From an uncultured Pseudomonadota bacterium (GTDB lineage Bacteria > Pseudomonadota > Alphaproteobacteria > RF32 > CAG-239): 64,000 nucleotides of DNA. Shown here piece after piece: positions 1 to 64,000 of this stretch. The translations under genes were made by a program, and so were the position numbers. Within the stretch, counting starts at the first letter, position 1. Each line of letters starts with the position of its first letter. Location: positions 28,109 to 92,108 of the forward strand of contig CASFMW010000003.1 in the NCBI GenBank assembly GCA_949295935.1, given 5' to 3'. The notes under the pieces are model-generated. The model saw only the letters and a program-made list of their open reading frames with translations. It was not told the DNA's origin and ran no database searches.

Positions 1-35
1 GTTAAAAAGTGAGATTTTATTGAATTTACAATACA

Positions 36-545
36 TTAATATGTTGGATAATCCGTAATGGTTGGTTGAGGTTCAGCCTGAATCCGCTCAACGTCCGTAT
101 CTGGATAAGATTGAACATCATAAATTCTACCACCAGACTCATAAAGCGTGTTTTGAATCTGATTATTAACCTGTGCCGGATTCGGCTCTTGAGCAATAGT
201 CGGATCTTGAGGTTCTGACTCTGAAACAACATTAGACGGTACCGAAGCTGCTGTTGGAGCAACCGAAACATCCGGAATCGAAGCATCTGGTGTCACTCCT
301 GCAGATGCATTTGATGAATTATCGGCAGGTTGATCAACGATCGGATTTCCAAGAGGATTTTCGTTACTGTTGCTTTGTTCTAAAAACATAACATTTTCTG
401 TTCCATTAGCATTTTCGGCTTCTCCAAAAACTTCCACTTCTTGCTGGTTTGAAGAAGGGGCATTTTGCGCCTCTGCAGACATTTCTGCCATAGCGCTTCC
501 GCTAGCCAAAAGAGCGGCAATCAAAGCAAAAGAAAATTTATTCAT
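36..545 (-). CDS. Exported acidic low-complexity protein (169 aa); signal peptide MNKFSFALIAALLASGSAMA then Ser/Pro/Asn/Glu-rich sequence
   Basis: ORF with cleavable signal-peptide-like N-terminus; AGGAGG SD 5 nt upstream of ATG (rc of 546-557); no recognisable enzymatic motifs. Confidence 0.6.
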   Translation of the reverse strand: MNKFSFALIAALLASGSAMAEMSAEAQNAPSSNQQEVEVFGEAENANGTENVMFLEQSNSNENPLGNPIVDQPADNSSNASAGVTPDASIPDVSVAPTAASVPSNVVSESEPQDPTIAQEPNPAQVNNQIQNTLYESGGRIYDVQSYPDTDVERIQAEPQPTITDYPTY

Positions 546-605
546 AAGTTCCTCCTGAAAAAAATTTTTTTAACGGTCATAAAAAAAATATAATCTGTAA
601 TTATA

Positions 606-650
606 TTAAAAAAAGGGCAATGGCTTAAAAAGTCCTGCCCTTTTCAAAAA
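606..650 (-). terminator. Rho-independent terminator downstream of ackA (stem AAGGGCA/TGCCCTT flanked by A/T runs)
   Basis: Inverted repeat 613-619/636-642 followed on minus strand by T-run. Confidence 0.55.
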
Positions 651-655
651 ACAAA

Positions 656-1840
656 TTATTTTACCAAATTGACCGTATCTTTGGCAATCATAAGCTCTTC
701 GTTTGTCGGAATAACAAAGACTTTAACTTTAGAATCCGGAGTCGAAATCTCGACCGTTTCACCTTTCAACGCATTATTTTCTTCATTAAGCCCAATTCCG
801 AGATAAGCCAAGCGCTTACAAATTTCCTTACGTAAAGAAGGCGCATTTTCGCCGATTCCCGCAGTAAAGATAATCGCATCAACACCACCCATAACTGCGA
901 TATATGACCCGATAAAACGAATAATCGTGTGAACATAAACTTCCATAGCGGCAAGAGCCTTTTCATCACCTTCATTGCACTTTTGTTCAACATCACGATT
1001 ATCAGAATAACCGCACAAACCAAGCATACCACTTTGTTTGTTCAGCATATCATTAACCTCATCAACGGTTTTGCGCTGATATTTCATAATATGAAGCGGA
1101 ATATACGGATCAATATCACCGCAACGAGTTCCCATCATAATACCAGCCAAAGGCGTAAATCCCATAGAAGTATCAACACACTTGCCATCAACCACAGCAG
1201 AGATTGAAGCTCCGTTACCTAGGTGACAAGTCACAAATTTTCCGGTTTTACCCATAAGCTTAGCCGCAACTTCAGAAACATACTTATGAGACGTTCCATG
1301 AGCACCATAGCGACGAATTTGATGTTCGCTATATTGTTCATAAGGCAACGGATACAAATAAGCGGCACGCGGCATTGTCTGATGAAAAGCCGTATCAAAA
1401 GCCACAACTTGCGGCACATTCGGCAATGCATTTTTAACCGCCTTAATACCAAGAACGGCAGCCGGATTATGCAGCGGTGCTAAAGTTGATAAATCATCAA
1501 TTTTTTGCAAAACATCATCATCAACCAAAACTGAGCGGTCAAAATAGCTTCCACCTTGAACCACACGGTGACCAACACCATCAAGTTCATCAAGACTTTT
1601 CAAAACACTGCCCAGCAAAAGATTCAAAACTTCGCGGATAGCCTCGTTATGAGAAGGCAGAGCCACTTCTTTAATAACCTTATCATTATCACCGGCTTTA
1701 ATGCTGACAAAAGAACCATAAATACCGATTCTCTCGGCATTACCTTTTGCCACAACGGTATAATTATCGCCTTCAACATCAAAAAGCTGATATTTCAGAG
1801 AAGAAGAACCTGAGTTAAGAACCAAAATTTTTTTCATCAA
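656..1840 (-). CDS. ackA: Acetate kinase
   Basis: 394 aa; N-terminus KILVLNSGSSSLKYQLF and overall acetate/propionate kinase family signature; TTG start followed by ATG at 1837. Confidence 0.95.
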   Translation of the reverse strand: MMKKILVLNSGSSSLKYQLFDVEGDNYTVVAKGNAERIGIYGSFVSIKAGDNDKVIKEVALPSHNEAIREVLNLLLGSVLKSLDELDGVGHRVVQGGSYFDRSVLVDDDVLQKIDDLSTLAPLHNPAAVLGIKAVKNALPNVPQVVAFDTAFHQTMPRAAYLYPLPYEQYSEHQIRRYGAHGTSHKYVSEVAAKLMGKTGKFVTCHLGNGASISAVVDGKCVDTSMGFTPLAGIMMGTRCGDIDPYIPLHIMKYQRKTVDEVNDMLNKQSGMLGLCGYSDNRDVEQKCNEGDEKALAAMEVYVHTIIRFIGSYIAVMGGVDAIIFTAGIGENAPSLRKEICKRLAYLGIGLNEENNALKGETVEISTPDSKVKVFVIPTNEELMIAKDTVNLVK

Positions 1841-1849
1841 AACCTCCCG

Positions 1850-2854
1850 TTACTTTTGTGCCTGCAAAGCCGTAATGGCAATAACACCAACAATATCATC
1901 TACCAACGCTCCGCGAGACAAATCATTAACCGGAGCATTCAACCCTTGAAGCATGGGGCCATAAGCCTCACACCCACCAAGACGTTGCAAAAGTTTATAA
2001 CCGATATTTCCGGCCTCAAGTGACGGAAAGATTAAAACACGGGCTTTACCGGCAACTTCGCTGGCAGAAGCTTTTTTCTTAGCCACAACTTCATCAAGGG
2101 CAGCATCAGCCTGCATTTCACCATCGATTCGAATAGGCAAATCTTTATATTCATCGCTCTTCAAATCGGCTTTAGCTAACTCGGTTGCACGCTTAACTTT
2201 ATCAACCCCATCACCTTTGCCGGATCCATAAGTCGAATAAGACAACATAGCTACATTAGCCTCGATTCCAAATTTCAAAGCACTTTCTGCAGCATCAAGG
2301 GCAATGTCTGCCATTTCGCGGTCTGTCGGATTAATCACGATGGCACAGTCCGAAAACAGATAAGGCTTGTCGTTTGAAACCATAATCAAACAAGAAGAAA
2401 CAGAGCGACCTTTTTTAGCAGATTTAATAATCTGCAAAGCCGGACGAACGGTATCAGCAGTTGAATGATTAGCGCCTGAAACCATACCATCAGCATGACC
2501 GGCCTTAATCATCAGTGTTCCGAAGTAGTTATAATTCAGCGCGAGCTTTTCAGCTGATTCCATACTCAAACCTTTATCCTTGCGCAGTTCATACAACAAA
2601 TTGGTATATTCCTGCAAATGCGGAGAGTTTTCCGGCTTAACAATAGAAATATCATCTAAATCCCAGCCTTTGGAAGCAAAATGATTTTTGATTTCATCTT
2701 CATTACCGAGAATAATAATTTTTGCCACTTTTTCAGAAGCAATAATATGAGCTGCCTCCAAAATGCGCAAATCTTCACCCTCAGGTAAAACAATAGTCTT
2801 ATGCAACAGCTTTGCTTTATCCATCAAGCCGCGCAAATATTTACTATAAGCCAT
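1850..2854 (-). CDS. pta: Phosphate acetyltransferase (short, catalytic-domain-only form)
   Basis: 334 aa; PTA_PTB family motifs; located immediately upstream of ackA in same orientation (pta-ackA operon). Confidence 0.88.
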   Translation of the reverse strand: MAYSKYLRGLMDKAKLLHKTIVLPEGEDLRILEAAHIIASEKVAKIIILGNEDEIKNHFASKGWDLDDISIVKPENSPHLQEYTNLLYELRKDKGLSMESAEKLALNYNYFGTLMIKAGHADGMVSGANHSTADTVRPALQIIKSAKKGRSVSSCLIMVSNDKPYLFSDCAIVINPTDREMADIALDAAESALKFGIEANVAMLSYSTYGSGKGDGVDKVKRATELAKADLKSDEYKDLPIRIDGEMQADAALDEVVAKKKASASEVAGKARVLIFPSLEAGNIGYKLLQRLGGCEAYGPMLQGLNAPVNDLSRGALVDDIVGVIAITALQAQK

Positions 2855-3023
2855 GACATTATCCTTAAAAAAACAATATAAAAAATTTTGCTAAAACTAA
2901 TAAACAATGCTTCAAGCAAATTGTCCACAAAAAACTTTTGATTTTTTAATGTAAATAGAATAACATCAAATAAATTTTTGGAGCACGATTATTTTAACCG
3001 CATAGGAAGGGTAGATAAAAACC

Positions 3024-3440
3024 ATGGAAAGAACACTTTCAATCATCAAACCGGACGCCACCGCACGCAACATCACCGGCCAAATCAACACAATGATAGA
3101 AGCCTCAGACTTACGCATTGTTGCCCAAAAGCGGATTCGCTTAACTCAAAGCCAAGCCGAAGAATTTTATCATGAATTAAAAGATAAAGTCTTTTTTGGC
3201 AGTATGGTCCAACAAATGATATCAGGTCCGGTTATTGTTCAGGTATTGGAAGGAGAAAACGCGATTGCACATTACCGCGAGATTATGGGCGCCACCAATC
3301 CTGCCGTTGCGGAAGAAGGCACGATTCGCAAAACCTTTGCTCTTTCAATAGAAAAAAATTCGGTACATGGCTCAGATTCGCCTGAATCTGCCAAAAGAGA
3401 AGTTGGATTTTTCTTCAGCAAAACAGAAATTGTCGGATAA
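3024..3440 (+). CDS. ndk: Nucleoside diphosphate kinase
   Basis: 138 aa; [12 protein letters not shown]... and conserved NDK active-site region ...NSVHGSDS... Confidence 0.95.
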
Positions 3441-3451
3441 GGAGCATTACC

Positions 3452-4504
3452 TTGCACAAAATAATTTTAGCCCTATTGATGAGCTTTGGCATCATACACA
3501 CAGCCAACGCAAAAAGCAGTGAAAAATATGTTGCGGAAGTCAGCATAGACATCACAGCCGAAGATGCTGCCTCCGCCCGAGAAAAAGGCATGAAAGAAGC
3601 TTATCGCAAAGCTTTTTTGACCGTTGCCGGAAAGTCTACTGACAGCGAGGGATTAGCGCGCCTGTCAAACTTAACCGATGATCAACTGGTAAATTTCATT
3701 CAAGAAGCCGAGGTCATCTCAGAAAAAGCCTCAAACGTGCGTTATATCGCCACGCTTAAAGTCCGCATAAATAATAATCTGCTTAAAACTTATATGGAAG
3801 AACAAGGGATAAACTACGTTATCCGCACAGCTTCAAACATCATTGTTGTTCCCGTATTCCGTGAATTCTCCGGCGATTCTCCTCTGCTGTGGGAAAGCCG
3901 CAACGAGTGGCGCAAAGCATGGGAGCAATCCCCCAAAACTGGCAGCGAAAACAACTATATATCCGTTCCTGCCGACAGCATGGTTTATTCTGTTTTAGAC
4001 GGCAACAAAGCGCTCCAACTCAACGGTCAAGCATTAGACCTTGTTGCCAGCCACCTCAACACTCGCAACATCTATGTTTTAGATGCTGTTTATAACGGCA
4101 TTGAAGGATTAAGAATAAACATCATGCCCTACAACGGCCAACCATCAAAAACCATAGACATCAGCGGAGAAAGAAGCCCTGAGCTTTTCCAAAAGGCGAT
4201 TCCCGAAGTTGCGGCCTATATCGACAGCACCATTCAGGAACAAAACATTGCCTCTGACACAAGCCGACAGGAATTAATCGGAATGTATAGCTATGACAAG
4301 CTTTCAGACTGGATTAAAACCGAAAACCAGCTCAAAAACATTCCCCAGATAAGCAGTGTAAAAATTGAAGCAATGGGCAAAGGCAAAGTCCAATTCCGTC
4401 TGGAATACATCGGTCAAATTTATGACTTGATAACCGCCTTAAAAGCTTATCGCTTAAACCTTCAGGATATGAACGGATATTATAACCTCAGCACGGGAGC
4501 ATAA
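3452..4504 (+). CDS. Hypothetical exported protein (350 aa) with N-terminal signal peptide
   Basis: TTG start 7 nt after AAGGAG SD; signal peptide ...FGIIHTANA/K; no recognisable catalytic motifs. Confidence 0.6.
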   Translation: MHKIILALLMSFGIIHTANAKSSEKYVAEVSIDITAEDAASAREKGMKEAYRKAFLTVAGKSTDSEGLARLSNLTDDQLVNFIQEAEVISEKASNVRYIATLKVRINNNLLKTYMEEQGINYVIRTASNIIVVPVFREFSGDSPLLWESRNEWRKAWEQSPKTGSENNYISVPADSMVYSVLDGNKALQLNGQALDLVASHLNTRNIYVLDAVYNGIEGLRINIMPYNGQPSKTIDISGERSPELFQKAIPEVAAYIDSTIQEQNIASDTSRQELIGMYSYDKLSDWIKTENQLKNIPQISSVKIEAMGKGKVQFRLEYIGQIYDLITALKAYRLNLQDMNGYYNLSTGA

Positions 4505-4508
4505 AAAC

Positions 4509-5585
4509 ATGATGACCGCCGACAAACCTTTAACCGCTAATCGCAATTGGATGTTTTGGCTCGCTCTATTCATCCTCTTTTGCTATGGACTATACATTTT
4601 GCGCTCGGTTTTATTGCCATTTGTCGCCGGCATCATCATCGGATATCTGCTTGATCCGTGGGTCAGAAAAATAAATAAATGGGGCATGAACCGCACCTTG
4701 GCTACCTTTCTCGTTTTGCTGGCTTTAGTGCTCATCATTGTACCGTCCGTCATTTTGCTCCTTGGCGTAATCAACGATCAAATCACGCGTTTTATCTCTG
4801 TTGTACCGGAATATTTGGCCTCATTAACCAAAAAACTTGAACCATGGATTAATGACTTGCAAAAAAATATTCCTGCTCTCGACGCTGACAAAGTCAAAAG
4901 CTACTTAAAAAGCAACATGGCAAATAACTTAAAACTCGCTGGCAAAGTTTTACAAAGTGTCGTCACCAGCGGATTCGCTCTGATGAACATTATTTCTTTG
5001 CTGCTTATTACGCCGGTTGTTGCCTTTTATATGTTACGTGACTGGGATGGCTTCATCAAAAAGATTGATAGCTTATTGCCACGCAAATCAAAAAAATCGA
5101 TTCGTATTCAAGCCAAAGAAATCGACCGTACTTTAGCCGGCTTCATCCGCGGACAATTAAGCGTCTGCATTTTGCTTGGTGCTTTTTATTCCGCCGGACT
5201 TTACTTTGTCGGCCTAGAACTTGGCGTTTTGATTGGCTTTATCGCCGGCGTCATCTCTTTCATTCCTTATGTTGGCAGCATCACCGGCTTTTTGGTCAGC
5301 TTAGGCGTCGCTTTTGCTCAGTTTGACAGCTTAGGACCAATTGCTCAAGTTGTCGGCGTATTTATCGTCGGACAATTTTTAGAAGGCAACTTCCTAACGC
5401 CGAAATTAGTCGGCGACAGCGTAGGCCTTCATCCGGTATGGATAATGTTTGCCTTGCTGGCCGGCGGCGTCTTGCTGGGCTTTTTAGGCTTGATGATTGC
5501 GGTTCCTTTGGCCGCAATTATCGGCGTCCTGATTCGCCACGCCATTGAAAATTACAAACATAGCAGTCTTTACTTAGAGGACTAA
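4509..5585 (+). CDS. AI-2E family (PerM/YhhT-like, UPF0118) inner-membrane transporter
   Basis: 358 aa, ~8 predicted TM segments, characteristic Gly-rich C-terminal TM region (GFIAGVISFIPYVGS...). Confidence 0.7.
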   Translation: MMTADKPLTANRNWMFWLALFILFCYGLYILRSVLLPFVAGIIIGYLLDPWVRKINKWGMNRTLATFLVLLALVLIIVPSVILLLGVINDQITRFISVVPEYLASLTKKLEPWINDLQKNIPALDADKVKSYLKSNMANNLKLAGKVLQSVVTSGFALMNIISLLLITPVVAFYMLRDWDGFIKKIDSLLPRKSKKSIRIQAKEIDRTLAGFIRGQLSVCILLGAFYSAGLYFVGLELGVLIGFIAGVISFIPYVGSITGFLVSLGVAFAQFDSLGPIAQVVGVFIVGQFLEGNFLTPKLVGDSVGLHPVWIMFALLAGGVLLGFLGLMIAVPLAAIIGVLIRHAIENYKHSSLYLED

Positions 5586-5629
5586 AAAAAATAACCTTAG
5601 AGCCACCAAACTCTAAGGTTATTTTTTTA
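5583..5629. terminator. Bidirectional rho-independent terminator between convergent AI-2E transporter and methyltransferase genes
   Basis: Perfect 13-bp stem AATAACCTTAGAG/CTCTAAGGTTATT flanked by A-run and T-run. Confidence 0.75.
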
Positions 5630-6337
5630 GCTTTCCTTATAACGTTCTTTGCGCTCGCGCCGTGACAAGCTCCACAAATTTCCCCAACCGTTAATCGGCT
5701 GAACATCATATTTTGACTTAAAATCAAAATTCCGAGAAAAAAACAAAGACGTTGTTTTAGTATAATTATTCATCGGGCAAAAACCATAAAAATCGACTTG
5801 TAGCAAATTGGCCGCTTTCAAAGCCGCAACCGCATCTTTATATTCTTGACTGGTGTTAATGCGGTCGCTGTCGTCTAAAATAACCAGCCCACCATCAGCA
5901 AGAGCATTAACTGCGGCTTTAGCACATTCGGCACGCCTTTTACCATCAACCACAATCACATCATAGCGGCAATCGTCTTCAAATACGGCATTTTCATAAA
6001 TTTCACCTTCATCACGCCAGCGCACATCCAAATTCTCTTCATTAAATTCGTGTTGCCACTTATCAAACCATTTTGGATTATCTTCAATACTCACCACATT
6101 TTTGGCGCGTGCCGCCCAGAATAAAGATGAATTTCCGCAACCAAATTCAAAAATTTTTTTATCGCTATAATCAAATTGCGACAAATATTCTATTGCCGGA
6201 TAAGTATACCACGGCAGCGGCTTACCGTCGCGATCGACACAAACTTTCTCGTCAATCGTACGCTCAATGGCAAAATCCACCCGCCACATATCTATAAATT
6301 TTTGAAACTTTTCGCTATACATCACAAAATTCCACAA
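5627..6337 (-). CDS. Class I SAM-dependent methyltransferase (stand-alone, 236 aa)
   Basis: Motif I-like FEFGCGNSSLFWA and motif with acidic residue (VVSIEDN); no adjacent partner gene. Confidence 0.6.
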   Translation of the reverse strand: MWNFVMYSEKFQKFIDMWRVDFAIERTIDEKVCVDRDGKPLPWYTYPAIEYLSQFDYSDKKIFEFGCGNSSLFWAARAKNVVSIEDNPKWFDKWQHEFNEENLDVRWRDEGEIYENAVFEDDCRYDVIVVDGKRRAECAKAAVNALADGGLVILDDSDRINTSQEYKDAVAALKAANLLQVDFYGFCPMNNYTKTTSLFFSRNFDFKSKYDVQPINGWGNLWSLSRRERKERYKES

Positions 6338-6427
6338 TAAAAAATTTAACCCTCTTATTTTGCTTTATTTTTTTATAAATAAAGTCTATAAAGAAAGCAA
6401 GCACGAAAAATCAGCAAGGAACGATAA

Positions 6428-6736
6428 ATGAAAAAGGCTGAACTTATCTTAAAAAACCCCCGCACCGAGAAGTTAAAAACCGTATCAACCGGTTACTCTT
6501 GGAGCGTATTACTGTTTTGCTTTTTGGTTCCGCTGTATCACCGCAATTTGAAACAGAGCCTTTTGTTTTTAACCTTGTGGCTCTGCACCTTAGGCGCAGC
6601 ATCACTTATCTTAGGCTTTTACTACAATCGCCTCTATGGACGCAGCCTAATAAAAAAAGGCTATAAACTATTTCACATCCAAGGGCAGATTTCTCAAAAA
6701 CAGCTACAAAAAATATTGCCTAATAACCTCGGCTGA
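6428..6736 (+). CDS. Small hypothetical membrane protein (102 aa, two hydrophobic segments)
   Basis: ORF only; convergent with and 3'-overlapping holA. Confidence 0.35.
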   Translation: MKKAELILKNPRTEKLKTVSTGYSWSVLLFCFLVPLYHRNLKQSLLFLTLWLCTLGAASLILGFYYNRLYGRSLIKKGYKLFHIQGQISQKQLQKILPNNLG

Positions 6737-7808
6737 GTTTGGCGGCGGCATTAGCCGCGGCGGAAGAAACCTGCATCAATAAATAACTGACCATCTCCTC
6801 GACCGGCATAGCTGCATTACGAGTATCTCTTTCGCAGTTATAGAGCAATTCCAAAACACTAAAAACACGATCACGATTCCAAATGCTAAGCTGTTTTTTG
6901 AAACTAGATTCGCGGAAAAAAATAATCCTCGGCACCAGCTTTTTCACCGCTGTGTCAATCGTGTCACCCTTTTCCATAGACCCAAGACAAACCAAAATCT
7001 TCTGAAAATGATAAAATAAAGAACGCACCACTTGCGCCGGATCAATCCCTTCATTCAACAAACGTTGATAAGCTTGAAGCGTTTTATCTTTCAAACCACT
7101 GGCAGCAAAAAAACACACGTCATCGGTTGAAGAAGAAGCCGTATCACTAACCACCGCCCGCACATCTTCAGGCAAAACCGTTTTCTTATCTCCGAGATAA
7201 GTCACCAGTTTTTCCAGCTCGCCCAAATTGCTTTTTCTGTCATTAGAAAGACGCGCACATAAAAGCTGCAGCGCCTCATTTCCGATAGACACACCATTTT
7301 CACTCAAAAAGGTCCTGACTGTTGAAAAAACATCTTCATCGCGATCTTCATAACAAGCAATAACGCCGGCAAACTCAGCATCTTCGGCAAACTTCACCAA
7401 AGAAGACTTTTTATTCAAAGACGCCGAATAAATAATTAAAAGTGTGTCCGACTTTGCATCATCAAATAAAGACTTAAGAACTTTAGTCAGATTATTGTCG
7501 GCGTTTTTAATCACAACAACCCGACGTCCCCCCATCAGAGATTGAGCATTAAATTCGCCGATAAGCAAACCGGCATCAGCATTCACATCTTCTCCGTTAA
7601 GATACACCACCTGAAACGGATCATAAATATCGGGACTTATAGCCTTTGTCAGATTGCGCACATATTCTGACATCAAACCTTCGTTTGAGCCATAAACCAA
7701 CCAAAATTTAACGGAACTATCCGGCTTTTTCAAATAGCGGTCAATTTGCGGAGACTTAAATATCACTGGTTGACCCCTGCTTTGTAATAACTGAATGGAA
7801 ATAAGCAC
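6720..7808 (-). CDS. holA: DNA polymerase III delta subunit
   Basis: Position downstream of leuS-lptE and delta-subunit-like sequence (…VYGSNEGL…); annotated 5' end overlaps lptE by ~50 bp so true start may be an internal non-ATG codon. Confidence 0.8.
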   Translation of the reverse strand: MLISIQLLQSRGQPVIFKSPQIDRYLKKPDSSVKFWLVYGSNEGLMSEYVRNLTKAISPDIYDPFQVVYLNGEDVNADAGLLIGEFNAQSLMGGRRVVVIKNADNNLTKVLKSLFDDAKSDTLLIIYSASLNKKSSLVKFAEDAEFAGVIACYEDRDEDVFSTVRTFLSENGVSIGNEALQLLCARLSNDRKSNLGELEKLVTYLGDKKTVLPEDVRAVVSDTASSSTDDVCFFAASGLKDKTLQAYQRLLNEGIDPAQVVRSLFYHFQKILVCLGSMEKGDTIDTAVKKLVPRIIFFRESSFKKQLSIWNRDRVFSVLELLYNCERDTRNAAMPVEEMVSYLLMQVSSAAANAAAKLSRGY

Positions 7809-8311
7809 CTATGCGCAGAGCAATATCATCACCGATAATTTTTGCCGCATCTGTATCAGCCTTTTGCTCTGCCACTGTTGTTGAATAAGGATTCTTCAAA
7901 ATATCATAACTGGTATAGGCTATGCTATTACTGGTAAAGAGCTTTTCCGTCCCTTCCATCATATAATACGTGACCTTAAAGACCACCATTCGGCGAGTAG
8001 CAGTAATATCTTGACGAATAGCCTGGTCATAAGTTCGTTTACTTGCTAGTTTAACAAACAAACGATATTTAGGATTCTTAGGCGTTCCTTTTGGGGTCAA
8101 AGAATCCAGAAGATTATTGCGCAGCTGTTGTCCGAAACGATCGGCAATCGGCTCGACCTTAATCTGTTGCATTTCCTCAATAATAGAGGGATTAAAATTG
8201 GCATTATAATACCACTTACTTTCGGATTCGCGCTCCACATACAGTGGAGAAAAACCGCATCCGGTAATAAGGAACAAGATTAAAATCAGAGCCGATTTCC
8301 GCATTCTCATC
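7756..8311 (-). CDS. lptE: LPS-assembly lipoprotein LptE
   Basis: Lipobox LILFLITGCGF after start MRMRK (ATG at 8309-8311, overlaps leuS stop); conserved leuS-lptE-holA order. Confidence 0.8.
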
Positions 8312-8317
8312 TCCTGA

Positions 8318-10804
8318 CTAAGCCGCCACAATATTAACGATTTTATTAGGAACAACAATCACTTTACGAATTGTCTTTCCAGCAGTTTGACGCTGAATAT
8401 TATCCAAATTGAGCGCCGCTGCTTCAACCTCGTTCTGAGGCGTATCTTTCGGCATTTCGATTGTGCCGCGCATTTTACCGTTAAGCTGAACGGCGATTGT
8501 GACAACGTTATCTTCAGCCAAGTTTTTATCAAACTTCGGCCAAGCAGCCATAACCGCCAACCCCTCATGACCGAGGCGCGCCCACATTTCTTCAGACAAA
8601 TGCGGCGTAAACGGACAGAGCAACACAATCAGAGTTTCATAAAGCTCCGGTGCAATTTCAGCTTTGTCTGACAAATAGTTTGTATAAGTCATCAAAGAAG
8701 AAACCGCAGTGTTAAACTTCATCTGGTCGATTCTCTCGGTCACTTCTTTAATACACTTGTGCATAGCGCGCAAATCTTTTTCAGAAGCAACTGCAGACTT
8801 ATTTACCTTTTTGAACAAACCATAAACTTTGTTTACAAAACGATAAACGCCCATCAAACTTTCATCAGACCACATAGCAGTTTGATCAAACGGTCCGATA
8901 AACATTTCATACAAACGGAAGGTATCGGCACCATAAGCATCGACAATATCATCAGGATTAATAACATTGCCGCGTGACTTTGACATTTTCTCACCGTTTG
9001 AAGCCAAAATCATACCATGAGACGTACGTCTTTTGTATGGTTCTTTAGTCGGAACAAGCCCACAATCATACAAAAACTTGTGCCAAAAACGAGAATAGAG
9101 CAAGTGCAAGGTTGTATGCTCCATACCACCATTGTACCAATCAACCGGCATCCAGTAATCCAACGCCTCTTTAGAAGCAAATTCTTTGTCGTTGTGTGGA
9201 TCACAATAACGTAAGAAGTACCAGGATGAACCGGCCCAATTTGGCATGGTATCGGTTTCACGACGAGCCTTACCGCCACATTTCGGACAAGCTGTTTCAA
9301 GCCAAGCCCCAGCTTTTGACAAAGGCGATTCGCCTTCATCATTCGGCAAATAATCGGGGACTTCCGGCAAGGTCAACGGCAGCTGATTTTCCGGAATTGG
9401 CTGCCAACCGCAATGCTCACAATAAACCATCGGAATAGGCTCACCCCAATAACGCTGACGAGAAAAGACCCAATCACGCAGCTTATAGTTCACTTTGGCA
9501 TTACCGAAATTATTTTTAGCGGCAAAATCAATAGCGGCGCGAATACCGTCTTCTTTGTTCATTCCGTTCAAAAAGCCGGAATTAATATGAGCACCGTCTT
9601 CTTCCCATGCTTTTTCAGAAATATCGCCGCCTTCCAAAACTTGAATAATCGGCAGATTAAACTTCTTAGCAAAATCATAGTCGCGTTGGTCATGTGCCGG
9701 CACCGCCATAATCGCGCCCGTTCCATATCCGGTTAAAACATAATCAGAAATAAAGACCGGAATAAGCTCACCATTATACGGATTCTTAGCTTTAATTCCT
9801 TTGAGTTCAACACCGGTTTTAGAATCATCGGCCGTACGTTGCAAATCAGACTTCTTAGCCGTCTCGGCAACATAGTTTTTAATATCTTCCTGATTAGCAA
9901 AACGCGGCATCAGTTCAGCAATAAATTCATGCTCTGGCGCCATAACCATATAGGTCACACCAAAAGCAGTATCCGGACGCGTTGTAAAGACCTTAAGCTT
10001 TTTACCTTCCAGCGGTGTTCCGTCATCAAGACACAGCTCAAAATCAAGCTCAGCACCTTCAGAACGACCAATCCAATTAACTTGCTGAGACTTAACACGG
10101 TCGATAAAATCCAAATCATCTAAATCACTAATCAAACGGTCAGCATATTTGGTAATAGCCACCATCCACTGTTCTTTATCTCGGCGCACAACCTGAGCAC
10201 CGCAGCGCTCACAACATCCATTGACAACCTCTTCGTTCGCCAATCCGACTTTACAAGACGGGCACCAGTTAATAGCAATTTTATCTTTATAAGCTAAGCC
10301 TTTTTCAAACAGTTTGATAAACATCCACTGTGTCCACTTATAATATTCCGGATCACAAGTGGCAAAACTTCTGTCCCAATCAAAGCTAAAACCGAGTGAC
10401 TTCAGCTGACGCGTAAAAGTTTCAATATTTTTCTTGGTTGAAACAGCCGGATGAACACCGGTCTTAATGGCATAATTTTCTGCCGGCAAACCAAAGGCAT
10501 CAAACCCCATCGGATAAAGAACATTAAAGCCCTGCATTCTTTTTTTGCGCGCAATCACATCAAGCGCGGTATAAGAGCGCGGATGTCCGACATGAAGTCC
10601 GGCACCGGAAGGATAAGGGAATTCAACCAAAGCATAAAACTTCTCTTTAGACTTATCGACATCAACCTTATAAGCCTTTTCATCATCCCAAATTTTCTGC
10701 CATTTAGATTCGATTGTTCTAAAATTATAACGGTCTTCAACATCCCATTGTTTTTGCCATTCCTCAAAAGAGGCGCAACCGTTATAGTGTGTATTTCCTG
10801 TCAT
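8318..10804 (-). CDS. leuS: Leucyl-tRNA synthetase
   Basis: 828 aa; class I aaRS HIGH (HVGH) and KMSKS motifs, leucyl-specific editing/CP regions. Confidence 0.97.
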   Translation of the reverse strand: MTGNTHYNGCASFEEWQKQWDVEDRYNFRTIESKWQKIWDDEKAYKVDVDKSKEKFYALVEFPYPSGAGLHVGHPRSYTALDVIARKKRMQGFNVLYPMGFDAFGLPAENYAIKTGVHPAVSTKKNIETFTRQLKSLGFSFDWDRSFATCDPEYYKWTQWMFIKLFEKGLAYKDKIAINWCPSCKVGLANEEVVNGCCERCGAQVVRRDKEQWMVAITKYADRLISDLDDLDFIDRVKSQQVNWIGRSEGAELDFELCLDDGTPLEGKKLKVFTTRPDTAFGVTYMVMAPEHEFIAELMPRFANQEDIKNYVAETAKKSDLQRTADDSKTGVELKGIKAKNPYNGELIPVFISDYVLTGYGTGAIMAVPAHDQRDYDFAKKFNLPIIQVLEGGDISEKAWEEDGAHINSGFLNGMNKEDGIRAAIDFAAKNNFGNAKVNYKLRDWVFSRQRYWGEPIPMVYCEHCGWQPIPENQLPLTLPEVPDYLPNDEGESPLSKAGAWLETACPKCGGKARRETDTMPNWAGSSWYFLRYCDPHNDKEFASKEALDYWMPVDWYNGGMEHTTLHLLYSRFWHKFLYDCGLVPTKEPYKRRTSHGMILASNGEKMSKSRGNVINPDDIVDAYGADTFRLYEMFIGPFDQTAMWSDESLMGVYRFVNKVYGLFKKVNKSAVASEKDLRAMHKCIKEVTERIDQMKFNTAVSSLMTYTNYLSDKAEIAPELYETLIVLLCPFTPHLSEEMWARLGHEGLAVMAAWPKFDKNLAEDNVVTIAVQLNGKMRGTIEMPKDTPQNEVEAAALNLDNIQRQTAGKTIRKVIVVPNKIVNIVAA

Positions 10805-10823
10805 ACTAAATAATCCTTAAATA

Positions 10824-11279
10824 TTAACGTGTCATAACATCACGATGATACAGTTCTCTGGCCTGCATCAAGATAGCATTTTCTGTTTCAGCGGAGAGTC
10901 GGTTATCGACGGTATCATCAACCCACGCTCCATTCTTAAGTCGTCTTTTATAAACTTCCGCCTTAAGGCTGTTTGCTTGCAACTTTTGAGAATAGATATG
11001 AACCACAACCTTAAACTGCTCATTATTAGAAAACGTCTTCCAGTCAGTAACAATCACACCGCCTTCGGCATCAGATGACGCCAACGGCATAAAAGAAAGT
11101 TTATCAAGAGAAGCCTGCCACAAATAAGGATTAACTTTAAGAGCATCAGCCTTCTCAATAACAGCTTCTTTAGTTTGGTTTTCCGCAGGTTTTTCATCTC
11201 CGAAAGGCCAAACCTCACGCAGATAAGAACATCCGTTTAACATCAACAGTCCGACAAACAAGCATAAATATTTTTTCAT
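10824..11279 (-). CDS. Small lipoprotein (151 aa), possibly DUF3576-type that commonly precedes leuS in alphaproteobacteria
   Basis: Lipobox LMLNGCSY; operonic with leuS (20-bp gap); family assignment from memory only. Confidence 0.65.
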   Translation of the reverse strand: MKKYLCLFVGLLMLNGCSYLREVWPFGDEKPAENQTKEAVIEKADALKVNPYLWQASLDKLSFMPLASSDAEGGVIVTDWKTFSNNEQFKVVVHIYSQKLQANSLKAEVYKRRLKNGAWVDDTVDNRLSAETENAILMQARELYHRDVMTR

Positions 11280-11399
11280 AACTCTATCCTCAATAAAAAA
11301 AATTCGTCACCATTATAAAAGCAAATAGAAAAAACTCAAGGGTTTAACTTGCAATTAACCCTAAAAGAACTAAAATAAATCCCAAAAGAAGGAAAAAAG

Positions 11400-12680
11400 A
11401 TGATAAACGCACGAGAAAAAACGCTAAAAGCAGTGAATAAATGCCTTGAAGAAAAAGCACTTATGCAAATAAATGCCAAGGAAGAAGATTCCGGTTTTAT
11501 TAAAATGCTATCACAAAGCCTGTTTCGTCACTGGGTTGAACTGGAGTCGATTCTCAAACAATATATAAAAAAGCCTCTTCCACCCAAAGAACAAACAACC
11601 AAAATCATCTTATTACTCGGAGCGGCAGAATTATGCTATATGCAAACACCGGCCTATGCCGCCATAAACGAATGGGTTGAACTCTGCAAAAAATATGGTG
11701 GAAAATTTCAAAGAGGCATGGTCAACGCTGTTTTAAGAAAAGTCGCCGAACACAAAACAAAGGGCTTAAAACCGGCACCATTTTTTCCTGAAAACTTTTT
11801 AAGAATATTAAAGCAGGACTACACGCCTGAACAAATCAAAAAAATGGAAACAGCCGCGCAAAAAGGCGAACCACCGCTAAACATCACAACCAAACAATCG
11901 CCCGAACTTTGGGCCGAAAAATTAAGTGGAAAACAAATAGCTAACAACAGCATCGCAACCTTATCCAAAGGCGCAATAACCGGCTTTGAAGGCTATCAAG
12001 AAGGCGCATGGTGGGTGCAAGACTTTGCCGCCACTTTGGCTGTATCAACTCTGGGTGATATCAAGAACAAACGTATTCTTGACCTCTGCGCTGCCCCCGG
12101 AGGAAAAACGGCACAGCTCATTTCTGCCGGAGCAAAAGTAACGGCACTCGATTCGTCTGCTCCCAGACTTGAAACATTGAAAAAAAATTTAGAAAGATTA
12201 CATCTAGAAGCTGAAGAAATTGTGTGTGCAGATGCCGTAAGTTTTTTGCAAAATTTTCAGGGCAAAAAATACGACCATATTTTACTTGATGCTCCCTGCT
12301 CGGCAACCGGCATATTCCGCCGCCACCCCGAGATTCTGCAGCATAAAAGCTTATCCGACATCAAAAAACAGGCTGAAATACAGCGTTTAATTTTACAAGA
12401 AAGCGACAAAGCCCTAAAGACCGACGGCTATTTAGTCTACTGCGTCTGCTCTTTAGCTAAAGCCGAAGGCAAAAGCCAAATCCGTCGTTTCCTCGAAAAA
12501 AACAACTGCTTTCAGCTAATAAAATTGCAAGAAGCCGACATCAAACATCAAGGTCCGGCCTCTCTGCAAGAAGCCATCACTCCGGAAGGCTATGTATCCA
12601 CTCTAAGTTACATGCTCTCCGAATACGGCGGACTGGATTCGTTTTTTATAGCAAAACTGCAAAAGGTAAAAGAAAGATGA
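11400..12680 (+). CDS. rsmB: 16S rRNA (cytosine-C5)-methyltransferase, RsmB/Sun family
   Basis: N-terminal NusB-like region; SAM motif LDLCAAPGGKT; catalytic DAPCSATG and ...CVCS... motifs. Confidence 0.88.
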   Translation: MINAREKTLKAVNKCLEEKALMQINAKEEDSGFIKMLSQSLFRHWVELESILKQYIKKPLPPKEQTTKIILLLGAAELCYMQTPAYAAINEWVELCKKYGGKFQRGMVNAVLRKVAEHKTKGLKPAPFFPENFLRILKQDYTPEQIKKMETAAQKGEPPLNITTKQSPELWAEKLSGKQIANNSIATLSKGAITGFEGYQEGAWWVQDFAATLAVSTLGDIKNKRILDLCAAPGGKTAQLISAGAKVTALDSSAPRLETLKKNLERLHLEAEEIVCADAVSFLQNFQGKKYDHILLDAPCSATGIFRRHPEILQHKSLSDIKKQAEIQRLILQESDKALKTDGYLVYCVCSLAKAEGKSQIRRFLEKNNCFQLIKLQEADIKHQGPASLQEAITPEGYVSTLSYMLSEYGGLDSFFIAKLQKVKER

Positions 12681-13594
12681 TTGAAAACAAAACCACAACG
12701 AAAGAAAAACCGATATACATTCTAGGACTAAACGCTGTGGGGCTGTATCTGGCTTCAAAATTTCAGCTTGGAGGAGAACGAGTTATTGTCCTAACCGACA
12801 AACGAGATAATGGCAACTTAAGCGGAACCGACTTTAACATAAAAGAAGATTCGGGCATCAAAAAAGGCGACATAAGCTTCACCACCTCTTTCTGGACCAA
12901 GGAAGAAGGCAAACTCGTCGTTATCGCCTCCAATCCACAAGATATAAATGCAGACATATTCAGACTGGGCAAAGAAAAACTGGCTCATTGTCCCACGGTT
13001 TGTGTTTCTCTGTGTGAAGACATTACCTTGGTAAAAAGAAGTCTGGAAACAAATGTCATACAAGTCTGGTTTGATGGCTGGATCAACCGCAAAAGCAACC
13101 ATATCTTTGCTTACGGAAAAATACCGGAACTAATATTTTATTCCTTACCGGAAAAAGAAACCAGCCGCAAACTCGAAAAACTTTTTTCACCTTCGGGAAT
13201 AAAGTTCAATAATGACACGCCCAATGAATCAAAAGAAAAGCTCTATTGCTATATGGGCTGTTCTCTGGCCTGCGCCGTCTGCGGCAAAAACATAAATCAA
13301 ATATTCAAAAACAAAAGCGACACAGCCTTACTGGAACAATATTTCAAAGAAATCAGCAGCGTGTCAGAGGTCGAAAAAAACACTGTTTCGGCAGAAAAGC
13401 TGCTTGAAATGGCAAAATCAACCCCTGCCAATTACACCTTTCCGCTGATTGAAAGCCTAAACCAAAACCGCAGCGGTGAATACAGCTTTTTCTGCGACTA
13501 CATCTTACGCTACAGCCGACGCAACGACTGCAATGTAGAACATCTGGCACAAGGGCTTAAAAAAATTTATCACACATATCTTAGTATAACCTAA
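12677..13594 (+). CDS. Ketopantoate-reductase (ApbA/PanE)-like protein, divergent (305 aa)
   Basis: N-terminal Rossmann-like IYILGLNAVGLYLASKF...RVIVLT; C-terminal helix resembling PanE C-domain; start overlaps rsmB stop (ATGA). Confidence 0.45.
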   Translation: MIENKTTTKEKPIYILGLNAVGLYLASKFQLGGERVIVLTDKRDNGNLSGTDFNIKEDSGIKKGDISFTTSFWTKEEGKLVVIASNPQDINADIFRLGKEKLAHCPTVCVSLCEDITLVKRSLETNVIQVWFDGWINRKSNHIFAYGKIPELIFYSLPEKETSRKLEKLFSPSGIKFNNDTPNESKEKLYCYMGCSLACAVCGKNINQIFKNKSDTALLEQYFKEISSVSEVEKNTVSAEKLLEMAKSTPANYTFPLIESLNQNRSGEYSFFCDYILRYSRRNDCNVEHLAQGLKKIYHTYLSIT

Positions 13595-13670
13595 TTGTAA
13601 TAGTTGAAGCTCAAAAGAAAACATAATATAAAATAACAAGGATGAGAACAATTTTGAGGCCCAAGCGCTT

Positions 13671-14717
13671 ATGGAAAAAAGCTTAATAGCAATCACAATC
13701 GCCATAATCCTGTGCTTTTTAGGAAGCTTTATCGGATTAAAACAAATCTCTGCCTACAATGGCAAAGGAACGTTTTGGCTTTTGTGGACCGCAATTTTTG
13801 CCGGCTGGATGAGCCTCTATTTTGCACTGCCGCCTCAAACCGATTTTATCTCAGCACTTTATATCTGGGAAATTCCATCTCTAGCTACCATCAGTGCCAT
13901 TCTTTACATTTTGCTCCAAAAATTTCCTAAGCTAAGTTTAATAATACTTTTTCTCGGTTCCGAAATTGCTAGTTTCACACTCCCTGCCAATGGCATGATA
14001 TTTAATGGAGAATTAGACTTTTGGGCTGACAGAAGCACACTCATCTTGCTCTGGACAATTTATGCTTATTGCTTCAGCTGGCTAAGCACCACCGACGGCA
14101 TAACCGGTGCACAAAGCCTCGGAACCCTGGCCGGCATCGGCATTCTCAGCCTAATTGGCGGAGCTCCTTTATTCATGGGCATCATGGCACTATGCGCTAT
14201 TAGCATTTTTAGTGCTTGGCAGTTATTTAACAACTACCCCGCAAAACTAAAATTATCAAAAGCAGATAGCTGGGCACTTGGTTTTATTTTAGCATGGTTT
14301 AACTTAAAAGCCGCCACTGAAGGCGCCGGCAGCTGCATACTCTGCTTCAACATGTTTTTTGCTTATCAAATAATCATCAGCCTCGGACGTTACTTCTTAA
14401 CAAGAGGCAGCAAAAATCAATTATCTCAAAACTCTGACTATTATTTAATCGGATTAAGCGGCTTGGCTCCTGCAGAAACAACTGCAGCCATCAGCAAACT
14501 CTTGTTGCTTTTAATCATATTGGGAGGATTTTCGGCTTTTGCTCCAAACGCATATTCATTGCCGATATTTGCACTCATGAGCTGCATCTGGTTTTTCCAT
14601 CGCCTCTGGCACTGGAAAGAAGCTATCCCGACATTAAAAGAAATTAATAGCACAGTAATAAATGACATTAAAACCAATGTCAGCAACATCGCCGACGGGC
14701 TAAAGACGAAAGACTAG
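13671..14717 (+). CDS. Polytopic membrane protein, degenerate MraY/WecA-like (glycosyltransferase family 4) features
   Basis: ~10 TM segments; ...LSTTDGITGAQSLGTLAG... resembles the N-x-x-DG-x-DGL loop; C-terminal HRLWH histidine cluster; other catalytic motifs poorly conserved. Confidence 0.45.
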   Translation: MEKSLIAITIAIILCFLGSFIGLKQISAYNGKGTFWLLWTAIFAGWMSLYFALPPQTDFISALYIWEIPSLATISAILYILLQKFPKLSLIILFLGSEIASFTLPANGMIFNGELDFWADRSTLILLWTIYAYCFSWLSTTDGITGAQSLGTLAGIGILSLIGGAPLFMGIMALCAISIFSAWQLFNNYPAKLKLSKADSWALGFILAWFNLKAATEGAGSCILCFNMFFAYQIIISLGRYFLTRGSKNQLSQNSDYYLIGLSGLAPAETTAAISKLLLLLIILGGFSAFAPNAYSLPIFALMSCIWFFHRLWHWKEAIPTLKEINSTVINDIKTNVSNIADGLKTKD

Positions 14718-14721
14718 ACCA

Positions 14722-16083
14722 ATGAACTTAGTGCAAAAGCTTTTTAGTCTTATATACCCCCAGCAAAAGGCTAAGGAAAAAACCTTAAACCTTTCAGACT
14801 ACAAACACATATATTTTTCTGTCGGTGTTATAGAATTTGCAGACAATGTAGAAAATGATTCAGGAAAAGTGCTGGCCCGTTTGCTCGGAGATGCCGACTA
14901 CTTCAAAAGTTTTTACTATGAGCATGACTATCCGCAAAATATATTATCACTGGAAAGCCGCACTATATTTGACCTGATAGACAGAGGACAATCTCTTCTT
15001 GACCGCACCAAAGCCGATGTCATCATCTGGGGCAAAAGAGAAGGCGATAAAATCAGACTCAATTTTCAAACCGGAAAACAGTATGAAACCGAGGATAAAT
15101 CCTTTGTCAGCTTGCTGGACAGCCTTTACATACCGGCCTCATTCTTAGAAAATCCGGCCTTATTTCCGCCAGCCATTCATAATTTGATAAACGGAGCCAT
15201 CCTCAGCGCCATCAGCCCTCTTGACGCACAACAAAGAATCTACCGCCGTTACCTTTTAAAAAGAACAATTTACAACCTGACAAAAGATGATTCGGCAAAA
15301 AACATGCCTGAAGAATATCTGCCTTATATATTAAACTTCTTAGGCATAATATATTTGAGTTACGCACACGAAGAAGAAGACGGCAGAAACTTCCGCACCA
15401 TAAACCAGCTTTTGAATGCCGCCCTAAAAAAACAAGATTTAATCAGCAATCCGATTCATCTGGGCTGCATATATTACCACTTTGGGCAACTATACGATTC
15501 GGCAGCACAATGCACAACACGCAACCCGATTAATTACTACCGCGGAGCAATCAGCTATTACCGCCAAGCACAAAAATATCTAAGCAAATACACTTATGCT
15601 TACGACTACGGCTACATATCTTACAAGTTATCAAATCTGTATTATAATTATTGGAAACAAAAAGAAGATTTACAGGCTTTAAGAGACGCTGTTTTTCACC
15701 TAAGAGAAGCCGAAAAAATATACACCTTTGCACTATTTCCAAATTTTTGGGCCGAGCTTCAAGGACAGTTAGGAAAAATGCTTGCTTTACTGGGAAGCAT
15801 AACCCACAGCACCGAGATTTCAGAAGTGGCAATTAACAGCTACCGCAACCAACAAAAGGTGGTTACCGAACGACGCAATCCGCTGGCTTGGGCGCATATC
15901 CAAGAAGCCATTGGCAACATTCATTATCAACTTGGGCAAAATGGCGGCGGCAATTCTCATTTTGAAGAAGCCATGGAATATTTTCACGACGCATTGTATA
16001 TTTATGAAAATATGGAACTCTCTGAAAATATCAGAAAAATCACTTCCAGCATTTCCCGCACCCAGCGCCTTCTGATAAAATAA
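14722..16083 (+). CDS. TPR-like repeat protein (453 aa), Tyr-rich helical repeats
   Basis: Repeated aromatic-rich alpha-helical hairpins (YYRGAISYYRQAQKYL..., NLYYNYWKQKEDLQALRDAV...); 5 bp after preceding gene. Confidence 0.55.
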   Translation: MNLVQKLFSLIYPQQKAKEKTLNLSDYKHIYFSVGVIEFADNVENDSGKVLARLLGDADYFKSFYYEHDYPQNILSLESRTIFDLIDRGQSLLDRTKADVIIWGKREGDKIRLNFQTGKQYETEDKSFVSLLDSLYIPASFLENPALFPPAIHNLINGAILSAISPLDAQQRIYRRYLLKRTIYNLTKDDSAKNMPEEYLPYILNFLGIIYLSYAHEEEDGRNFRTINQLLNAALKKQDLISNPIHLGCIYYHFGQLYDSAAQCTTRNPINYYRGAISYYRQAQKYLSKYTYAYDYGYISYKLSNLYYNYWKQKEDLQALRDAVFHLREAEKIYTFALFPNFWAELQGQLGKMLALLGSITHSTEISEVAINSYRNQQKVVTERRNPLAWAHIQEAIGNIHYQLGQNGGGNSHFEEAMEYFHDALYIYENMELSENIRKITSSISRTQRLLIK

Positions 16084-16126
16084 AAAAAGGGCTACCCACA
16101 GGCAACCCCGAAACAAAGGAAGAGAT

Positions 16127-16912
16127 TTAAACCGAAACTTTCCCCTTAATCGCCGGATGATACTGATATCCTTCCAACGTAAAATCTTTAAGCGTAAAGC
16201 CGTCGATTTCACGAACAGCTGGATTCAAAACCATTTTGGGCAACGGATAAGGCTCACGAGAGAGTTGCTCTTTCACCTGCGCAAAGTGGTTTTTATAGAT
16301 ATGAGCATCACCCAAAACATGAATATACTCACCGGCTTCAAGCCCACAAACCTGTGCTAACATCATGGTCAGCAAGGCATAAGAGGCAATATTGAACGGC
16401 ACACCGAGAAACATATCACCGCTACGCTGATACATCATAAGTGACAGCTTTCCATCCTGCACATAGCATTGATACATCATGTGGCATGGCGGCAAAGCCA
16501 TTTCATCAAGTTGCGTCGGATTCCAAGCCGAAACAACAAGGCGGCGGCTATCCGGCGTATTTTTGATGTCATCAACCAGCTTTTTCAATTGGTCAATACC
16601 GAGATTATCCCAATTACGCCATTGCGCACCATAGATAGGCCCAAGGTCACCTTTTTCATCAGCCCATTCGTCCCAGATATGAACACCGTTATCATGCAGG
16701 AACTCTATATTCGTGTCCCCTTTAACAAACCACAAAAGCTCAGAAATAACACCCTTGAGAAACATTCGCTTCGTCGTCAGCAACGGAAATCCTTGCGATA
16801 AGTCAAACCTCATACTACGCCCAAAAACCGAGCGTGTTCCTGTACCTGTGCGGTCTTCTTTGTCATGACCGTTTTCAATAATGTCCTTAAGTAAATCAAG
16901 ATACTGTTTCAT
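16127..16912 (-). CDS. thyA: Thymidylate synthase
   Basis: [15 protein letters not shown]... and catalytic-Cys region (…[10 protein letters not shown]…); ATG at 16910-16912 (ORF-track extension to 16957 is upstream read-through from a TTG). Confidence 0.97.
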
Positions 16913-16967
16913 AAAAAATAATATTTTAGAATTAATAATAAAGTTAATTGAGCTCAATATATCCTAT

Positions 16968-16992
16968 TTTAGACAAAGGTCAACAAAAAAGC
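16968..16992 (-). promoter_or_regulatory. Conserved promoter-like element upstream of thyA (minus-strand reading TTTTTTGTTGACCTTTGTCTAAAA; -35 TTGACC, 16-bp spacer, -10 TATATT)
   Basis: Near-identical motif recurs at 25830, 34065, 40992 and, related, 18699. Confidence 0.5.
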
Positions 16993-17076
16993 ATATCAAA
17001 AAAGCGGTTGCAATCTCGATTGAATTCAGTTATAACCAAATCAATTTTTAAGATTTTGTTTTTAAGGAGTTTTTTA

Positions 17077-18189
17077 ATGGGTTTTAATTGCGGAATAGTC
17101 GGTTTGCCGAATGTCGGAAAATCAACGTTGTTTAACGCTTTAACACAAACGATTGCGGCACAGGCGGCAAATTTTCCGTTTTGCACGATTGAGCCGAACA
17201 CCGGCCGCGTCGCCGTTCCGGACGAAAGATTAAAACAGCTGACCGAGATTGTAAAACCACGGATGGTCACGCCGACACAGCTTGAATTTGTTGATATTGC
17301 CGGATTGGTAAAAGGCGCATCCAAAGGCGAAGGCTTAGGCAACCAGTTCTTGGCCAACATCCGCGAGGTTGACGCGATTATTCATGTTTTGCGTTGTTTT
17401 GAAGATGATAACATTACCCATGTCGAAGGCTCAGTCGACCCCATTCGCGATGCCGACATTGTCGAAACAGAATTAATGATTGCCGACTTAGAGTCTTTAG
17501 AAAAACGCTTTGAACAAACCAAGAAAAAAGCCCAAACCGGCGGCGATAAAGAGGCAAAAATCCGCGCACAGGTAATGGAACCGATTATCGAGGCTCTTCG
17601 TGCTGGCAAGCCGGCTCGTTCTGCTGCACCGGATAAATCGGATAAAGAAGCCTATAAACAATACGAAATGCTCCAGCTTCTGACCTCAAAACCGGTTTTA
17701 TATGTCTGCAACGTTGACGAAGCCTCTGCCGCTGAGGGCAATAATTTTTCAAAGCAAGTTGAAGAACGTGCGAAAAAAGAAGGAACCGAAGCGGTCATTA
17801 TTTCAGCCGAAATCGAATCAGAAGTCGCTCAACTTGATAATGAAGATGAGAAAAAAGAATTTTTGGACTCTTTAGGCTTGTCAGAAACCGGCTTAGCCAA
17901 AATTATCCGCGCCGGTTACAAGCTTTTAGGCTTGCAAACTTACTTCACTTGCGGCCCGAAGGAAGTCCGTGCATGGACCTTTATCAAAGGCTCAAAAGCC
18001 CCGCAATGCGCCGGAATCATCCACTCTGACTTTGAAAAAGGCTTCATCCGCGCCGAAACCATCGCCTTTGATGACTTCATCAAGTTCGGCGGAGAACAAG
18101 GCTGCAAAGAAGCCGGAAAAGTCCGTTCCGAAGGCAAAGAATATGTCGTCCAAGATGGTGATGTCTTGCTCTTCTTGTTTAATGTATAA
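17077..18189 (+). CDS. ychF: Ribosome-binding ATPase YchF (Obg-family GTPase)
   Basis: [24 protein letters not shown]1 motif; AAGGAG SD 7 nt upstream; ORF-track N-terminal extension (from 16948) is spurious. Confidence 0.95.
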
Positions 18190-18205
18190 AGAATAAGGTA
18201 AAAAG

Positions 18206-18676
18206 ATGCGCTTAGCTTTGTTTCAACCCGACATTCCGCAAAACACCGGCACGTTACTGCGACTTGGAGCTTGTTTGGATGTTGCTCTGGATATCATTGA
18301 ACCTTGCGGCTTTATTTTTAATGAAAAAGCCATGCGCCGTGCCGGTATGGATTACCTGGAACAAGTATCATACCGCCGACACAATTCTTGGCAAGATTTC
18401 TTAGCGTTTCGCCAAGAGCATCCCGAAGAATACGGGCGATTGGTTTTAATGACAACCCACGCTTCTAATCCTTATACCGAGTTCAGTTTTGCAAAAAACG
18501 ACATTATCTTAATGGGCAGAGAAAGCGCAGGCGTTCCGCAAGAAGTCCATGAAACCGTTGACGCACGGCTTTTAATTCCGATGAACAAAAACGCTCGTTC
18601 AATTAATATGGCTGTTTCCGCAGCCATGGTCTTGGGTGAAGGCTTACGCCAAACAAACCTCTTTCCTCAAGCCTAA
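18206..18676 (+). CDS. trmL: tRNA (cytidine/uridine-2'-O)-methyltransferase, SpoU/TrmL family
   Basis: 156 aa; SPOUT-family motifs (…NTGTLLRLG…, …AGVPQEV…). Confidence 0.85.
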   Translation: MRLALFQPDIPQNTGTLLRLGACLDVALDIIEPCGFIFNEKAMRRAGMDYLEQVSYRRHNSWQDFLAFRQEHPEEYGRLVLMTTHASNPYTEFSFAKNDIILMGRESAGVPQEVHETVDARLLIPMNKNARSINMAVSAAMVLGEGLRQTNLFPQA

Positions 18677-18698
18677 AAACAAAAGTATAAATCTTTTA

Positions 18699-18777
18699 TT
18701 TGACATTTTTGTCACAAAGTGCTACCTAAAAATCAGAGAATTATTATTTTAGTTATTAATCTATAAATCTTATTATC
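18699..18777 (+). promoter_or_regulatory. Promoter (TTGACA-N17-TACCTAAAAAT) plus conserved A/U-rich SD-less leader for the first of two tandem membrane paralogs
   Basis: ~57-bp block 18721-18777 ~93% identical to 19315-19372. Confidence 0.5.
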
Positions 18778-19257
18778 ATGAGTACGATAGAAATTTTATT
18801 ACTGGGCATCATGGCCGTCATTGCGATTAATTTTTTCTATGTTCTTTTCAAGAAGCCGTTTTGGAATCTTTTCAAACAAGCAGTATGGAACACATGGAAC
18901 GGATTGTGCCTTATTATTTTAGGCATACTGTTTGTAATTTATGCAATCAACACGGAAAGAATAAACGGATTCTTTTTGCTGGCCGTATTTGTCGCAACCT
19001 TCGTGAGCTATATCTCGACCAAAATGATAGAAAGAAAATTCTGCACAGTTATGTATGGAGAAACTCATTTTTTCCGCATTACATCTTTTGTCGGCAAAAA
19101 GATATACGGAGAATTAGCCATCACTGGCTCGGGTGAAACTGTTCCAGCACGATTGGTTTGTCCGCTTCACGCCGATTACAAGTATAATGACATCATACCG
19201 GTTGCGGTTTTGTTATGCAAACAAAATGAAATCATCGTCGAACCGACGGAAAATTAA
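18778..19257 (+). CDS. Hypothetical membrane protein, tandem paralog 1 (159 aa; N-terminal TM helices, C-terminal soluble domain)
   Basis: Shares NFFYVL(F/Y)K.PFWN, HFF(R/K)I...G(K/R)I(Y/F)GEL and C-terminal VEP motifs with the ORF at 19373-19849. Confidence 0.65.
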   Translation: MSTIEILLLGIMAVIAINFFYVLFKKPFWNLFKQAVWNTWNGLCLIILGILFVIYAINTERINGFFLLAVFVATFVSYISTKMIERKFCTVMYGETHFFRITSFVGKKIYGELAITGSGETVPARLVCPLHADYKYNDIIPVAVLLCKQNEIIVEPTEN

Positions 19258-19261
19258 ACCT

Positions 19262-19291
19262 CAAGGAGAGCTTTAAGCTCTCCTTTTTTTG
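19262..19291 (+). terminator. Rho-independent terminator after paralog 1 (GGAGAGCT-tta-AGCTCTCC + T7)
   Basis: Perfect stem and T-run. Confidence 0.75.
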
Positions 19292-19372
19292 TTTGACTTT
19301 TTAAGCATAAAATGCTTACCTAAAAATCAGAGAATTATTATTTTAGTTATTAATTTATAAAATCTTATTTTT
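19291..19372 (+). promoter_or_regulatory. Promoter (TTGACT-N18-TACCTAAAAAT) plus conserved leader of tandem paralog 2
   Basis: Duplicate of 18699-18777 element. Confidence 0.5.
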
Positions 19373-19849
19373 ATGGAAACGCTTAAAATTTTTTTATGTA
19401 TTGTCATTTTCATAAACATGACAAATTTTTTTTATGTGTTATATAAAGCTCCTTTCTGGAACTTTGATAAACAATTTTTATGGAAATTATGGGTTTTATT
19501 CTGTTGCTCTGCATTAATTGTATTAGCCTTAATTTGTTATTTTCATAACATTAATAACAAATGGATTATAACAACAATATTGTTAGCTCTCGGAATGGAT
19601 TTAAACTCCATCCCCCTTGTGCTGTCAGATTTTAATAAAGTGATAAAAGAAAGACCTCACTTTTTTAAAATAGAGAGAATAGAAAACGGACGAATTTTCG
19701 GTGAACTTTTTATAGCCGAAAAGGACGACACATTCCCTGCTGAGATGATAAACGTTCCACAAGGAAAATACAAAATCGGAAATAAAATAACAGTAAACGT
19801 CGTTATCTGTACAATTGAAAAAATAAAAGTTGAGCCTCAAACAACTTAA
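19373..19849 (+). CDS. Hypothetical membrane protein, tandem paralog 2 (158 aa)
   Basis: Paralog of 18778-19257 (roughly 30% identity, same architecture). Confidence 0.65.
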   Translation: METLKIFLCIVIFINMTNFFYVLYKAPFWNFDKQFLWKLWVLFCCSALIVLALICYFHNINNKWIITTILLALGMDLNSIPLVLSDFNKVIKERPHFFKIERIENGRIFGELFIAEKDDTFPAEMINVPQGKYKIGNKITVNVVICTIEKIKVEPQTT

Positions 19850-19852
19850 TCC

Positions 19853-19882
19853 AAAGAAGGAAGCTACGGCTTCCTTTTTTTA
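19853..19882 (+). terminator. Rho-independent terminator after paralog 2 (GGAAGC-tacg-GCTTCC + T-run)
   Basis: Stem-loop followed by TTTTTTT. Confidence 0.75.
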
Positions 19883-20012
19883 TGAGAAATCAGCCATTTT
19901 TGCAAAAAAGTTCTTGCATTTTAAACAAATAAGAGGTAAACAGAACTTGCTTTAGAACACCCCTGGAGGTTTTAAGGCATAAAATTTGTTTTTATAATAA
20001 AGGAATTTTAAA

Positions 20013-20303
20013 ATGGCTGATTTAATTTTTAATGCTAAAAAGCGTGAAACAGCAGGTAAGGGGGCAGCTCGCGCATGTCGTCGTGAGGGCCGTATTCCTG
20101 CCGTAATTTATGGTGGAAAAGAAGCTCCGGTCATGATTAGTCTTGACCCTGTTCAAGTTGAAAAAGCTTTGGATATGGCTGGCTTATACAGCTTTGACAT
20201 TGACGTTAACGTTGACGGCAAAAACTATGCCGTTAAATGTCAGGATGTTCAATTCCATCCGGTTAGCGACAAAGCTATTCACGTCGATTTTCTCAGAAAG
20301 TAA
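20013..20303 (+). CDS. rplY: 50S ribosomal protein L25, short (N-terminal-domain-only, 96 aa) form
   Basis: …RIPAVIYG… L25/Ctc N-domain; stop directly after ...HVDFLRK; no room for the Ctc C-terminal domain before the terminator. Confidence 0.85.
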   Translation: MADLIFNAKKRETAGKGAARACRREGRIPAVIYGGKEAPVMISLDPVQVEKALDMAGLYSFDIDVNVDGKNYAVKCQDVQFHPVSDKAIHVDFLRK

Positions 20304-20371
20304 GTCTCTTCATCGTGAAAGTCGTCCACTATGCTTCTCTCGGATGGGCTTTGCGATGATGAATTGCTCAT

Positions 20372-20401
20372 AGAACGGGAGTTTAGCTCCCGTTTTTTTT
20401 G
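20372..20401 (+). terminator. Rho-independent terminator after rplY (AACGGGAG-ttta-GCTCCCGTT + T8)
   Basis: Stem-loop plus long T-run. Confidence 0.7.
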
Positions 20402-20414
20402 AAGGTAAAAAAAT

Positions 20415-20987
20415 ATGTTTTTGATTGTCGGTTTAGGAAACCCCGGAGCAGAATATTCAGCCACCCGCCACAATGTCGGATTTATGGCTGCCGATGCTCT
20501 GCATGAAAACTATGCGTTCGGAACATTTAAAAATAAGTTTGACGGCTTGATTGCCGAAGGAAAAATCGGCAATGAAAAAGTTTATTTGTTAAAACCGCAA
20601 ACCTTTATGAATTTATCCGGCAATTCTGTCGTTAAAGCAGCTTCTTTTTATAAGATTTTGCCGCAAAATATCGTGGTTATCCATGACGACATGGACTTAC
20701 CTGTTGGCAAGCTCAAAGCCAAACTTGGCGGCGGCGCCGGCGGACACAACGGGCTAAAATCCATTGACGCCGCAATTACGCCGAATTACAACCGCATCCG
20801 CATTGGCGTCGGCCACCCGCAAGGACACGGTGAAGATGTGGTAAATTATGTTTTAGGCGGCTTTTCAAAAGCAGATAAAGAAACCATTTTTGCTGAGATT
20901 GATATGATAAGCGAAACCCTGCCGACTTTGCTGGAAAAAGGCATGGCCGCTTACTCCAACCTCATTGGCCAAAAACAACATTCGTAG
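20415..20987 (+). CDS. pth: Peptidyl-tRNA hydrolase
   Basis: MFLIVGLGNPG..., catalytic His region, 190 aa. Confidence 0.95.
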   Translation: MFLIVGLGNPGAEYSATRHNVGFMAADALHENYAFGTFKNKFDGLIAEGKIGNEKVYLLKPQTFMNLSGNSVVKAASFYKILPQNIVVIHDDMDLPVGKLKAKLGGGAGGHNGLKSIDAAITPNYNRIRIGVGHPQGHGEDVVNYVLGGFSKADKETIFAEIDMISETLPTLLEKGMAAYSNLIGQKQHS

Positions 20988-21192
20988 AATATTTGCTAGC
21001 TTGATAACGCTGTATTAGTTGCTCGCTATACAAACTTTGTAAAAGTTCGGAGAATGAGTCGAGTAGTAGGCGTCAAGGGCAAAAGTACCACTGCCGCAAA
21101 AGAAAGCACTTGAATGTGCTTTCTTTAAGGATAAGCAATGAGACTTTCCTTTGTTAGAATGCGACAGCTTTCGCAACAAAGGTTTAGACGCA

Positions 21193-21334
21193 CTAATCGA
21201 CCATTATACAAACTTTTCTACAACTTAAAACTGGGGATAATAGTACAGATAGAGGCATTTCTAGCTGCGAGAAAAATTTTAGTGGGTACATGAATTTTCC
21301 GAGACAGCGTAAAATGCCTCTAGATGTGCTGTTA
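21193..21334 (+). repeat. Intergenic repeat copy A (~142 bp) containing 11-bp inverted repeat TAGAGGCATTT...AAATGCCTCTA; candidate small RNA / REP-like element
   Basis: ~97% identical to 34865-34994 apart from an 11-bp indel. Confidence 0.7.
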
Positions 21335-21347
21335 TACACAGTTTTTT

Positions 21348-23465
21348 TTATTCGAGGTCTTCCCCAGTCTCCTGATTAACTCTCTTTGCAGAAAGCTTAA
21401 CCTTGCCACGATTGTCCGTACCAAGACATTTTACCCAAATTGAGTCGCCTTCTTTGTAGAAGTCGGAAACAGAAGCAATGCGCTCGTTCTTGACTTCGGA
21501 AATGTGAACCAAACCTTCGGTTGTTCCGAGGAAGCGAACAAAAGCACCAAAATCCATAATCTTGGTAATAACACCATGATAGATTTTGCCTTCTTCCGGC
21601 TCGGCAACAATACCGGTAATCCATTCAAGAGCAGCATCACCGTCTTCTTTCTTAAGCGAAGCAATTTTGATAACACCATCGTCGCTGATATCAATTTTAC
21701 AATGTGTTTTTTCGGTAATTTCACGAATAACTTTACCGCCTGAACCAATAACTTCACGAATTTTATCAACCGGAATCTTAATCGCAACAATACGCGGTGC
21801 TTTATCCGAAACATGAGGACGCGGTTCAGAAATAGCCTTTGCCATCTCACCCAAGATATGGATACGACCTTCGTGAGCCTGAGCCAAAGCAGTTTTCATA
21901 ATATCTTTGGTGATTGATGTGATTTTAATATCCATCTGCAAAGCGGTAACACCGTCTTTTGTACCGGCAACCTTGAAATCCATATCGCCGAGGTGGTCTT
22001 CATCACCGAGAATATCGGTCAAAACGGCCACACGACCATCTTCTTCCTTAATCAAGCCCATAGCAATACCGGCAACTGGTTTAGCCATTGGCACACCGGC
22101 CGACATCAAAGACATTGTTGTTCCACAAACCGTCGCCATTGACGAAGACCCGTTTGATTCCAAGATTTCGGAAACAACACGAACAGCATAAGGAAATGTA
22201 TCTTTATTTTTCGGCATCATCGGGTGAATAGCGCGCCAAGCCAATTTTCCGTGACCGATTTCACGACGTCCGGGGCTACCGATACGACCACATTCACCAA
22301 CCGAGAACGGCGGAAAGTTATAGTTCAGCATAAAGTCTTCTTTATATTCTTCCATCAAACCGTCAACAATTTGAGCATCTTCGCCCGTACCCAAAGTTGT
22401 AACAACCAAAGCCTGTGTTTCGCCACGAGTAAAGATAGCTGAACCATGGGCCATCGGCAAAACATCAACTTCGCACCAAATCGGACGAACGGTTTTGGTG
22501 TCACGACCGTCAATACGTTTTCCGGTTGTCAAAACTTTTTCGCGAACAACTTTGTGCATCAATTTTTCAATAGCGTCTTGAGCAAACTTTTGTTCAAACT
22601 CATTTTCCGGATCAAGGGTTGCCTTAAATTCTTCAGAAGCCTGAGCAACAAGTTCGCCACGTTTCAGTTTATCGGTTTCTTTGAAAGCTTCTTCAAACTT
22701 AGAGATAAAGCCTTTTTCCAGTTTGTTATAGAGTTCATCAAACTCCGGCGGGAATTTCGGCATTTCCCAACGCGGCTTGCCGGCTTCTTTAACCATTTCA
22801 TTAATCATGGCAATAACCGGCTGGAAGTTTTCAAATCCGAACATAACCGCGCCAAGCATGGTTTCTTCAGACAATTCCTGAGCCTCAGATTCAACCATCA
22901 GCACGCCTTCAGATGTACCGGCCACTGCCAGCTCAAGTTCAGATTCTTTTTGTTGTTCTACTGTCGGGTTCAAGATATATTCACCGTTTTTATAACCGAT
23001 TTTAGCAGCACCGATAGGTCCGAGGAACGGAATACCGGAAATTGCCAAAGCGGCTGAAGCGGCAATCATAGCCACAACATCAGAATCTGTCTGCTGGTCA
23101 TGAGAAAGAACGGTACAAATAACCTGAACTTCATTTTTAAAAGCATCCGGAAACAGCGGACGAATAGGTCTGTCAATCAAGCGAGAGATAAGAACTTCGC
23201 GCTCAGAAGGCTTACCTTCACGCTTCATAAATCCACCGGGGATTTTTCCGGTAGCATAATATTTTTCTTGATAATTAACGGTCAAAGGGAAGAAATCCTG
23301 ATCGGGCGCAGCCTCTTTTGCGGCACAAACGGTAGCCAAAACCGCCGTTCCGCCATAAGTAGCCTCAACGGCACCGAGAGCCTGCTTCGCAACTTTACCT
23401 GTTTCCAACACCAACTTTCTGCCGCCCCAATCCAGTTCTTTGCGGCAAATATTCAATTCGACCAT
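21348..23465 (-). CDS. pnp: Polyribonucleotide nucleotidyltransferase (PNPase)
   Basis: 705 aa; two RNase PH domains, KH and S1 domains; follows rpsO. Confidence 0.97.
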
Positions 23466-23560
23466 ATTTCAAACACCTTTCATAACATCTTTAACATCTT
23501 TATAAACCTCACCCTGACTTGGTCATTAAAGCCACGGGATTTTTAATAAAGCATAATAAT

Positions 23561-23665
23561 TAAAACAAAAGCCCCGAGGGGCAAAAAAGCGCTTGGAAGA
23601 AAGAGCTGAAAGCTAAAACTTTCTTTGCCGTTAATAGAAAAAACGGCCCCTCTCTTCCAAACGCC
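23561..23665 (-). promoter_or_regulatory. rpsO terminator / structured pnp leader (GC hairpin GCCCCGAGGGGC + U-run preceded by long imperfect stem TTGGAAGAAAGAG...CTCTCTTCCAA)
   Basis: Inverted repeats in rpsO-pnp intergenic region, as in the autoregulated pnp leader of other proteobacteria. Confidence 0.55.
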
Positions 23666-23674
23666 AAAAGTCTC

Positions 23675-23944
23675 TTACTTACGCAGATCCAGTTTCTTAA
23701 TGATATCCTGATATCTGTCGCTGTTTTTAGCTTTAAGATAGTCGAGCAAGTGACGACGACGGCTAACCATCTTCATCAAGCCCAAACGAGAGTGCAAATC
23801 TTTGTTGTGAACATTAAAATGCTCAATAAGTTTGTTAATACGAGCGGTCCAAATAGCGATTTGAACTTCCGGAGAACCGGTATCATTCGGATTCAAACCA
23901 AATTTGCTAACAATATCTTTAACTTCATCTTGACTAATCGACAT
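23675..23944 (-). CDS. rpsO: 30S ribosomal protein S15
   Basis: 89 aa, MSISQDEV...[23 protein letters not shown]. Confidence 0.97.
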
Positions 23945-23965
23945 CTGTATATTTCCTTTTTAATT

Positions 23966-24871
23966 TTAAAGATTAAACACACGAACGGGAGCAATTCTGC
24001 GCTCCTCGATTCGCACCACGGCCACCGACTTACCCTCACAAACGGCAACCGCCTCTTGCCCGACAAGGTTTTGAACATCAAAAGCCTTTGGCGAGAGCGC
24101 CTGCCCGAGTTTAAGCTTAGCGGCCTCAACTTCCGAAACAGCAATAACCGTGATGTCGCACAGAAATGTTTCTATCGGAAGCAAAACTCCATTTAGGGCA
24201 TCACCATACACCATATTTTCTAAATTTTCCAGTAAAATTTTATGTCTAAGGTCAAATTGCCCGCATTTTAAACGCCGAAGCTCCTGCAAATAGCCCAAAG
24301 TACCGAGTTTTTGAGCAATATCATGTCCCAAAGTGCGCACATAAGTTCCTTTCGAGCAAACCACGCGGAACTTTGCCCGATTCGCCGGCAGAATTTCTAC
24401 GAGTTCAAGTTCAAAAATTTCAACCTCGCGCGGCGGAATAGAAAATTCAACCCCTTTCCGTGCTAAATCATAAGCTCTCTGCCCATTAATTTTCAGAGCG
24501 GAATAAGCCGGCGGCACTTGCATGATTTTTCCTAAAAAAGCCGGCAAAATATTAAGAATTTCTTCTTGCGTCGGAATTTTATCACAGCGATCAATAATCT
24601 CGCCGTCTGAATCATCAGTATTGGTTGCAGCACCCCACTGCACCACAAATTCGTATTCTTTAACCCCGTCAGTCACAAACGGCAAAAGTTTTGTCGCCTC
24701 ACCGAAAGCAATTGGCAAAACTCCGGTGGCAAAAGGATCGAGTGTTCCGGCATGACCATTTTTCTTAGCATTAAAAATCCGTTTTGTACGGCGCACAACC
24801 TCGGTTGAGCCCATTCCGCGAGGTTTATCTATAATCAACCAACCATTTATGTCTTGCCCTTTATGTTTCAT
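23966..24871 (-). CDS. truB: tRNA pseudouridine(55) synthase
   Basis: …INGWLIIDKP…MGSTEVV…HAGTLDP… catalytic Asp motif; ATG at 24871 (ORF-track extension upstream is non-coding read-through). Confidence 0.93.
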   Translation of the reverse strand: MKHKGQDINGWLIIDKPRGMGSTEVVRRTKRIFNAKKNGHAGTLDPFATGVLPIAFGEATKLLPFVTDGVKEYEFVVQWGAATNTDDSDGEIIDRCDKIPTQEEILNILPAFLGKIMQVPPAYSALKINGQRAYDLARKGVEFSIPPREVEIFELELVEILPANRAKFRVVCSKGTYVRTLGHDIAQKLGTLGYLQELRRLKCGQFDLRHKILLENLENMVYGDALNGVLLPIETFLCDITVIAVSEVEAAKLKLGQALSPKAFDVQNLVGQEAVAVCEGKSVAVVRIEERRIAPVRVFNL

Positions 24872-24981
24872 TCCAAAATTCCGTAACATTAAAACCTTAT
24901 ACCGAAGGTGATAAAGGATAAAGCACCCCCTGTCAACTGATTTAAAACGAAAAAAGCCCTGCATAAGCAGAGCTTTTGTTC

Positions 24982-25785
24982 TTAAAGAGCTGACTTCAAC
25001 TGACACAACCTAGATAGCACATAGGCTGTATCTTTCACAATTTCACCAAAGCTTCGAGGTGCTGTCAAATACAAATAATCAGTATTATCAACCCCATAAG
25101 CCAAAGTCATCGGCTTTTTCAAACTCAGCAATTCTTTACAGCGCTTGAGCAGGCTTGGCAACACAATCGGCTTTTTATAATAGACATCTTTATGACGATT
25201 ACGATCAAGCAACATTCCTTTACCATGTCGCACCACCAAGAGCAAATCAGCAAATGTTCGTTCAAGTATGCCTTGTCGGTTATCATACCAAACATCAAAA
25301 CTCTTAAAATCCATTTCCGCACAAACAATCTGCTTAGGATTATATTCATTACGAAAAACGGAAAAATAAGTTTTTTGCTTAAGACCGATATTTGTATCAA
25401 AAAATGAAAAACAGTTACCATCGACATACAGCGAACCTTTTTCAACCAACGCCCCCAAGCGTTTTATTTGACAATCAGCGCCAATAGCATAATAACAATC
25501 GCCATTATAAGCTTTCATCTGCCTACCATTTTGATATTCACCACTGCATTTTCCTGAAGGATAAAGCAAATATCCGCTTTTTACGCTAATGGAACGCACA
25601 TGAGAAACCAATACCTCCAATGCCGGAAAACTAAGAATCATACTCATCTTTGTTTCTGTGCAGTGAAGCACGGCTAGATTACGAAAAGTCCAAAATTCAC
25701 CTTTTTCAACATGTGTCTCAATACCGCCGATTTCTCTTGAAGTCACTTTCAGAACAGCTGTTCCGTTTTGAATAAATTTTTCCAT
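24982..25785 (-). CDS. Hypothetical protein (267 aa), Cys/Tyr-rich, no recognisable domain; inserted between rbfA and truB
   Basis: ORF preceded by the conserved TTGACTTTTGTCTA promoter motif; shares an F-D/S-x-x-(Y/W)-W motif with the 144/179/180-aa paralogs. Confidence 0.55.
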   Translation of the reverse strand: MEKFIQNGTAVLKVTSREIGGIETHVEKGEFWTFRNLAVLHCTETKMSMILSFPALEVLVSHVRSISVKSGYLLYPSGKCSGEYQNGRQMKAYNGDCYYAIGADCQIKRLGALVEKGSLYVDGNCFSFFDTNIGLKQKTYFSVFRNEYNPKQIVCAEMDFKSFDVWYDNRQGILERTFADLLLVVRHGKGMLLDRNRHKDVYYKKPIVLPSLLKRCKELLSLKKPMTLAYGVDNTDYLYLTAPRSFGEIVKDTAYVLSRLCQLKSAL

Positions 25786-25829
25786 AATATATAATCTTTA
25801 ATAATAAATTCTCGAACTTTAAGAATACA

Positions 25830-25852
25830 CCATTTTAGACAAAAGTCAAGCG
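25830..25852 (-). promoter_or_regulatory. Conserved promoter-like element (minus strand CGCTTGACTTTTGTCTAAAAT) upstream of the 267-aa ORF
   Basis: Motif family; -35 TTGACT, ~16-bp spacer, TATTCT. Confidence 0.5.
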
Positions 25853-25912
25853 TTTTACACAAAAAAAATACACTGTCACAATTGCGAACAGTGTATTTAA
25901 ATTCAAAAACGA

Positions 25913-26827
25913 CTAAAATTCGAGCATTAGAGATTCTGTCTTTTTAAACAATTTATTTCCAATTTTAAGGTGTTTACTAGGAATGCACTCTAAAAAGCCA
26001 CCAGAAGCCAAAACCACCTTTCGGTTCTGATTATCAAACCCCAACAATGTAAATGGCGTTGAAGAATCAGATAAGACAACCGTGTTCATCCATAAAGAAT
26101 AAAAGTCTTTTTCTTTGTTTAACAATAAAAAAGAGGCAGATTTTTCATCCCAACCATACAATCGATTATTAGATTTAAGAAAACAATGTCGGCGTGGTTT
26201 ATAAAGACGACCAACAGGTGTCAATACATCAAACCTGCCATCCAATCGCTCTCCTACAACAAATTTTCCTTGATGTCCCCAAAAATCAATTATTTCATAA
26301 TTCTTCCAAACAGTTTCACGCACCACATTTTTATTAAAATAACGAACAGTCATCGTCCCATCTGAAAAAGGAGTAATAAAAACATTGTTTTCATCTAATT
26401 TCTTTTTTCCTAACAAGACTTCATCTTCGCCACAATACCAAGATTTTTTTCCCTTTCGATATATAAAAATATAAGGAGAAAAACTAAAATCTTTTACACT
26501 GCATGAAAGTTTCACAAAAGAACATCTTTTAGAACAATAACGATAAAGAACATAAAGACCATCGAGTTTACTAAAAACTAATAAATCTCCCTCATGAAAA
26601 GAAAAGCTTCCTTTAAGTCCCTCATTATAACAAACATACTTTCTTTCCTGTTCCGAATACAGATAAGCAGCCTTCAAATCACCAATAAACGTTTGCATTC
26701 CAAATTTTGAACGAACAAAAAACTTCGTCTCGGTTAATACAAAAGATTTCATAATTATAAAGATTAAAATTAAACATAAAAATAAATTAAAGTAACCAAG
26801 AGATAGCACAAGTTTTTCATTTGTCAA
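25913..26827 (-). CDS. Hypothetical membrane-anchored protein (304 aa; single N-terminal TM helix, Tyr/Lys-rich beta-rich ectodomain)
   Basis: ORF; hydrophobic segment LVLSLGYFNLFLCLILIFII; located inside the infB-rbfA-truB-rpsO-pnp gene string. Confidence 0.55.
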   Translation of the reverse strand: MTNEKLVLSLGYFNLFLCLILIFIIMKSFVLTETKFFVRSKFGMQTFIGDLKAAYLYSEQERKYVCYNEGLKGSFSFHEGDLLVFSKLDGLYVLYRYCSKRCSFVKLSCSVKDFSFSPYIFIYRKGKKSWYCGEDEVLLGKKKLDENNVFITPFSDGTMTVRYFNKNVVRETVWKNYEIIDFWGHQGKFVVGERLDGRFDVLTPVGRLYKPRRHCFLKSNNRLYGWDEKSASFLLLNKEKDFYSLWMNTVVLSDSSTPFTLLGFDNQNRKVVLASGGFLECIPSKHLKIGNKLFKKTESLMLEF

Positions 26828-26874
26828 ACAAAAAAAGAAGCCGCAAACGCGACTTCTTAAGCAATCACAAAGCG

Positions 26875-27264
26875 TTATTCTTCATCATTTTTAGCCAAAT
26901 CACGCGCCACTTTGGGGTCTCGCAAAAGCTTTTCGATTTTATCAACTTCCTCAAAACTCTTATCAATTCTAAAACTAAGCTCCGGCACATAACGCAACTC
27001 GGTTTTTGCCATAATCACTTTGCGCAAATAGTTTGCCGCAAGTTGCAACCCGCCGATAACCTGCTGTTCTGCTTCTTTTGATGAAGTTATGATATAAACG
27101 GAAGCATATTTCAAATCCGGAGAAACCTTAACTTCCATAACCGTAACAAGGGTGTTAATTCCTTGCAGATTGCGAATTTCATCACGCTCAATTTGCTTGG
27201 CAATAATTTTCTTAATTTCTTGCCCGACACGCAACTGCCGCTGAGAAGGTTCTTTATCAGCCAT
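26875..27264 (-). CDS. rbfA: Ribosome-binding factor A
   Basis: MADKEPSQRQLRVGQEIKKIIA... KH-like RbfA signature; start at internal ATG 27264. Confidence 0.9.
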   Translation of the reverse strand: MADKEPSQRQLRVGQEIKKIIAKQIERDEIRNLQGINTLVTVMEVKVSPDLKYASVYIITSSKEAEQQVIGGLQLAANYLRKVIMAKTELRYVPELSFRIDKSFEEVDKIEKLLRDPKVARDLAKNDEE

Positions 27265-27389
27265 AAAACATCTCCTAAAACAAAATCTAACGCGACTATA
27301 GCACGAAAACGCCGTCAAATCAAGAAAAAACAAACGGCAGGCAAAGAGAAAATCTCCCGCCTACCGCTTTTATTGTTTTTGAAAACAGA

Positions 27390-30230
27390 CTATTTTCTTT
27401 CGGTCTTATCCATCGGCAACGGTTCTTTAGAACCACTGTTGAACAAAATAGCCTCACTGATAGCCGTGTTCTTAACCGGAATATCAGTAATCTGCTTACC
27501 GCAAATCTCAAGTCCGACACTCTTAAGAGCCGTCGCAATCGGCAAGAACAAGTCTGTATTTTCACCGCTGGCACCTGAATGAGCAAATCCAGTGACCGTA
27601 CCGTCCTTATCAATCAAAGCACCGCCCAGCGTAATATTTTGAACATAAGTATCAAGCAAGATTTCTGTACCTCTGCTCTCACTGTAACGATATCCTTTAA
27701 TCTTACCGGAATCTTCCAGATAGCCTTCACCGGTATCAAAGTCAAGAATACCAAGGCTCATATAAGTCTTCTGGTTAATCAGAGGCAAAGACAAATTGAG
27801 CGACAGCGGCGTATACTCAGTCTTTCTGTCAAGATAAAGCAGAGCCGTATTCTTATCAGGATTAATTCTAACCGCATAACCGGTAAATTGACCACCATTA
27901 ATCGTGCGCAGATTATAACTGTTGTTATCTTTGGTAATCAAATCGGCAGAAGTCAAAACAAACTGATCAGAAACAATCAAGCCCGCACCTTCTTTACCAT
28001 TGGCATTAGTAATTGAGATAATTGAAGTACGAACCTTATAAACATCTTCGGCAGAAAGAGGGATGGTATAAGGCGCACGCTCAACAATGCAAAGCATATT
28101 CTGAGCTTCGATAGCATTTTTATCATCAACAGGAACATTAACCCAAGTCTCTTTGCTCAAAGAGCCACTGGCTTTAACACCACCGTCTTCTTCAATGCTA
28201 ACCGGAATCTTGCACATCTTTTCATCTTCATCACAACAGGTATTGAAGATGCTATCGCACTTGTCACAAGGTTCATTAAGCTTGTTGTCTTCACAACCAC
28301 CATAAAACTTATTCGGTTCACAACCGCCGTAAATCTTATTATTGCAGTCACAATCAGGTCCAAACAAAGTCATGTTGTTACACGGCGTTGCCGGAGCGTC
28401 TGAAGTCAAAGCTGCGATTGGAGCAGCCACGGCAGCAACCGGAGCACCAACAACGGCTAATAACGGAGAAATACCCTCACCATCTTTAACTTCTTTTGAA
28501 TAACGCTCATCAGACGGAACCGGACTAATGCTGGGGTCAAGCGGCTCAGGAGCAGCTTCTTTACTCAACAAAATATCTGCAGGCTCAGCAACCGGTTGCT
28601 CTGTAACAACAGTCTCCTCAACCACAGCTTCTTCCAAATCAAGACTATTCAAAACAGTTGGTTGAGCATCTGTTGCAGGCTGTGCCACTGGAGCTGGAAC
28701 AGGCGCCGAAAGCGGAGCCGGCGCAGGTTCAGGAGCAGGTTGCGGCATTGGAACCGATTGTGGAGCAGCCATCGGGGCCGGAGCCGGCAATGGAGCTGGC
28801 TGCGGCGTTGGTGCCGGTTGCGGCGTTGGAAGCGGTGGAACCGGTGGAACCGGTGTAAGCGCAGAACCAACTTCCGACTGCTTATTTTCAACCGGAATCA
28901 ACGGTTGCTCTGCTTTTTGAGGAACAACCGGACTTGGCATAACTGGCTTATCATCAGGAGTATAAACATATTTTGTAACACTGTTTTTACGAGCTTCATG
29001 ATCAGTATATTGACACTTAATCGGATTATGAGCTTTTTCATGTTCAATATATTGAATCCGCTGGCTTTCTTTTTCAGCAGATGTAAAGCGATGAGAAACC
29101 ACCTTCAAAAAAGCCGGATGACTGCGAAGATTGTTAGCGGCATCAGCAAAAGCTTTTTCAACCAACAAAACCTCACCATTAGGCTCACCGCGCATCAAAT
29201 CAGCATAACCATCAGTCTCGCCCGACCAATAAATAACTTCACGGTTAATATCGGTAACCGTCCATTTAACCGTAATCTCAGAAGACCCGATACGACTGTT
29301 TTCCATAATGGCTTCATTCCAATTATACTTATCACAAATATTCATAAAATAATTGGTGATTTCTGCCGTAATCAAATACTCTGGCAAGGGGCTCGGTGTT
29401 TCTTCAATACAAACATCATCAGGAATTTTAACAATATTGAAGCAGTCTTTAAGTTGATTATCAAAAACGGAAATAAGACGCATATTGCTTTCCATCAACC
29501 GCCCTTGGTTCAAAATCGCTTCTTTGGTAAAACGACGGCAACCGAAAATACGGAATCGATAATTTCCGAGCTTTTGCATCAAAGGCCCGTTAATATCTTC
29601 ATCATTGAGCTTAAAATCAACCCATTCTAACTGGATAGGTGCATATTGCCCACATTTTCCATGAATTTTATCATAAACACTGCCGCTTGGACGAACAACA
29701 TAATTCTGCACAAAGTTATAGCGCACAACTTCTTTAACCCTAACTTTAGGAGCTTGCTGCTTTGCCTTGCATTTCTGAGGATTAATCGTGCAAGCTGAGG
29801 GTTGGACAGCAACTTTTTTATCACAAAGAATAGGATCATTTCCGCAACCTTGCCCCGGAAAGATGCTATTATCTTGCCCACTGCTCGCTTCGCAGCAAGT
29901 ACCGCCAAAAATGCTGCCATCACGATAAGTCTTGCCCTTAACCGTTACCACCGGAATATTTGCCGCTCTTCCATCTTGCTGAGGGTTCAATGCTTCTTTG
30001 CGCTGCTGAATACGAGTTGTAATTTCACCGGCATATTTGCTTTTCTGATCAAAAAAGCCCATACTCGAACTTGTATCGGCATATTCGGTCCGAATTTCTA
30101 TTTCCCCGTTGCCATCATAAGCATTATTATCATATTGAGAAGCCCAAGACGCCCTCAACGCAACAGCACTCACGCTCAGCGCCAAAACAGAACAGGCCAA
30201 CGGCTTGAAATAGCTATTTATTTTCATCAA
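27390..30230 (-). CDS. Large secreted multidomain protein (946 aa): signal peptide, Cys-containing N-terminal domain, Pro-rich PxP linker, Cys-rich CxC module, C-terminal trypsin-like (S1C/DegP-like) domain with apparent loss of catalytic His and Ser
   Basis: Signal peptide …AVALRASWA; 28.65-28.9 kb encodes PAPTPQPAPLPAPAP repeats; C-terminus aligns to S1 landmarks: VLTSADL (TAAHC with H->D), NTALLYLD, ITLGGALID (GNSGGPL with S->L). Confidence 0.85.
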   Translation of the reverse strand: MMKINSYFKPLACSVLALSVSAVALRASWASQYDNNAYDGNGEIEIRTEYADTSSSMGFFDQKSKYAGEITTRIQQRKEALNPQQDGRAANIPVVTVKGKTYRDGSIFGGTCCEASSGQDNSIFPGQGCGNDPILCDKKVAVQPSACTINPQKCKAKQQAPKVRVKEVVRYNFVQNYVVRPSGSVYDKIHGKCGQYAPIQLEWVDFKLNDEDINGPLMQKLGNYRFRIFGCRRFTKEAILNQGRLMESNMRLISVFDNQLKDCFNIVKIPDDVCIEETPSPLPEYLITAEITNYFMNICDKYNWNEAIMENSRIGSSEITVKWTVTDINREVIYWSGETDGYADLMRGEPNGEVLLVEKAFADAANNLRSHPAFLKVVSHRFTSAEKESQRIQYIEHEKAHNPIKCQYTDHEARKNSVTKYVYTPDDKPVMPSPVVPQKAEQPLIPVENKQSEVGSALTPVPPVPPLPTPQPAPTPQPAPLPAPAPMAAPQSVPMPQPAPEPAPAPLSAPVPAPVAQPATDAQPTVLNSLDLEEAVVEETVVTEQPVAEPADILLSKEAAPEPLDPSISPVPSDERYSKEVKDGEGISPLLAVVGAPVAAVAAPIAALTSDAPATPCNNMTLFGPDCDCNNKIYGGCEPNKFYGGCEDNKLNEPCDKCDSIFNTCCDEDEKMCKIPVSIEEDGGVKASGSLSKETWVNVPVDDKNAIEAQNMLCIVERAPYTIPLSAEDVYKVRTSIISITNANGKEGAGLIVSDQFVLTSADLITKDNNSYNLRTINGGQFTGYAVRINPDKNTALLYLDRKTEYTPLSLNLSLPLINQKTYMSLGILDFDTGEGYLEDSGKIKGYRYSESRGTEILLDTYVQNITLGGALIDKDGTVTGFAHSGASGENTDLFLPIATALKSVGLEICGKQITDIPVKNTAISEAILFNSGSKEPLPMDKTERK

Positions 30231-30239
30231 AATACTCCA

Positions 30240-31772
30240 TCATTTTTTATAATGCGGCATCATACGGCGGTATGACAAAGCTTCAGCTACGTGCATTTTA
30301 AGCACTTTTTCATTATTTTGCAAGTCTGCAATTGTCCTTGCTAACCGCAAAATGCGATGATAAGCTCTGGCCGAAATTTTATTTTTATCGGCATAATTGA
30401 TAAGAAGCTTCTGAGCCTCATCATCTAATACAACAGCATTATCCAGTGCTTTTCCTTTCAAATCAGCATTTGTATGACAACCCTTAAGGCCCAAAGCTTT
30501 AAAACGATCGCTCTGAATTTTTCTTGCCACCAAAACACGTTCACGAATTTGGGCCGAGGTTTCTCCGGCCTTAACCGAAGAAAGCTCCCACGGAGAAACA
30601 GCATGCATTTCTATTTGAATATCAATACGATCAAGTAAAGGACCTGAAATTTTAGATTGATATTCTGCAGCACAAAGCGGCGCCCTCGGACATTCAAATT
30701 CCGGCGTTCCGAGGTGTCCGCAACGACAAGGATTCATCGCAGCAATAAGCTGCACTTTTGCCGGATAAGTCGTATGAGCATTAACGCGAGATATGGTAAT
30801 TTTACCGTTTTCCAAGGGTTGACGCAACGCTTCCAAAGTTGCGCGATTAAACTCCGGCAACTCATCAAGAAACAAAACACCATTGTGAGCCAAAGAAATT
30901 TCACCCGGTTCGGCACGACGTCCGCCGCCAACCAAAGCTGGCGTCGACGCATTGTGGTGCGGCGCACGAAACGGACGAGAAAAACATAACATACCGCCCT
31001 TAAGCTCACCGGCAATCGAATGAATAATACTGGTTTCAAGAGCCTCTTCTGGTGTTAGCGGCGGCAAAATCCCCGGCAACCTGGCGGCCAACATAGACTT
31101 ACCAGACCCCGGAGGCCCAATCATAAGCATATTATGCCCACCGGCTGCGGCAATCTCAAGAGCACGCTTAGCACTTTCTTGACCTTTAACATCTGCCATA
31201 TCAGGATAAATATTATTTTCAGGCATTTGCTGTTTAATCGGCTGAGGAATCAACTGTGTCCCTTTGAAATGATTGATAAGCTCAAGCAAATTATGAGGCG
31301 CCAAAATCTCTTTAATACCAGACCAAGCAGCTTCTGAACCTTGCTCTGCCGGACAAACCAACCCTTTGTTAAGACGATTAGCATGAATAGCCGCCGGAAG
31401 AATACCGTTTACCGGCAAGATAGAAGCATCAAGCCCAAGCTCACCAAGCACGATATAGTTATCTACTTCCTCCAGAGGAATAATCCCCAGACAAGAGATA
31501 ATACCAAGCGCCACTGGCAAATCATAATGAGAACCTTCTTTGAGCAAATCTGCCGGCGCAAGATTAATTGTCACTCTCTTTGCCGGAAAACTTATTCCTA
31601 TAGAATTAAGCGCTGCTCGCACACGTTCGCGACTTTCGGCCACAGCCTTATCCGGCAACCCGACAATAGAAAAAGCAGGCATTCCCGAAGAAATCTGAAC
31701 CTGCAAATCCACATCTTGAGTATCCAAGCCATTAAAAGCAAGAGTGTTAACGCGGCTAAGCATGCCTACCAC
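30240..31772 (-). CDS. comM: YifB/ComM family Mg-chelatase-like AAA+ ATPase
   Basis: 510 aa; N-terminal Lon-protease-like domain, Walker A GPPGSGKS, ChlI-type AAA+ core, C-terminal domain. Confidence 0.93.
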   Translation of the reverse strand: MVGMLSRVNTLAFNGLDTQDVDLQVQISSGMPAFSIVGLPDKAVAESRERVRAALNSIGISFPAKRVTINLAPADLLKEGSHYDLPVALGIISCLGIIPLEEVDNYIVLGELGLDASILPVNGILPAAIHANRLNKGLVCPAEQGSEAAWSGIKEILAPHNLLELINHFKGTQLIPQPIKQQMPENNIYPDMADVKGQESAKRALEIAAAGGHNMLMIGPPGSGKSMLAARLPGILPPLTPEEALETSIIHSIAGELKGGMLCFSRPFRAPHHNASTPALVGGGRRAEPGEISLAHNGVLFLDELPEFNRATLEALRQPLENGKITISRVNAHTTYPAKVQLIAAMNPCRCGHLGTPEFECPRAPLCAAEYQSKISGPLLDRIDIQIEMHAVSPWELSSVKAGETSAQIRERVLVARKIQSDRFKALGLKGCHTNADLKGKALDNAVVLDDEAQKLLINYADKNKISARAYHRILRLARTIADLQNNEKVLKMHVAEALSYRRMMPHYKK

Positions 31773-32107
31773 CGCGGCGTACGCTCACCGTCACGCCAAC
31801 GGCGAGTAGGATAAGTTCCGCGATGCAAAAAGTCATAGCTTGCGGTTTTATAAGGGATATCCCTATAGCGAACATATCCTTTTCTTTCAAAAATCAAAGC
31901 ACATTCTTCAGAACTGGTTGTCGGCGTTGAATAGCAATGGACAATATATTTGCTCATCGGATTAAGCAGGCTGATTTTGGTCGGCGTATTAACAAAACAA
32001 GGAGGCGCCGCCACATAATTAACCTTTCCTTCCTCGGGAAATTCCCAAAGAGAAGAACATGCGCTCAAAATAAAAAGCAACGGAGCGATAAGAAAAATCC
32101 TGAACAT
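31766..32107 (-). CDS. Small lipoprotein (lipobox LFILSACSS), C-terminus overlapping comM start by 7 bp
   Basis: ORF with lipobox after MFRIFLIAPL; Arg-rich C-terminal tail. Confidence 0.45.
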   Translation of the reverse strand: MFRIFLIAPLLFILSACSSLWEFPEEGKVNYVAAPPCFVNTPTKISLLNPMSKYIVHCYSTPTTSSEECALIFERKGYVRYRDIPYKTASYDFLHRGTYPTRRWRDGERTPRW

Positions 32108-32193
32108 AACACCAATTCCAAAGATAATTTCAAATAATAGCAACCATAGCATTTAATAATTAAAATATCCTAAATCTTTTTGAAAAATTTTTC

Positions 32194-32221
32194 TTGATTT
32201 TCTTCAATTTTCGTGTATATT
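32194..32221 (+). promoter_or_regulatory. Putative sigma70 promoter of rpsF-rpsR-rplI (TTGATT-N16-TATATT)
   Basis: Hexamers at 32194-32199 and 32216-32221, ~110 nt leader to rpsF ATG. Confidence 0.4.
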
Positions 32222-32330
32222 CCGAATGTTCCTTGCTCGAAGAGCTTGCTTTTCGGGCTATACAAATAAGGACTGAGCCGAGTTTTACTTTGGCTTAGAA
32301 TTGTTGAGAATCCATAAGGAGAATAATATA

Positions 32331-32669
32331 ATGAATAATTACGAGAGCGTGCTTATTGCACGTCAGGATCTGGGTGCATCTCAGGTTAACAACATTGTAG
32401 AAGAGCTCTCCAATGTTATCAAGAACGAAGGCGGAAACGTTGTCCGCGTTGACAACTGGGGCTTGAAAAACCTCGCTTATCGTATCAAAAAGAACCGCAA
32501 AGGCCACTATGTTTTGATGAACATCACGGCTCCGGCTTCTGCAATTGCCGAATTTGAAAGAATTATGCGCTTTAACGAAGACATCATTCGTTATATGACC
32601 GTAAGAGTTGAACAATTCAGCGATGCTAATGACGCCAGCAGCGAATCAACCGCCTCGGCAGAAGAATAA
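32331..32669 (+). CDS. rpsF: 30S ribosomal protein S6
   Basis: [14 protein letters not shown]...; AAGGAG SD 9 nt upstream; acidic C-terminal tail. Confidence 0.95.
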
Positions 32670-32681
32670 GGAGAATCGAAA

Positions 32682-32909
32682 ATGGCAAAACAAGTATTCT
32701 TTAGAAGAAAGAAAGCATGTCCGTTTTCAGGCGAAGACGCTTTGAAGATTGACTACAAAGACGTAAAACTTCTCTCCAGATATATTTCTGAAAAAGGGAA
32801 GATTATCCCCAGCCGCATTACCTCCGTTTCTGTTAAGAAGCAGAGAGAATTGGCAAGAGCAATCAAACGTGCACGTTACATCGGCTTATTGCCGTTTGTA
32901 GCCGACTAA
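32682..32909 (+). CDS. rpsR: 30S ribosomal protein S18
   Basis: 75 aa, ...[44 protein letters not shown]. Confidence 0.95.
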
Positions 32910-32927
32910 GCGGAAGGAGAGAAAGAA

Positions 32928-33413
32928 ATGGAAATCATTCTTCTGGAACATGTTGAAAAATTAGGCAAGATGGGCGACAAAGTAAACGTTAAAAACGGTT
33001 ATGCCCGCAACTACCTTTTACCTTCAAAGAAAGCTTTGCGCGCTACTGAAGCAAACATCGCTTTTTATGAAAAGAAAAAAGCAGAGCTTGAAGCTCACAA
33101 CAAAGCTTTGTTTGATGAAGCAAACAAAAAAGCAGAAGCATTAAAAGGCTTCAATGCAGTTTTGATTCGTCAAGCAGCAGAAACAGGCCAATTATATGGT
33201 TCTGTTACAATCCGCGACATTGCAAGTGCAATCAAAGAAGCCGGATTCGATGTTGAACGCCGCTGCGTATTCCTTGAGAAACCGATTAAAGACTTGGGCG
33301 TATATGAAGTAAAACTCAACTTACACCCTGAAGTATCTCAAGTTATTTTGGTAAACGTCGCTCGTACAGAAGACGAAGCCAAGAAGCAGGCAAAAGCTCA
33401 TTCTGCTGAATAA
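32928..33413 (+). CDS. rplI: 50S ribosomal protein L9
   Basis: 161 aa, MEIILLEHVEKLGKMGDKVNVKNGYARNYLLP... Confidence 0.95.
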   Translation: MEIILLEHVEKLGKMGDKVNVKNGYARNYLLPSKKALRATEANIAFYEKKKAELEAHNKALFDEANKKAEALKGFNAVLIRQAAETGQLYGSVTIRDIASAIKEAGFDVERRCVFLEKPIKDLGVYEVKLNLHPEVSQVILVNVARTEDEAKKQAKAHSAE

Positions 33414-33427
33414 AACTTCGGTTTTAA

Positions 33428-33467
33428 CAAAAAAGCTCTGAGTAGTGAAACTCAGAGCTTTTTTTAA
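33428..33467. terminator. Bidirectional terminator between rplI (+) and the 180-aa paralog (-): AGCTCTGAG-tagtgaa-CTCAGAGCT flanked by A/T runs
   Basis: Perfect 9-bp stem. Confidence 0.75.
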
Positions 33468-34006
33468 TCTAAAGAAGCAACCGGACAGGCAAAATAAGTA
33501 TTGAGTTTTCCACCAGCAATAAGACTATCAGGACTATCCAAAAAATAAACAATTCCAGCAGCCCCTCCATTTCCATACTCACTATCTGTCCACAAAATAT
33601 CATGAGGACAAATCGGCTCAAAGCCCATTCTTATTCGCTGAATATTAATCTGCGTTAAACGAGGACAAACTTCTACCAGCCAAAAATGCCTATCCCCGCG
33701 AGAACATTTATTGCCAAGAATAGTTTGTTTTTCACAATACTTTCCTGCTTCAAACCAATCTAAATGATTAGTTGAATGCTCAATAAATACAGCTTTTCCA
33801 GCAATAATTATTGCTTTAGGATGTACCCCTTTCAAAGGAAACCAAGAACGTTTATCATTTTCATAAACAACTTCAAAAGAAAAGCGTTCTTTAGGACCTC
33901 CTTTCTGAACAAAATACCCTCCAAAATAACGAGCAATTTCTGCCGGAAGAATTTTATTCTCTTTCATAAGAGTTACCACTTGTTCTATAACTTCTTTTTT
34001 TTCCAT
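33464..34006 (-). CDS. Paralog-family protein 1 (180 aa) of a three-member small-protein family; possible SUKH/Smi1-Knr4-like fold (speculative)
   Basis: Shares with 34123-34662 and 40491-40925 the core ...(V/L)(V/L)Y(K/E)N..(K)RS..PL.GV.P.AI..GK... and YC(E/Q)KQ...G...FW and F(D/S)xx(Y/W)W blocks. Confidence 0.7.
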   Translation of the reverse strand: MEKKEVIEQVVTLMKENKILPAEIARYFGGYFVQKGGPKERFSFEVVYENDKRSWFPLKGVHPKAIIIAGKAVFIEHSTNHLDWFEAGKYCEKQTILGNKCSRGDRHFWLVEVCPRLTQINIQRIRMGFEPICPHDILWTDSEYGNGGAAGIVYFLDSPDSLIAGGKLNTYFACPVASLD

Positions 34007-34064
34007 ATAATATAATTATTAAATTGACATCATAATAAAAAAACAAAATAAGGCTACATTAAGT

Positions 34065-34088
34065 ATAGACAAAAGTCAACAAAAAAAG
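34065..34088 (-). promoter_or_regulatory. Conserved promoter-like element (minus strand TTTTTTTGTTGACTTTTGTCTATA) upstream of the 180-aa paralog, abutting the upstream gene's terminator
   Basis: Motif family. Confidence 0.5.
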
Positions 34089-34118
34089 GTTTTATCCTTT
34101 AAGATAAAACCTTTTTTG
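34081..34118 (-). terminator. Rho-independent terminator of the 179-aa paralog gene (AGGTTTTATCCTT / AAGATAAAACCT + T-run)
   Basis: Inverted repeat with flanking A/T runs. Confidence 0.7.
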
Positions 34119-34122
34119 AAAA

Positions 34123-34662
34123 TCACGGCATCAATAACATCGGTCGAACACTAAAATTTTGAGATTTAGAAGCAATTTTCTCCACTCCTTTCTTAAAACA
34201 AGAACAGGAACATCCATACCTAGAAGAATAAATCCAATAAGCAGAAGAAAAATCAATTTTTTGCCCACCAAGAATTTCTATCTCCTGATTAATGTTATCA
34301 GCATTCTTAAACAAGAAATCCCAAATCTTACGAGTACCCATATTGGCCGAATAACCATAAAATTTAATTTGAGCAGCTCCATCTAAAGCTTCTGCAAAAG
34401 AAAGCCTTTGTGGCAAATCCCAAAGCGAAACAAAACAACGTTCCACAAAAATAGCAATTGGAATCTCGCCCAAAACTTTACAATCATAAACGTGCCCTGA
34501 CTTATACAAAACCTTAAAAGGCAAAGGCTCAGAAACAACACTCACTTCTGTATCAGCAACAAATTTCCCGCCCCATCGTTTGCATAAATCATCAATTGAA
34601 ATACCTTTTCTCAACATCTCACTAAAAAGGTAATCTACCGCTTCACTTTTACTTAGTTCCAT
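34123..34662 (-). CDS. Paralog-family protein 2 (179 aa)
   Basis: Homologous to 33464-34006 (N-terminal ...RWGGKFV... vs ...RYFGGYFV...; core PLPFKVLYKSG...GEIPIAIFVER) and to 40491-40925. Confidence 0.7.
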   Translation of the reverse strand: MELSKSEAVDYLFSEMLRKGISIDDLCKRWGGKFVADTEVSVVSEPLPFKVLYKSGHVYDCKVLGEIPIAIFVERCFVSLWDLPQRLSFAEALDGAAQIKFYGYSANMGTRKIWDFLFKNADNINQEIEILGGQKIDFSSAYWIYSSRYGCSCSCFKKGVEKIASKSQNFSVRPMLLMP

Positions 34663-34864
34663 AATAAAAATATTAATAATACAAATAAAAATTCAAAATC
34701 AAATTATCTTTAAATGAAAAAACAATTTTTGTCAATGTCTGGATTAGTTGCCCGTTGCTATATAAAAAGCTCGGAGAACGAGGCAAATAATAAGATTTTA
34801 GGGCGACGACACCGCAGCGTACAAACTAGTACGTGAGAATGTCGGAGACCCGCAGACAACACCC

Positions 34865-34994
34865 TAATCGACCATTATACAAACTTAAAACTGGGGATAA
34901 TAGTACAGATAGAGGCATTTCTAGCTGCGAGAAAAATTTTAGTGAGTACATGAATTTTTCGAGACAGCGTAAAATGCCTCTAGATGTGCTGTTA
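34865..34994 (+). repeat. Intergenic repeat copy B (~130 bp), near-identical to 21193-21334, embedded in a 450-bp intergenic region with additional mosaic sub-repeats
   Basis: Direct sequence comparison; flanking sub-repeat GAGtCGAATAATAAGAaTTTAGGG...AGCGTACA.A..AGTACGTGA occurs at 34775 and 35011, with a related copy at 21055. Confidence 0.7.
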
Positions 34995-35114
34995 AAAGTT
35001 TAATATGTGAGTCGAATAATAAGAATTTAGGAATTTTGCGAGGAGCGTACACAGAAGTACGTGACCGAGCAAAATATCCGACAATTCTGTATTAGTCGAC
35101 CACAGAGTAAACTT

Positions 35115-37622
35115 TTAAAGGGTTGGAGCTATCTCCTCCACCTCATAACACTCAATAAAATCGCCAACTTGAATGTCGTTGTAGTTTTCAAAACTCATAC
35201 CACATTCATAACCGGATTTTACTTCACGAACATCTTCTTTGAAGCGTTTGAGTTGAGCAAGAGCACCATCGTGAATAACAACGTTATCACGCAACAGACG
35301 AACCTTTGCCCCACGCTTAACAAAGCCCTCGGTAACCATACAACCGCCAACTTTACCAACGCCGGTAATATTGAAGACATTGCGAATTTCAGCATATCCG
35401 ATAATCTTTTCTTTAAGCTCAGGCGTTAACATTCCCTCCAGCGCTTTCTTAATATCGTCAACCACATCATAGATGATAGAATAATAACGAATATCAACAC
35501 CGTCTTGACGGGCAAGATCACGCGCATGAGGAATGGCTCGAACGTTAAATCCGATAATAAAGGCATTTGAAGCCTTCGCCAAAGTAACGTCTGAATCCGA
35601 AATAGGACCAACCGCCGAATGCAAAATCTGAACACTGACTTCGTCATTAGAGAGCTTTTTAATTGTTCCCTCAATAGCTTCGATAGAACCTTGAACGTCG
35701 GCCTTGATAATAACCGGAAGATGTTTAACTTCACCGGATTTAATTTTATCAAGCATTTGCTCCATTGCCGATTTCGCACTCTTAACAAGCTTAGCGTCAC
35801 GCTCTTTACGAATACGATAATTGGTAACTTCTTTAGCCTGAGCCTCGTCTTTAACGATAACAAAATCATCACCTGCGGCCGGTGTACCTTGCAAACCAAG
35901 GATTTCAACCGGAGTGGCCGGACCGGCCTCAGTCATTTTCTTACCATGTTCATTAAACATCGCACGAATATGACCCCATTCTTTTCCGGCAATACAAATA
36001 TCGCCGACATGAAGTGTTCCGTTCTGAACCAAAACAGTTGCAACCGAACCACGGCCTTTTTCCATTTTAGCTTCAACCACAGCACCTTGAGCCAAACGGT
36101 TTGGATTTGCTTTCAAATCAAGAATTTCTGCTTGCAACAAAATAGCTTCGACCAACTTATCAATATTGATTCTCTTCTTAGCAGAAACCTCGGCGCACAA
36201 ACTATCACCGCCCATCTCTTCAACCGCAATCCCATGTTGCAGCAAAGCTGTCTTAACTTTCATCGGATCAGCACCCGGCAAATCGATTTTATTAATAGCA
36301 ACCACAATTGGCACTTCAGCGGCTTGAGCATGACGAATAGCTTCAACTGTCTGCGGCATAATACCATCATTAGCAGCTACAACCAAAACCACAATATCCG
36401 TAACTTTTGCACCACGAGCACGCATTTCAGAGAAAGCCTCGTGTCCCGGAGTATCAATAAAGGTAATTTTTTTACCACCGGCAACTTCAATCTGATAAGC
36501 ACCGATATGCTGTGTAATACCACCAGCTTCACGAGCAGCCACATTGGTCTCACGCAAAGCATCAAGCAATGATGTTTTACCATGGTCAACGTGTCCCATA
36601 ACCGTAACAACCGGCGCTCTTGGCAACAAATCATCAGCCGTATCTTGCGGACCGGTCAAACCTTGTTCCACATCACTATCGGCCACACGTTTAACCTTAT
36701 GACCAAATTCTTCAACCACGATCTGAGCCGTATCAGCATCAATTGGTTGGTTAATAGTAGCCATAACACCGAGAGCCATCAACTTTTTAATAACCTCAGC
36801 ACTTTTTTCTGCCATACGGTTAGCCAATTCCTGAACAGTAATAATCTCAGGAACAACAACCTCTTTAATAATTTTTTCAGCAGGTTGTTGCGGAGCTTGC
36901 TGAGGTTTCGGCTGTTTTTTCTTAAAGCGACGACGCGGAGCTCCATAACCATAATCATCGTCATCATCATCCATTGAGCCCATAACATTATGAAGATTAA
37001 CTTTCCCTCCACGACGTTGTGGTTCAAAGCTACGCTTCATAATTTTTTTGCGCTCTTGTTCAAAAACTTCTTCTTTGCTTAAAGACTTTCCGCCTTTCTG
37101 AGAACGATAAGAACTATCATCATTATCTTCATCATCATCAAAATCACGAGGTCTCTTATCCTTAGCCTTTGAAGCTGCACGTTCTTCTGCCGCTGCTGAT
37201 TTTTCAGGATTAACGGCAGAATCAGCCTTAGCCTCAACTTTTTGCGGCTGCTTAACTTCTTGCTTTTGCTGACTTTGAGTCTTTTCTTTTTCTTGTTCTT
37301 CAGCCTGTTTTTGCGCCTTAAGAGCCTCTTCTTGCTCACGACGCAACTGACGTTGACGCTCTTTTTCTTCCTCTTCAAGACGACGCTTTGCCTCATGCTC
37401 CTTTGCCTCGGCAATCAACTTAAGCTTAGCAGCCGTAGCATCATCAATCTGCACTTTAGGCTCTTCTTTTTTAGCTGCAGAAATAATTCTTTTTTTGCGC
37501 ACCTCAACCTGAACGACCTTTTTGCCGTCATTATGGCTTTTAGCGGCATCCCCCACATTTTTAAGGGTAAGGGTAGATTTCCCTGATAATGTCAACCTGC
37601 TTTTTGCACTATCTTCTGTCAT
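35115..37622 (-). CDS. infB: Translation initiation factor IF-2
   Basis: 835 aa; Lys/Glu/Ala-rich N-terminal region, GTPase domain ([16 protein letters not shown]), C-terminal IF2 domains. Confidence 0.97.
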
Positions 37623-37652
37623 TAATATCTTTCTCCATATCGTCTTTTTAAT

Positions 37653-38222
37653 TTACGCATTCAAAAACTGCTCATAACGTTTCAGTTCTCGATAAACGGC
37701 ATTTGCCATATCGCCCTTGAGTAAAGCGGCATGAACCGTATTAACTTTATCCAATGCCTTATCCAACTCCTCAACATTAAACAAAGCCAAAACCTCTAAA
37801 CTTCCGGCAACAGCCAAAATTTTCTGATGTCCATCATCACCGGCATCAACAGCCTCTAACAAGAAAGCTGCTTTATTTTTGATAACAGCATCTTTAACTT
37901 TTTCAAAACCGGCAACAAACAGCCCTGCTTTTCGTGCAAAATTAAGCATATCAAAGCATTTTTTCTTCAACAAAGCCTCAACCATAGGCACAAGGGCATC
38001 TTCCACATGAGCCTTTCCTTTTGTAACTTTGGCAAAAAGATGTTTATTTATTGCCGTTTCGAGCAACTTCTTTGAATTAGAAACATAAATTCCCTTTCCC
38101 GCCAGTTTTTTATAAAAATCGGGCACAACCGTATTACCATTAACCAACACAAAACGAAGCATATCGGTCTTAGGCTTTATCTCGCCACTGGCAATACATT
38201 TTCTATGAATATCTTTTTCCAT
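37653..38222 (-). CDS. ylxR: YlxR (DUF448)-L7Ae fusion RNA-binding protein typical of the alphaproteobacterial nusA-infB operon
   Basis: RKCIASGEIKPKTDMLRFV DUF448 motif; C-terminal L7Ae-like region; position between nusA and infB. Confidence 0.8.
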   Translation of the reverse strand: MEKDIHRKCIASGEIKPKTDMLRFVLVNGNTVVPDFYKKLAGKGIYVSNSKKLLETAINKHLFAKVTKGKAHVEDALVPMVEALLKKKCFDMLNFARKAGLFVAGFEKVKDAVIKNKAAFLLEAVDAGDDGHQKILAVAGSLEVLALFNVEELDKALDKVNTVHAALLKGDMANAVYRELKRYEQFLNA

Positions 38223-38263
38223 TATGTTTCACCCTCAAAGCCGCCAGAGCGGAGGAAAAGCTA

Positions 38264-39814
38264 TTACAGCTTTTCCCCGTCAGAAGCGTTTTCATCATCA
38301 GCAAACCAGTGCTCACGAGCTTCCATGATGATTTTATTAGCCTCGGTCTGCGAAATAACATTTTCACCGAGCATTTCAATAAGCTCATCAGCGGCCAAAT
38401 CACCAAGATCATCAAGAGTTTTAACACCTTTTTCAGCAAGGGTCAAAATCATATCCTGATCCAAACCACTAATACCCATAAGCTGGTCATCAATACCGAG
38501 AGACTTTTTCTTGTTTGCAAATTCGGCATCACGTTTTGCAACAAACTCTTTTGCACGATTCTGCAACTCTTTAGCCACATCTTCATCAAAACCTTCGATT
38601 TCAGAAAGCTCAGACAAATCAACCAAAGCAACTTCATCAACAGTAGAGAAACCTTCGGCAATCAAGAGATGAGCAATCATCTCATCAACATCCAAAGCTT
38701 CCATAAAGCGCTGAGAACGAACCTTGTTTTCATTAGAACGACGTTCTTGCTCTTGTTCTTCAGTCAAGACATCAATATCACAACCCAAAAGCTGAGAAGC
38801 AAGCTTAACATTCTGACCACGGCGACCGATAGCAATAGAGAACTGGTCTTGAGCAACAACAGCCTCTATACGATTATTTTCCTCATCAAGAACAACTTTT
38901 GTAACTTCTGCCGGAGCCAGTGCGCTGACAATATACTGAGCTTTATCGTCAGAATAAGGAACAACGTCGATTTTTTCACCTTGAAGTTCATTAACAACGG
39001 CTTGAACTCTGATACCGCGCAATCCAACACAAGCACCAACAGCATCAACAGTCATATCGTCTGCTTTAACGGCAATCTTAGCCTTAGACCCAGGATCACG
39101 AGCAACGCCCATAATTTTAACAATTCCATCATAAATTTCAGGAACTTCTTGGGTAAAGAGCTTAGCCATAAATTCAGGGCAAGTACGAGATAAAAAGATT
39201 TGCGGCCCTTTGTTTTCGCGACGAACATCTAAAACATAAGCACGAATGCGGTCACCATTTTTAAACTTTTCTCTCGGAATAATTTCATCACGACGCAAAA
39301 CAGCCTCGGTCTTACCAATATCGAGAACCACATTGCCAAATTCGATTCTTTTAACAGTACCGTTAACAATCGTACCGATTTTTTCTTTATATTCTTCAAA
39401 CTGTTTGTTGCGTTCAGCTTCACGAACTTTTTGTACGATAACCTGTTTTGCGGTTTGAGCGGCAATACGACCAAAATCAATCGGCGGAAGAGCATCAACC
39501 AAAAAATCACCGACTTTAGCATCAGCTTTATAATTTTTAGCCAACTTCAAAGGCAGCTGAGCCGCTTCATTTTCAATAATGGCATCATCAGCCACAACTT
39601 CACGATAACGAGACAAAGCAATCGCACCGGTCTTACGGTCAATTTTAGCGCGAATATCATGCTCAGCACCATATTTAGAGCGAGCACCTTTTTGAATGGC
39701 AACTTCCATTGCTACAAAAACATCTTCGCGGTCAATATTTTTTTCACGAGCCACAGTATCGGCAACTAAAATAATTTCCGGTCTCGGCATGCTTTCCATA
39801 TTTTCCATTATCAA
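38264..39814 (-). CDS. nusA: Transcription termination/antitermination factor NusA
   Basis: 516 aa; S1 and tandem KH domains, C-terminal acidic repeats. Confidence 0.97.
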   Translation of the reverse strand: MIMENMESMPRPEIILVADTVAREKNIDREDVFVAMEVAIQKGARSKYGAEHDIRAKIDRKTGAIALSRYREVVADDAIIENEAAQLPLKLAKNYKADAKVGDFLVDALPPIDFGRIAAQTAKQVIVQKVREAERNKQFEEYKEKIGTIVNGTVKRIEFGNVVLDIGKTEAVLRRDEIIPREKFKNGDRIRAYVLDVRRENKGPQIFLSRTCPEFMAKLFTQEVPEIYDGIVKIMGVARDPGSKAKIAVKADDMTVDAVGACVGLRGIRVQAVVNELQGEKIDVVPYSDDKAQYIVSALAPAEVTKVVLDEENNRIEAVVAQDQFSIAIGRRGQNVKLASQLLGCDIDVLTEEQEQERRSNENKVRSQRFMEALDVDEMIAHLLIAEGFSTVDEVALVDLSELSEIEGFDEDVAKELQNRAKEFVAKRDAEFANKKKSLGIDDQLMGISGLDQDMILTLAEKGVKTLDDLGDLAADELIEMLGENVISQTEANKIIMEAREHWFADDENASDGEKL

Positions 39815-39834
39815 ATCCTCATTATTTATAAAAG

Positions 39835-40338
39835 TTATTGTAAATCAGAATCATCTTGTGCGTCGGCAAACTCTTGCAACAGCGCATCGGTAATTAAAAT
39901 TTTGGACTTTGCCACATCAGCAAAAGGAATGGCATAAACTTTTTCATCCATTTCAAATGAGATAATACCCTTATCATCAATAGAAATAATTTTACCCTTG
40001 AAGCGCTTTCTCTTCTCAATTTCGCAAGAAGTTTCAACTTTAGCCTCATATCCGGCAAAGCGCTTAAAATGCTCAGGCTTAGTTAATGGCCTGTCGATTC
40101 CCGGAGAGCTAACCTCCAAAGAATATTGGCTTTCGATAGGATCTTTATCATCAAGCACATCAGACAAAGCGCGGCTAACTTTAGCACAATCATCAACCGT
40201 AATATTTTTACCGTCTTTGCGATCAATCATAACCTGCAAAGTCGGATTTTTAGCGCCTACCGTCAAAACACGAATAAGCTCATAGCCTTCTTTTTCAACA
40301 ACGGGCTCAATCAAAGAATAAAGCGGATGTTCCTGCAT
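39835..40338 (-). CDS. rimP: Ribosome maturation factor RimP
   Basis: 167 aa; immediately upstream of nusA; RimP N/C-domain pattern. Confidence 0.88.
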   Translation of the reverse strand: MQEHPLYSLIEPVVEKEGYELIRVLTVGAKNPTLQVMIDRKDGKNITVDDCAKVSRALSDVLDDKDPIESQYSLEVSSPGIDRPLTKPEHFKRFAGYEAKVETSCEIEKRKRFKGKIISIDDKGIISFEMDEKVYAIPFADVAKSKILITDALLQEFADAQDDSDLQ

Positions 40339-40457
40339 AAGGTCGATTCCTTTTAACTAAGTTAACAAAAAAGCGGGGTTTTTTGACCCCACTTTCAAAC
40401 TAATATTCCCAACTATGTCAACCTTATACCATAAATTTTAAAAAAATCAAGCACAAA

Positions 40458-40486
40458 ATAAAAAAAGCCCTGCAAAAGCAGAGCCT
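40458..40486 (-). terminator. Rho-independent terminator of the 144-aa paralog gene (minus strand GGCTCTGC-tttt-GCAGGGC + T7)
   Basis: Stem-loop plus T-run directly after stop codon. Confidence 0.7.
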
Positions 40487-40490
40487 AAAA

Positions 40491-40925
40491 TCATGGTAAA
40501 TATATAACCGGTCGCACTTTAAATAATGGATTATCATCCAGAGCACAGCTCCGTACCTGCCATTTCCCACTGATACCAAAACCATAAAGCTTATCTTTTT
40601 GCTCATACCAATAAGGAGCATCAAAAACAATAGGCTTAAAACCAGCCAGCTCAGCCGTTTTATTAAAATCATTAAACTGATCTGAAAAACAAATCAACGA
40701 CTTCCAAAAATCCTTTTTTCCAAGAGAAATCCGATAAGTTTTAAATTTTTGTTTTTGACAATAGTTCTGTGCCGACGATAAAAGCATTTTTTTAGGCGCT
40801 TCATCTAAAATAGCAAACTTTCCAAAAACAATAGCCAAAGGTTCAACACCTTCTAACGGAACAAGCGAACGTTTTCCATTTTTATAAAGAACCGGCAACG
40901 GAAATTGAATATTGTTATTATCCAT
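40491..40925 (-). CDS. Paralog-family protein 3 (144 aa), lacks the N-terminal segment of the other two
   Basis: PLPVLYKNGKRSLVPLEGVEPLAIVFGKF..., YCQKQKFKTYRISLGKKDFW, FDAPYWYEQ blocks shared with 180/179-aa proteins. Confidence 0.7.
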   Translation of the reverse strand: MDNNNIQFPLPVLYKNGKRSLVPLEGVEPLAIVFGKFAILDEAPKKMLLSSAQNYCQKQKFKTYRISLGKKDFWKSLICFSDQFNDFNKTAELAGFKPIVFDAPYWYEQKDKLYGFGISGKWQVRSCALDDNPLFKVRPVIYLP

Positions 40926-40991
40926 AAAAATAAATATTAAAATTATAAAATAAAAAAATACAAATCACTAATTTGGGATATAAAGCAAGAT

Positions 40992-41014
40992 TAGACAAAA
41001 GTCAACAAAAAAAA
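40992..41014 (-). promoter_or_regulatory. Conserved promoter-like element (minus strand TTTTTTTTGTTGACTTTTGTCTAA) upstream of the 144-aa paralog; T-run abuts lptF/G stop codon
   Basis: Motif family; -35 TTGACT, 17-bp spacer, TATATC. Confidence 0.5.
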
Positions 41015-42124
41015 TTATCCATCTTCCAACCGCAATAGGACTGAAACACTGACCAACGCCGTAATCAAAATCGGCGTCCACACGGCCATAAACGGCGGCA
41101 AATAAGAATTAAGCCCAAATGCATAAATAACCTGCGAAGCAAAATAAACTACAAAGCCGGAAACAATACCGCCAACGATAAGGAACAAGACACCGCCTTT
41201 ACGCATATTCGGACGCAAAGCAAAAACAGCTGCGACCAAAACCATCGCACAAAGCAAAAATGGTGACGCTAACAAAGATAAATAACGCATTTTATGTTTC
41301 ACGGCCGAAAAACCCGATTTTTCATAAAACCGAATTGTGTCAGGCAAATCCCAAAAAGATATTGCCTCCGGATCCACAAAATTTTCTTTAATTCTATCCA
41401 GATTTATTGATGTTTTATAAGAAACTTTGTTCAAATCAATACGCGGCTTTCCTGTTTCAAAAACCTTAACATCTCTAAGCTCAAACTTCTGATCTTTCAG
41501 CACCGCCATAAAAGAATTAAGCTGGCGCAAGATTTGAGAATCACGATCAAGCTCTAAAATATCCACATCATAAAGATAAAGCGTATCTTCATCTTGCTGA
41601 TGAACAGACTTTGCCTCCAGCACAAGCACTCTGTCATTATCAACAGCTTCTCTGATCCACAACCCTTTGTTCGAAAAAAGAACCGCTTTTGGATTTTTCG
41701 TTTTCAAACGATAATCAAGAGTTTCAAAAATCTCATTCATATAAGAGGCCACCGGATTGATCACGGCCACATTAATAACTCCGACCATAAACACGGCAAA
41801 CAGTAGCGGCGCCAAAAAGCCCCAAACGGAAACACCGGCCGCCCGCACAATCACAAATTCGCTGTTTTTGCTCAAACGCCAAAAAGTAGCCATCGCTGCA
41901 ATCATCATCACGAACGGAAACACCATTTCCAAGGTTTTTGGCAGCTTCATGATCACCAGCTGGACTACAAAACCGGCAGAAATATCCGGCCGATCAGCCA
42001 CACGACGCAGCATATCAATCATCTCAAACATAAACACGATACCGATGACCATCAGCAATACGGACAAAAAGTTCCATATTATCTGCTTCATCAAATAGCG
42101 ACCGAGAATTGAGTTTGGGTTCAT
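41015..42124 (-). CDS. LPS export ABC permease, LptF/LptG (YjgP/YjgQ) family
   Basis: 6-TM permease with large periplasmic beta-jellyroll region; likely start MNPNSILGRYL... (ORF-track start 42190 adds 22 aa). Confidence 0.8.
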   Translation of the reverse strand: MNPNSILGRYLMKQIIWNFLSVLLMVIGIVFMFEMIDMLRRVADRPDISAGFVVQLVIMKLPKTLEMVFPFVMMIAAMATFWRLSKNSEFVIVRAAGVSVWGFLAPLLFAVFMVGVINVAVINPVASYMNEIFETLDYRLKTKNPKAVLFSNKGLWIREAVDNDRVLVLEAKSVHQQDEDTLYLYDVDILELDRDSQILRQLNSFMAVLKDQKFELRDVKVFETGKPRIDLNKVSYKTSINLDRIKENFVDPEAISFWDLPDTIRFYEKSGFSAVKHKMRYLSLLASPFLLCAMVLVAAVFALRPNMRKGGVLFLIVGGIVSGFVVYFASQVIYAFGLNSYLPPFMAVWTPILITALVSVSVLLRLEDG

Positions 42125-42204
42125 AAAACTACGCCTTACAAAATCATCATTAATTGTTGCTAAGATAAACAAAAAGAAAAATCTTCGCAATCAAAAAATA
42201 ACAG

Positions 42205-43161
42205 CTAGAGCAAATTCATGGAAAGATAACGCTCAAAAGCATCAGGTAAAATAACCACAATATTTTTATACTTAAAGACAGGACGTTCTGCTAATTTAAC
42301 CGCTGCACACAAAGCCGCACCGGCAGAAATACCGATAGAAAGCCCCTCAAACCGTGCCGCAAGTTTGAGCATTTCAACAGCCTCTTCATCACTCACATCA
42401 AAAACCTCATCAACCAGCTCCGGATTATAAAACTTTGGCACAAAACCGGCACCGATTCCCAAAATTTTATGCGCTCCGGCTTGACCACCGTTCAAAACCG
42501 GACTAGATAAGGGCTCTACCGCAGCCACAAACAAATCAGGATTACAACTTTTCAACGCCGAGGCAACACCGGCCAAGGTACCGGCAGTTCCGACCGCACT
42601 AACAATCGCATCAACATTTCCGCCGGTTTGTTCCATAATTTCCATACTGGTACCCAAACGATGAGCATTCGGATTAGCCTCGTTTTCAAATTGCTTAAGT
42701 AAAATCACATTCGGATTTTTTTGAGCAAGAATAGCCGCTTTATTAATAGCACCAGTCATTCCGTCTTCTTTCGGAGTCAAAATAACTTCTGCCCCAAACA
42801 GTTTCATCAACCCAATTCTTTCAGCCGACATATTTTCAGGCATGGTAATAACCAGTTTATACCCTTTTGCCGCGCATAAAGCCGCCAAACCGATACCCAT
42901 ATTGCCGGAAGTTGCTTCAACAAAAACCGAATTTTCATTAACCCGACCGGATTTTTCCGCCTCTTCAATCATCTTAAGAGCCGCGCGGTCTTTTATTGAA
43001 AAAGCCGGATTATAAGCCTCACATTTGGCTAAAACATTGGCTTTAAGATTAAAATGTTTCATCAGCTGATTCATTTTCAGCATCGGCGTATTTCCGACCA
43101 TTTCCGCCACGGAATTATAAATTCTACGCATAGTTTCCTCTAATTTGTTCATAAAGCGCAA
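42205..43161 (-). CDS. cysK: Cysteine synthase A (O-acetylserine sulfhydrylase)
   Basis: PLP-lysine motif SIKDRAALKMI, glycine-rich PLP loop GTAGT; true start may be internal Met (43131). Confidence 0.9.
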   Translation of the reverse strand: MRFMNKLEETMRRIYNSVAEMVGNTPMLKMNQLMKHFNLKANVLAKCEAYNPAFSIKDRAALKMIEEAEKSGRVNENSVFVEATSGNMGIGLAALCAAKGYKLVITMPENMSAERIGLMKLFGAEVILTPKEDGMTGAINKAAILAQKNPNVILLKQFENEANPNAHRLGTSMEIMEQTGGNVDAIVSAVGTAGTLAGVASALKSCNPDLFVAAVEPLSSPVLNGGQAGAHKILGIGAGFVPKFYNPELVDEVFDVSDEEAVEMLKLAARFEGLSIGISAGAALCAAVKLAERPVFKYKNIVVILPDAFERYLSMNLL

Positions 43162-43226
43162 AATAAACTTCTTTTATCGTCGCTTTTTGTTATGATAAGA
43201 ACACTATAAAGGAAAATACTAAATAA

Positions 43227-43805
43227 ATGATAAAATTCAAAGCAAAAATAGCATTAATCGCAACAGCTCTGCTCCTAAGCTCAAACGCACAGGGAACAAG
43301 CCTTGATGAGATATATCGCGATGTTATTCGCTCAGATAACAGTGGCTATCTCCCGATATATGTAAAAAACCGCAATGCACCACAGTTTTTGCTTGATGAA
43401 AAAAAACTCAAAGAAGCTCAAGATATTCCGCCGGTTGTGACCGAACCTCAAAAAAATATGGTAATAGACTTTGAGGATTACCGCTTAAAAAGAGAACAAG
43501 CAGAAACAGCCAAAACAGAACGCTGGCTCAAAGCAATTGACGCGGTAAAAAAGAACAACGTCACCCCAATGGATCTTCATGAAATTGAGATAAGAGAAGA
43601 AGCCTCTGACCCAACAGCCACAGAAATTTTAGCTTTTATGTATGCACGCGGCATCGGCGTTAAAATGAACCTCATAAAAGCATTCAAACTTTATCGCAAA
43701 GCAGAACAACTCAATATTCCCAATGCAAAAGACAATGCCATAAAAGTCTATAAAGTCATGACGCCCGATCAACGCGCAAAACTCAATACTTCTTCAAACA
43801 ATTAA
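43227..43805 (+). CDS. Exported protein (192 aa) with a Sel1-like repeat
   Basis: Signal peptide ...LSSNAQG; ...AFMYARGIGVKMNLIKAFKLYRKAEQLN resembles Sel1 repeat. Confidence 0.55.
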   Translation: MIKFKAKIALIATALLLSSNAQGTSLDEIYRDVIRSDNSGYLPIYVKNRNAPQFLLDEKKLKEAQDIPPVVTEPQKNMVIDFEDYRLKREQAETAKTERWLKAIDAVKKNNVTPMDLHEIEIREEASDPTATEILAFMYARGIGVKMNLIKAFKLYRKAEQLNIPNAKDNAIKVYKVMTPDQRAKLNTSSNN

Positions 43806-43808
43806 AAA

Positions 43809-44333
43809 TCACTCAGCCAAAGCTTTCAGTGCTATTTCGTGAAAAAAATTAAGCTTTACCTTCTGCTGCAACACATCATCAATCGCCACCCATTCGGCAA
43901 ATCCGTTCTCCGGTGTTTTCCACTTTTCCTGTGCCACATCAAACCGAAAAGATGAAACATCATAAAGCATAAACTTTTGTTTATAAATATAAAAAGTCCC
44001 TTCCGGAGGTTCATCATCGGCAAAATAACGCACCACCTGTTCAAAAGCTTTTTCATAACGATCAAGCATAATTTCGAGCCCTGTTTCTTCATAAAGTTTT
44101 CTAAACAAACAGTCTCGAACATTTTCTTTTCTTCGACAACTTCCACCCGGAAATTCCGCAACATCATAATGAGGAGGATAAGTCAGCAAAAGACACCCAT
44201 CTTTCACCAACAAAGCAAAAAATCCTTCTTTTTCAGAGGGAATAGCCGCCTCACAATAATGTTCGCGCCCGTTACGGTCGAAAAAAATCAAAGAATTATC
44301 CATTTTTTGCTTCTCTGCGCAAAGCTTCAACAA
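43809..44333 (-). CDS. NUDIX hydrolase
   Basis: Nudix box FPGGSCRRKENVRDCLFRKLYEETGLEI. Confidence 0.8.
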   Translation of the reverse strand: MLKLCAEKQKMDNSLIFFDRNGREHYCEAAIPSEKEGFFALLVKDGCLLLTYPPHYDVAEFPGGSCRRKENVRDCLFRKLYEETGLEIMLDRYEKAFEQVVRYFADDEPPEGTFYIYKQKFMLYDVSSFRFDVAQEKWKTPENGFAEWVAIDDVLQQKVKLNFFHEIALKALAE

Positions 44334-44958
44334 ATTCTTTCAAACCAGTCTGACGCACACGCTTCATTCTCTCGCCCGAAATAATTTTCTGCACTTTTAA
44401 GACGGTTTCGTTCAAATTAACGTTCACAATCACATAGTCAAACTCGTCCCAATGGCTGACTTTATCATCAAACTGCGCCATTCTTTTAGCAATAACTTCG
44501 GCAGAATCTGTTCCTCGTCCCACCAAACGCCGGCGCAATTCCTCAACCGAAGGCGGCAAAATATAAATCGTGACCACATCATCGGGGGCTTTTTTCTTCA
44601 TCTGACGCGCACCGACCCAGTCCATATCAAACAACACATCTTCCCCGACATTAATAAAGCTGTCCACTTCACGGCGAAGCGTTCCATAACGATGGCCGTA
44701 TTGAGAATCAACATGCTCATAAAAAGCATCTTCGGCAATCAGCTTGTCATATTCCTCATCACTTAAGAAATAATAATCAACACCATCGACCTCTCCTTCT
44801 CGTTTTGCGCGTGTTGTAGCAGAAACCGAAAATTTAATATGCGGGTCTTGCGCTAAAACTTCTTTGCAAACAGCACCTTTGCCTGCACCGGAAGGTCCTT
44901 CAATAATAAACATCGCACCGCGGCGAACTTTTTTAAGATAATCAATAACATCAGCCAT
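44296..44958 (-). CDS. gmk: Guanylate kinase
   Basis: P-loop GPSGAGKG, GMP-binding region; follows yicC as in many alphaproteobacteria. Confidence 0.9.
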   Translation of the reverse strand: MADVIDYLKKVRRGAMFIIEGPSGAGKGAVCKEVLAQDPHIKFSVSATTRAKREGEVDGVDYYFLSDEEYDKLIAEDAFYEHVDSQYGHRYGTLRREVDSFINVGEDVLFDMDWVGARQMKKKAPDDVVTIYILPPSVEELRRRLVGRGTDSAEVIAKRMAQFDDKVSHWDEFDYVIVNVNLNETVLKVQKIISGERMKRVRQTGLKEFVEALRREAKNG

Positions 44959-44963
44959 AGTCT

Positions 44964-45869
44964 TTACTCCATATTTTGCACTTGTTCGCGCAGTTGTTCA
45001 ATCAAAGCCTTAAGCTCCATACCAAAATTTGTAAGCGTTATATTCATTGACTTTGAGCAAGTAGTGTTCGCCTCACGATTAAGCTCCTGACAAAGAAAAT
45101 CAAGCCGTCTTCCTGCCGGTTGCGATGATTCCAACAACTCGGCAAAAGTCTTCATATGTGCTTTAAGGCGGTCAATTTCTTCTCTTATATCAGCACGCGT
45201 AATATAAAGAACAATTTCTTGAGCCAATCGCTCTTCTGACACAGCCGGCAAGTCACCGCTAAGCTCAGCCACACGACTTTGCAACCCTTCCTTAATTTTC
45301 TGAGGTAGCTTTTCAAACAAAACCTCTATCTGCCCAACAATTTTATTAATCTTCGCGCCGATTTCGAGCAATGCCCCCTTAATTTTTTCACCTTCGGCAA
45401 AGCGTGCTTCTTTAAGCTTTTCACAAGCTTTCACAAAACTGTCTTTAAGAGCTTTCTTCAATTCTTCTATCTGATTGTCATCAAGACGTTTGTCGGCAAA
45501 ATCAATCACCTGTGGCAAAGCCAAAAGCTCGCCCAAAGACGGCGCCCGAAACTTATCGCCATATTTAGCCGCTACCGCATCAGCCGCCTCTGCCAGCTGA
45601 TTAAGCAAATCAATATTCACCTGCGGCTGTTTCTCCAAAAGCTGAGAATTCAGCTCTAAAAAAACACTGACGCTTCCACGAGAAAAATATCGCGCCGCAA
45701 TTTCTTTAAGCTCCAAAGATAAACTATCCAAAAAGGCCGGCAACTTAAACTTGATATCCAAATTTTTACCATTCACGCTTTTTATTTCAAAAGCCCAGTC
45801 ATATTTAAGATTTGCAATATCAGCCTTTCCCTCAACACGGGCAAACCCCGTCATACTAGCAATGTGCAA
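44964..45869 (-). CDS. yicC: YicC-family stress-induced protein (301 aa)
   Basis: YicC N- and C-terminal domain pattern; yicC-gmk linkage. Confidence 0.85.
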   Translation of the reverse strand: MHIASMTGFARVEGKADIANLKYDWAFEIKSVNGKNLDIKFKLPAFLDSLSLELKEIAARYFSRGSVSVFLELNSQLLEKQPQVNIDLLNQLAEAADAVAAKYGDKFRAPSLGELLALPQVIDFADKRLDDNQIEELKKALKDSFVKACEKLKEARFAEGEKIKGALLEIGAKINKIVGQIEVLFEKLPQKIKEGLQSRVAELSGDLPAVSEERLAQEIVLYITRADIREEIDRLKAHMKTFAELLESSQPAGRRLDFLCQELNREANTTCSKSMNITLTNFGMELKALIEQLREQVQNME

Positions 45870-45947
45870 AACCGCTCTCCTAAGATTTTATTTTTTAGAA
45901 TTATAGATTAAACTGAATAAAAAATATTTCAATAAGGAATTTCAAAA

Positions 45948-46727
45948 ATGAATGACACATCAAGACAAAACAATATCCTCATCACCGGCGCCAGCAGCGG
46001 CATTGGCGAGGCTTTAGCAATATATTATGCTAAAACCAGTGCTAAAAATCTTTATATTTGCGGCCGCAATAAAGAAAGATTGGAAGAAGTCGCCCGCAAA
46101 TGCAAAGAACTAGGCACCGAGGTCGAAAGCAAAATTCTTGATGTAACAAACAGAGAAGAAATGAAAAACTGGATTGAAAGCAGTAACCAGAAATCGCCGT
46201 TAAATATTGTTATAGCCAATGCCGGCGTCGGTACGGTCAATGAAACACCGGATTCGATATACAATACTTTTAACATAAATTTGTTTGGCGTCTTAAATAC
46301 GGTTCTACCAACTGTTGAAATCTATCGTCAAAATCCGTTAACTTCGGCTTCTCGCCGCCCAACCATTGTATTGCTCAGCTCTATTGCCGGTTATCACGGC
46401 TTGGCCACCTGCCCGTCATACAGCGCCAGCAAAGCCGCTGTTAAAGCTTATGGCGAAGCTCTGAGAGTCAAGCTCAAACCCGAAGGTATTAATGTCAACG
46501 TCGTCTGTCCCGGATTCGTCCGCTCACGCATTACCGATCAAAACACATGCCCCATGCCGTTTTTCATGGAAGCACCGGAAGCAGCCAAAGCCATCGCCGA
46601 AGGCATCAAACAAGATAAAGCGATTATCTCTTTCCCGTTTCCGTTGCGTTTTGCCGCATGGTTTGGTTCGATTCTACCAAACTGCATCAGTGACTTTATC
46701 TACCGCAAATTACCTTACAAGGCTTAA
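45948..46727 (+). CDS. Short-chain dehydrogenase/reductase (SDR) family oxidoreductase
   Basis: TGASSGIG cofactor motif, YxxxK active site (YSASK). Confidence 0.85.
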   Translation: MNDTSRQNNILITGASSGIGEALAIYYAKTSAKNLYICGRNKERLEEVARKCKELGTEVESKILDVTNREEMKNWIESSNQKSPLNIVIANAGVGTVNETPDSIYNTFNINLFGVLNTVLPTVEIYRQNPLTSASRRPTIVLLSSIAGYHGLATCPSYSASKAAVKAYGEALRVKLKPEGINVNVVCPGFVRSRITDQNTCPMPFFMEAPEAAKAIAEGIKQDKAIISFPFPLRFAAWFGSILPNCISDFIYRKLPYKA

Positions 46728-48016
46728 GGTTTATCAGGATTTTTGACCGCGCGTTTTTGCAAAAGATAAAGCACAAACAACCCCGGAATAACCATCAATG
46801 AGGTAATGGAGAAAAACATCGGCCAACCGACCAATTCGACCATTTTTCCGGAAGTTGCCGCCACAGCGTCGCGTGCCAAACTCATTAGTGAAGACAACAA
46901 CGCATATTGCGTTGCGGTATAAGCCACGCTGCATAAAGACGAAAGATAAGCCACAAAAGCGGCCATACTCATACCGCCGGAAATATTATCAAGGGTAATA
47001 CAACCGACCAACATCCAAATATTATGTCCTGCATAAGCCTGCGCCACAAAGACCAGCGTCGTCACCCCTTGCAAAATTCCGCAAATCCACAAAGAACGAA
47101 ACAACCCGCACCGACTAACCACAATACCGCCGATAATTCCGCCCAAAATTGTCGCCCCCATACCAAAAAACTTTGACACCGAGGCAATCTCGATCATCGA
47201 AAATCCCATAGCTTTGTAAAACACATTGGCCATCGGCCCCATATAGGCATCACTCATTTTATAAAGAAAAACAAAGAGCAAAATAAGCTTCCAGTCCGAC
47301 CGTTTCATAAAATCGGCAAAAGGCGCAACAACCGCTTTTTGCATAAAAGCGATAAAGCGTTCTCGCCGAGAGCCAATAACCTTAATCTCATGAAATTCGG
47401 CGTCTTTGCACGGTTCCTTAGCCTGCAATATCGTAAAGATTCCAACCAACGCACCACCGGCCATAATCAAATAAACCTCTTGCCAAGACAAAAACGAAGC
47501 CAGCCATAAAGCTACCGCACCGGAAAACAACATTCCCAAACGATAGCCCAAAACAAAGATAGCCGCGGCCGCTCCTTGCTCTTCGTCATCAAAAGATTCG
47601 ATTCGAAAAGCATCAAGCACTACATCTTGCGAGGCAGACGCCAGAACCACCACCACCGCAACTGTTGCCAAAAGCAACGGATTTTCGGCAGGATTAATCA
47701 ACGCCATAAGGACTAAAGAAACCAGCAAAACAATCTGCGTCAACAAAGCCCAGCTTCTCCTCCGCCCCATGCGCCCCAAAACCGGAAGGCGCAAGCGGTC
47801 AATCAACGGCGCCCAAAGCCATTTAAAACTGTATGGCGTTTTAACTAAAGAAAACACCCCGATAAGCGCATAAGACACCTCGGCTGCATCAAGCCATAAG
47901 CTAAGCGTTCCTCCCACCAACATAAGGGGAAGCCCGCTTGAAAAACCAAGCCCGACCATAACCGCCATCCGACGGTCAGCATAAATTTGAAGCGCACGAA
48001 GCCATCTGTTTAACAT
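46724..48016 (-). CDS. ampG: AmpG-family MFS muropeptide permease
   Basis: 430 aa, ~12-14 TM, AmpG-type N-terminal motifs (LGFSSGLPLMLVGGTLSLWL). Confidence 0.8.
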   Translation of the reverse strand: MLNRWLRALQIYADRRMAVMVGLGFSSGLPLMLVGGTLSLWLDAAEVSYALIGVFSLVKTPYSFKWLWAPLIDRLRLPVLGRMGRRRSWALLTQIVLLVSLVLMALINPAENPLLLATVAVVVVLASASQDVVLDAFRIESFDDEEQGAAAAIFVLGYRLGMLFSGAVALWLASFLSWQEVYLIMAGGALVGIFTILQAKEPCKDAEFHEIKVIGSRRERFIAFMQKAVVAPFADFMKRSDWKLILLFVFLYKMSDAYMGPMANVFYKAMGFSMIEIASVSKFFGMGATILGGIIGGIVVSRCGLFRSLWICGILQGVTTLVFVAQAYAGHNIWMLVGCITLDNISGGMSMAAFVAYLSSLCSVAYTATQYALLSSLMSLARDAVAATSGKMVELVGWPMFFSITSLMVIPGLFVLYLLQKRAVKNPDKP

Positions 48017-48088
48017 AACATTTCCTCTAAAATTGGCTTTCAGCTTAGCCCAACAAGCTTAAAAAAAACTAAAGAAGACAAGACAAGC

Positions 48089-48117
48089 CTTGCATTTTTC
48101 GCCCCGACATCCTAAAT
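48089..48117 (+). promoter_or_regulatory. Possible alphaproteobacterial RpoH (sigma32)-type promoter for hslVU (CTTG-N18-CCTAAAT)
   Basis: Match to CTTG-N17/18-CYTATNT consensus ~40 nt upstream of hslV; tentative. Confidence 0.3.
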
Positions 48118-48155
48118 AAAAACAAAAGAACAAAAAAAATAACGAAAGGAAAAGC

Positions 48156-48686
48156 ATGACAACCATACTCTGCGTCCGCAAGAACGGCACGGTAGCCATG
48201 GCCGGAGACGGACAAGCCACGTTAGGAGAATCAACCATATTCAAATCAACTTCGGTAAAAGTCAGACGCATCGGCAACGGCAGCATCATTGCAGGATTCG
48301 CCGGCGCCGCCGCAGATGGCATTACCTTAATCGAGCGGCTGGAAGAAAAGCTTGAACAAAACGCTTATCAGTTAAAACGTGCCGCTGTATCTTTGGCAAA
48401 AGATTGGCGCATGGATAAATATTTAAGGCAGCTCCAAGCCGTAATGATTGTTGCCGACAAAGACATCTCGCTGGTTATTTCCGGCACCGGAGAAGTCATG
48501 GAACCCGATGACGGCATTATCGGCATCGGCTCGGGTGGAAATTACGCCATGGCCGCAGCCAAAGCCTTAGCGGAAGTCAGCGATTTCAGCGCCGAAGAAA
48601 TCGCCCAAAAAGCCTTAAAAATCGCCGGCGATATTGATGTTTATACCAACCACAACGTAATCATAGAAAAAATAGAGAGCAAATAA
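48156..48686 (+). CDS. hslV: ATP-dependent protease subunit HslV
   Basis: [11 protein letters not shown]... N-terminal Thr nucleophile after Met. Confidence 0.95.
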
Positions 48687-48687
48687 G

Positions 48688-50001
48688 ATGACCGCAAATT
48701 TCAGCCCGAGAGAGATTGTCTCGGAACTCGACCGCTTTATTGTCGGCCAAGAAGAAGCCAAAAAAGCCGTAGCCATAGCCTTAAGAAACCGCTGGCGCCG
48801 CATGCAGCTACCGGAACAATTAAAAGAAGAAATTGTCCCGAAAAACATTTTAATGGTCGGCCCGACCGGTGTCGGTAAAACTGAAATTTCACGCCGCTTG
48901 GCCAAATTGGTAAAAGCCCCATTTGTAAAAGTTGAGGCCACTAAATTTACCGAAATAGGCTACGTCGGCCGCGATGTGGAATCAATCATTCGCGACTTAG
49001 TCGAAACCGCTATAAATACCACCAAGCTTGAACAACGCAAATCCGTTCGGGTTAAGGCGGAGGCCGCCGCTGAAGAACGTCTGTTAAAAGCCTTGGTCGG
49101 TAAAGATTCGGGCGAAGAAACCCGCCAAAAATTCAGAGAAATGCTGCGCTCTGGTTCTTTGGATAATAACGAAATTGAGATTGATATTATCGACAACGGC
49201 AATGCCAGCATGCCAACAATCGACATCCCCGGAATGCCTGGCGCCCAAATGGGGATGATAAGCTTGGGCGATTTACTGGGCAAACCTTTTGGTGACAAAT
49301 ACAAAACCCGCAAACTCAAAGTCGCAGACGCCCGCAAAATCATCATTGATGAAGAAAGCGACAAACTTTTGGATAACGATAACATCACCGTTCAAGCCAT
49401 TAAATCGGTTGAAAACGACGGCATTGTCTTTATTGATGAGATTGATAAAATCTGCGCCAAAGACGAGCGACGCGGCGGTGATGTCTCCAGAGAAGGCGTC
49501 CAGCGCGACCTCTTGCCATTGATTGAAGGCACAATCGTCAACACCAAATACGGTGCAGTCAAAACCGACCATATTTTGTTCATTTGCTCGGGTGCTTTTC
49601 ACTTGTCCAAACCATCGGATTTGCTACCGGAATTACAAGGACGCTTACCGATTCGCGTTGAATTAAAGGCTTTGAGCAAAGAAGACTTCATCAAAATCTT
49701 GAAGGAGCCTGAAGCCAACCTGATCGAGCAATATATCGCTCTTTTGGGAACAGAAAACTTCACTCTCAAATTTGAAGATGAAGCAATTGAAAAAATTGCT
49801 GACATAGCGGTTGCGATTAACGAAAATGTTGAAAACATCGGCGCCCGCCGCCTGCACACGGTTTTAGAGATTTTGCTTGAAGACATCAGCTTCAACGCCT
49901 CGGACCGTAGCGGCCAAACCGAAACCATAACCGCTCAAATGGTTGAAGACAAACTTCAAAAATTCACCAAAGCAACCGACCTTTCAAAATTCATTTTATA
50001 A
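48688..50001 (+). CDS. hslU: ATP-dependent protease ATPase subunit HslU
   Basis: Walker [11 protein letters not shown], ClpX/HslU AAA+ architecture with I-domain. Confidence 0.97.
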
Positions 50002-50015
50002 GGCGAGTGCAAAAG

Positions 50016-51110
50016 ATGAACCGTCGCAATTTCGGCATTTACATTCATTGGCCCTTTTGCCGCAGTAAATGCCCTTATTGCGACTTTTTTTCACAAGTCA
50101 AAAAAGACATTCCGCAAGAAAAAATCATCGAAGACTATATCCAAGAGCTTGATTTTTACCATGGCTTAACTTCAACAGAACAAGTCAGCAGCATTTTTTT
50201 CGGCGGCGGCACACCTTCATTAATCAAGCCTCAACTTATTGCGCGCTTAATTGAAGAAATCGAAAAAAAATGGAGCTTGAAAAAAGATATCGAGATTTCA
50301 CTTGAAGCCAACCCCAACACCGACAGCCCAACATTATTTTCTGACTTAAAATCAGCAGGAATCAATCGCTTGTCACTTGGCGTTCAGGCTCTAAACGATA
50401 AAGATTTAAAGTTTTTAGGCCGCACGCATAACAGCGCCCAAGCCCAAACAGCCATCGAGAAAGTTATTAAAACTTTTGACAATCACTCCATGGACTTAAT
50501 TTACGCCCGCCCCGAGCAAAAACCAGAGGGTTGGAAACAAGAACTATCTCAAGCCATCGGATTCGGTTTTAAACACTTATCGCTGTATCAATTAACAATT
50601 GAAGAAGGCACCAACTTTGCCAAACGCGGTATTAAGGCTTTGGAAGAAAACGCCGCCGCCGAAATGTACGACTTCACCACCGACTTTTTAGCAGAACATG
50701 GCTACCCGCGTTACGAAGTTTCAAACTTTGCCACACCACAATATCAGTGCCGCCACAATTTGCTTTATTGGCAAGGAGACAATTACCTCGGCATCGGCCA
50801 AGGCGCACACGGTCGAATAAAAACCACGGAAAACAAAATTTATGCCTCCACCTACCGCTGCCGGCTTGAAGAACTAACCCAAGAAGAACGTGCCGAAGAA
50901 CTATTGCTAATGGGCCTCCGCCTTGATGAAGGAATTAGCAAAAAAAACTTTAAGACGCTTTGCGGAAAAGACTTTTCAAATATAACCGATTCGCAAAAAA
51001 TCAAAGAGCTCGAAAAACTTGGTTTCATACAAAACACCCAAGACACCATCCGCCTAACAAAAACAGGCTTTCCGCTCATGAATCGCATCTTGTCTGAAAT
51101 AGTAATTTAA
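50016..51110 (+). CDS. hemW: Radical SAM heme chaperone HemW (HemN-like, oxygen-independent coproporphyrinogen oxidase family)
   Basis: CxxxCxYC radical-SAM motif (FCRSKCPYCDF), HemN C-terminal domain; follows hslU. Confidence 0.88.
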   Translation: MNRRNFGIYIHWPFCRSKCPYCDFFSQVKKDIPQEKIIEDYIQELDFYHGLTSTEQVSSIFFGGGTPSLIKPQLIARLIEEIEKKWSLKKDIEISLEANPNTDSPTLFSDLKSAGINRLSLGVQALNDKDLKFLGRTHNSAQAQTAIEKVIKTFDNHSMDLIYARPEQKPEGWKQELSQAIGFGFKHLSLYQLTIEEGTNFAKRGIKALEENAAAEMYDFTTDFLAEHGYPRYEVSNFATPQYQCRHNLLYWQGDNYLGIGQGAHGRIKTTENKIYASTYRCRLEELTQEERAEELLLMGLRLDEGISKKNFKTLCGKDFSNITDSQKIKELEKLGFIQNTQDTIRLTKTGFPLMNRILSEIVI

Positions 51111-51352
51111 TTTTCTTGGTCAAAATACGCAACCGCATCAATAATCTTAGTCAAATCAAGCGGCGAAATTTTTTCTTTTCCCTCAAGAAGGGCCTCAAGC
51201 CGAACCGGCTCAATACCGGATTTTTTTGAAATTTCTTCTCTTGACAAAGAGGAAGCCTCAACCAATCGGCTAACTTTAGCCAGCATCTGCGCTTGCAAAG
51301 TTGCAAGCACAAAATCATCATCAGAAAAAACACCGGAAACCAAATCAGTCAT
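51107..51352 (-). CDS. Small XRE-family helix-turn-helix protein (~81 aa)
   Basis: HTH-like SREEISKKSGIEPVRLEALLEGK; strong GGAGG SD 6 nt upstream of ATG 51352; ORF-track 93-aa form adds 12 N-terminal residues. Confidence 0.55.
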   Translation of the reverse strand: MTDLVSGVFSDDDFVLATLQAQMLAKVSRLVEASSLSREEISKKSGIEPVRLEALLEGKEKISPLDLTKIIDAVAYFDQEN

Positions 51353-51529
51353 AAAAAATCCTCCAATCAAACAACAAAACTCTGCCAAAGGCCAAGAGCT
51401 GGAGGGAAATAGGCACGTTCAAAAAAGTCCGAGTCCACATTTCCACGATAATTTCGCAAAAACACTCAAATGTGTCCCTAGAAGATAATCATGATTTTTT
51501 AAAAGACAAGAGAAAAGATAAAAATTTTT

Positions 51530-51558
51530 ATAAAAAAAGAGGGCTCAAAGCCCTCTCC
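51530..51558 (-). terminator. Rho-independent terminator of trxA (minus strand GAGAGGGC-tttga-GCCCTCT + T7)
   Basis: Stem-loop and T-run right after trxA stop. Confidence 0.75.
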
Positions 51559-51576
51559 AAACCCAAAGAATAAAAA

Positions 51577-51891
51577 CTACAGATTAGCCTCAATCCAAGA
51601 AACCATAGCAGACTTCGGATTAAGTCCCACTTTAACATCAATCTGTTTTCCGTCTTTGAATAAAAAGATTGAAGGAATGCTTCTAATTCCAAGCTCAGAA
51701 GCCTTGTCCGGAGATTCATCAACATTCATTTTGCAGATTTTTACTTTATCACCCATCTCCTTAGAAATCTCTTCCAAAATCGGAATCATCTGACGGCACG
51801 GACCGCACCATTCAGCCCAAAAATCAACCAATACCAAACCTTTTGCATTCAAAACTTCGGCATCAAACTGAGAATCATTAATTGCTAACAT
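51577..51891 (-). CDS. trxA: Thioredoxin
   Basis: WCGPC active site, 104 aa. Confidence 0.95.
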   Translation of the reverse strand: MLAINDSQFDAEVLNAKGLVLVDFWAEWCGPCRQMIPILEEISKEMGDKVKICKMNVDESPDKASELGIRSIPSIFLFKDGKQIDVKVGLNPKSAMVSWIEANL

Positions 51892-51972
51892 AGAATCTCC
51901 CTTTCATAAAAAAACTGTTGTAACTTAATATAGGGTATAAAATCCAAGAATAAAAGACTTTTCTTATAAAAA

Positions 51973-54900
51973 TTAATCAAGCGGCATTAAAAAAGCAGTA
52001 TCCGTCCACAAAATAAAGCAATGCACGGCCTTTTCCGGATAAATTTTTTCAACCAACTGTTTATAAGCTGCCAATTGCTTCTTATAAATCTGCGGAACAT
52101 CATCAACCGTTTTGGCTGCCGGACGATTTGTTTTGAAATCAATAATCAAAACCTCATCATCTCGCACCACAAGACGGTCAATTTGTGCCGAAACAATCTT
52201 TCCTTCAACCTGCCCCATCAGCGGCACTTCCGCTTTTGAACCAACGCCAAAAACTTTTTCAAAAGCCGGATTTTCCAACAAATGCAAAACCTCATGCAAA
52301 ATAATTTCATGCTGTTTTGTTGGCAGATCCGCAGCATTAGCACTCAAAAAGTCCAAAATAACGGAACGCAAATCTCCCTGCTTAACATCTGGCAAAAATT
52401 GTAATAGCTTATGAATAACTCGCCCGCGACGAAAACGATGTTCATCTTCTTTAAAAATAGGGGAAACCAAGGCCGATTCTGAAAGCTCATCTTCTTCATC
52501 AGGACGCGACGGCGTATAAGGCTTTGCTAACAAATCCTCTTCGGGAGCAGGTTCAAGAAACCACTCGGGAACTTCTAAACTTTTATTTCCGGCCACATCG
52601 ACTTTTTGCTTCTTTTTCTCATCCTGCTCAACAAACTCTTGCTCTGTTTCCACAAACAAGCAACCATCATCATCTTCCTTAGCATTTTCATCAAAGTTGC
52701 GCCGACAAACATCATACCAACAGTCTTCCTTAATGGCGTTTTTATTCTTATATCCGCAAACACAAAGCCTGTCTTCAGCGCGTGTCAAAGCCACATAGAG
52801 CAAACGGCGATATTCTTCCAAGGCTTTTTGATTCTGCCTTTGATTAATTTTAAGACAAATATCATCATAATCTGCTGACTTAAGCGGAAAGTACATCAGC
52901 TCGTCCCACAACATCGCTGCTTCTTTCTTTTCCGAAGCAACACGTACCGTATCCGGCAAAATCACGATTGGCGCCTGCAAACCTTTAGAACCATGCACCG
53001 TCATCAAGCGAACAAGATTTTGCGAGGCTTGCTCTTGCTCACGCTTAATTTCAACCTCGTCCTGCGTAATCCAATCAATAAAAGATTGCAAACTCGGCAC
53101 ATGGTCCTGTTCAAAAGCAACAGTCAGATTCATAAATTCATCAATACCATCTTCAACCTCTTTTCCCATCCGAGCCACAAACTTTTTTCGCCCCGAAAGT
53201 TTGTTCAGAATAAAAGAATAAAGTTCAAACGGACGAACATAATCCACCTTGTTCAAAAGCTGCTGCAGCTCTGCATACACTGCAGCAAATTTTTCGCTTT
53301 TAGAAAGCCTTGTCAGCAAAGGAGCACCTTCGCGCTTATAACAAAGCTCAAACAAATCCATATCATCAAGTCCCCACAAAGGTGACTTCAAGATTTCGGC
53401 AAGTGTCAAATCATCAGTCGGCAACAGCAAAAACTTTCCGATTCCGATTAGGTCTTGAATTGCCATCTGCTCCAAGAGCTTAATTTTATCAACACCAGCG
53501 ACTTCCACCCCAATTTTCTTGCAGGCTCTGACAAATTCTTCCACAAAAGCATTACGACGTTGAACCAAAACCAAAAAATCACCATATCTGACCGGCCGAT
53601 TCTTAGATTTAAGGATTTCGCCTTTTTCAACCATAGACTTAATCTTTTTGGCAATATCCTCAGCCAAGCGCGAGCTGGTTGAAGCCGCACTTGTTTTTTC
53701 AATCGGAGGCAACCATTCATCCGGATTATCATCAGGCAAAGGCTCAACAAGCGGCCAAAGCTCAACTTTTCCGGCATCTCCCACACGAAAGGGCACATGC
53801 GTAATATCTTGCTCCGGCAAAACCACGCCTTTTTTAGCTGTTTCATCACCAAAAACAGTGTTTACAGTATCTAGAACCGCCGCGGTTGAACGAAAAGAAA
53901 CATCAAGCTTAACTTCCTCAAAGTTGTCTGAAACCTCATGAAAATAGCGCCGCATATTTTCAAATTCTTCCGGATCAGCCCCCTGAAAACTATAAATGGA
54001 TTGCTTGCGGTCACCAACGGCAAACACCGTCCGAATAATATCATCAGCCCCTATTCCGGCAAAAAACTCTTCCGTCAAAGCCTTAACAATTGCCCATTGG
54101 TCAGGAGATGTATCTTGCGCCTCATCAATCAAAACACTGTCTATACCACCATCAAGCTTATACATCACCCATTGCGCAACAGCCTGATTCTCCAACAAAT
54201 GCCGTGTCAGAACAATAAGGTCTTCATAGTCCATCTTTGAATGCAGAGCCTTATAAGCATTATAACCTCTAATAAGCTCTTCTGACAAAAGCAACACCGC
54301 TTTTGTTGACGTAAACACCCGCAAAGACACCAACTTGTTCTTCATATCAAGAACGTGGTGAGCCTCTTCCTTTATCAACGAATCAACCTCAGGATCAAAT
54401 GCTTTAGCGTCTTTTGTAGCAAGCTTCGTTTTTTCTTCTTGTGTTACAAAACAAGCGACATAATCTTTAAAAGAAACGCTTGCATCGCCTTCCCAAAATT
54501 TTGCAATCACCAAAGCGCGATCAACATCTGTTTTTGAGCCATGCTGAAGAACTAAAATAATTCTTTTCACATCCACCAGACGCCCTTTGTTCAAAAACGA
54601 GGCTATCAAAGTTTCTTCCGTATCATCAGGAGAAATACCGAACTTCTGCGCCAAAGCTGCAAGAATCTCCTGCATAGAATGATATGTCGAAAGAAAGCGC
54701 ACCAATTTGTTTCGATTTTCGGCAATCGCCTTAAATACTTTAGGAAATCTCGATTCGCTGATATTTTGTGTTAAGTAAACAATTGCTTTTGCCGCTTCAC
54801 TATCAGGAGATTGTTCAATTTTTTGCAATAAGTGAGTCTTCACATCATCAAGAGCTTCAGCCGCCATACGGTCATCCATCACCGAAAAATATGGCGAAAC

Positions 54901-55356
54901 CTGAGCCTCAAGCGGAAAGCGTTTTAACACTTCCTGACAAAAGCTGTGAATGGTCTGGATTTTCATCCCTCCAGGCGTATCAAGCAATAAGGCAAAAAGC
55001 TGGCGCGCTTTTGCTTCCAGCAAGGCATATTCTTTGGCCGATTCCGGTAAACTTCCAAGCAAATTATAAAGCTCTTTATGCAACGTTTCATCGCTTGCCA
55101 CCGCCCATTCGCTCAACCGCTTAGCAATACGGTCATTCATCTCAACTGCCGCCGCTTTTGTATATGTAAGACAAAGAATTTTAGCCGGATTCACATTATT
55201 TAAGAGCAAACGCAACACTCTATCCGACAACACCTTCGTTTTTCCGGTTCCGGCAGAGGCTTCTACCCAAACGGACTTTAACGGATTTGACGCACGTCTT
55301 TGCTGCCCACTGGCCAGCTCCCCACGGTTTTTACGAATATCGATACATTCGGTCAT
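51973..55356 (-). CDS. addA: Double-strand break repair helicase AddA (alphaproteobacterial UvrD-like helicase-nuclease)
   Basis: 1127 aa; Walker A SAGTGKT, UvrD/Rep helicase motifs, C-terminal PD-(D/E)xK nuclease. Confidence 0.95.
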   Translation of the reverse strand: MTECIDIRKNRGELASGQQRRASNPLKSVWVEASAGTGKTKVLSDRVLRLLLNNVNPAKILCLTYTKAAAVEMNDRIAKRLSEWAVASDETLHKELYNLLGSLPESAKEYALLEAKARQLFALLLDTPGGMKIQTIHSFCQEVLKRFPLEAQVSPYFSVMDDRMAAEALDDVKTHLLQKIEQSPDSEAAKAIVYLTQNISESRFPKVFKAIAENRNKLVRFLSTYHSMQEILAALAQKFGISPDDTEETLIASFLNKGRLVDVKRIILVLQHGSKTDVDRALVIAKFWEGDASVSFKDYVACFVTQEEKTKLATKDAKAFDPEVDSLIKEEAHHVLDMKNKLVSLRVFTSTKAVLLLSEELIRGYNAYKALHSKMDYEDLIVLTRHLLENQAVAQWVMYKLDGGIDSVLIDEAQDTSPDQWAIVKALTEEFFAGIGADDIIRTVFAVGDRKQSIYSFQGADPEEFENMRRYFHEVSDNFEEVKLDVSFRSTAAVLDTVNTVFGDETAKKGVVLPEQDITHVPFRVGDAGKVELWPLVEPLPDDNPDEWLPPIEKTSAASTSSRLAEDIAKKIKSMVEKGEILKSKNRPVRYGDFLVLVQRRNAFVEEFVRACKKIGVEVAGVDKIKLLEQMAIQDLIGIGKFLLLPTDDLTLAEILKSPLWGLDDMDLFELCYKREGAPLLTRLSKSEKFAAVYAELQQLLNKVDYVRPFELYSFILNKLSGRKKFVARMGKEVEDGIDEFMNLTVAFEQDHVPSLQSFIDWITQDEVEIKREQEQASQNLVRLMTVHGSKGLQAPIVILPDTVRVASEKKEAAMLWDELMYFPLKSADYDDICLKINQRQNQKALEEYRRLLYVALTRAEDRLCVCGYKNKNAIKEDCWYDVCRRNFDENAKEDDDGCLFVETEQEFVEQDEKKKQKVDVAGNKSLEVPEWFLEPAPEEDLLAKPYTPSRPDEEDELSESALVSPIFKEDEHRFRRGRVIHKLLQFLPDVKQGDLRSVILDFLSANAADLPTKQHEIILHEVLHLLENPAFEKVFGVGSKAEVPLMGQVEGKIVSAQIDRLVVRDDEVLIIDFKTNRPAAKTVDDVPQIYKKQLAAYKQLVEKIYPEKAVHCFILWTDTAFLMPLD

Positions 55357-55371
55357 TATAGCACGCCTCCG

Positions 55372-58263
55372 TTACTCGTCATCGGCATCTCCCTTAACTT
55401 TCCACTCCGGCACCCGAGCCAGATTAAAATAATCAGAATATTTCGGCGCATAAGAAGGATTCGGTTGACAATAATAAGGAGTGTCAAGTTTATCAAAAGT
55501 ATTAATCAAAATGAGTAGATTCTCTTGGTTTTTCTTCAAAACATCATCAATATTCTTAGATAAAAATGTTTCTTTTTTACCGAGTTGCCAATAAACTAAC
55601 CCTGCCGTTTTCTTTGGTGCTAATCCACTAAAACCACCGTTAGACGCAATCAATCCTTCAATTGGCAGCTGCGGCGCATAACCTTTAATGATTTCATTAG
55701 TTGAGCGCGCACTTCCGGTTTTATAATCAAGAATAATATATTGTCCGTCTTTTGTTTCATCAATTCGATCTGCTTTTGCGGTTATCTCAAAATCTCCGCC
55801 CGCAGCTTTAAAAACAATAGAGCCCGAAACTTCACAATAAATTCTGGCAATATCTTTACGATATTCTGATTCTGTCTGCACCAGCCACTGAACACTTTTA
55901 ACAAAACTCGGCCACCAAAAAGCCCGTTTTTCCAAATCGACTTCATTCTCGGCAAAATATTCTTCCCCGAGTTTTAGCAAAATCTCTTCGGCATTGTTTG
56001 GATATTCTGCCGGATAGCGACGATTAAACACTTCCAAAACCTTATGAACAAGTGTTCCGTAATCACTAAAATCAAGTTCACGATTCAAATCATTAAGCGG
56101 ATAAAGCTTAAGAATATGGCGTGCAAAAATCTGATACGGATCACGCATAAGCACTTCGACCGTACTGGCCGACAGCTTTCGCGGCCGAGCATCAAGCGGA
56201 GGCTTAGGAGCCGGAGGAAAGAACGGCACCGGTGCACTGGGTTTATCCAACAACTCACCCAAAGTCAAATATTCAAAAGCATAAAGATTTTCAATACTAC
56301 TTCCCAAAGCCGCCAATACGGTCTGCAAACGCATCCACCAACGAGAATAAGACATCGGCGTACTTTGCACCTTTGCGGCACGGGTTAAAACAACATTTTC
56401 ACCACAAAGAAAATCAGCAAAATCTTTTGCTAAAATACCAACGGCTTTTTCCGGCAACGGCAAGCCAAAACTTTTTTTCATCGGGCGCGACATCCACGGA
56501 TCAGCATCCGCGGCTTTTGGCCAAGCCCCTTCGTTAACTTCGCCAATAATCAATAAATCAAAATGACAAAGTCTGGCCTCTATCGGCCCCAAAATCTTTA
56601 AGCGAGGATGCGTTCCATAGCGCGGCCGCACCGTAACTCCGACCATAAGAGATTCGAGTAAATCAAGATACTCATTTCCGTTAAGCTTATCAAGCATAGC
56701 AGCTTCATCATAAAGAGAAGATAAAAATCCTGCTGCTGACTCGCCGTCATCGCCACGCCACAAAACAGCCGCACCATTTTTTTCAGGTGTAGACGCCAGC
56801 ATTTCTGATGCCAGAATATGCGCTTCCAACAAATTTTTAAGATTATCAGCAGAAGCAAGCAAATCATGCAAAGGACTGAGCTGCTGTTTCAAAGAATCAA
56901 AAATTCCGACAATATCCGGATTCTCCGACGGCTCATCGGCCCGCAAAACTAATTTTTCAAAATCGCGCACTTTTCGCCGAACCGTAGAATAATCCTCACC
57001 ATTAGCAAAAAACGGATGTTTCATCAAAGCCAACAGCGGCACCGGCGCAAAATCTTCCAAACAAGCCTGAATAATAAGCCGCAAAAATGCTCCGACCGGA
57101 GAAAGAGAAAGCGGTTTTCCGGCAGAATCATCAACCTTAACATCCCAGCGCTCCAGCTCTGCCGCAACCCGACGCGCCAAATTTCTGTCGGTAGTAACCA
57201 AAGCCGCCGTCTTTTCAGGCTTTTCCAAAACCTCCCTCATCAATAAAGAAACAGCCACTGCCTCTTGCCGCAAATCCGGACAATCTATAACCGAAAGCCC
57301 TTGTGCTGCTTGCGGCATAATTTTTTCAGTAACCAAACCACGCCACTTATCGGTAGTAGATGCCGGCCGCATAAGTTCGGAAACCATTTTTTCCCGCTGA
57401 GGATTAACCACGGAGCAAAAATCAACTACCTCAAAACGATTAACCTCGATAAAATCCAATAGTTGCTTGATTTCAAATTGCGGATGAGATTCATCAAGCT
57501 TGTCATAGCTTTGAGTGTCAAGATTTTTATCAACGCCATAAAGAACAAGCTCACCGTTAGGCAGATCAAGAACTGTTTTGACCAAACGTCGCATCATCGG
57601 ATAAGTTGCGGTTGTTCCGGCCACCACAATTCTCTTTGAAGGCGGATGCTTTTGCCAAAAGCGGCATTGCAAATCAAGCAAAATATTGCGCCTTTGCGCC
57701 GGATCAACCAAATTATTTTCTTTTAAATAAGCCGGCCATTTCTGTGTCACGATTTCCAAAAAGCGAAGCGTATCAAGCCAATGCTGAGCATATTCTTCGG
57801 GAACAAGATTTTTCAAATTATCAAAAGAAAGCTGTTCATTATGCACATCATCAATAAGCTGACACAAAGATTGCGCCAAAGAGCAAGCCTGCTGCGCTGA
57901 AAATTTATCCAAACCAAAGGACGGCGCTTCCTGCATAATCTGTTTTGTAAACCACAACAAACGCCTAAAAGACGGCACCGCCGCCGGCAAATTTTTAAGT
58001 TCTTCAGAAAAATCAAAGCCCGAAACAAACAGCTCATCTTCTTCGACATCACCTAAAGGCATCATCTGCGGCAAAAGTGTAGGCTCAAGCCCTTGCGCAC
58101 GCACAAATGCTTCCTTCAAATTTTGACACGCACGACGATTCGGCAACAGAAACAATACCTCTGACAAGCCCAAAGGCGCTGCCGAATATTCATCTAAAAA
58201 CTTTTGCGCCACAACGTCCACAAACGCCGCACTCGCAGGAACATTAAAAACATTTTTCATCAT
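55372..58263 (-). CDS. addB: Double-strand break repair protein AddB
   Basis: 963 aa, immediately upstream of addA, inactivated-helicase/nuclease architecture. Confidence 0.92.
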   Translation of the reverse strand: MMKNVFNVPASAAFVDVVAQKFLDEYSAAPLGLSEVLFLLPNRRACQNLKEAFVRAQGLEPTLLPQMMPLGDVEEDELFVSGFDFSEELKNLPAAVPSFRRLLWFTKQIMQEAPSFGLDKFSAQQACSLAQSLCQLIDDVHNEQLSFDNLKNLVPEEYAQHWLDTLRFLEIVTQKWPAYLKENNLVDPAQRRNILLDLQCRFWQKHPPSKRIVVAGTTATYPMMRRLVKTVLDLPNGELVLYGVDKNLDTQSYDKLDESHPQFEIKQLLDFIEVNRFEVVDFCSVVNPQREKMVSELMRPASTTDKWRGLVTEKIMPQAAQGLSVIDCPDLRQEAVAVSLLMREVLEKPEKTAALVTTDRNLARRVAAELERWDVKVDDSAGKPLSLSPVGAFLRLIIQACLEDFAPVPLLALMKHPFFANGEDYSTVRRKVRDFEKLVLRADEPSENPDIVGIFDSLKQQLSPLHDLLASADNLKNLLEAHILASEMLASTPEKNGAAVLWRGDDGESAAGFLSSLYDEAAMLDKLNGNEYLDLLESLMVGVTVRPRYGTHPRLKILGPIEARLCHFDLLIIGEVNEGAWPKAADADPWMSRPMKKSFGLPLPEKAVGILAKDFADFLCGENVVLTRAAKVQSTPMSYSRWWMRLQTVLAALGSSIENLYAFEYLTLGELLDKPSAPVPFFPPAPKPPLDARPRKLSASTVEVLMRDPYQIFARHILKLYPLNDLNRELDFSDYGTLVHKVLEVFNRRYPAEYPNNAEEILLKLGEEYFAENEVDLEKRAFWWPSFVKSVQWLVQTESEYRKDIARIYCEVSGSIVFKAAGGDFEITAKADRIDETKDGQYIILDYKTGSARSTNEIIKGYAPQLPIEGLIASNGGFSGLAPKKTAGLVYWQLGKKETFLSKNIDDVLKKNQENLLILINTFDKLDTPYYCQPNPSYAPKYSDYFNLARVPEWKVKGDADDE

Positions 58264-58297
58264 AAAACGAGTTTATGATATTAGGTATAATAGTCAA

Positions 58298-58338
58298 TAA
58301 AAAAAAACCTGAGTTTTAGAAACTCAGGTTTTTTTTAA
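58298..58338. terminator. Strong bidirectional terminator (AACCTGAGTTT-taga-AAACTCAGGTT flanked by A8/T8)
   Basis: Perfect 11-bp stem; immediately 3' of the 115-aa gene. Confidence 0.8.
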
Positions 58339-58686
58339 TTAAACATCAAGCACAGCAACACATTCAAAAATCCCTTCTTTAAAATAGAAAAGCTTGAAAT
58401 AAATTCCATGCATTGAACGAACCATTATTGCCTTACCAGAAAAACTCAAATTTCCGATTTTTTCTTCATCTTCATAAATCGGAGAAACAAAAGTCATACC
58501 ATAAGCTAAAAACTTACTCATATCATCATAGGTAAAATGAGCATAGCGTTCTACTTCTAAAGCAATTAACATACCATAAAAACAAGCGCCGACCGACAAA
58601 GAAATTTTTCCAACAGAATAATCTCCATTCAACGTCCGTAAGACATCTTCTTTAGTTGGTTTTCTGAATTCATCATTTTTTTTCAT
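58339..58686 (-). CDS. Hypothetical small protein (~115 aa), stand-alone unit with own TTGACA promoter and terminator
   Basis: ORF; ATG at 58686 (ORF-track TTG start at 58707); no recognisable domain. Confidence 0.5.
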   Translation of the reverse strand: MKKNDEFRKPTKEDVLRTLNGDYSVGKISLSVGACFYGMLIALEVERYAHFTYDDMSKFLAYGMTFVSPIYEDEEKIGNLSFSGKAIMVRSMHGIYFKLFYFKEGIFECVAVLDV

Positions 58687-58748
58687 AACCCAATAATTTA
58701 ATAACAATAAAACAATTGCTTTTGCATATCATGCTAAGCAAAGTCTTG

Positions 58749-59351
58749 TCAACTTTTCTTTTTTTCCTTAAAAATCTCAGCAATCATTTTCTGAAAAGCG
58801 CGTCCACGATGGGAAATAGCATTTTTTTCTTCATTAGTAAAATTAGCAAAACTTTTGCTATAACCTTCGGGAATAAAAATCGGATCATAGCCAAAACCGT
58901 TAGAGCCGGATTTTTTTTCAGCAATTGAGCCATTAACACGTCCTTCAAAAACCTTTGTTCTTCCGTTTGGCTTAGCCACCGCCAACACGCAAGAAAAGTA
59001 AGCAGAACGATCTTTTGAACCTGTTGCCTTAATCTCATCAAGCAACATATCCATAGCCTTATCAAAATCACGGTTTGGAGCATATCGTGCGGAATAGACC
59101 CCTGGTTTTCCATCCAAACAATTAACACACAAACCAGAATCATCACCCAAGCAATAAAAACCGCTCATCTTTGCCAGCGTCTCTGCCTTAAGGCGAGCAT
59201 TTTCTTCAAAAGTTTTGCCCGTTTCCTCAACATCAGGCAACTTCAAATCATCAGCAGAAACAACATCTACTTGATAAGGCGCAAGCATTTGCTTAATTTC
59301 TTTAATTTTTCCTTGATTATGACTGGCAACTACAAGTTTTGCAAATTTCAT
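58749..59351 (-). CDS. rdgB: dITP/XTP pyrophosphatase (HAM1 family)
   Basis: KLVVASHNQGKIKE... Ham1 motifs; overlaps rph stop (rph-rdgB-hemW-type linkage). Confidence 0.9.
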   Translation of the reverse strand: MKFAKLVVASHNQGKIKEIKQMLAPYQVDVVSADDLKLPDVEETGKTFEENARLKAETLAKMSGFYCLGDDSGLCVNCLDGKPGVYSARYAPNRDFDKAMDMLLDEIKATGSKDRSAYFSCVLAVAKPNGRTKVFEGRVNGSIAEKKSGSNGFGYDPIFIPEGYSKSFANFTNEEKNAISHRGRAFQKMIAEIFKEKKKS

Positions 59352-60064
59352 TTTGATACCCCTAAAACATTTTTCTGCACACCGATAAGCTCAGCAATGC
59401 CTTTTTTAGCCAAAGAAAAAAGCTTATTAAATTGCTCTTCGGAAAAAGGCTCGCCCTCTGCCGTTCCCTGAATTTCAACAATTCGATGATCCTCTGTCAG
59501 TACAAAATTCATATCTGCTTGAGCTGAAGAATCTTCCACATAATCCACATCAAGCACTTCCTCACCGTTTGACACAGCACAAGACACTGCTGCCACAAAA
59601 TGCGTAACCGGATTCTTAGCAATTTTTCCTTCTTTCAAAAGCTTTTCAAAAGCCAAATACAAGGCCACAAATCCACCGGTAATTGAGGCCGTGCGTGTTC
59701 CGCCATCTGCTTGCAAAACATCACAGTCAACAACAATTGAAATCTCAGGAATCAGTGCTAAGTCCACACCGGCACGCAAAGCTCTCCCGATAAGACGCTT
59801 AATTTCTTGTGACCGACCGGATGGTTTTGTTGTTTCACGAGAATTACGCGTTTGTGTTGCTCGCGGCAACATAGCATATTCGGCAGTAACCCAACCTCTT
59901 TCTTGTCCTTTCAGCCAAGCAGGTACTTTATCTTCAACAGAGGCCGTACAAACAACATGCGTATTTCCGCACTTAATCAAGCAAGAGCCCTCGGCATAAG
60001 GATTAAAATGCGGTATAATCTCAACCTGACGCAATTCATCAAATTTTCGCCCCGAATGACGCAT
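59348..60064 (-). CDS. rph: Ribonuclease PH
   Basis: 238 aa, RNase PH signature (…RSFDELR… region, TRTASITGG). Confidence 0.95.
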   Translation of the reverse strand: MRHSGRKFDELRQVEIIPHFNPYAEGSCLIKCGNTHVVCTASVEDKVPAWLKGQERGWVTAEYAMLPRATQTRNSRETTKPSGRSQEIKRLIGRALRAGVDLALIPEISIVVDCDVLQADGGTRTASITGGFVALYLAFEKLLKEGKIAKNPVTHFVAAVSCAVSNGEEVLDVDYVEDSSAQADMNFVLTEDHRIVEIQGTAEGEPFSEEQFNKLFSLAKKGIAELIGVQKNVLGVSK

Positions 60065-60083
60065 AATAACAAACTCCTAACCG

Positions 60084-62144
60084 TTAAATTCCATAATGAA
60101 ATAAGTTATAATACTTCTGAATAGCCCCTTCTGACCAACTAAAATCTTTCTTCATGGCAGCCACTTTCATCGCGGATATAATATCTGGATTTCGATAAAA
60201 AATTTCAAGCACATTTTTCAACATATCCGCAAACGCATTCACGTTATTTTTAAGCCTCTGTGCAGCCAAATTACTACCATAAACACGGCTTTTTCCAACA
60301 AAAAATACCTCTGTTCGAAAACCATCCACACCATTGGTTATTGTATCAACCAAACCACCCGTTGACATAGCCAAAGGCAAAGCCCCTTTTGCCATAGCCT
60401 CCATCTGGGTCAAACCACAAGGCTCAAAGCGGCAAGGCATCAAATAAAAATCTGAAGCAAGCTGTGCAGCATAAGCTAACTCATCTTTATACCCATGAAA
60501 GAGTATTATTCTTTCACCAAGTTTTGGATTCGCAAGACTAACTTCATCTTTAACTCGTTTCAAATACTCAAAAATCTCAGCATCACCGGCTCCACCTAAT
60601 ACAAAAATCGGAAAAGACCCACTGAAATTAACTTTTTTGGTCTTCTGAGCCAAGCGCAGCAAAGCATCCGCCACAATATCATAGCCTTTTTGTTCAACCA
60701 TTCGACTTGTGGCACAAAAGACCGGTGTCTTATCAAAATCATCAATCGACTTTGACAAATCTTTAAGTTTATAAAATTCAACTGCCGGAAATTTTTCTTT
60801 CCGAAGAACCTCATCTTTTGCCAATCGACCGATAAGATTCAGAAAAGCCTTTTTGTTCTGCGTTTTTTTAGCTAACGAATTTTCATCAAACACACAAAAC
60901 TCATTCGTATCAAAAAAGCGATTTAACTGCTCAATTTTAGCCGTATTCGGAGCAATTTTCACTTTGTCATAACCATTAACGATTCCAAGAAAGGTTCTAT
61001 GATCTTTTCTGATTTTAAGAATATCACGAAAATCCCAACCAAATTCCAAAAACCGAGACACTTCTTCCAAATAATTTTTAGAAACGGTCACCACACGGTC
61101 AGCCAAATGCAAACTACATGCTGCTTGGTTATAACAGTCATAAACGATGAGTGTATTTTGCGTTCTCGGATTCGCATTTTTAACGGCTTTTGCATTTTTA
61201 TAAATCAGATTTGCCGCATATTCATAAGCCGAATTTAACAACCGACGTGTATTTTTATAATCCCATCCTTGATACCCAAGATGATGAGCAATGTGAATAA
61301 TCGGCAAATTTCTAAGCTTTTCACCTAAAGCGGAATCCATCACACCTTGCTCTTCTTGCGCAAAGGTAAAATATTTAAGCAAACCGGCCAACTCACCACA
61401 ATGCCAATCATTTGCCACAATCATATTTGGATAAGCTAACGGATTATAGCTATTTTCGGCAACATCTTTCAGCAAGACATAAATTGCTTTTGAGAAAAAG
61501 GCAAAACGCTCAACCTCATTTACTCCATTTTTATTAAGCACATAGCAACCGCCTTGTGCTGAAGGATTGCTTTTATGAGGATTAATTGAAAAGAAATGGT
61601 TATTTTCCAATAAAATATAATCCACCCCATCCAAACAGGTTTGGTAAACTACAACCCGATGGTTTGAAAGTTTGTTTTCTTCAACAATGAAAGGAACCTC
61701 AATAGTGGTCAAGCGCTTAAGCTGAACCTTTTTTCCTTCTGCACCAATATAAACAAGTGTTTCAGGATTAAACTCTGCCTTCTTTTTTCCGGTATCACCA
61801 ACATAGAGCGGCGTAACAACTTTTATATTGTCACCTTCATTTCCATAAGTCCGATTATAAGCTTCCGGCAATTCTGAGGCAATAACCCCCAGTCCGCCCA
61901 TTTTCATAAAACTTGCCGTTTCGGCGCTTACCATCCAAGCATCAAGCATTCCCGAAAACGGCCAAATTTCTTTGCCATAACATTGTGTACGAGCAAGTTG
62001 TTGAATTTCTCGAGTGATATAAGTTGTAGGGATAAAAAAGCGTTGAGAATTTTTTTTGCGATTAAATAACGGCGGCAGCATTTTGAAATTAGACATTACA
62101 AAAATTTCTTCAGTACCGACACCCATCGACATATTTCCCTTCAA
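60084..62144 (-). CDS. Glycogen/starch-synthase-like GT5 glycosyltransferase, unusually long (up to 686 aa; start uncertain)
   Basis: N-terminal K-x-GGL motif (KMGGLGVIASELP) and C-terminal GT-B motif PCRFEPCGLTQMEAMAKGALPLAMSTGGLVDTI as in GlgA; extra ~130-200 aa relative to canonical GlgA. Confidence 0.8.
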   Translation of the reverse strand: MKGNMSMGVGTEEIFVMSNFKMLPPLFNRKKNSQRFFIPTTYITREIQQLARTQCYGKEIWPFSGMLDAWMVSAETASFMKMGGLGVIASELPEAYNRTYGNEGDNIKVVTPLYVGDTGKKKAEFNPETLVYIGAEGKKVQLKRLTTIEVPFIVEENKLSNHRVVVYQTCLDGVDYILLENNHFFSINPHKSNPSAQGGCYVLNKNGVNEVERFAFFSKAIYVLLKDVAENSYNPLAYPNMIVANDWHCGELAGLLKYFTFAQEEQGVMDSALGEKLRNLPIIHIAHHLGYQGWDYKNTRRLLNSAYEYAANLIYKNAKAVKNANPRTQNTLIVYDCYNQAACSLHLADRVVTVSKNYLEEVSRFLEFGWDFRDILKIRKDHRTFLGIVNGYDKVKIAPNTAKIEQLNRFFDTNEFCVFDENSLAKKTQNKKAFLNLIGRLAKDEVLRKEKFPAVEFYKLKDLSKSIDDFDKTPVFCATSRMVEQKGYDIVADALLRLAQKTKKVNFSGSFPIFVLGGAGDAEIFEYLKRVKDEVSLANPKLGERIILFHGYKDELAYAAQLASDFYLMPCRFEPCGLTQMEAMAKGALPLAMSTGGLVDTITNGVDGFRTEVFFVGKSRVYGSNLAAQRLKNNVNAFADMLKNVLEIFYRNPDIISAMKVAAMKKDFSWSEGAIQKYYNLFHYGI

Positions 62145-62243
62145 TTAAAAAACTCTTTGCTCTTGACACGACGAAACAGAATAACTAAGTTTTAAGATAA
62201 AGGTAATGTAACATAATTAACCGAACATTTAAAGAGGAAAGCA

Positions 62244-62828
62244 ATGAAAGACCACAAAAAAGAGACAGAACAACCGATTGATGAAGAAATTTTGGAAGAA
62301 GAAATAAAAGAACCTCAAGCAGAGGCCCTCTCAGCCGAAGTTTCTGCTGAAGAAGACGAGGAATTGCTTCGCCTCAAAGAAGAAAACCAAAAACTTAAAG
62401 AAGATTTTTTAAGAGCCTATGCCGACGCTGAAAACATCAAAAAGCGTTGCGCTCAAGAAATTGAAAAAAATAATAAATACGCAATTTCCTCTTTTGCAAA
62501 AAATTTGTTAAGCGTTGCCGATAACCTTGACCGCGCCTTAAAGTCGATTCCCGAGGACAAAAAGGACGATTGCGAACACTTAAAAAACCTCTTAGCCGGT
62601 GTTGAAATGACCCAGCACGAACTAACCAAGGTCTTTGAAAAATTCGGAATTAAAAAAATGGAAATTATCGGTACCAAGTTTGATCCGAATTTCCATCAGG
62701 TCATCCAAGAAGTTGAAGACAAAGAAAAAGCCAACGGTACGATTATCAACGAGCTTCAAAGCGGCTATATGATAAACGATCGTATCTTGCGCGAAGCCAT
62801 GGTTGTCGTCAGCAAAGGCGGAAAATAA
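62244..62828 (+). CDS. grpE: Nucleotide exchange factor GrpE
   Basis: 194 aa, acidic N-terminus, GrpE coiled-coil and C-terminal beta domain. Confidence 0.93.
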   Translation: MKDHKKETEQPIDEEILEEEIKEPQAEALSAEVSAEEDEELLRLKEENQKLKEDFLRAYADAENIKKRCAQEIEKNNKYAISSFAKNLLSVADNLDRALKSIPEDKKDDCEHLKNLLAGVEMTQHELTKVFEKFGIKKMEIIGTKFDPNFHQVIQEVEDKEKANGTIINELQSGYMINDRILREAMVVVSKGGK

Positions 62829-62842
62829 AAAATACAAATTCC

Positions 62843-62887
62843 ACAAAAAAAAGAGAGAAAGGCTTTCAGCAATCTCTCTTTTTTTTC
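62843..62887. terminator. Bidirectional terminator between grpE and ftsK (AAGAGAGA...TCTCTCTT + T-run)
   Basis: 8-bp stem with flanking A/T runs. Confidence 0.7.
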
Positions 62888-62937
62888 ATGTTAAGGTTTA
62901 CAAATATCACAAAACTATAACATTTTGCTCTTAAGAC

Positions 62938-64000
62938 TTACAACACTTGTCGCCGTCCGGTATGATCAGGAGCCGAAATAACCCCCTCTTCTTCCATACG
63001 GTCGATAATGGTTGCCGCGCGGTTATAGCCGATTCTTAAGCGCCGCTGAACATAACTTGTCGACACTTTTTTATCATTGCGCACAATCTCAACCGCTTGA
63101 CGATAAAGGTCTTCATCACTACCGCCGCCGCCCATATCCGACTTATCAAACACGGCTGATGAAGAACCGCCTTTATCGGTATTAAGCTCACCTTCGGTAA
63201 CTCCTTCAACATATTCGGGGGCTTTTTGCGCTTTAATAAATTCCACCACTTTTTCAATCTCGGCATCAGGAGCAAAACCACCATGAACACGCTGTGGACG
63301 TTGTCCTGCCGGCATATAGAGCATATCGCCTCGTCCCAAAAGTTGCTCCGCACCTTGCTCGCCCAAAATCGTACGACTATCGATTTTTGAGGTCACTTGA
63401 TAGCTGATTCGTGTTGGAAAGTTCGCTTTAATCGTACCGGTAATAACATCAACCGACGGACGCTGTGTCGACATAATCAAGTGCAAACCGGCTGCACGAG
63501 CCATCTGCGCCAAACGCTGAATAGCCGCCTCAACTTCTTTTCCGGCCACAAGCATTAAATCCGCCATTTCATCAACCACAATAACAATATACGGCAACGG
63601 TGTTAAATCTAATTCTTGCTCTTCATAAATCGGCTTGCCTGTTTCAGAATCAAATCCGGTTTGTACCGTGCGTTTAATAATTTCTCCGCTGGCCTTAAGC
63701 TCTTTAAGCTTTTGGTTATAACCCATGATATTACGCACATTAAGCTGCGCCATGGCACGATACCGTTCTTCCATTTCGCGCACTGCCCATTTCAAGCCGA
63801 TAACCGCTTTTGCCGGATCGGTAATAACCGGCGTCAACAAATGCGGAATACCATTATACATTGAAAACTCAAGCATTTTCGGGTCAATCATGATGAGCTT
63901 GCATTCATCAGGTGTCATTCGGAAGAGCAAAGATAAAATCATAGCATTAACACCGACAGACTTACCTGAACCGGTTGTACCGGCAACCAACAAGTGCGGC
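62938..64000 (-). CDS. ftsK: DNA translocase FtsK, C-terminal motor (alpha/beta) and gamma domains; gene continues beyond window end
   Basis: Walker A GTTGSGKS, FtsK/SpoIIIE motifs, C-terminal winged-helix gamma domain. Confidence 0.9.

Follow-up and report, generated by a model that had tools for sequence, protein, structure and literature searches.

What is the product of the gene that sits directly between comM and rbfA in this alphaproteobacterial genome, and what does it do if its protease-like domain cannot cut? The gene lies in a 64-kb window (the whole stretch of DNA that was analysed, 64,000 nucleotides), within the interval that runs from infB (35115-37622) to rbfA. Its position agrees with the original prediction, made from the letters alone, that it belongs to a segment that breaks the infB-rbfA linkage next to comM. 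Throughout the family the product is annotated just as "hypothetical protein". The predicted ORF of 946 aa (27390-30230) was found on the minus strand when extended to TTG 30230. The start codon is likely ATG 30227, which has GGAG 7 nt upstream and lies 12 nt after the comM stop; the product would then have 945 residues and begin MKINSYF, and homologues begin MKI. Residue numbers throughout follow the 946-residue scheme.

Table 1. Features of the pseudoprotease gene and its neighbours, with positions in the window
Feature	Residues	Position	Strand	Basis or remark
Coding sequence of the 945-aa protein		27390..30227	-	ORF listing; stop codon included
Signal-peptide-like N-terminus, MKINSYFKPLACSVLALSVSAVALRASWA before SQ	2-30	30141..30227	-	sequence reading and equivalent N-termini of homologues
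Variable Cys-containing N-terminal extension	31-195	29646..30140	-	family alignment
Conserved N-domain (~210 aa)	196-407	29010..29645	-	family alignment, profile searches
Hypervariable inter-domain linker	408-695	28146..29009	-	family alignment
Pro-rich stretch	425-524	28659..28958	-	composition; 35% Pro, 16% Ala
Ala/Val-rich hydrophobic segment, LLAVVGAPVAAVAAPIAAL	590-608	28407..28463	-	Kyte-Doolittle
Cys-rich module	616-673	28212..28385	-	10 Cys in 58 residues
Degenerate HtrA-type domain (S1C, Pfam Trypsin_2)	696-912	27495..28145	-	Pfam, profile, MAFFT, Foldseek
Catalytic His position (FVLTSAD vs xxTNxH), codon	D763	27942..27944	-	profile and MAFFT alignments
Catalytic Asp position (KNTALL vs RDVALL), codon	N794	27849..27851	-	profile and MAFFT alignments
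Two codons (TLGGAL vs NSGGPL), L868 at catalytic Ser position	T867, L868	27627..27632	-	profile and MAFFT alignments
Family-specific C-terminal tail, ending ...KEPLPMDKTERK	913-946	27393..27494	-	family alignment
comM/yifB-type Mg-chelatase-like AAA+ gene, directly upstream		30240..31772	-	locus comparison
Small lineage-restricted lipoprotein gene (lipobox LSAC)		31766..32107	-	ORF listing, homologues; putative start
Intrinsic-terminator-like hairpin and U-run		27322..27369	-	-23.8 kcal/mol, z=-5.3; about 20 nt past stop codon

An HMM search bore out the proposed trypsin-like C-terminal domain: Pfam Trypsin_2 (PF13365) matched residues 748-881 with 32.5 bits, above its cut-off of 27.6 (E=1.7e-7). 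A profile of the family matched both barrels of the M. tuberculosis HtrA1 structure (E=4e-4) and placed D, N and L opposite the H, D and S of the triad, and a MAFFT alignment with active relatives reached the same correspondence independently of the HtrA1 profile. When single sequences were searched against the PDB, the whole protein returned low-complexity Pro-rich matches only and the C-domain sub-threshold matches only; an NCBIfam search of the protein gave just one match, to MarP, far below threshold. The AlphaFold2 model of the C-domain, built from a 14-sequence alignment, had a mean pLDDT of 45, with the first barrel at 50-78 and the second not confidently modelled. That first barrel matched HtrA domains in Foldseek, and the matches listed for this weak model were overwhelmingly of HtrA/S1C type, including MamO (5hm9) and, as one of the top matches, the S1C domain of RsgI9 (7sjy). 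No PDZ domain was reported in a Pfam scan at E<=10, which returned Trypsin_2 alone, and since the tail has just 34 residues, there is no room for one after the protease domain.

The catalytic His and Ser had been read as substituted, and both alignments agree, placing D763 and L868 at these positions; they also show that the Asp is lost (N794). These replacements characterize a family that occurs once per locus in 249 or more species-level genomes from a gut and rumen lineage of uncultured Alphaproteobacteria. Among 81 relatives from species-level genomes, the His position is D in 76, E in 2 and N in 3, the Asp position is N in every one, and the Ser position is I (34), V (30), L (13) or T (4). 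T867 is kept in 81/81 and the Gly-Gly of the oxyanion loop in 79/81. An intact triad, which a comparison with orthologues might have revealed elsewhere, occurs in none of the 81, nor in the tier-1 or 50%-identity representatives. Proteolysis is almost certainly not the job of this protein. Compared with HtrA, DegP, DegQ and DegS (MEROPS S1C), HMM and Foldseek matches place its protease domain in the same fold family, and it retains the oxyanion-loop Gly-Gly and the ...LID motif, but it lacks the triad and PDZ and carries an extra N-domain, linker and C-terminal tail.

Conservation extends beyond the active-site remnant. C714 and C910 are invariant across the family, and invariant Cys residues occur in both the N-domain and the C-domain, consistent with disulfides. 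The last three residues are E, D or G followed by RK in 74 of 77 relatives (the window protein has a hydrophilic end, ...ERK), and this tail is missing from the active relatives. With dN/dS estimated at 0.011 in the N-domain and 0.053 in the C-domain, both globular domains are under strong purifying selection; the linker has 0.10. Judged from the alignments, the conserved core of the family is the N-domain, the dead protease domain and the tail ending in RK.

The predicted signal peptide is also plausible. Read from the sequence, the start of the protein resembles a Sec signal, with a K-containing n-region, then hydrophobic PLACSVLALSVSAVAL, then SWA/SQ, and a hydrophobic segment is found at the N-terminus of most relatives; a conserved lipobox was absent from the N-termini of the family. 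What had been described as one Cys-containing N-terminal domain of ~400 residues does contain Cys but is not a single domain, as it divides into a variable extension and the conserved N-domain. The extension carries two DGSIF(G/P)G..C repeats around residues 103-129 and is missing from the active ~450-aa relatives. The N-domain contains the motifs APIQLEWVDF, LGNYRFRIFGCRR, MNxCDxY(N/D)W and AFADAxxNL, in that order. It matched no Pfam family at E<=10, neither in the pseudoprotease family nor in the active relatives, and no PDB sequence with either of two profiles (A2 and A5). Its AlphaFold model (14-sequence alignment) had a mean pLDDT of 53; only residues 249-410 reached 75-88, the first half being poor. 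This better-modelled half, which consists of helices, three long strands and helices, gave Foldseek matches to CsgG (E 2.5e-4) and LptE (E 1.3e-3), the matches to the two together spanning E 2.5e-4 to 5e-3, with TM 0.2-0.46 and rmsd 6-18 Å from a weak model. With mean pLDDT values of only 45 and 53 in the two poor AlphaFold models, the groove geometry of the C-domain and the CsgG/LptE-like fold of the N-domain are assigned tentatively. CsgG and LptE are outer-membrane lipoproteins, while the pseudoprotease family has no lipid anchor, and Pfam and PDB profile searches gave no sequence-level relation between them and the N-domain.

The origin of the family emerged from searches with the N-domain profile, which recovered alphaproteobacterial proteins of ~430-460 aa at E values of 1e-20 to 1e-5. 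These are named in their sources only as "serine protease" (for example MCK5296163.1, "serine protease [Alphaproteobacteria bacterium]"; also P0168, P0170, P0175, P0178, P0181 and P0196). Those checked have a strong Trypsin_2 match of about 100 bits; a lipobox is present in 48/63, and most have H-D-S. Like the pseudoprotease family, they consist of a collinear N-domain and S1C domain and lack PDZ. The N-domains are homologous over about 200 residues and share two Cys (alignments A4 and A5, both collinear), and the C-domains of the relatives score about 60 bits with the pseudoprotease family HMM. Most of the ~450-aa proteins have a lipobox and intact H-D-S and are without a long linker, Cys-rich extension or RK tail, whereas the pseudoprotease family is the reverse. 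Degenerate triads are also found among some of them (P0192, P0232 and P0248). Since these distant relatives share both domains and mostly keep H-D-S intact, the pseudoprotease family is a degenerate offshoot. By this comparison it has gained the hypervariable linker, the Cys-containing extension and the RK tail, and has lost the lipobox. Active lipoprotein proteases, intermediate degenerate forms and the D-N-T family make up an evolutionary series that would lend itself to studying the repurposing of a protease scaffold. A literature search found no description of the pseudoprotease family.

The reading that we favour, with a probability of about 0.6, is that the product is exported by Sec, descends from a two-domain lipoprotein serine protease of Alphaproteobacteria but is itself non-catalytic, and has a binding or scaffold role in the periplasm or envelope. 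In diderms, Sec export by default delivers a protein to the periplasm. We infer that the protein remains there or in the cell envelope and acts through binding instead of cutting. The dead HtrA-type domain, which would retain a remnant of the L1/oxyanion loop (VQxxTxGGALID), probably holds a polypeptide or other ligand. The N-domain, possibly CsgG/LptE-like, may dock the protein to an envelope partner, possibly the small lipoprotein encoded with it, and the linker would be merely a flexible tether. The conserved D763, N794 and T867 could also point to a new site for a ligand or a metal, or even to a different chemistry, instead of simple peptide binding.

The closest precedent is MamO of Magnetospirillum, which has a degenerate HtrA-like active site, is incapable of protease activity and has non-catalytic roles (PMC4794232). 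Both are alphaproteobacterial, with an HtrA-family domain whose active site is degenerate, in MamO kept for non-catalytic functions; the family described here is an HtrA-derived pseudoprotease, a kind already known from MamO. MamO further possesses a transporter domain at its C-terminus, is encoded in the magnetosome island and works through MamE activation and a di-histidine metal site on its surface (PMC4794232). The transporter domain and magnetosome context were not seen in the pseudoprotease family (by Pfam, and by gene context, which is comM and ribosomal protein genes), and MamO keeps His and Asp with Thr at the nucleophile position, whereas the family replaces all three. MamO switches on MamE-dependent proteolysis although it catalyses nothing itself, and the magnetosome system has evolved pseudoproteases several times following duplication (PMC4794232). 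By analogy, the dead domain could form mixed oligomers with, or allosterically activate, an active HtrA-type protease encoded elsewhere. Active two-domain relatives do occur in Alphaproteobacteria, and degenerate triads recur even in proteins of ~450 aa. However, there is no paralogue in the 64-kb window, nor beside the gene at any locus, and the active relatives examined sit in other contexts, so that we regard such a partnership as unlikely. Bacterial pseudoenzymes have been little explored, and MamO was the sole well-studied HtrA-derived example found in our literature search. The present family would be a second and far more widespread case. It is also a clean marker of its lineage and, for organisms not yet brought into culture, a candidate envelope factor. 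It overturns no current view, and its function is one that we infer.

The linker had been described as a Pro-rich stalk encoded by imperfect GC-rich DNA repeats. The stretch is both Pro-rich and GC-rich (GC 0.59 versus 0.41 in the window), but the repeats are modest: TRF found one 9/18-nt tandem array of ~3 copies (28801-28855) inside it. The CxC-rich module proposed to follow it is present, with NK(I/F)YGGCE repeats, and is kept only in closer relatives. Across the family the length of the linker varies between 51 and 406 aa, and many members have just 51-70 aa; depending on the member, it is rich in Pro/Ala, Thr/Pro, Gly/Ser/Val, Glu or Cys, and these compositions are unrelated. The Pro-rich stalk is specific to a subclade. 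Thus, of the original picture of a binding protein, not an enzyme, on a Pro-rich stalk, non-enzymatic binding seems reasonable, while the stalk as a family feature does not survive the variation in linker length and composition.

The same variation weighs on the idea that this is a surface adhesin, exported to the cell surface, whose dead protease domain on its stalk binds gut ligands of host or microbial origin. The signal-like N-terminus, the restriction of all carriers to gut or rumen organisms and the length of the low-complexity linker, which makes even close strains differ in protein length (946, 947 and 931 aa), would suit an adhesin. So would RsgI9 of Clostridium thermocellum, whose S1C protease-like domain is described as cellulose-binding (PMC12203970), a polysaccharide ligand. 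RsgI9 resembles the pseudoprotease in having an extracytoplasmic S1C protease-like domain, here likened by Foldseek on a weak model, that binds a ligand, but it is a Gram-positive, membrane-anchored anti-sigma factor sensor with an NTF2-like partner domain, an architecture unrelated to ours. A stalk so poorly conserved argues against adhesion, as do the relatives, lipoprotein proteases of a kind that typically resides within the envelope. Since Trypsin_2 is the only Pfam match, a conserved lipobox is absent and the protein ends in hydrophilic ...ERK, no outer-membrane export or surface-anchoring domain was seen, whether autotransporter barrel, sorting signal, lipid anchor or other surface module. 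The adhesin-like surface protein of the original prediction is accordingly given up as the leading account, and we consider it quite improbable.

The conserved neighbours lie upstream. The order small lipoprotein, comM, pseudoprotease gene is conserved at every locus with upstream sequence, and the gap between comM and the pseudoprotease gene is mostly 12-19 nt. The small lipoprotein putatively starts at a Met that precedes the lipobox Cys by 16 residues, and the stop of its gene overlaps the listed comM ORF. Its C-terminus is conserved (YPTRRWRxGExxPRW); it matched no Pfam family, and its 8 homologous clusters are all unnamed. The linkage to comM does not predate the family, since the active relatives (including two ~450-aa proteins examined, which do not adjoin comM, unlike the pseudoprotease family) and an intermediate degenerate group occur in other contexts. 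One speculative extension, to which we give little weight, is that the lipoprotein, ComM and the pseudoprotease form one module that connects the ComM helicase in the cytoplasm with the envelope, for instance as an apparatus for DNA uptake or envelope surveillance that is specific to the lineage. Within this module the dead HtrA domain, which carries the D-N-T pocket and the RK tail, would be a novel element for ligand binding or signalling, and the N-domain would dock to the lipoprotein.

ComM is a cytoplasmic protein, and as a conserved operon partner it has no obvious fit with an envelope role.

Could the protein still be an enzyme, with D763, N794, T867 and the Gly-Gly loop forming a non-canonical site for hydrolysis or some other catalysis? 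The near-invariance of the replacements, in a domain under strong constraint, is what such a site would predict, yet the nucleophile position is aliphatic (L, V or I) in 77/81 relatives and no His aligns at the general-base position. T867 itself aligns with the residue preceding the nucleophile (the Asn of HtrA GNSGG), which in the chymotrypsin fold is not positioned for attack. As MamO, with Thr at the nucleophile position, is also reported to be incapable of protease activity, we consider retained catalysis very improbable.

Least probable of all is that residues 590-608 form a transmembrane helix in the subclade, placing the N-domain on one side of the inner membrane and the Cys-rich module and C-domain on the other: all three of the closest relatives share the segment (its copy in the window is identical to that of L008) and its 19-residue mean Kyte-Doolittle hydrophobicity of ~2.3 (2.29-2.31 in those three) exceeds the usual threshold of 1.6, but it is Ala-rich, of low complexity and interrupted by two prolines, and the invariant pair C714/C910 fits an oxidising compartment better. 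A comparable segment in the mature region occurs in just 5 of 77 relatives, and we rejected a transmembrane segment in the linker as a family trait.

Downstream, we rejected hslVU as a conserved partner, as hslV adjoins the gene in 14 of 71 loci. Adjacency to rbfA was likewise set aside as meaningful, since it is confined to the four closest loci and the terminator-like hairpin lies between the two genes. That hairpin probably marks the end of the operon.

The 946-aa minus-strand ORF on which the original prediction was based is present in the window. Its 5′ end reads ...AAAAAATGA TGGAGTATT TTG ATG AAA..., with a GGAG following the comM stop codon and an ATG at 30227 that lies 7 nt past this GGAG. 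Given this spacing, and since homologues in the family alignment start MKI..., the real product is most likely a 945-aa protein beginning at that ATG; residue numbers are those of the 946-aa form. The first residues, MKINSYFK-PLACSVLALSVSAVAL-RASWA|SQ, are arranged like a Sec signal peptide. Relatives do not conserve the Cys found at position 13, which is therefore not a lipobox.

The C-terminal region matched Pfam Trypsin_2 at residues 748-881 (32.5 bits; gathering score 27.6 bits). A profile of 14 C-domains from the family (relatives whose C-terminal trypsin-like domain lacks the triad) aligned with the solved M. tuberculosis HtrA1 (E = 4e-4) over both barrels, placing FVLTSAD on YIVTNAH, KNTALL on KTDLAVL, and vTlGGALID on GNSGGPLID. 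The catalytic His, Asp, and Ser are thereby replaced by D763, N794, and L868, and the same triad columns emerged from a MAFFT alignment with active relatives, which are ~450-aa alphaproteobacterial lipoprotein serine proteases consisting of an N-domain and a protease domain. AlphaFold modelled the C-domain poorly, with pLDDT averaging 45 and lying at 50-78 in the first barrel and ~25-35 in the second. The PDB matches that Foldseek listed for this model were overwhelmingly HtrA/S1C-type protease domains (HtrA2, DegQ, HtrA1, MucD); the protease domain of MamO and the S1C domain of RsgI9 were also among them.

Loss of the triad extends throughout the family. A database search recovered 1,162 relatives, all without a functional name and, in the few labelled cases, described as hypothetical or uncharacterised; their source MAGs are "Alphaproteobacteria bacterium" and "Azospirillum sp. 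CAG". In species-representative genomes, a relative is encoded in 249 stretches. The 80 that were retrieved all derive from MAGs of gut, rumen, or faecal origin; these are labelled Alphaproteobacteria except for a few that bear other taxon labels and are probably mis-binned. We take the carriers to correspond to GTDB order RF32. None of the 81 full-length proteins extracted from family loci has an intact triad: the His position holds D (76), N (3), or E (2), the Asp position is N in every protein, and the Ser position is I (34), V (30), L (13), or T (4). The Thr before the Ser position is invariant and Gly-Gly is retained. Thus, the inactivated domain suspected from apparent His and Ser substitutions proved more degenerate than proposed, as all three residues are replaced family-wide. 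Measured against L007, the locus with the closest unsaturated relative, the N-domain had a dN/dS of 0.011 and the dead protease domain one of 0.053; the linker and N-terminal extension both gave ~0.10. The value of 0.053 indicates that the dead domain is maintained rather than decaying.

Two blocks are conserved in the family alignment, residues ~196-407 (the N-domain, with motifs APIQLEWVDF, LGNYRFRIFGCRR, MNxCDxY(N/D)W, and AFADAxxNL) and residues ~696-946. Of 77 unique proteins, 74 end in [E/D/G]RK, and the 34-residue C-terminal tail and a family-invariant C714/C910 pair are absent from the active relatives in the MAFFT alignment. The predicted Pro-rich stretch (residues 425-524; 35% Pro; DNA GC 0.59 versus 0.41 for the window) and Cys-rich module (residues 616-673; 10 Cys in 58 residues) were both found between the blocks. 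The imperfect DNA repeats said to encode the former are real yet modest, as Tandem Repeats Finder reported a single 9/18-nt array of ~3 copies. Across the family, the inter-block region is 51-406 residues long (median 142), and the residues enriched in it depend on the member: Pro/Ala, Thr/Pro, Gly/Ser/Val, Glu, or Cys. Because length and composition vary in this way, sequence comparison marks the stalk and CxC module as traits of the protein's subclade, not of the family.

Short repeats also occur outside the two blocks. The N-terminal extension contains two copies of (R/Q)D(G/N)SIF(G/P)G..C; the extensions of P0030, P0032, and P0033 (representatives from an N-domain profile search) carry a short-repeat motif, with at least 3 copies of GP(I/L)(F/I)DTG(S/P)C in P0033. 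Other family members have different short Cys-containing repeats, C(E/S)PSxF, in the linker.

The N-domain had no Pfam match even at E ≤ 10, in this protein or in the active relatives, and neither of two N-domain profiles matched the sequence of a solved structure. AlphaFold was confident only at residues 249-410 (pLDDT 75-88), modelled as helices, three long antiparallel strands, and further helices. Foldseek matched this part to CsgG (E = 2.5e-4) and LptE (1.3e-3), and to Caulobacter lipoprotein CC_3750 and Cj1090c, all with low TM-scores of 0.2-0.46. A CsgG/LptE-like outer-membrane-lipoprotein fold is thus a modelling lead, not a result.

The N-domain points to the protein's origin. An exhaustive profile search yielded 184 representatives at 50% identity in three groups. 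The best 41 (E < 1e-30) include long proteins of 529-1176 aa, none of which has an intact triad. An intermediate group (P0151-P0158, P0235) has [G/K/S/N/R]-[D/G/N]-[T/S]-L at four tabulated positions. The second tier (E 1e-20 to 1e-5 over profile positions ~77-270) consists of ~430-460-aa proteins in which a strong Trypsin_2 domain (~100 bits) immediately follows the N-domain; NCBIfam DegP/HtrA models match them in part, a lipobox occurs in 48 of 63, H-D-S is present in most, and the names given by their sources go no further than "serine protease" or "serine protease Do". Since their N-domains and those of the family are collinear over ~200 residues and share two Cys, the alignments make our protein part of a degenerate branch that arose from two-domain lipoprotein serine proteases. 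Catalysis seems to have been lost repeatedly and independently in this superfamily, as the triad is itself degenerate in some ~450-aa proteins (P0192, P0232, P0248). In eight others (P0198, P0222, P0239, P0241, P0249, P0254, P0257, P0268), only the His is changed.

In the window, a small ORF, comM, the pseudoprotease gene, a hairpin terminator, and rbfA follow one another on the minus strand. As listed, the comM ORF opens just ahead of the small ORF's stop and overlaps it, and 12 nt separate comM from the pseudoprotease ATG.

Features of the pseudoprotease locus and its surroundings (L, family loci)
Feature	Position	Strand	Remarks
Small lipoprotein gene	31766-32152 (likely start 32107)	-	upstream of comM; likewise in L003-L085
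comM	30240-31772	-	
Pseudoprotease ORF	27390-30230	-	946 aa
N-terminal extension repeats	29844-29924	-	residues ~103-129
9/18-nt repeat array	28801-28855		
Hydrophobic segment	28407-28463	-	residues 590-608
Terminator-like hairpin	27322-27369	-	-23.8 kcal/mol, z=-5.3, then U-run; ~20 nt past pseudoprotease stop
Promoter-like site	27323-27295	-	upstream of rbfA
ORFs without Pfam match	24982-25785; 25913-26827	-	between rbfA and truB
ORFs without Pfam match	33464-34006; 34123-34662	-	between rplI and infB

Wherever a family locus reaches far enough upstream, the pseudoprotease gene is preceded by the small gene and comM, with the small gene always first, a comM-pseudoprotease gap of mostly 12-19 nt, and rpsF-rpsR-rplI divergent from the pair. 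The small gene encodes a lineage-restricted lipoprotein of 107-230 aa with two conserved Cys, a lipobox in almost every one of 74 unique copies, and a strongly conserved C-terminus (...IPYKxAxYDxLxxxTYPTRRWRxGExxPRW-COOH). It has no Pfam family and just 8 homologous clusters in a large database. The strictness of this trio compared to the variable downstream side is notable; because all carriers are one lineage, the gene order may reflect common descent rather than function. The two active relatives examined and the intermediate group have unrelated gene contexts, and the intermediate P0155 and P0156 adjoin a histidine-biosynthesis gene (Pfam His_biosynth), not hslV-hslU.

We conclude that the protein is a bacterial pseudoprotease of HtrA descent that carries an undescribed N-domain and is encoded within a conserved gene trio. 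It is exported-looking; its HtrA-derived domain is constrained despite lacking the triad, its constrained N-domain is common to envelope lipoprotein proteases, and the tether joining the two evolves freely. A Pfam scan detected no outer-membrane export or anchoring module, so the protein probably resides in the periplasm. There, the dead domain, which retains the VQxxTxGGALID loop, would probably bind a polypeptide or other ligand without cleaving it, and the N-domain may attach the protein to a partner in the envelope, possibly the small lipoprotein encoded alongside. This reading has two documented precedents, MamO, which has a degenerate HtrA-like site, binds metal, and activates MamE (PMC4794232), and the protease-like S1C domain of RsgI9, described as cellulose-binding (PMC12203970). 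Such pseudoproteases are thus already known as a kind, and this one is not categorically new.

Less probable rival readings are that the protein is a surface adhesin, that it partners an active paralogue in the manner of MamO, that it is a non-canonical enzyme, or that its subclade has a membrane-spanning topology. The last draws on an Ala/Val-rich segment, LLAVVGAPVAAVAAPIAAL (residues 590-608; mean Kyte-Doolittle ~2.3), in the linker just N-terminal to the Cys-rich module, which scores as a possible span; just 5 of 77 family members have a comparable segment. The adhesin-like protein on a Pro-rich stalk, one of the options named in the original prediction, is not supported, as the stalk is unconserved across the family and no surface-export feature was seen.

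Downstream of the pseudoprotease gene, neighbours vary. hslV comes next in 14 of 71 loci (hslV-hslU in L003, L004, and 12 others), and rbfA lies directly downstream only in the window and the four closest loci (L001, L002, L006, L007). In the next-closest species (L008-L018), rbfA is found beyond the rpsF-rpsR-rplI cluster on the opposite strand, suggestive of a recent local rearrangement. Since the hairpin and promoter-like site precede it, rbfA seems from the sequence to be transcribed alone rather than with nusA-infB. A consensus terminator scan missed this hairpin, the likely reason being a shorter drawn stem whose loop exceeded the scan's 8-nt limit. The usual nusA-infB-rbfA-truB-pnp row is interrupted by the comM trio and by the four ORFs without Pfam matches, which have a GC content of 0.31-0.38 compared to 0.41 for the window and may be acquired insertions.

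Follow-up and report, generated by a model that had tools for sequence, protein, structure and literature searches.

What are the three small genes that lie wedged between housekeeping operons in the window (the whole 64 kb stretch of DNA analysed here), and what might their products do? An initial annotation described them as paralogs and proposed that they are orphan immunity proteins, with a weak N-terminal motif of the SUKH/Smi1-Knr4 kind. The open reading frames proved to lie exactly where it had placed them, all on the minus strand:

33464..34006, minus strand: p1, a long-form family member of 180 aa
34123..34662, minus strand: p2, a long-form member of 179 aa that lacks the conserved 'YC'
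40491..40925, minus strand: p3, a short-form member of 144 aa that consists of the lectin-like domain alone and belongs to allele class A

The tandem of p1 and p2 is flanked by infB and the convergent rpsF-rpsR-rplI, and p3 occupies the slot between lptF/G and rimP, which confirms the positions between housekeeping operons. Paralogy is significant through p3, which BLASTP aligns with p1 (E=3e-15, 32% over 112 aa) and with p2 (E=1e-10, 27% over 139 aa). The direct comparison of p1 with p2 gave no significant match, so that these two are linked through p3; each also matches the family HMM (72 members) with E values of about 1e-35 to 1e-40. The motif blocks by which the paralogs had been recognized are present in the translations, the missing 'YC' of p2 being the exception. 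No fourth copy was found in the 64 kb by tblastn or by an HMM search of the six-frame translation. Relatives were searched in metagenome contigs with a p3-type alignment, and positional orthologs of the window genes are present in many such contigs. Between the window and L007, p3 has a dN/dS of 0.064 with synonymous divergence at background level; together with the positional orthologs, this indicates that the family genes are real and under selection.

Each gene had been described as a self-contained unit with its own promoter and rho-independent terminator. The features of the window that bear on this description are the following:

33429..33464, minus strand: p1 terminator, a hairpin with T-run (-21.5 kcal/mol, z -6.9)
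34082..34117, minus strand: p2 terminator, a 16-bp hairpin with T-run (-16.4 kcal/mol, z -4.5)
40465..40486, minus strand: p3 terminator, a hairpin with T-run (-13.8 kcal/mol, z -3.9)
34066..34079, minus strand: p1 promoter box TTGACTTTTGTCTA, whose first base lies 73 nt from the ATG
40992..41005, minus strand: p3 promoter box TTGACTTTTGTCTA, 80 nt to the ATG
34730..34735, minus strand: putative sigma-70-like -35 hexamer of p2, TTGACA, without the family box
16970..16983, minus strand: a single-mismatch version of the box, TTGACCTTTGTCTA, located 71 nt before the probable start of thyA
25836..25849, minus strand: the exact 14-mer box TTGACTTTTGTCTA, 64 nt upstream of ORF267 (24982-25785), an unknown ORF

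All three hairpins are strong and end in T-runs, and 0 of 200 shuffles folded as well in each case, in agreement with a rho-independent terminator for every gene. The p1 terminator carries A/T runs on both sides and could thereby also serve the convergent rplI, and that of p2 abuts the p1 promoter box. At the other end of the units, -10-like hexamers follow 17 nt past TTGACT in both p1 (TAGCCT) and p3 (TATATC), the upstream regions of these two genes have the exact block TTGTTGACTTTTGTCTA in common, and the leader of p3 is AT-rich and devoid of a Shine-Dalgarno sequence. The conserved promoter motif claimed for each gene is therefore shared by p1 and p3, but the p2 site differs, being of the TTGACA type. 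The box of p1 is 100% conserved in L009 and L008, and the promoter and leader of p2 are 93% conserved in L009, where the p2 coding sequence is about 70% identical. No known RNA was detected in the spacers or leaders, the whole window giving no Rfam match, and the window contains no tRNAs. The description as self-contained promoter-gene-terminator units was thus borne out.

Across genomes, the 14-nt box TTGACTTTTGTCTA occurs 22 times, and 16 of these occurrences lie 60-80 nt ahead of the ATG of a family gene. It is preserved without mismatch even in lineages with proteins only ~25% identical to those of the window. Its presence before thyA shows that it does not belong exclusively to the lectin-like family; it is enriched at family genes yet not confined to them. 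Other small accessory genes have promoters and leaders of a related style. Because the box precedes thyA and an unrelated ORF, and because a similar style is used by other accessory genes, it may be no more than a strong promoter variant in general use in the clade, rather than the mark of a dedicated regulon. The stricter view that it is merely a generic promoter, taken from thyA and ORF267, was revised in the light of the count given above.

The AF2 models (pLDDT 83 and 90) show a C-type-lectin-like fold close to that of the C-terminal domain of Legionella pneumophila Lcl (Lcl-CTD; PF07603, PDB 8q4e), preceded in p1 by a two-helix module (residues 3-27) and a linker. This fold rules out a SUKH / Smi1-Knr4 identity, and it is a binding fold, not that of a housekeeping enzyme. 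Homology between Lcl-CTD and the family is apparent at profile level (hhalign 96.8%), and the two share the core motifs W..A..YC, ..YW.S and VR.V. The conserved structural core of the family comprises the W/YC helix, the LGG..L..YW block and the VRPV strand, and the window proteins carry 'C.AG...FW' in place of the classical DUF1566 segment 'DWRLPT..EL'. None of p1, p2 and p3 matches Pfam PF07603 (cut-off 34.9 bits), even at E<=1; among the 72 relatives, 11 do so at E<0.1 and one, P0029, passes the cut-off with 40.8 bits. When the family alignment was compared by hhalign with the three DUF1566 repeats of P0083, a classical DUF1566 protein (225 bits to Lcl_C), a probability of 96.8% was obtained (E 2.3e-10), and the family HMM recovers P0083 at E 5.6e-4. 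Searches of p1-p3 against Pfam, NCBIfam, PHROGs and PADLOC returned noise alone (SGT1 E 0.26; phrog_24986 E 0.048).

The family does not consist of canonical C-type lectins (PF00059). The Ca2+/sugar motifs EPN, QPD and WND are absent from the translations of p1, p2 and p3, the Lectin_C HMM is matched by a single member out of 72 (E 0.09), and, in place of two conserved disulfides, only one Cys column is conserved (85%), with a second at 43%. The family profile finds snaclec C-type lectins in the PDB weakly (E 0.008). Lcl-CTD likewise lacks Ca2+ or carbohydrate motifs and conserved disulfides (PMC11162425). We therefore place the family as a divergent branch of the Lcl_C/DUF1566 superfamily, made up of stand-alone C-type-lectin-like proteins without signal peptides, and the annotation changes from 'novel/SUKH-like immunity' to 'divergent Lcl_C/DUF1566 lectin-like'.

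The family is small and lineage-restricted. It occurs in a clade of uncultured Alphaproteobacteria, with several dispersed copies per genome; in other lineages, 2-4 copies per 15-20 kb were found, after rplI, pnp, rph, leuA, prfC, tig and recF. Neighbours were annotated with Pfam in eight contexts (the window, L001 with the syntenic L002-L006, L010, L011/L012, L013, L019, L020/L021 and L022/L023), L007-L009 serving for synteny and family copies only, and in the scanned contexts they are housekeeping genes or small unknown ORFs. L010, which carries an intermediate form, has only housekeeping neighbours plus a degenerate second copy. The addB-rph slot, occupied by the family in L011, holds an unrelated 122-aa cassette ORF in the window and no remnant of a family gene.

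Phage morons are autonomous promoter-gene-terminator insertions, and by analogy the family also forms self-contained transcription units wedged between two conserved genes. However, the units described here lie in the core chromosome between housekeeping operons, with no prophage genes nearby, and no close viral relatives were found: a search of viral contigs with the p3-type alignment returned nothing, and the best match of a BFVD fold search had an E value of 0.011 (DUF1566 phage proteins, about 0.9). On these two results, a phage origin was rejected.

Strains were compared through metagenome-assembled contigs. The genes flanking the family loci are 98-100% identical at the protein level between the window and L009 (dS 0.02-0.19), whereas p3 is 56% identical with a saturated dS of 1.3 and p2 only 56% (dS 0.62, dN/dS 0.50). 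DNA identity drops from about 95% to 55-60%, and this drop is confined to the coding sequence; the promoter DNA of p3 is about 92-97% identical, and the collapse begins within the coding sequence. At least three discrete allele classes of p3 can be distinguished, with 90-99% identity within and 56-71% between them. Selection within a class is purifying, and L007, a more distant genome, carries the class of the window. Variable positions account for 77% of alpha1, 87% of alpha2 and 72% of the long loop, as against 19% of the core block, so that allele differences fall in the region that is the usual binding face of lectins. The dN/dS values between classes (0.28-0.50) stay below 1 and so give no proof of positive selection. 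The same alleles recur in independent samples, which counts against chimeric metagenome assembly without fully excluding it. The allele classes diverged long ago, and they differ in the coding sequence alone, the promoter on one side and the terminator on the other being conserved. Such discrete ancient classes, with synonymous divergence far above the genome background, fit the role in conflict or interaction that the initial annotation had in mind. We consider it very probable that the fold, the family, the cassette architecture and the allele replacement are as described here.

Our preferred reading, to which we give a probability of about 0.6, is that p1, p2 and p3 are polymorphic ligand-recognition proteins involved in interaction between organisms; it is drawn solely from the fold and the population genetics. 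Each gene forms an autonomous cassette at a junction between core operons: the terminator T-run of the upstream gene is followed by a sigma-70-like promoter, an AT-rich leader without Shine-Dalgarno sequence, the ORF and a terminator. Most of these promoters carry the invariant box TTGACTTTTGTCTA, through which most family copies may be co-regulated. Homologous recombination by way of the conserved flanks would exchange the allele classes among strains; alternatively, the same data can be read as ancient polymorphism that was retained. Balancing or frequency-dependent selection would maintain the specificity classes of the recognition proteins, the partner being a phage, a competitor or a host. 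Lectin-like proteins inside the cell might then bind, and thereby neutralize or sense, variable foreign proteins that enter it, with the helix hairpin at the N-terminus of the long form as a putative self-association module.

The C-type-lectin/DUF1566 scaffold is a classic variable binding head of bacteria and phages, known only from secreted adhesins, fibres and targets of diversity-generating retroelements (DGRs). Here it makes up a signal-less stand-alone family that is diversified along another route, by discrete ancient alleles at fixed slots of the core genome. In its boldest form, which we regard as speculative and rather improbable, the recognition reading would have the clade maintain a germline repertoire of intracellular lectin-fold binders, perhaps dozens of them and co-regulated, that recognize or neutralize phage or toxin proteins; balancing selection would keep their specificity classes, and recombination at fixed chromosomal slots would shuffle these between strains, without any DGR. 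If true, such a repertoire would amount to a bacterial equivalent of polymorphic innate receptors, and it would be the first case in which the DUF1566/C-type-lectin scaffold is used in the cytoplasm, by way of allele classes, without a DGR and with a conserved promoter box of its own.

An intracellular site of action seems the most likely one, given that an export signal is missing from all members and that no disulfide pair is conserved, but we hold this part of the reading only tentatively. By a hydropathy heuristic, none of the 72 family representatives has a transmembrane segment or a signal peptide, the latter in line with what had been claimed for the three window proteins: the maximum 12-residue Kyte-Doolittle value in the first 40 residues is <=2.4, compared with 2.83 in the secreted P0083. 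Judged in the same heuristic way, extracytoplasmic presentation as in all characterized members of the superfamily, by a signal peptide, a lipobox or fusion to a secreted stalk, fibre or adhesin, is not apparent either, and the representatives have no appended domains. On the other hand, all experimentally characterized DUF1566/Lcl_C or bacterial lectin-like heads are extracytoplasmic (PMC11162425, PMC10769870, PMC5758913), which argues against an intracellular role.

These relatives give some weight to an alternative that we find unlikely yet worth keeping in view, namely that the proteins are exported effectors or adhesins. They would leave the cell without a signal, by a T4SS/T6SS-like route, in vesicles or by lysis, and bind the surfaces of hosts, prey or neighbours, and the box would mark an effector-type regulon. 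The absence of a Sec signal, judged by hydropathy, is compatible with dedicated secretion systems. The family genes are dispersed, lineage-specific, fast-diverging and co-boxed, which resembles the effector regulons of Legionella and Coxiella. Exposed molecules typically show discrete allele classes, and the Cys content is relatively high (median 5 per protein). However, no secretion-system genes were found in the window or in any context examined, and the proteins have neither a recognizable export signal nor a fibre, anchor or trimerization stalk. The characterized relatives are all extracellular binding heads (PMC11162425, PMC10769870). Lcl is secreted by the T2SS and is found at the surface as a trimer, carried on a collagen-like stalk, which binds glycosaminoglycans of the host, whereas the window proteins stand alone, lack export signal and stalk, and fall below the Pfam threshold. 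The MAT fibre tip Bd2740 of Bdellovibrio bacteriovorus (PDB 8oks), like the family, belongs to a multi-copy repertoire of diversified binding heads (PMC10769870). It is the tip of a surface-displayed trimeric fibre of 627 aa, whereas here the lectin-like domain makes up the whole of p3, and in the long form a hairpin of about 30 aa is all that comes before it.

The role first proposed, that of orphan immunity proteins which neutralize toxins delivered by competitors by binding them in the cytoplasm, has become improbable. The proteins do resemble immunity proteins in being small, signal-less, multi-copy and highly polymorphic between strains, their allele classes greatly exceed the genome background in age, and a lectin-like fold is a binding fold. 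To our knowledge, however, it is not an established immunity fold, and the SUKH resemblance was refuted by it. No toxin, Rhs, CdiA, VgrG, PAAR, T6SS, phage or integrase gene adjoins any copy in the eight Pfam-annotated contexts, the copies are solitary and do not form arrays, and no member matches a Pfam immunity family or PADLOC.

In the long form, the N-terminal module, two helices in the model, has some likeness to the self-association site of H-NS. This raises the further idea of nucleoid-associated or regulatory proteins, the long form plugging into H-NS-like filaments or acting as a small regulator, with the lectin domain sensing a metabolite. Histone_HNS_N (PF22470) is indeed matched weakly by 5 of 10 N-terminal peptides, repeatedly at the same profile positions (about 50-77), and many family members are basic (median pI 8.45). 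Yet every match lies below the curated cut-off (24.5 bits; the best relative reaches 23.0 bits, E 7.4e-5), p1 and p2 give none, the module is missing altogether from the short form p3, and extreme allele polymorphism would be unexpected in a housekeeping regulator. We consider this idea highly improbable.

There is hardly any chance that the strain differences arose by mutagenic retrohoming in DGR targets: the fold does match the DGR proteins TvpA and Mtd, the DUF1566-type lectin fold being the classic scaffold of DGR variable proteins, but there is no template repeat for p1, p2 or p3 in the 64 kb, all four bases are affected (fractions of p3 positions changed: A 0.45, C 0.32, G 0.35, T 0.28) without an adenine-specific pattern, substitutions spread over the whole coding sequence without a C-terminal variable region, and no reverse-transcriptase domain occurs among the Pfam-annotated neighbours. 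The likeness is one of scaffold, with a binding face that in Mtd, TvpA, LdtA and the 'category d' targets tolerates massive variation; category d corresponds to DUF1566, and half of it, like our family, consists of short DUF1566-only proteins (PMC5758913). The DGR targets vary by ongoing C-terminal hypermutation, whereas the family varies by discrete ancient whole-gene classes.

If the ligand of the proposed recognition proteins is a phage, a toxin or a host molecule, the loci would be determinants of strain specificity in this clade, and the invariant 14-nt box offers a concrete starting point from which to trace the regulator and the remaining regulon members. With conserved flanks and dimorphic alleles, the loci also make easy strain markers. 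The sample names suggest that the clade comes from the gut.

The three small paralogous genes of the initial annotation are present as described, all on the minus strand:

33464-34006, minus strand, p1, open reading frame of 180 aa
34123-34662, minus strand, p2, open reading frame of 179 aa
40491-40925, minus strand, p3, open reading frame of 144 aa

The motif blocks quoted for their translations are real, and the neighbouring genes are those named earlier: infB, p2 and p1 run convergent to rplI-rpsR-rpsF, and p3 is flanked by lptF/G and rimP-nusA-ylxR-infB. In pairwise BLASTP the paralogy runs through p3 (p1-p3, E=3e-15; p2-p3, E=1e-10), direct similarity between p1 and p2 being below significance. 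All three match the family HMM (E about 1e-35 to 1e-42), and neither tblastn nor the HMM run on the six-frame translation found a fourth copy in the 64 kb. A strong hairpin with a T-run closes each gene (-21.5, -16.4 and -13.8 kcal/mol; z -6.9 to -3.9). An identical upstream block, TTGTTGACTTTTGTCTA, is common to p1 and p3; the p2 site differs and is of the TTGACA type. The usual nusA-infB-rbfA-truB-rpsO-pnp linkage is broken in window 26875-37622, where p2, p1 and the convergent rpsF operon come after infB, and about 8-14 kb separates them from rbfA, truB and pnp; family genes occupy the breakpoint. On another metagenome contig, L013, a family member stands between rplI and rbfA.

Direct scans of p1-p3 against Pfam, NCBIfam, PHROGs and PADLOC gave no usable match, and a word-indexed search retrieved only five relatives of p3 among 5.8 billion clusters. 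Exhaustive profile search of 1.84 billion representatives gave 81 relatives at E<1e-3, most of them 140-200 aa long and a few being tandem doubles. Pfam Lcl_C (PF07603, DUF1566) is matched by 11 of 72 relatives, one of which passes the curated cut-off. Aligned with the family profile, classical DUF1566 repeats reach a probability of 96.8%; snake-venom C-type lectins in the PDB match it weakly. This sequence evidence agrees with a lectin-like fold, and the family is therefore a divergent branch of Lcl_C/DUF1566, not a new fold. The member on contig L010 retains the classical 'W.IPT..QL..L' motif and thus links the family to canonical DUF1566. The fold and profile evidence refutes the SUKH resemblance suggested previously, and that identity was dropped. 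Like the window family, the Legionella pneumophila domain Lcl-CTD and the Bdellovibrio bacteriovorus fibre tip Bd2740 are without Ca2+/sugar motifs and conserved disulfides (PMC11162425, PMC10769870). The long forms, p1 and p2, carry about 30 extra N-terminal residues with two predicted helices. Peptides of this module from family members repeatedly match a single stretch of the H-NS N-terminal oligomerisation domain at sub-threshold level (best E 7e-5); the module is possibly a self-association hairpin. Four nt upstream of the L010 member, a 196-aa ORF (9398-9988, plus strand) resembles a degenerate second family copy whose N-terminus is extended by about 35 aa, strongly rich in Arg and Lys.

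Our analysis demonstrates that this lectin-like binding fold is encoded in autonomous cassettes, most of them with a conserved promoter-like box. Several lineages of uncultured Alphaproteobacteria/Pseudomonadota MAGs carry the family in multiple, scattered copies, at a density of two to four per 15-20 kb. Each copy forms its own unit, occasionally with two adjacent, and follows a gene such as rplI, pnp, rph, leuA, prfC, tig or recF. The 14-mer box, TTGACTTTTGTCTA, lies 60-80 nt upstream of ATG in 16 of 22 occurrences, from ten sources, and is exact even where a lineage's proteins are only about 25% identical to those of the window. A -10-like TAnnnT comes 16-17 nt after the box, and then an AT-rich leader without a Shine-Dalgarno sequence. 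The box is not exclusive to the family, being also found at thyA and ORF267 in the window, and other small accessory cassettes have a similar promoter and leader style. The thyA box (16970-16983, minus strand) has one mismatch and lies 71 nt from the likely start codon, the same spacing as at family genes; thyA may share its regulation with the family; alternatively, the box may represent a strong promoter variant of a generic kind. ORF267 (24982-25785, minus strand, 267 aa), preceded by the exact 14-mer, and a 304-aa ORF (25913-26827, minus strand), both of low GC and without Pfam match, sit between rbfA (26875-27333) and truB (23966-25006); L013 likewise has two uncharacterised ORFs there. 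The addB-rph/rdgB slot holds an unrelated 122-aa ORF in the window (58339-58707, minus strand), with its own TTGACA promoter, AT-rich leader and strong terminator, and a lectin-family member instead in contig L011. Small accessory cassettes in general seem to land at core-operon junctions. In a low-GC stretch (GC 0.32), two paralogous ORFs in tandem, each about 158 aa long (18778-19257 and 19373-19849, plus strand), are a second lineage-specific cassette family, each with about three hydrophobic segments, no Pfam match, and its own family-like promoter and leader (TTGACATTTTTGTCA ... ATTATTATT ... ATG) and terminator.

Comparison with the strains L009 and L001 demonstrates allele-class polymorphism: flanking proteins are 98-100% identical and the family genes strongly divergent.

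Divergence between the window and L009 (protein identity; dS; dN/dS)
Flanking housekeeping genes: 98-100%; 0.02-0.19; 0.00-0.12
p3: 56%; 1.3; 0.28
p2: 56%; 0.62; 0.50
p1: 90%; 0.27; 0.18

DNA identity falls from about 95% to 55-60% strictly within the coding sequence, the drop beginning about 15 codons in and stopping at the terminator. The more distant genome L007 (flanks 85-97% identical) has the window's p3 type (92% identity, dN/dS 0.064). At least three discrete p3 classes exist, with 90-99% identity within and 56-71% between classes. The classes differ chiefly in helices alpha1 and alpha2 and in the long-loop region, variable residues lying on exposed elements; the core block and C-terminal strand are conserved across classes. 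The discrete classes, with demonstrated purifying selection within them, do not look like simple fast drift or pseudogenes. The pattern is that of ancient allele classes which predate their host genomes, either swapped through recombination or kept as old polymorphism.

Hydropathy revealed no signal-peptide-like or transmembrane segment in any of the 72 family representatives, whereas all characterised relatives are extracytoplasmic. Because no member has an export signal, we tentatively favour, at a probability of roughly 0.35, intracellular binders that neutralise or sense foreign proteins. The main rival, in which a dedicated system exports the proteins as effectors or adhesins, is rated somewhat less likely. 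The orphan immunity proteins of polymorphic-toxin systems proposed in the initial annotation keep their population-genetic appeal, but the defining toxin linkage is absent and known immunity families gave no match; eight distinct Pfam-annotated contexts contained no toxin, secretion, phage, integrase or reverse-transcriptase genes. Mutagenesis by a diversity-generating retroelement is an obvious route for varying DUF1566 heads (PMC5758913), but is not supported as the source of family variation: no template repeat was found in the window, substitutions affect all four bases, divergence runs through the entire gene, and the contexts examined contain no neighbouring reverse transcriptase. A phage origin is not supported either.

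The family proteins are probably polymorphic recognition modules that act on phages, competitors or a host, with balancing or frequency-dependent selection maintaining them, and homologous recombination through the conserved flanks may move allele classes between strains. The fold and superfamily were already known; new are the stand-alone, signal-less form of the Lcl_C/DUF1566 domain, the dispersed cassette organization with an invariant promoter box, and diversification via discrete, ancient alleles that occupy fixed slots in the core genome. The evolutionary pattern is a striking one, with hypotheses that can be put to the test; the organism is uncultured.

A dispersed repeat of about 140 nt occurs at 34864-34994, inside the 452-nt infB-p2 spacer (34663-35114), and, 91% identical, at 21193-21334. 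It partly self-matches in inverted orientation, has related copies in L013, L011, L007 and L008 and no match in Rfam, and looks like a small MITE/REP-like element. In L015 (ERZ16268063 scaffold_10911), which comes from a different sample, the gene ahead of an identical p2-p1-rplI block is htpG (HSP90), not infB; the p2-upstream junction, which corresponds to window 34663-35114 and carries the repeat, is therefore a strain rearrangement breakpoint or an assembly chimera. ARAGORN found no tRNA genes in window 1-64000, and no Rfam family reached the gathering threshold across the 64 kb. A 946-aa protein (27390-30230, minus strand) has a hydrophobic, signal-like segment at its N-terminus and a trypsin-like peptidase domain (PF13365, E 1.7e-7) at its C-terminus; a long stretch rich in Pro and Ala makes up the middle, and there are also Cys-rich repeats. 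The protein is probably a protease, either secreted or on the surface.
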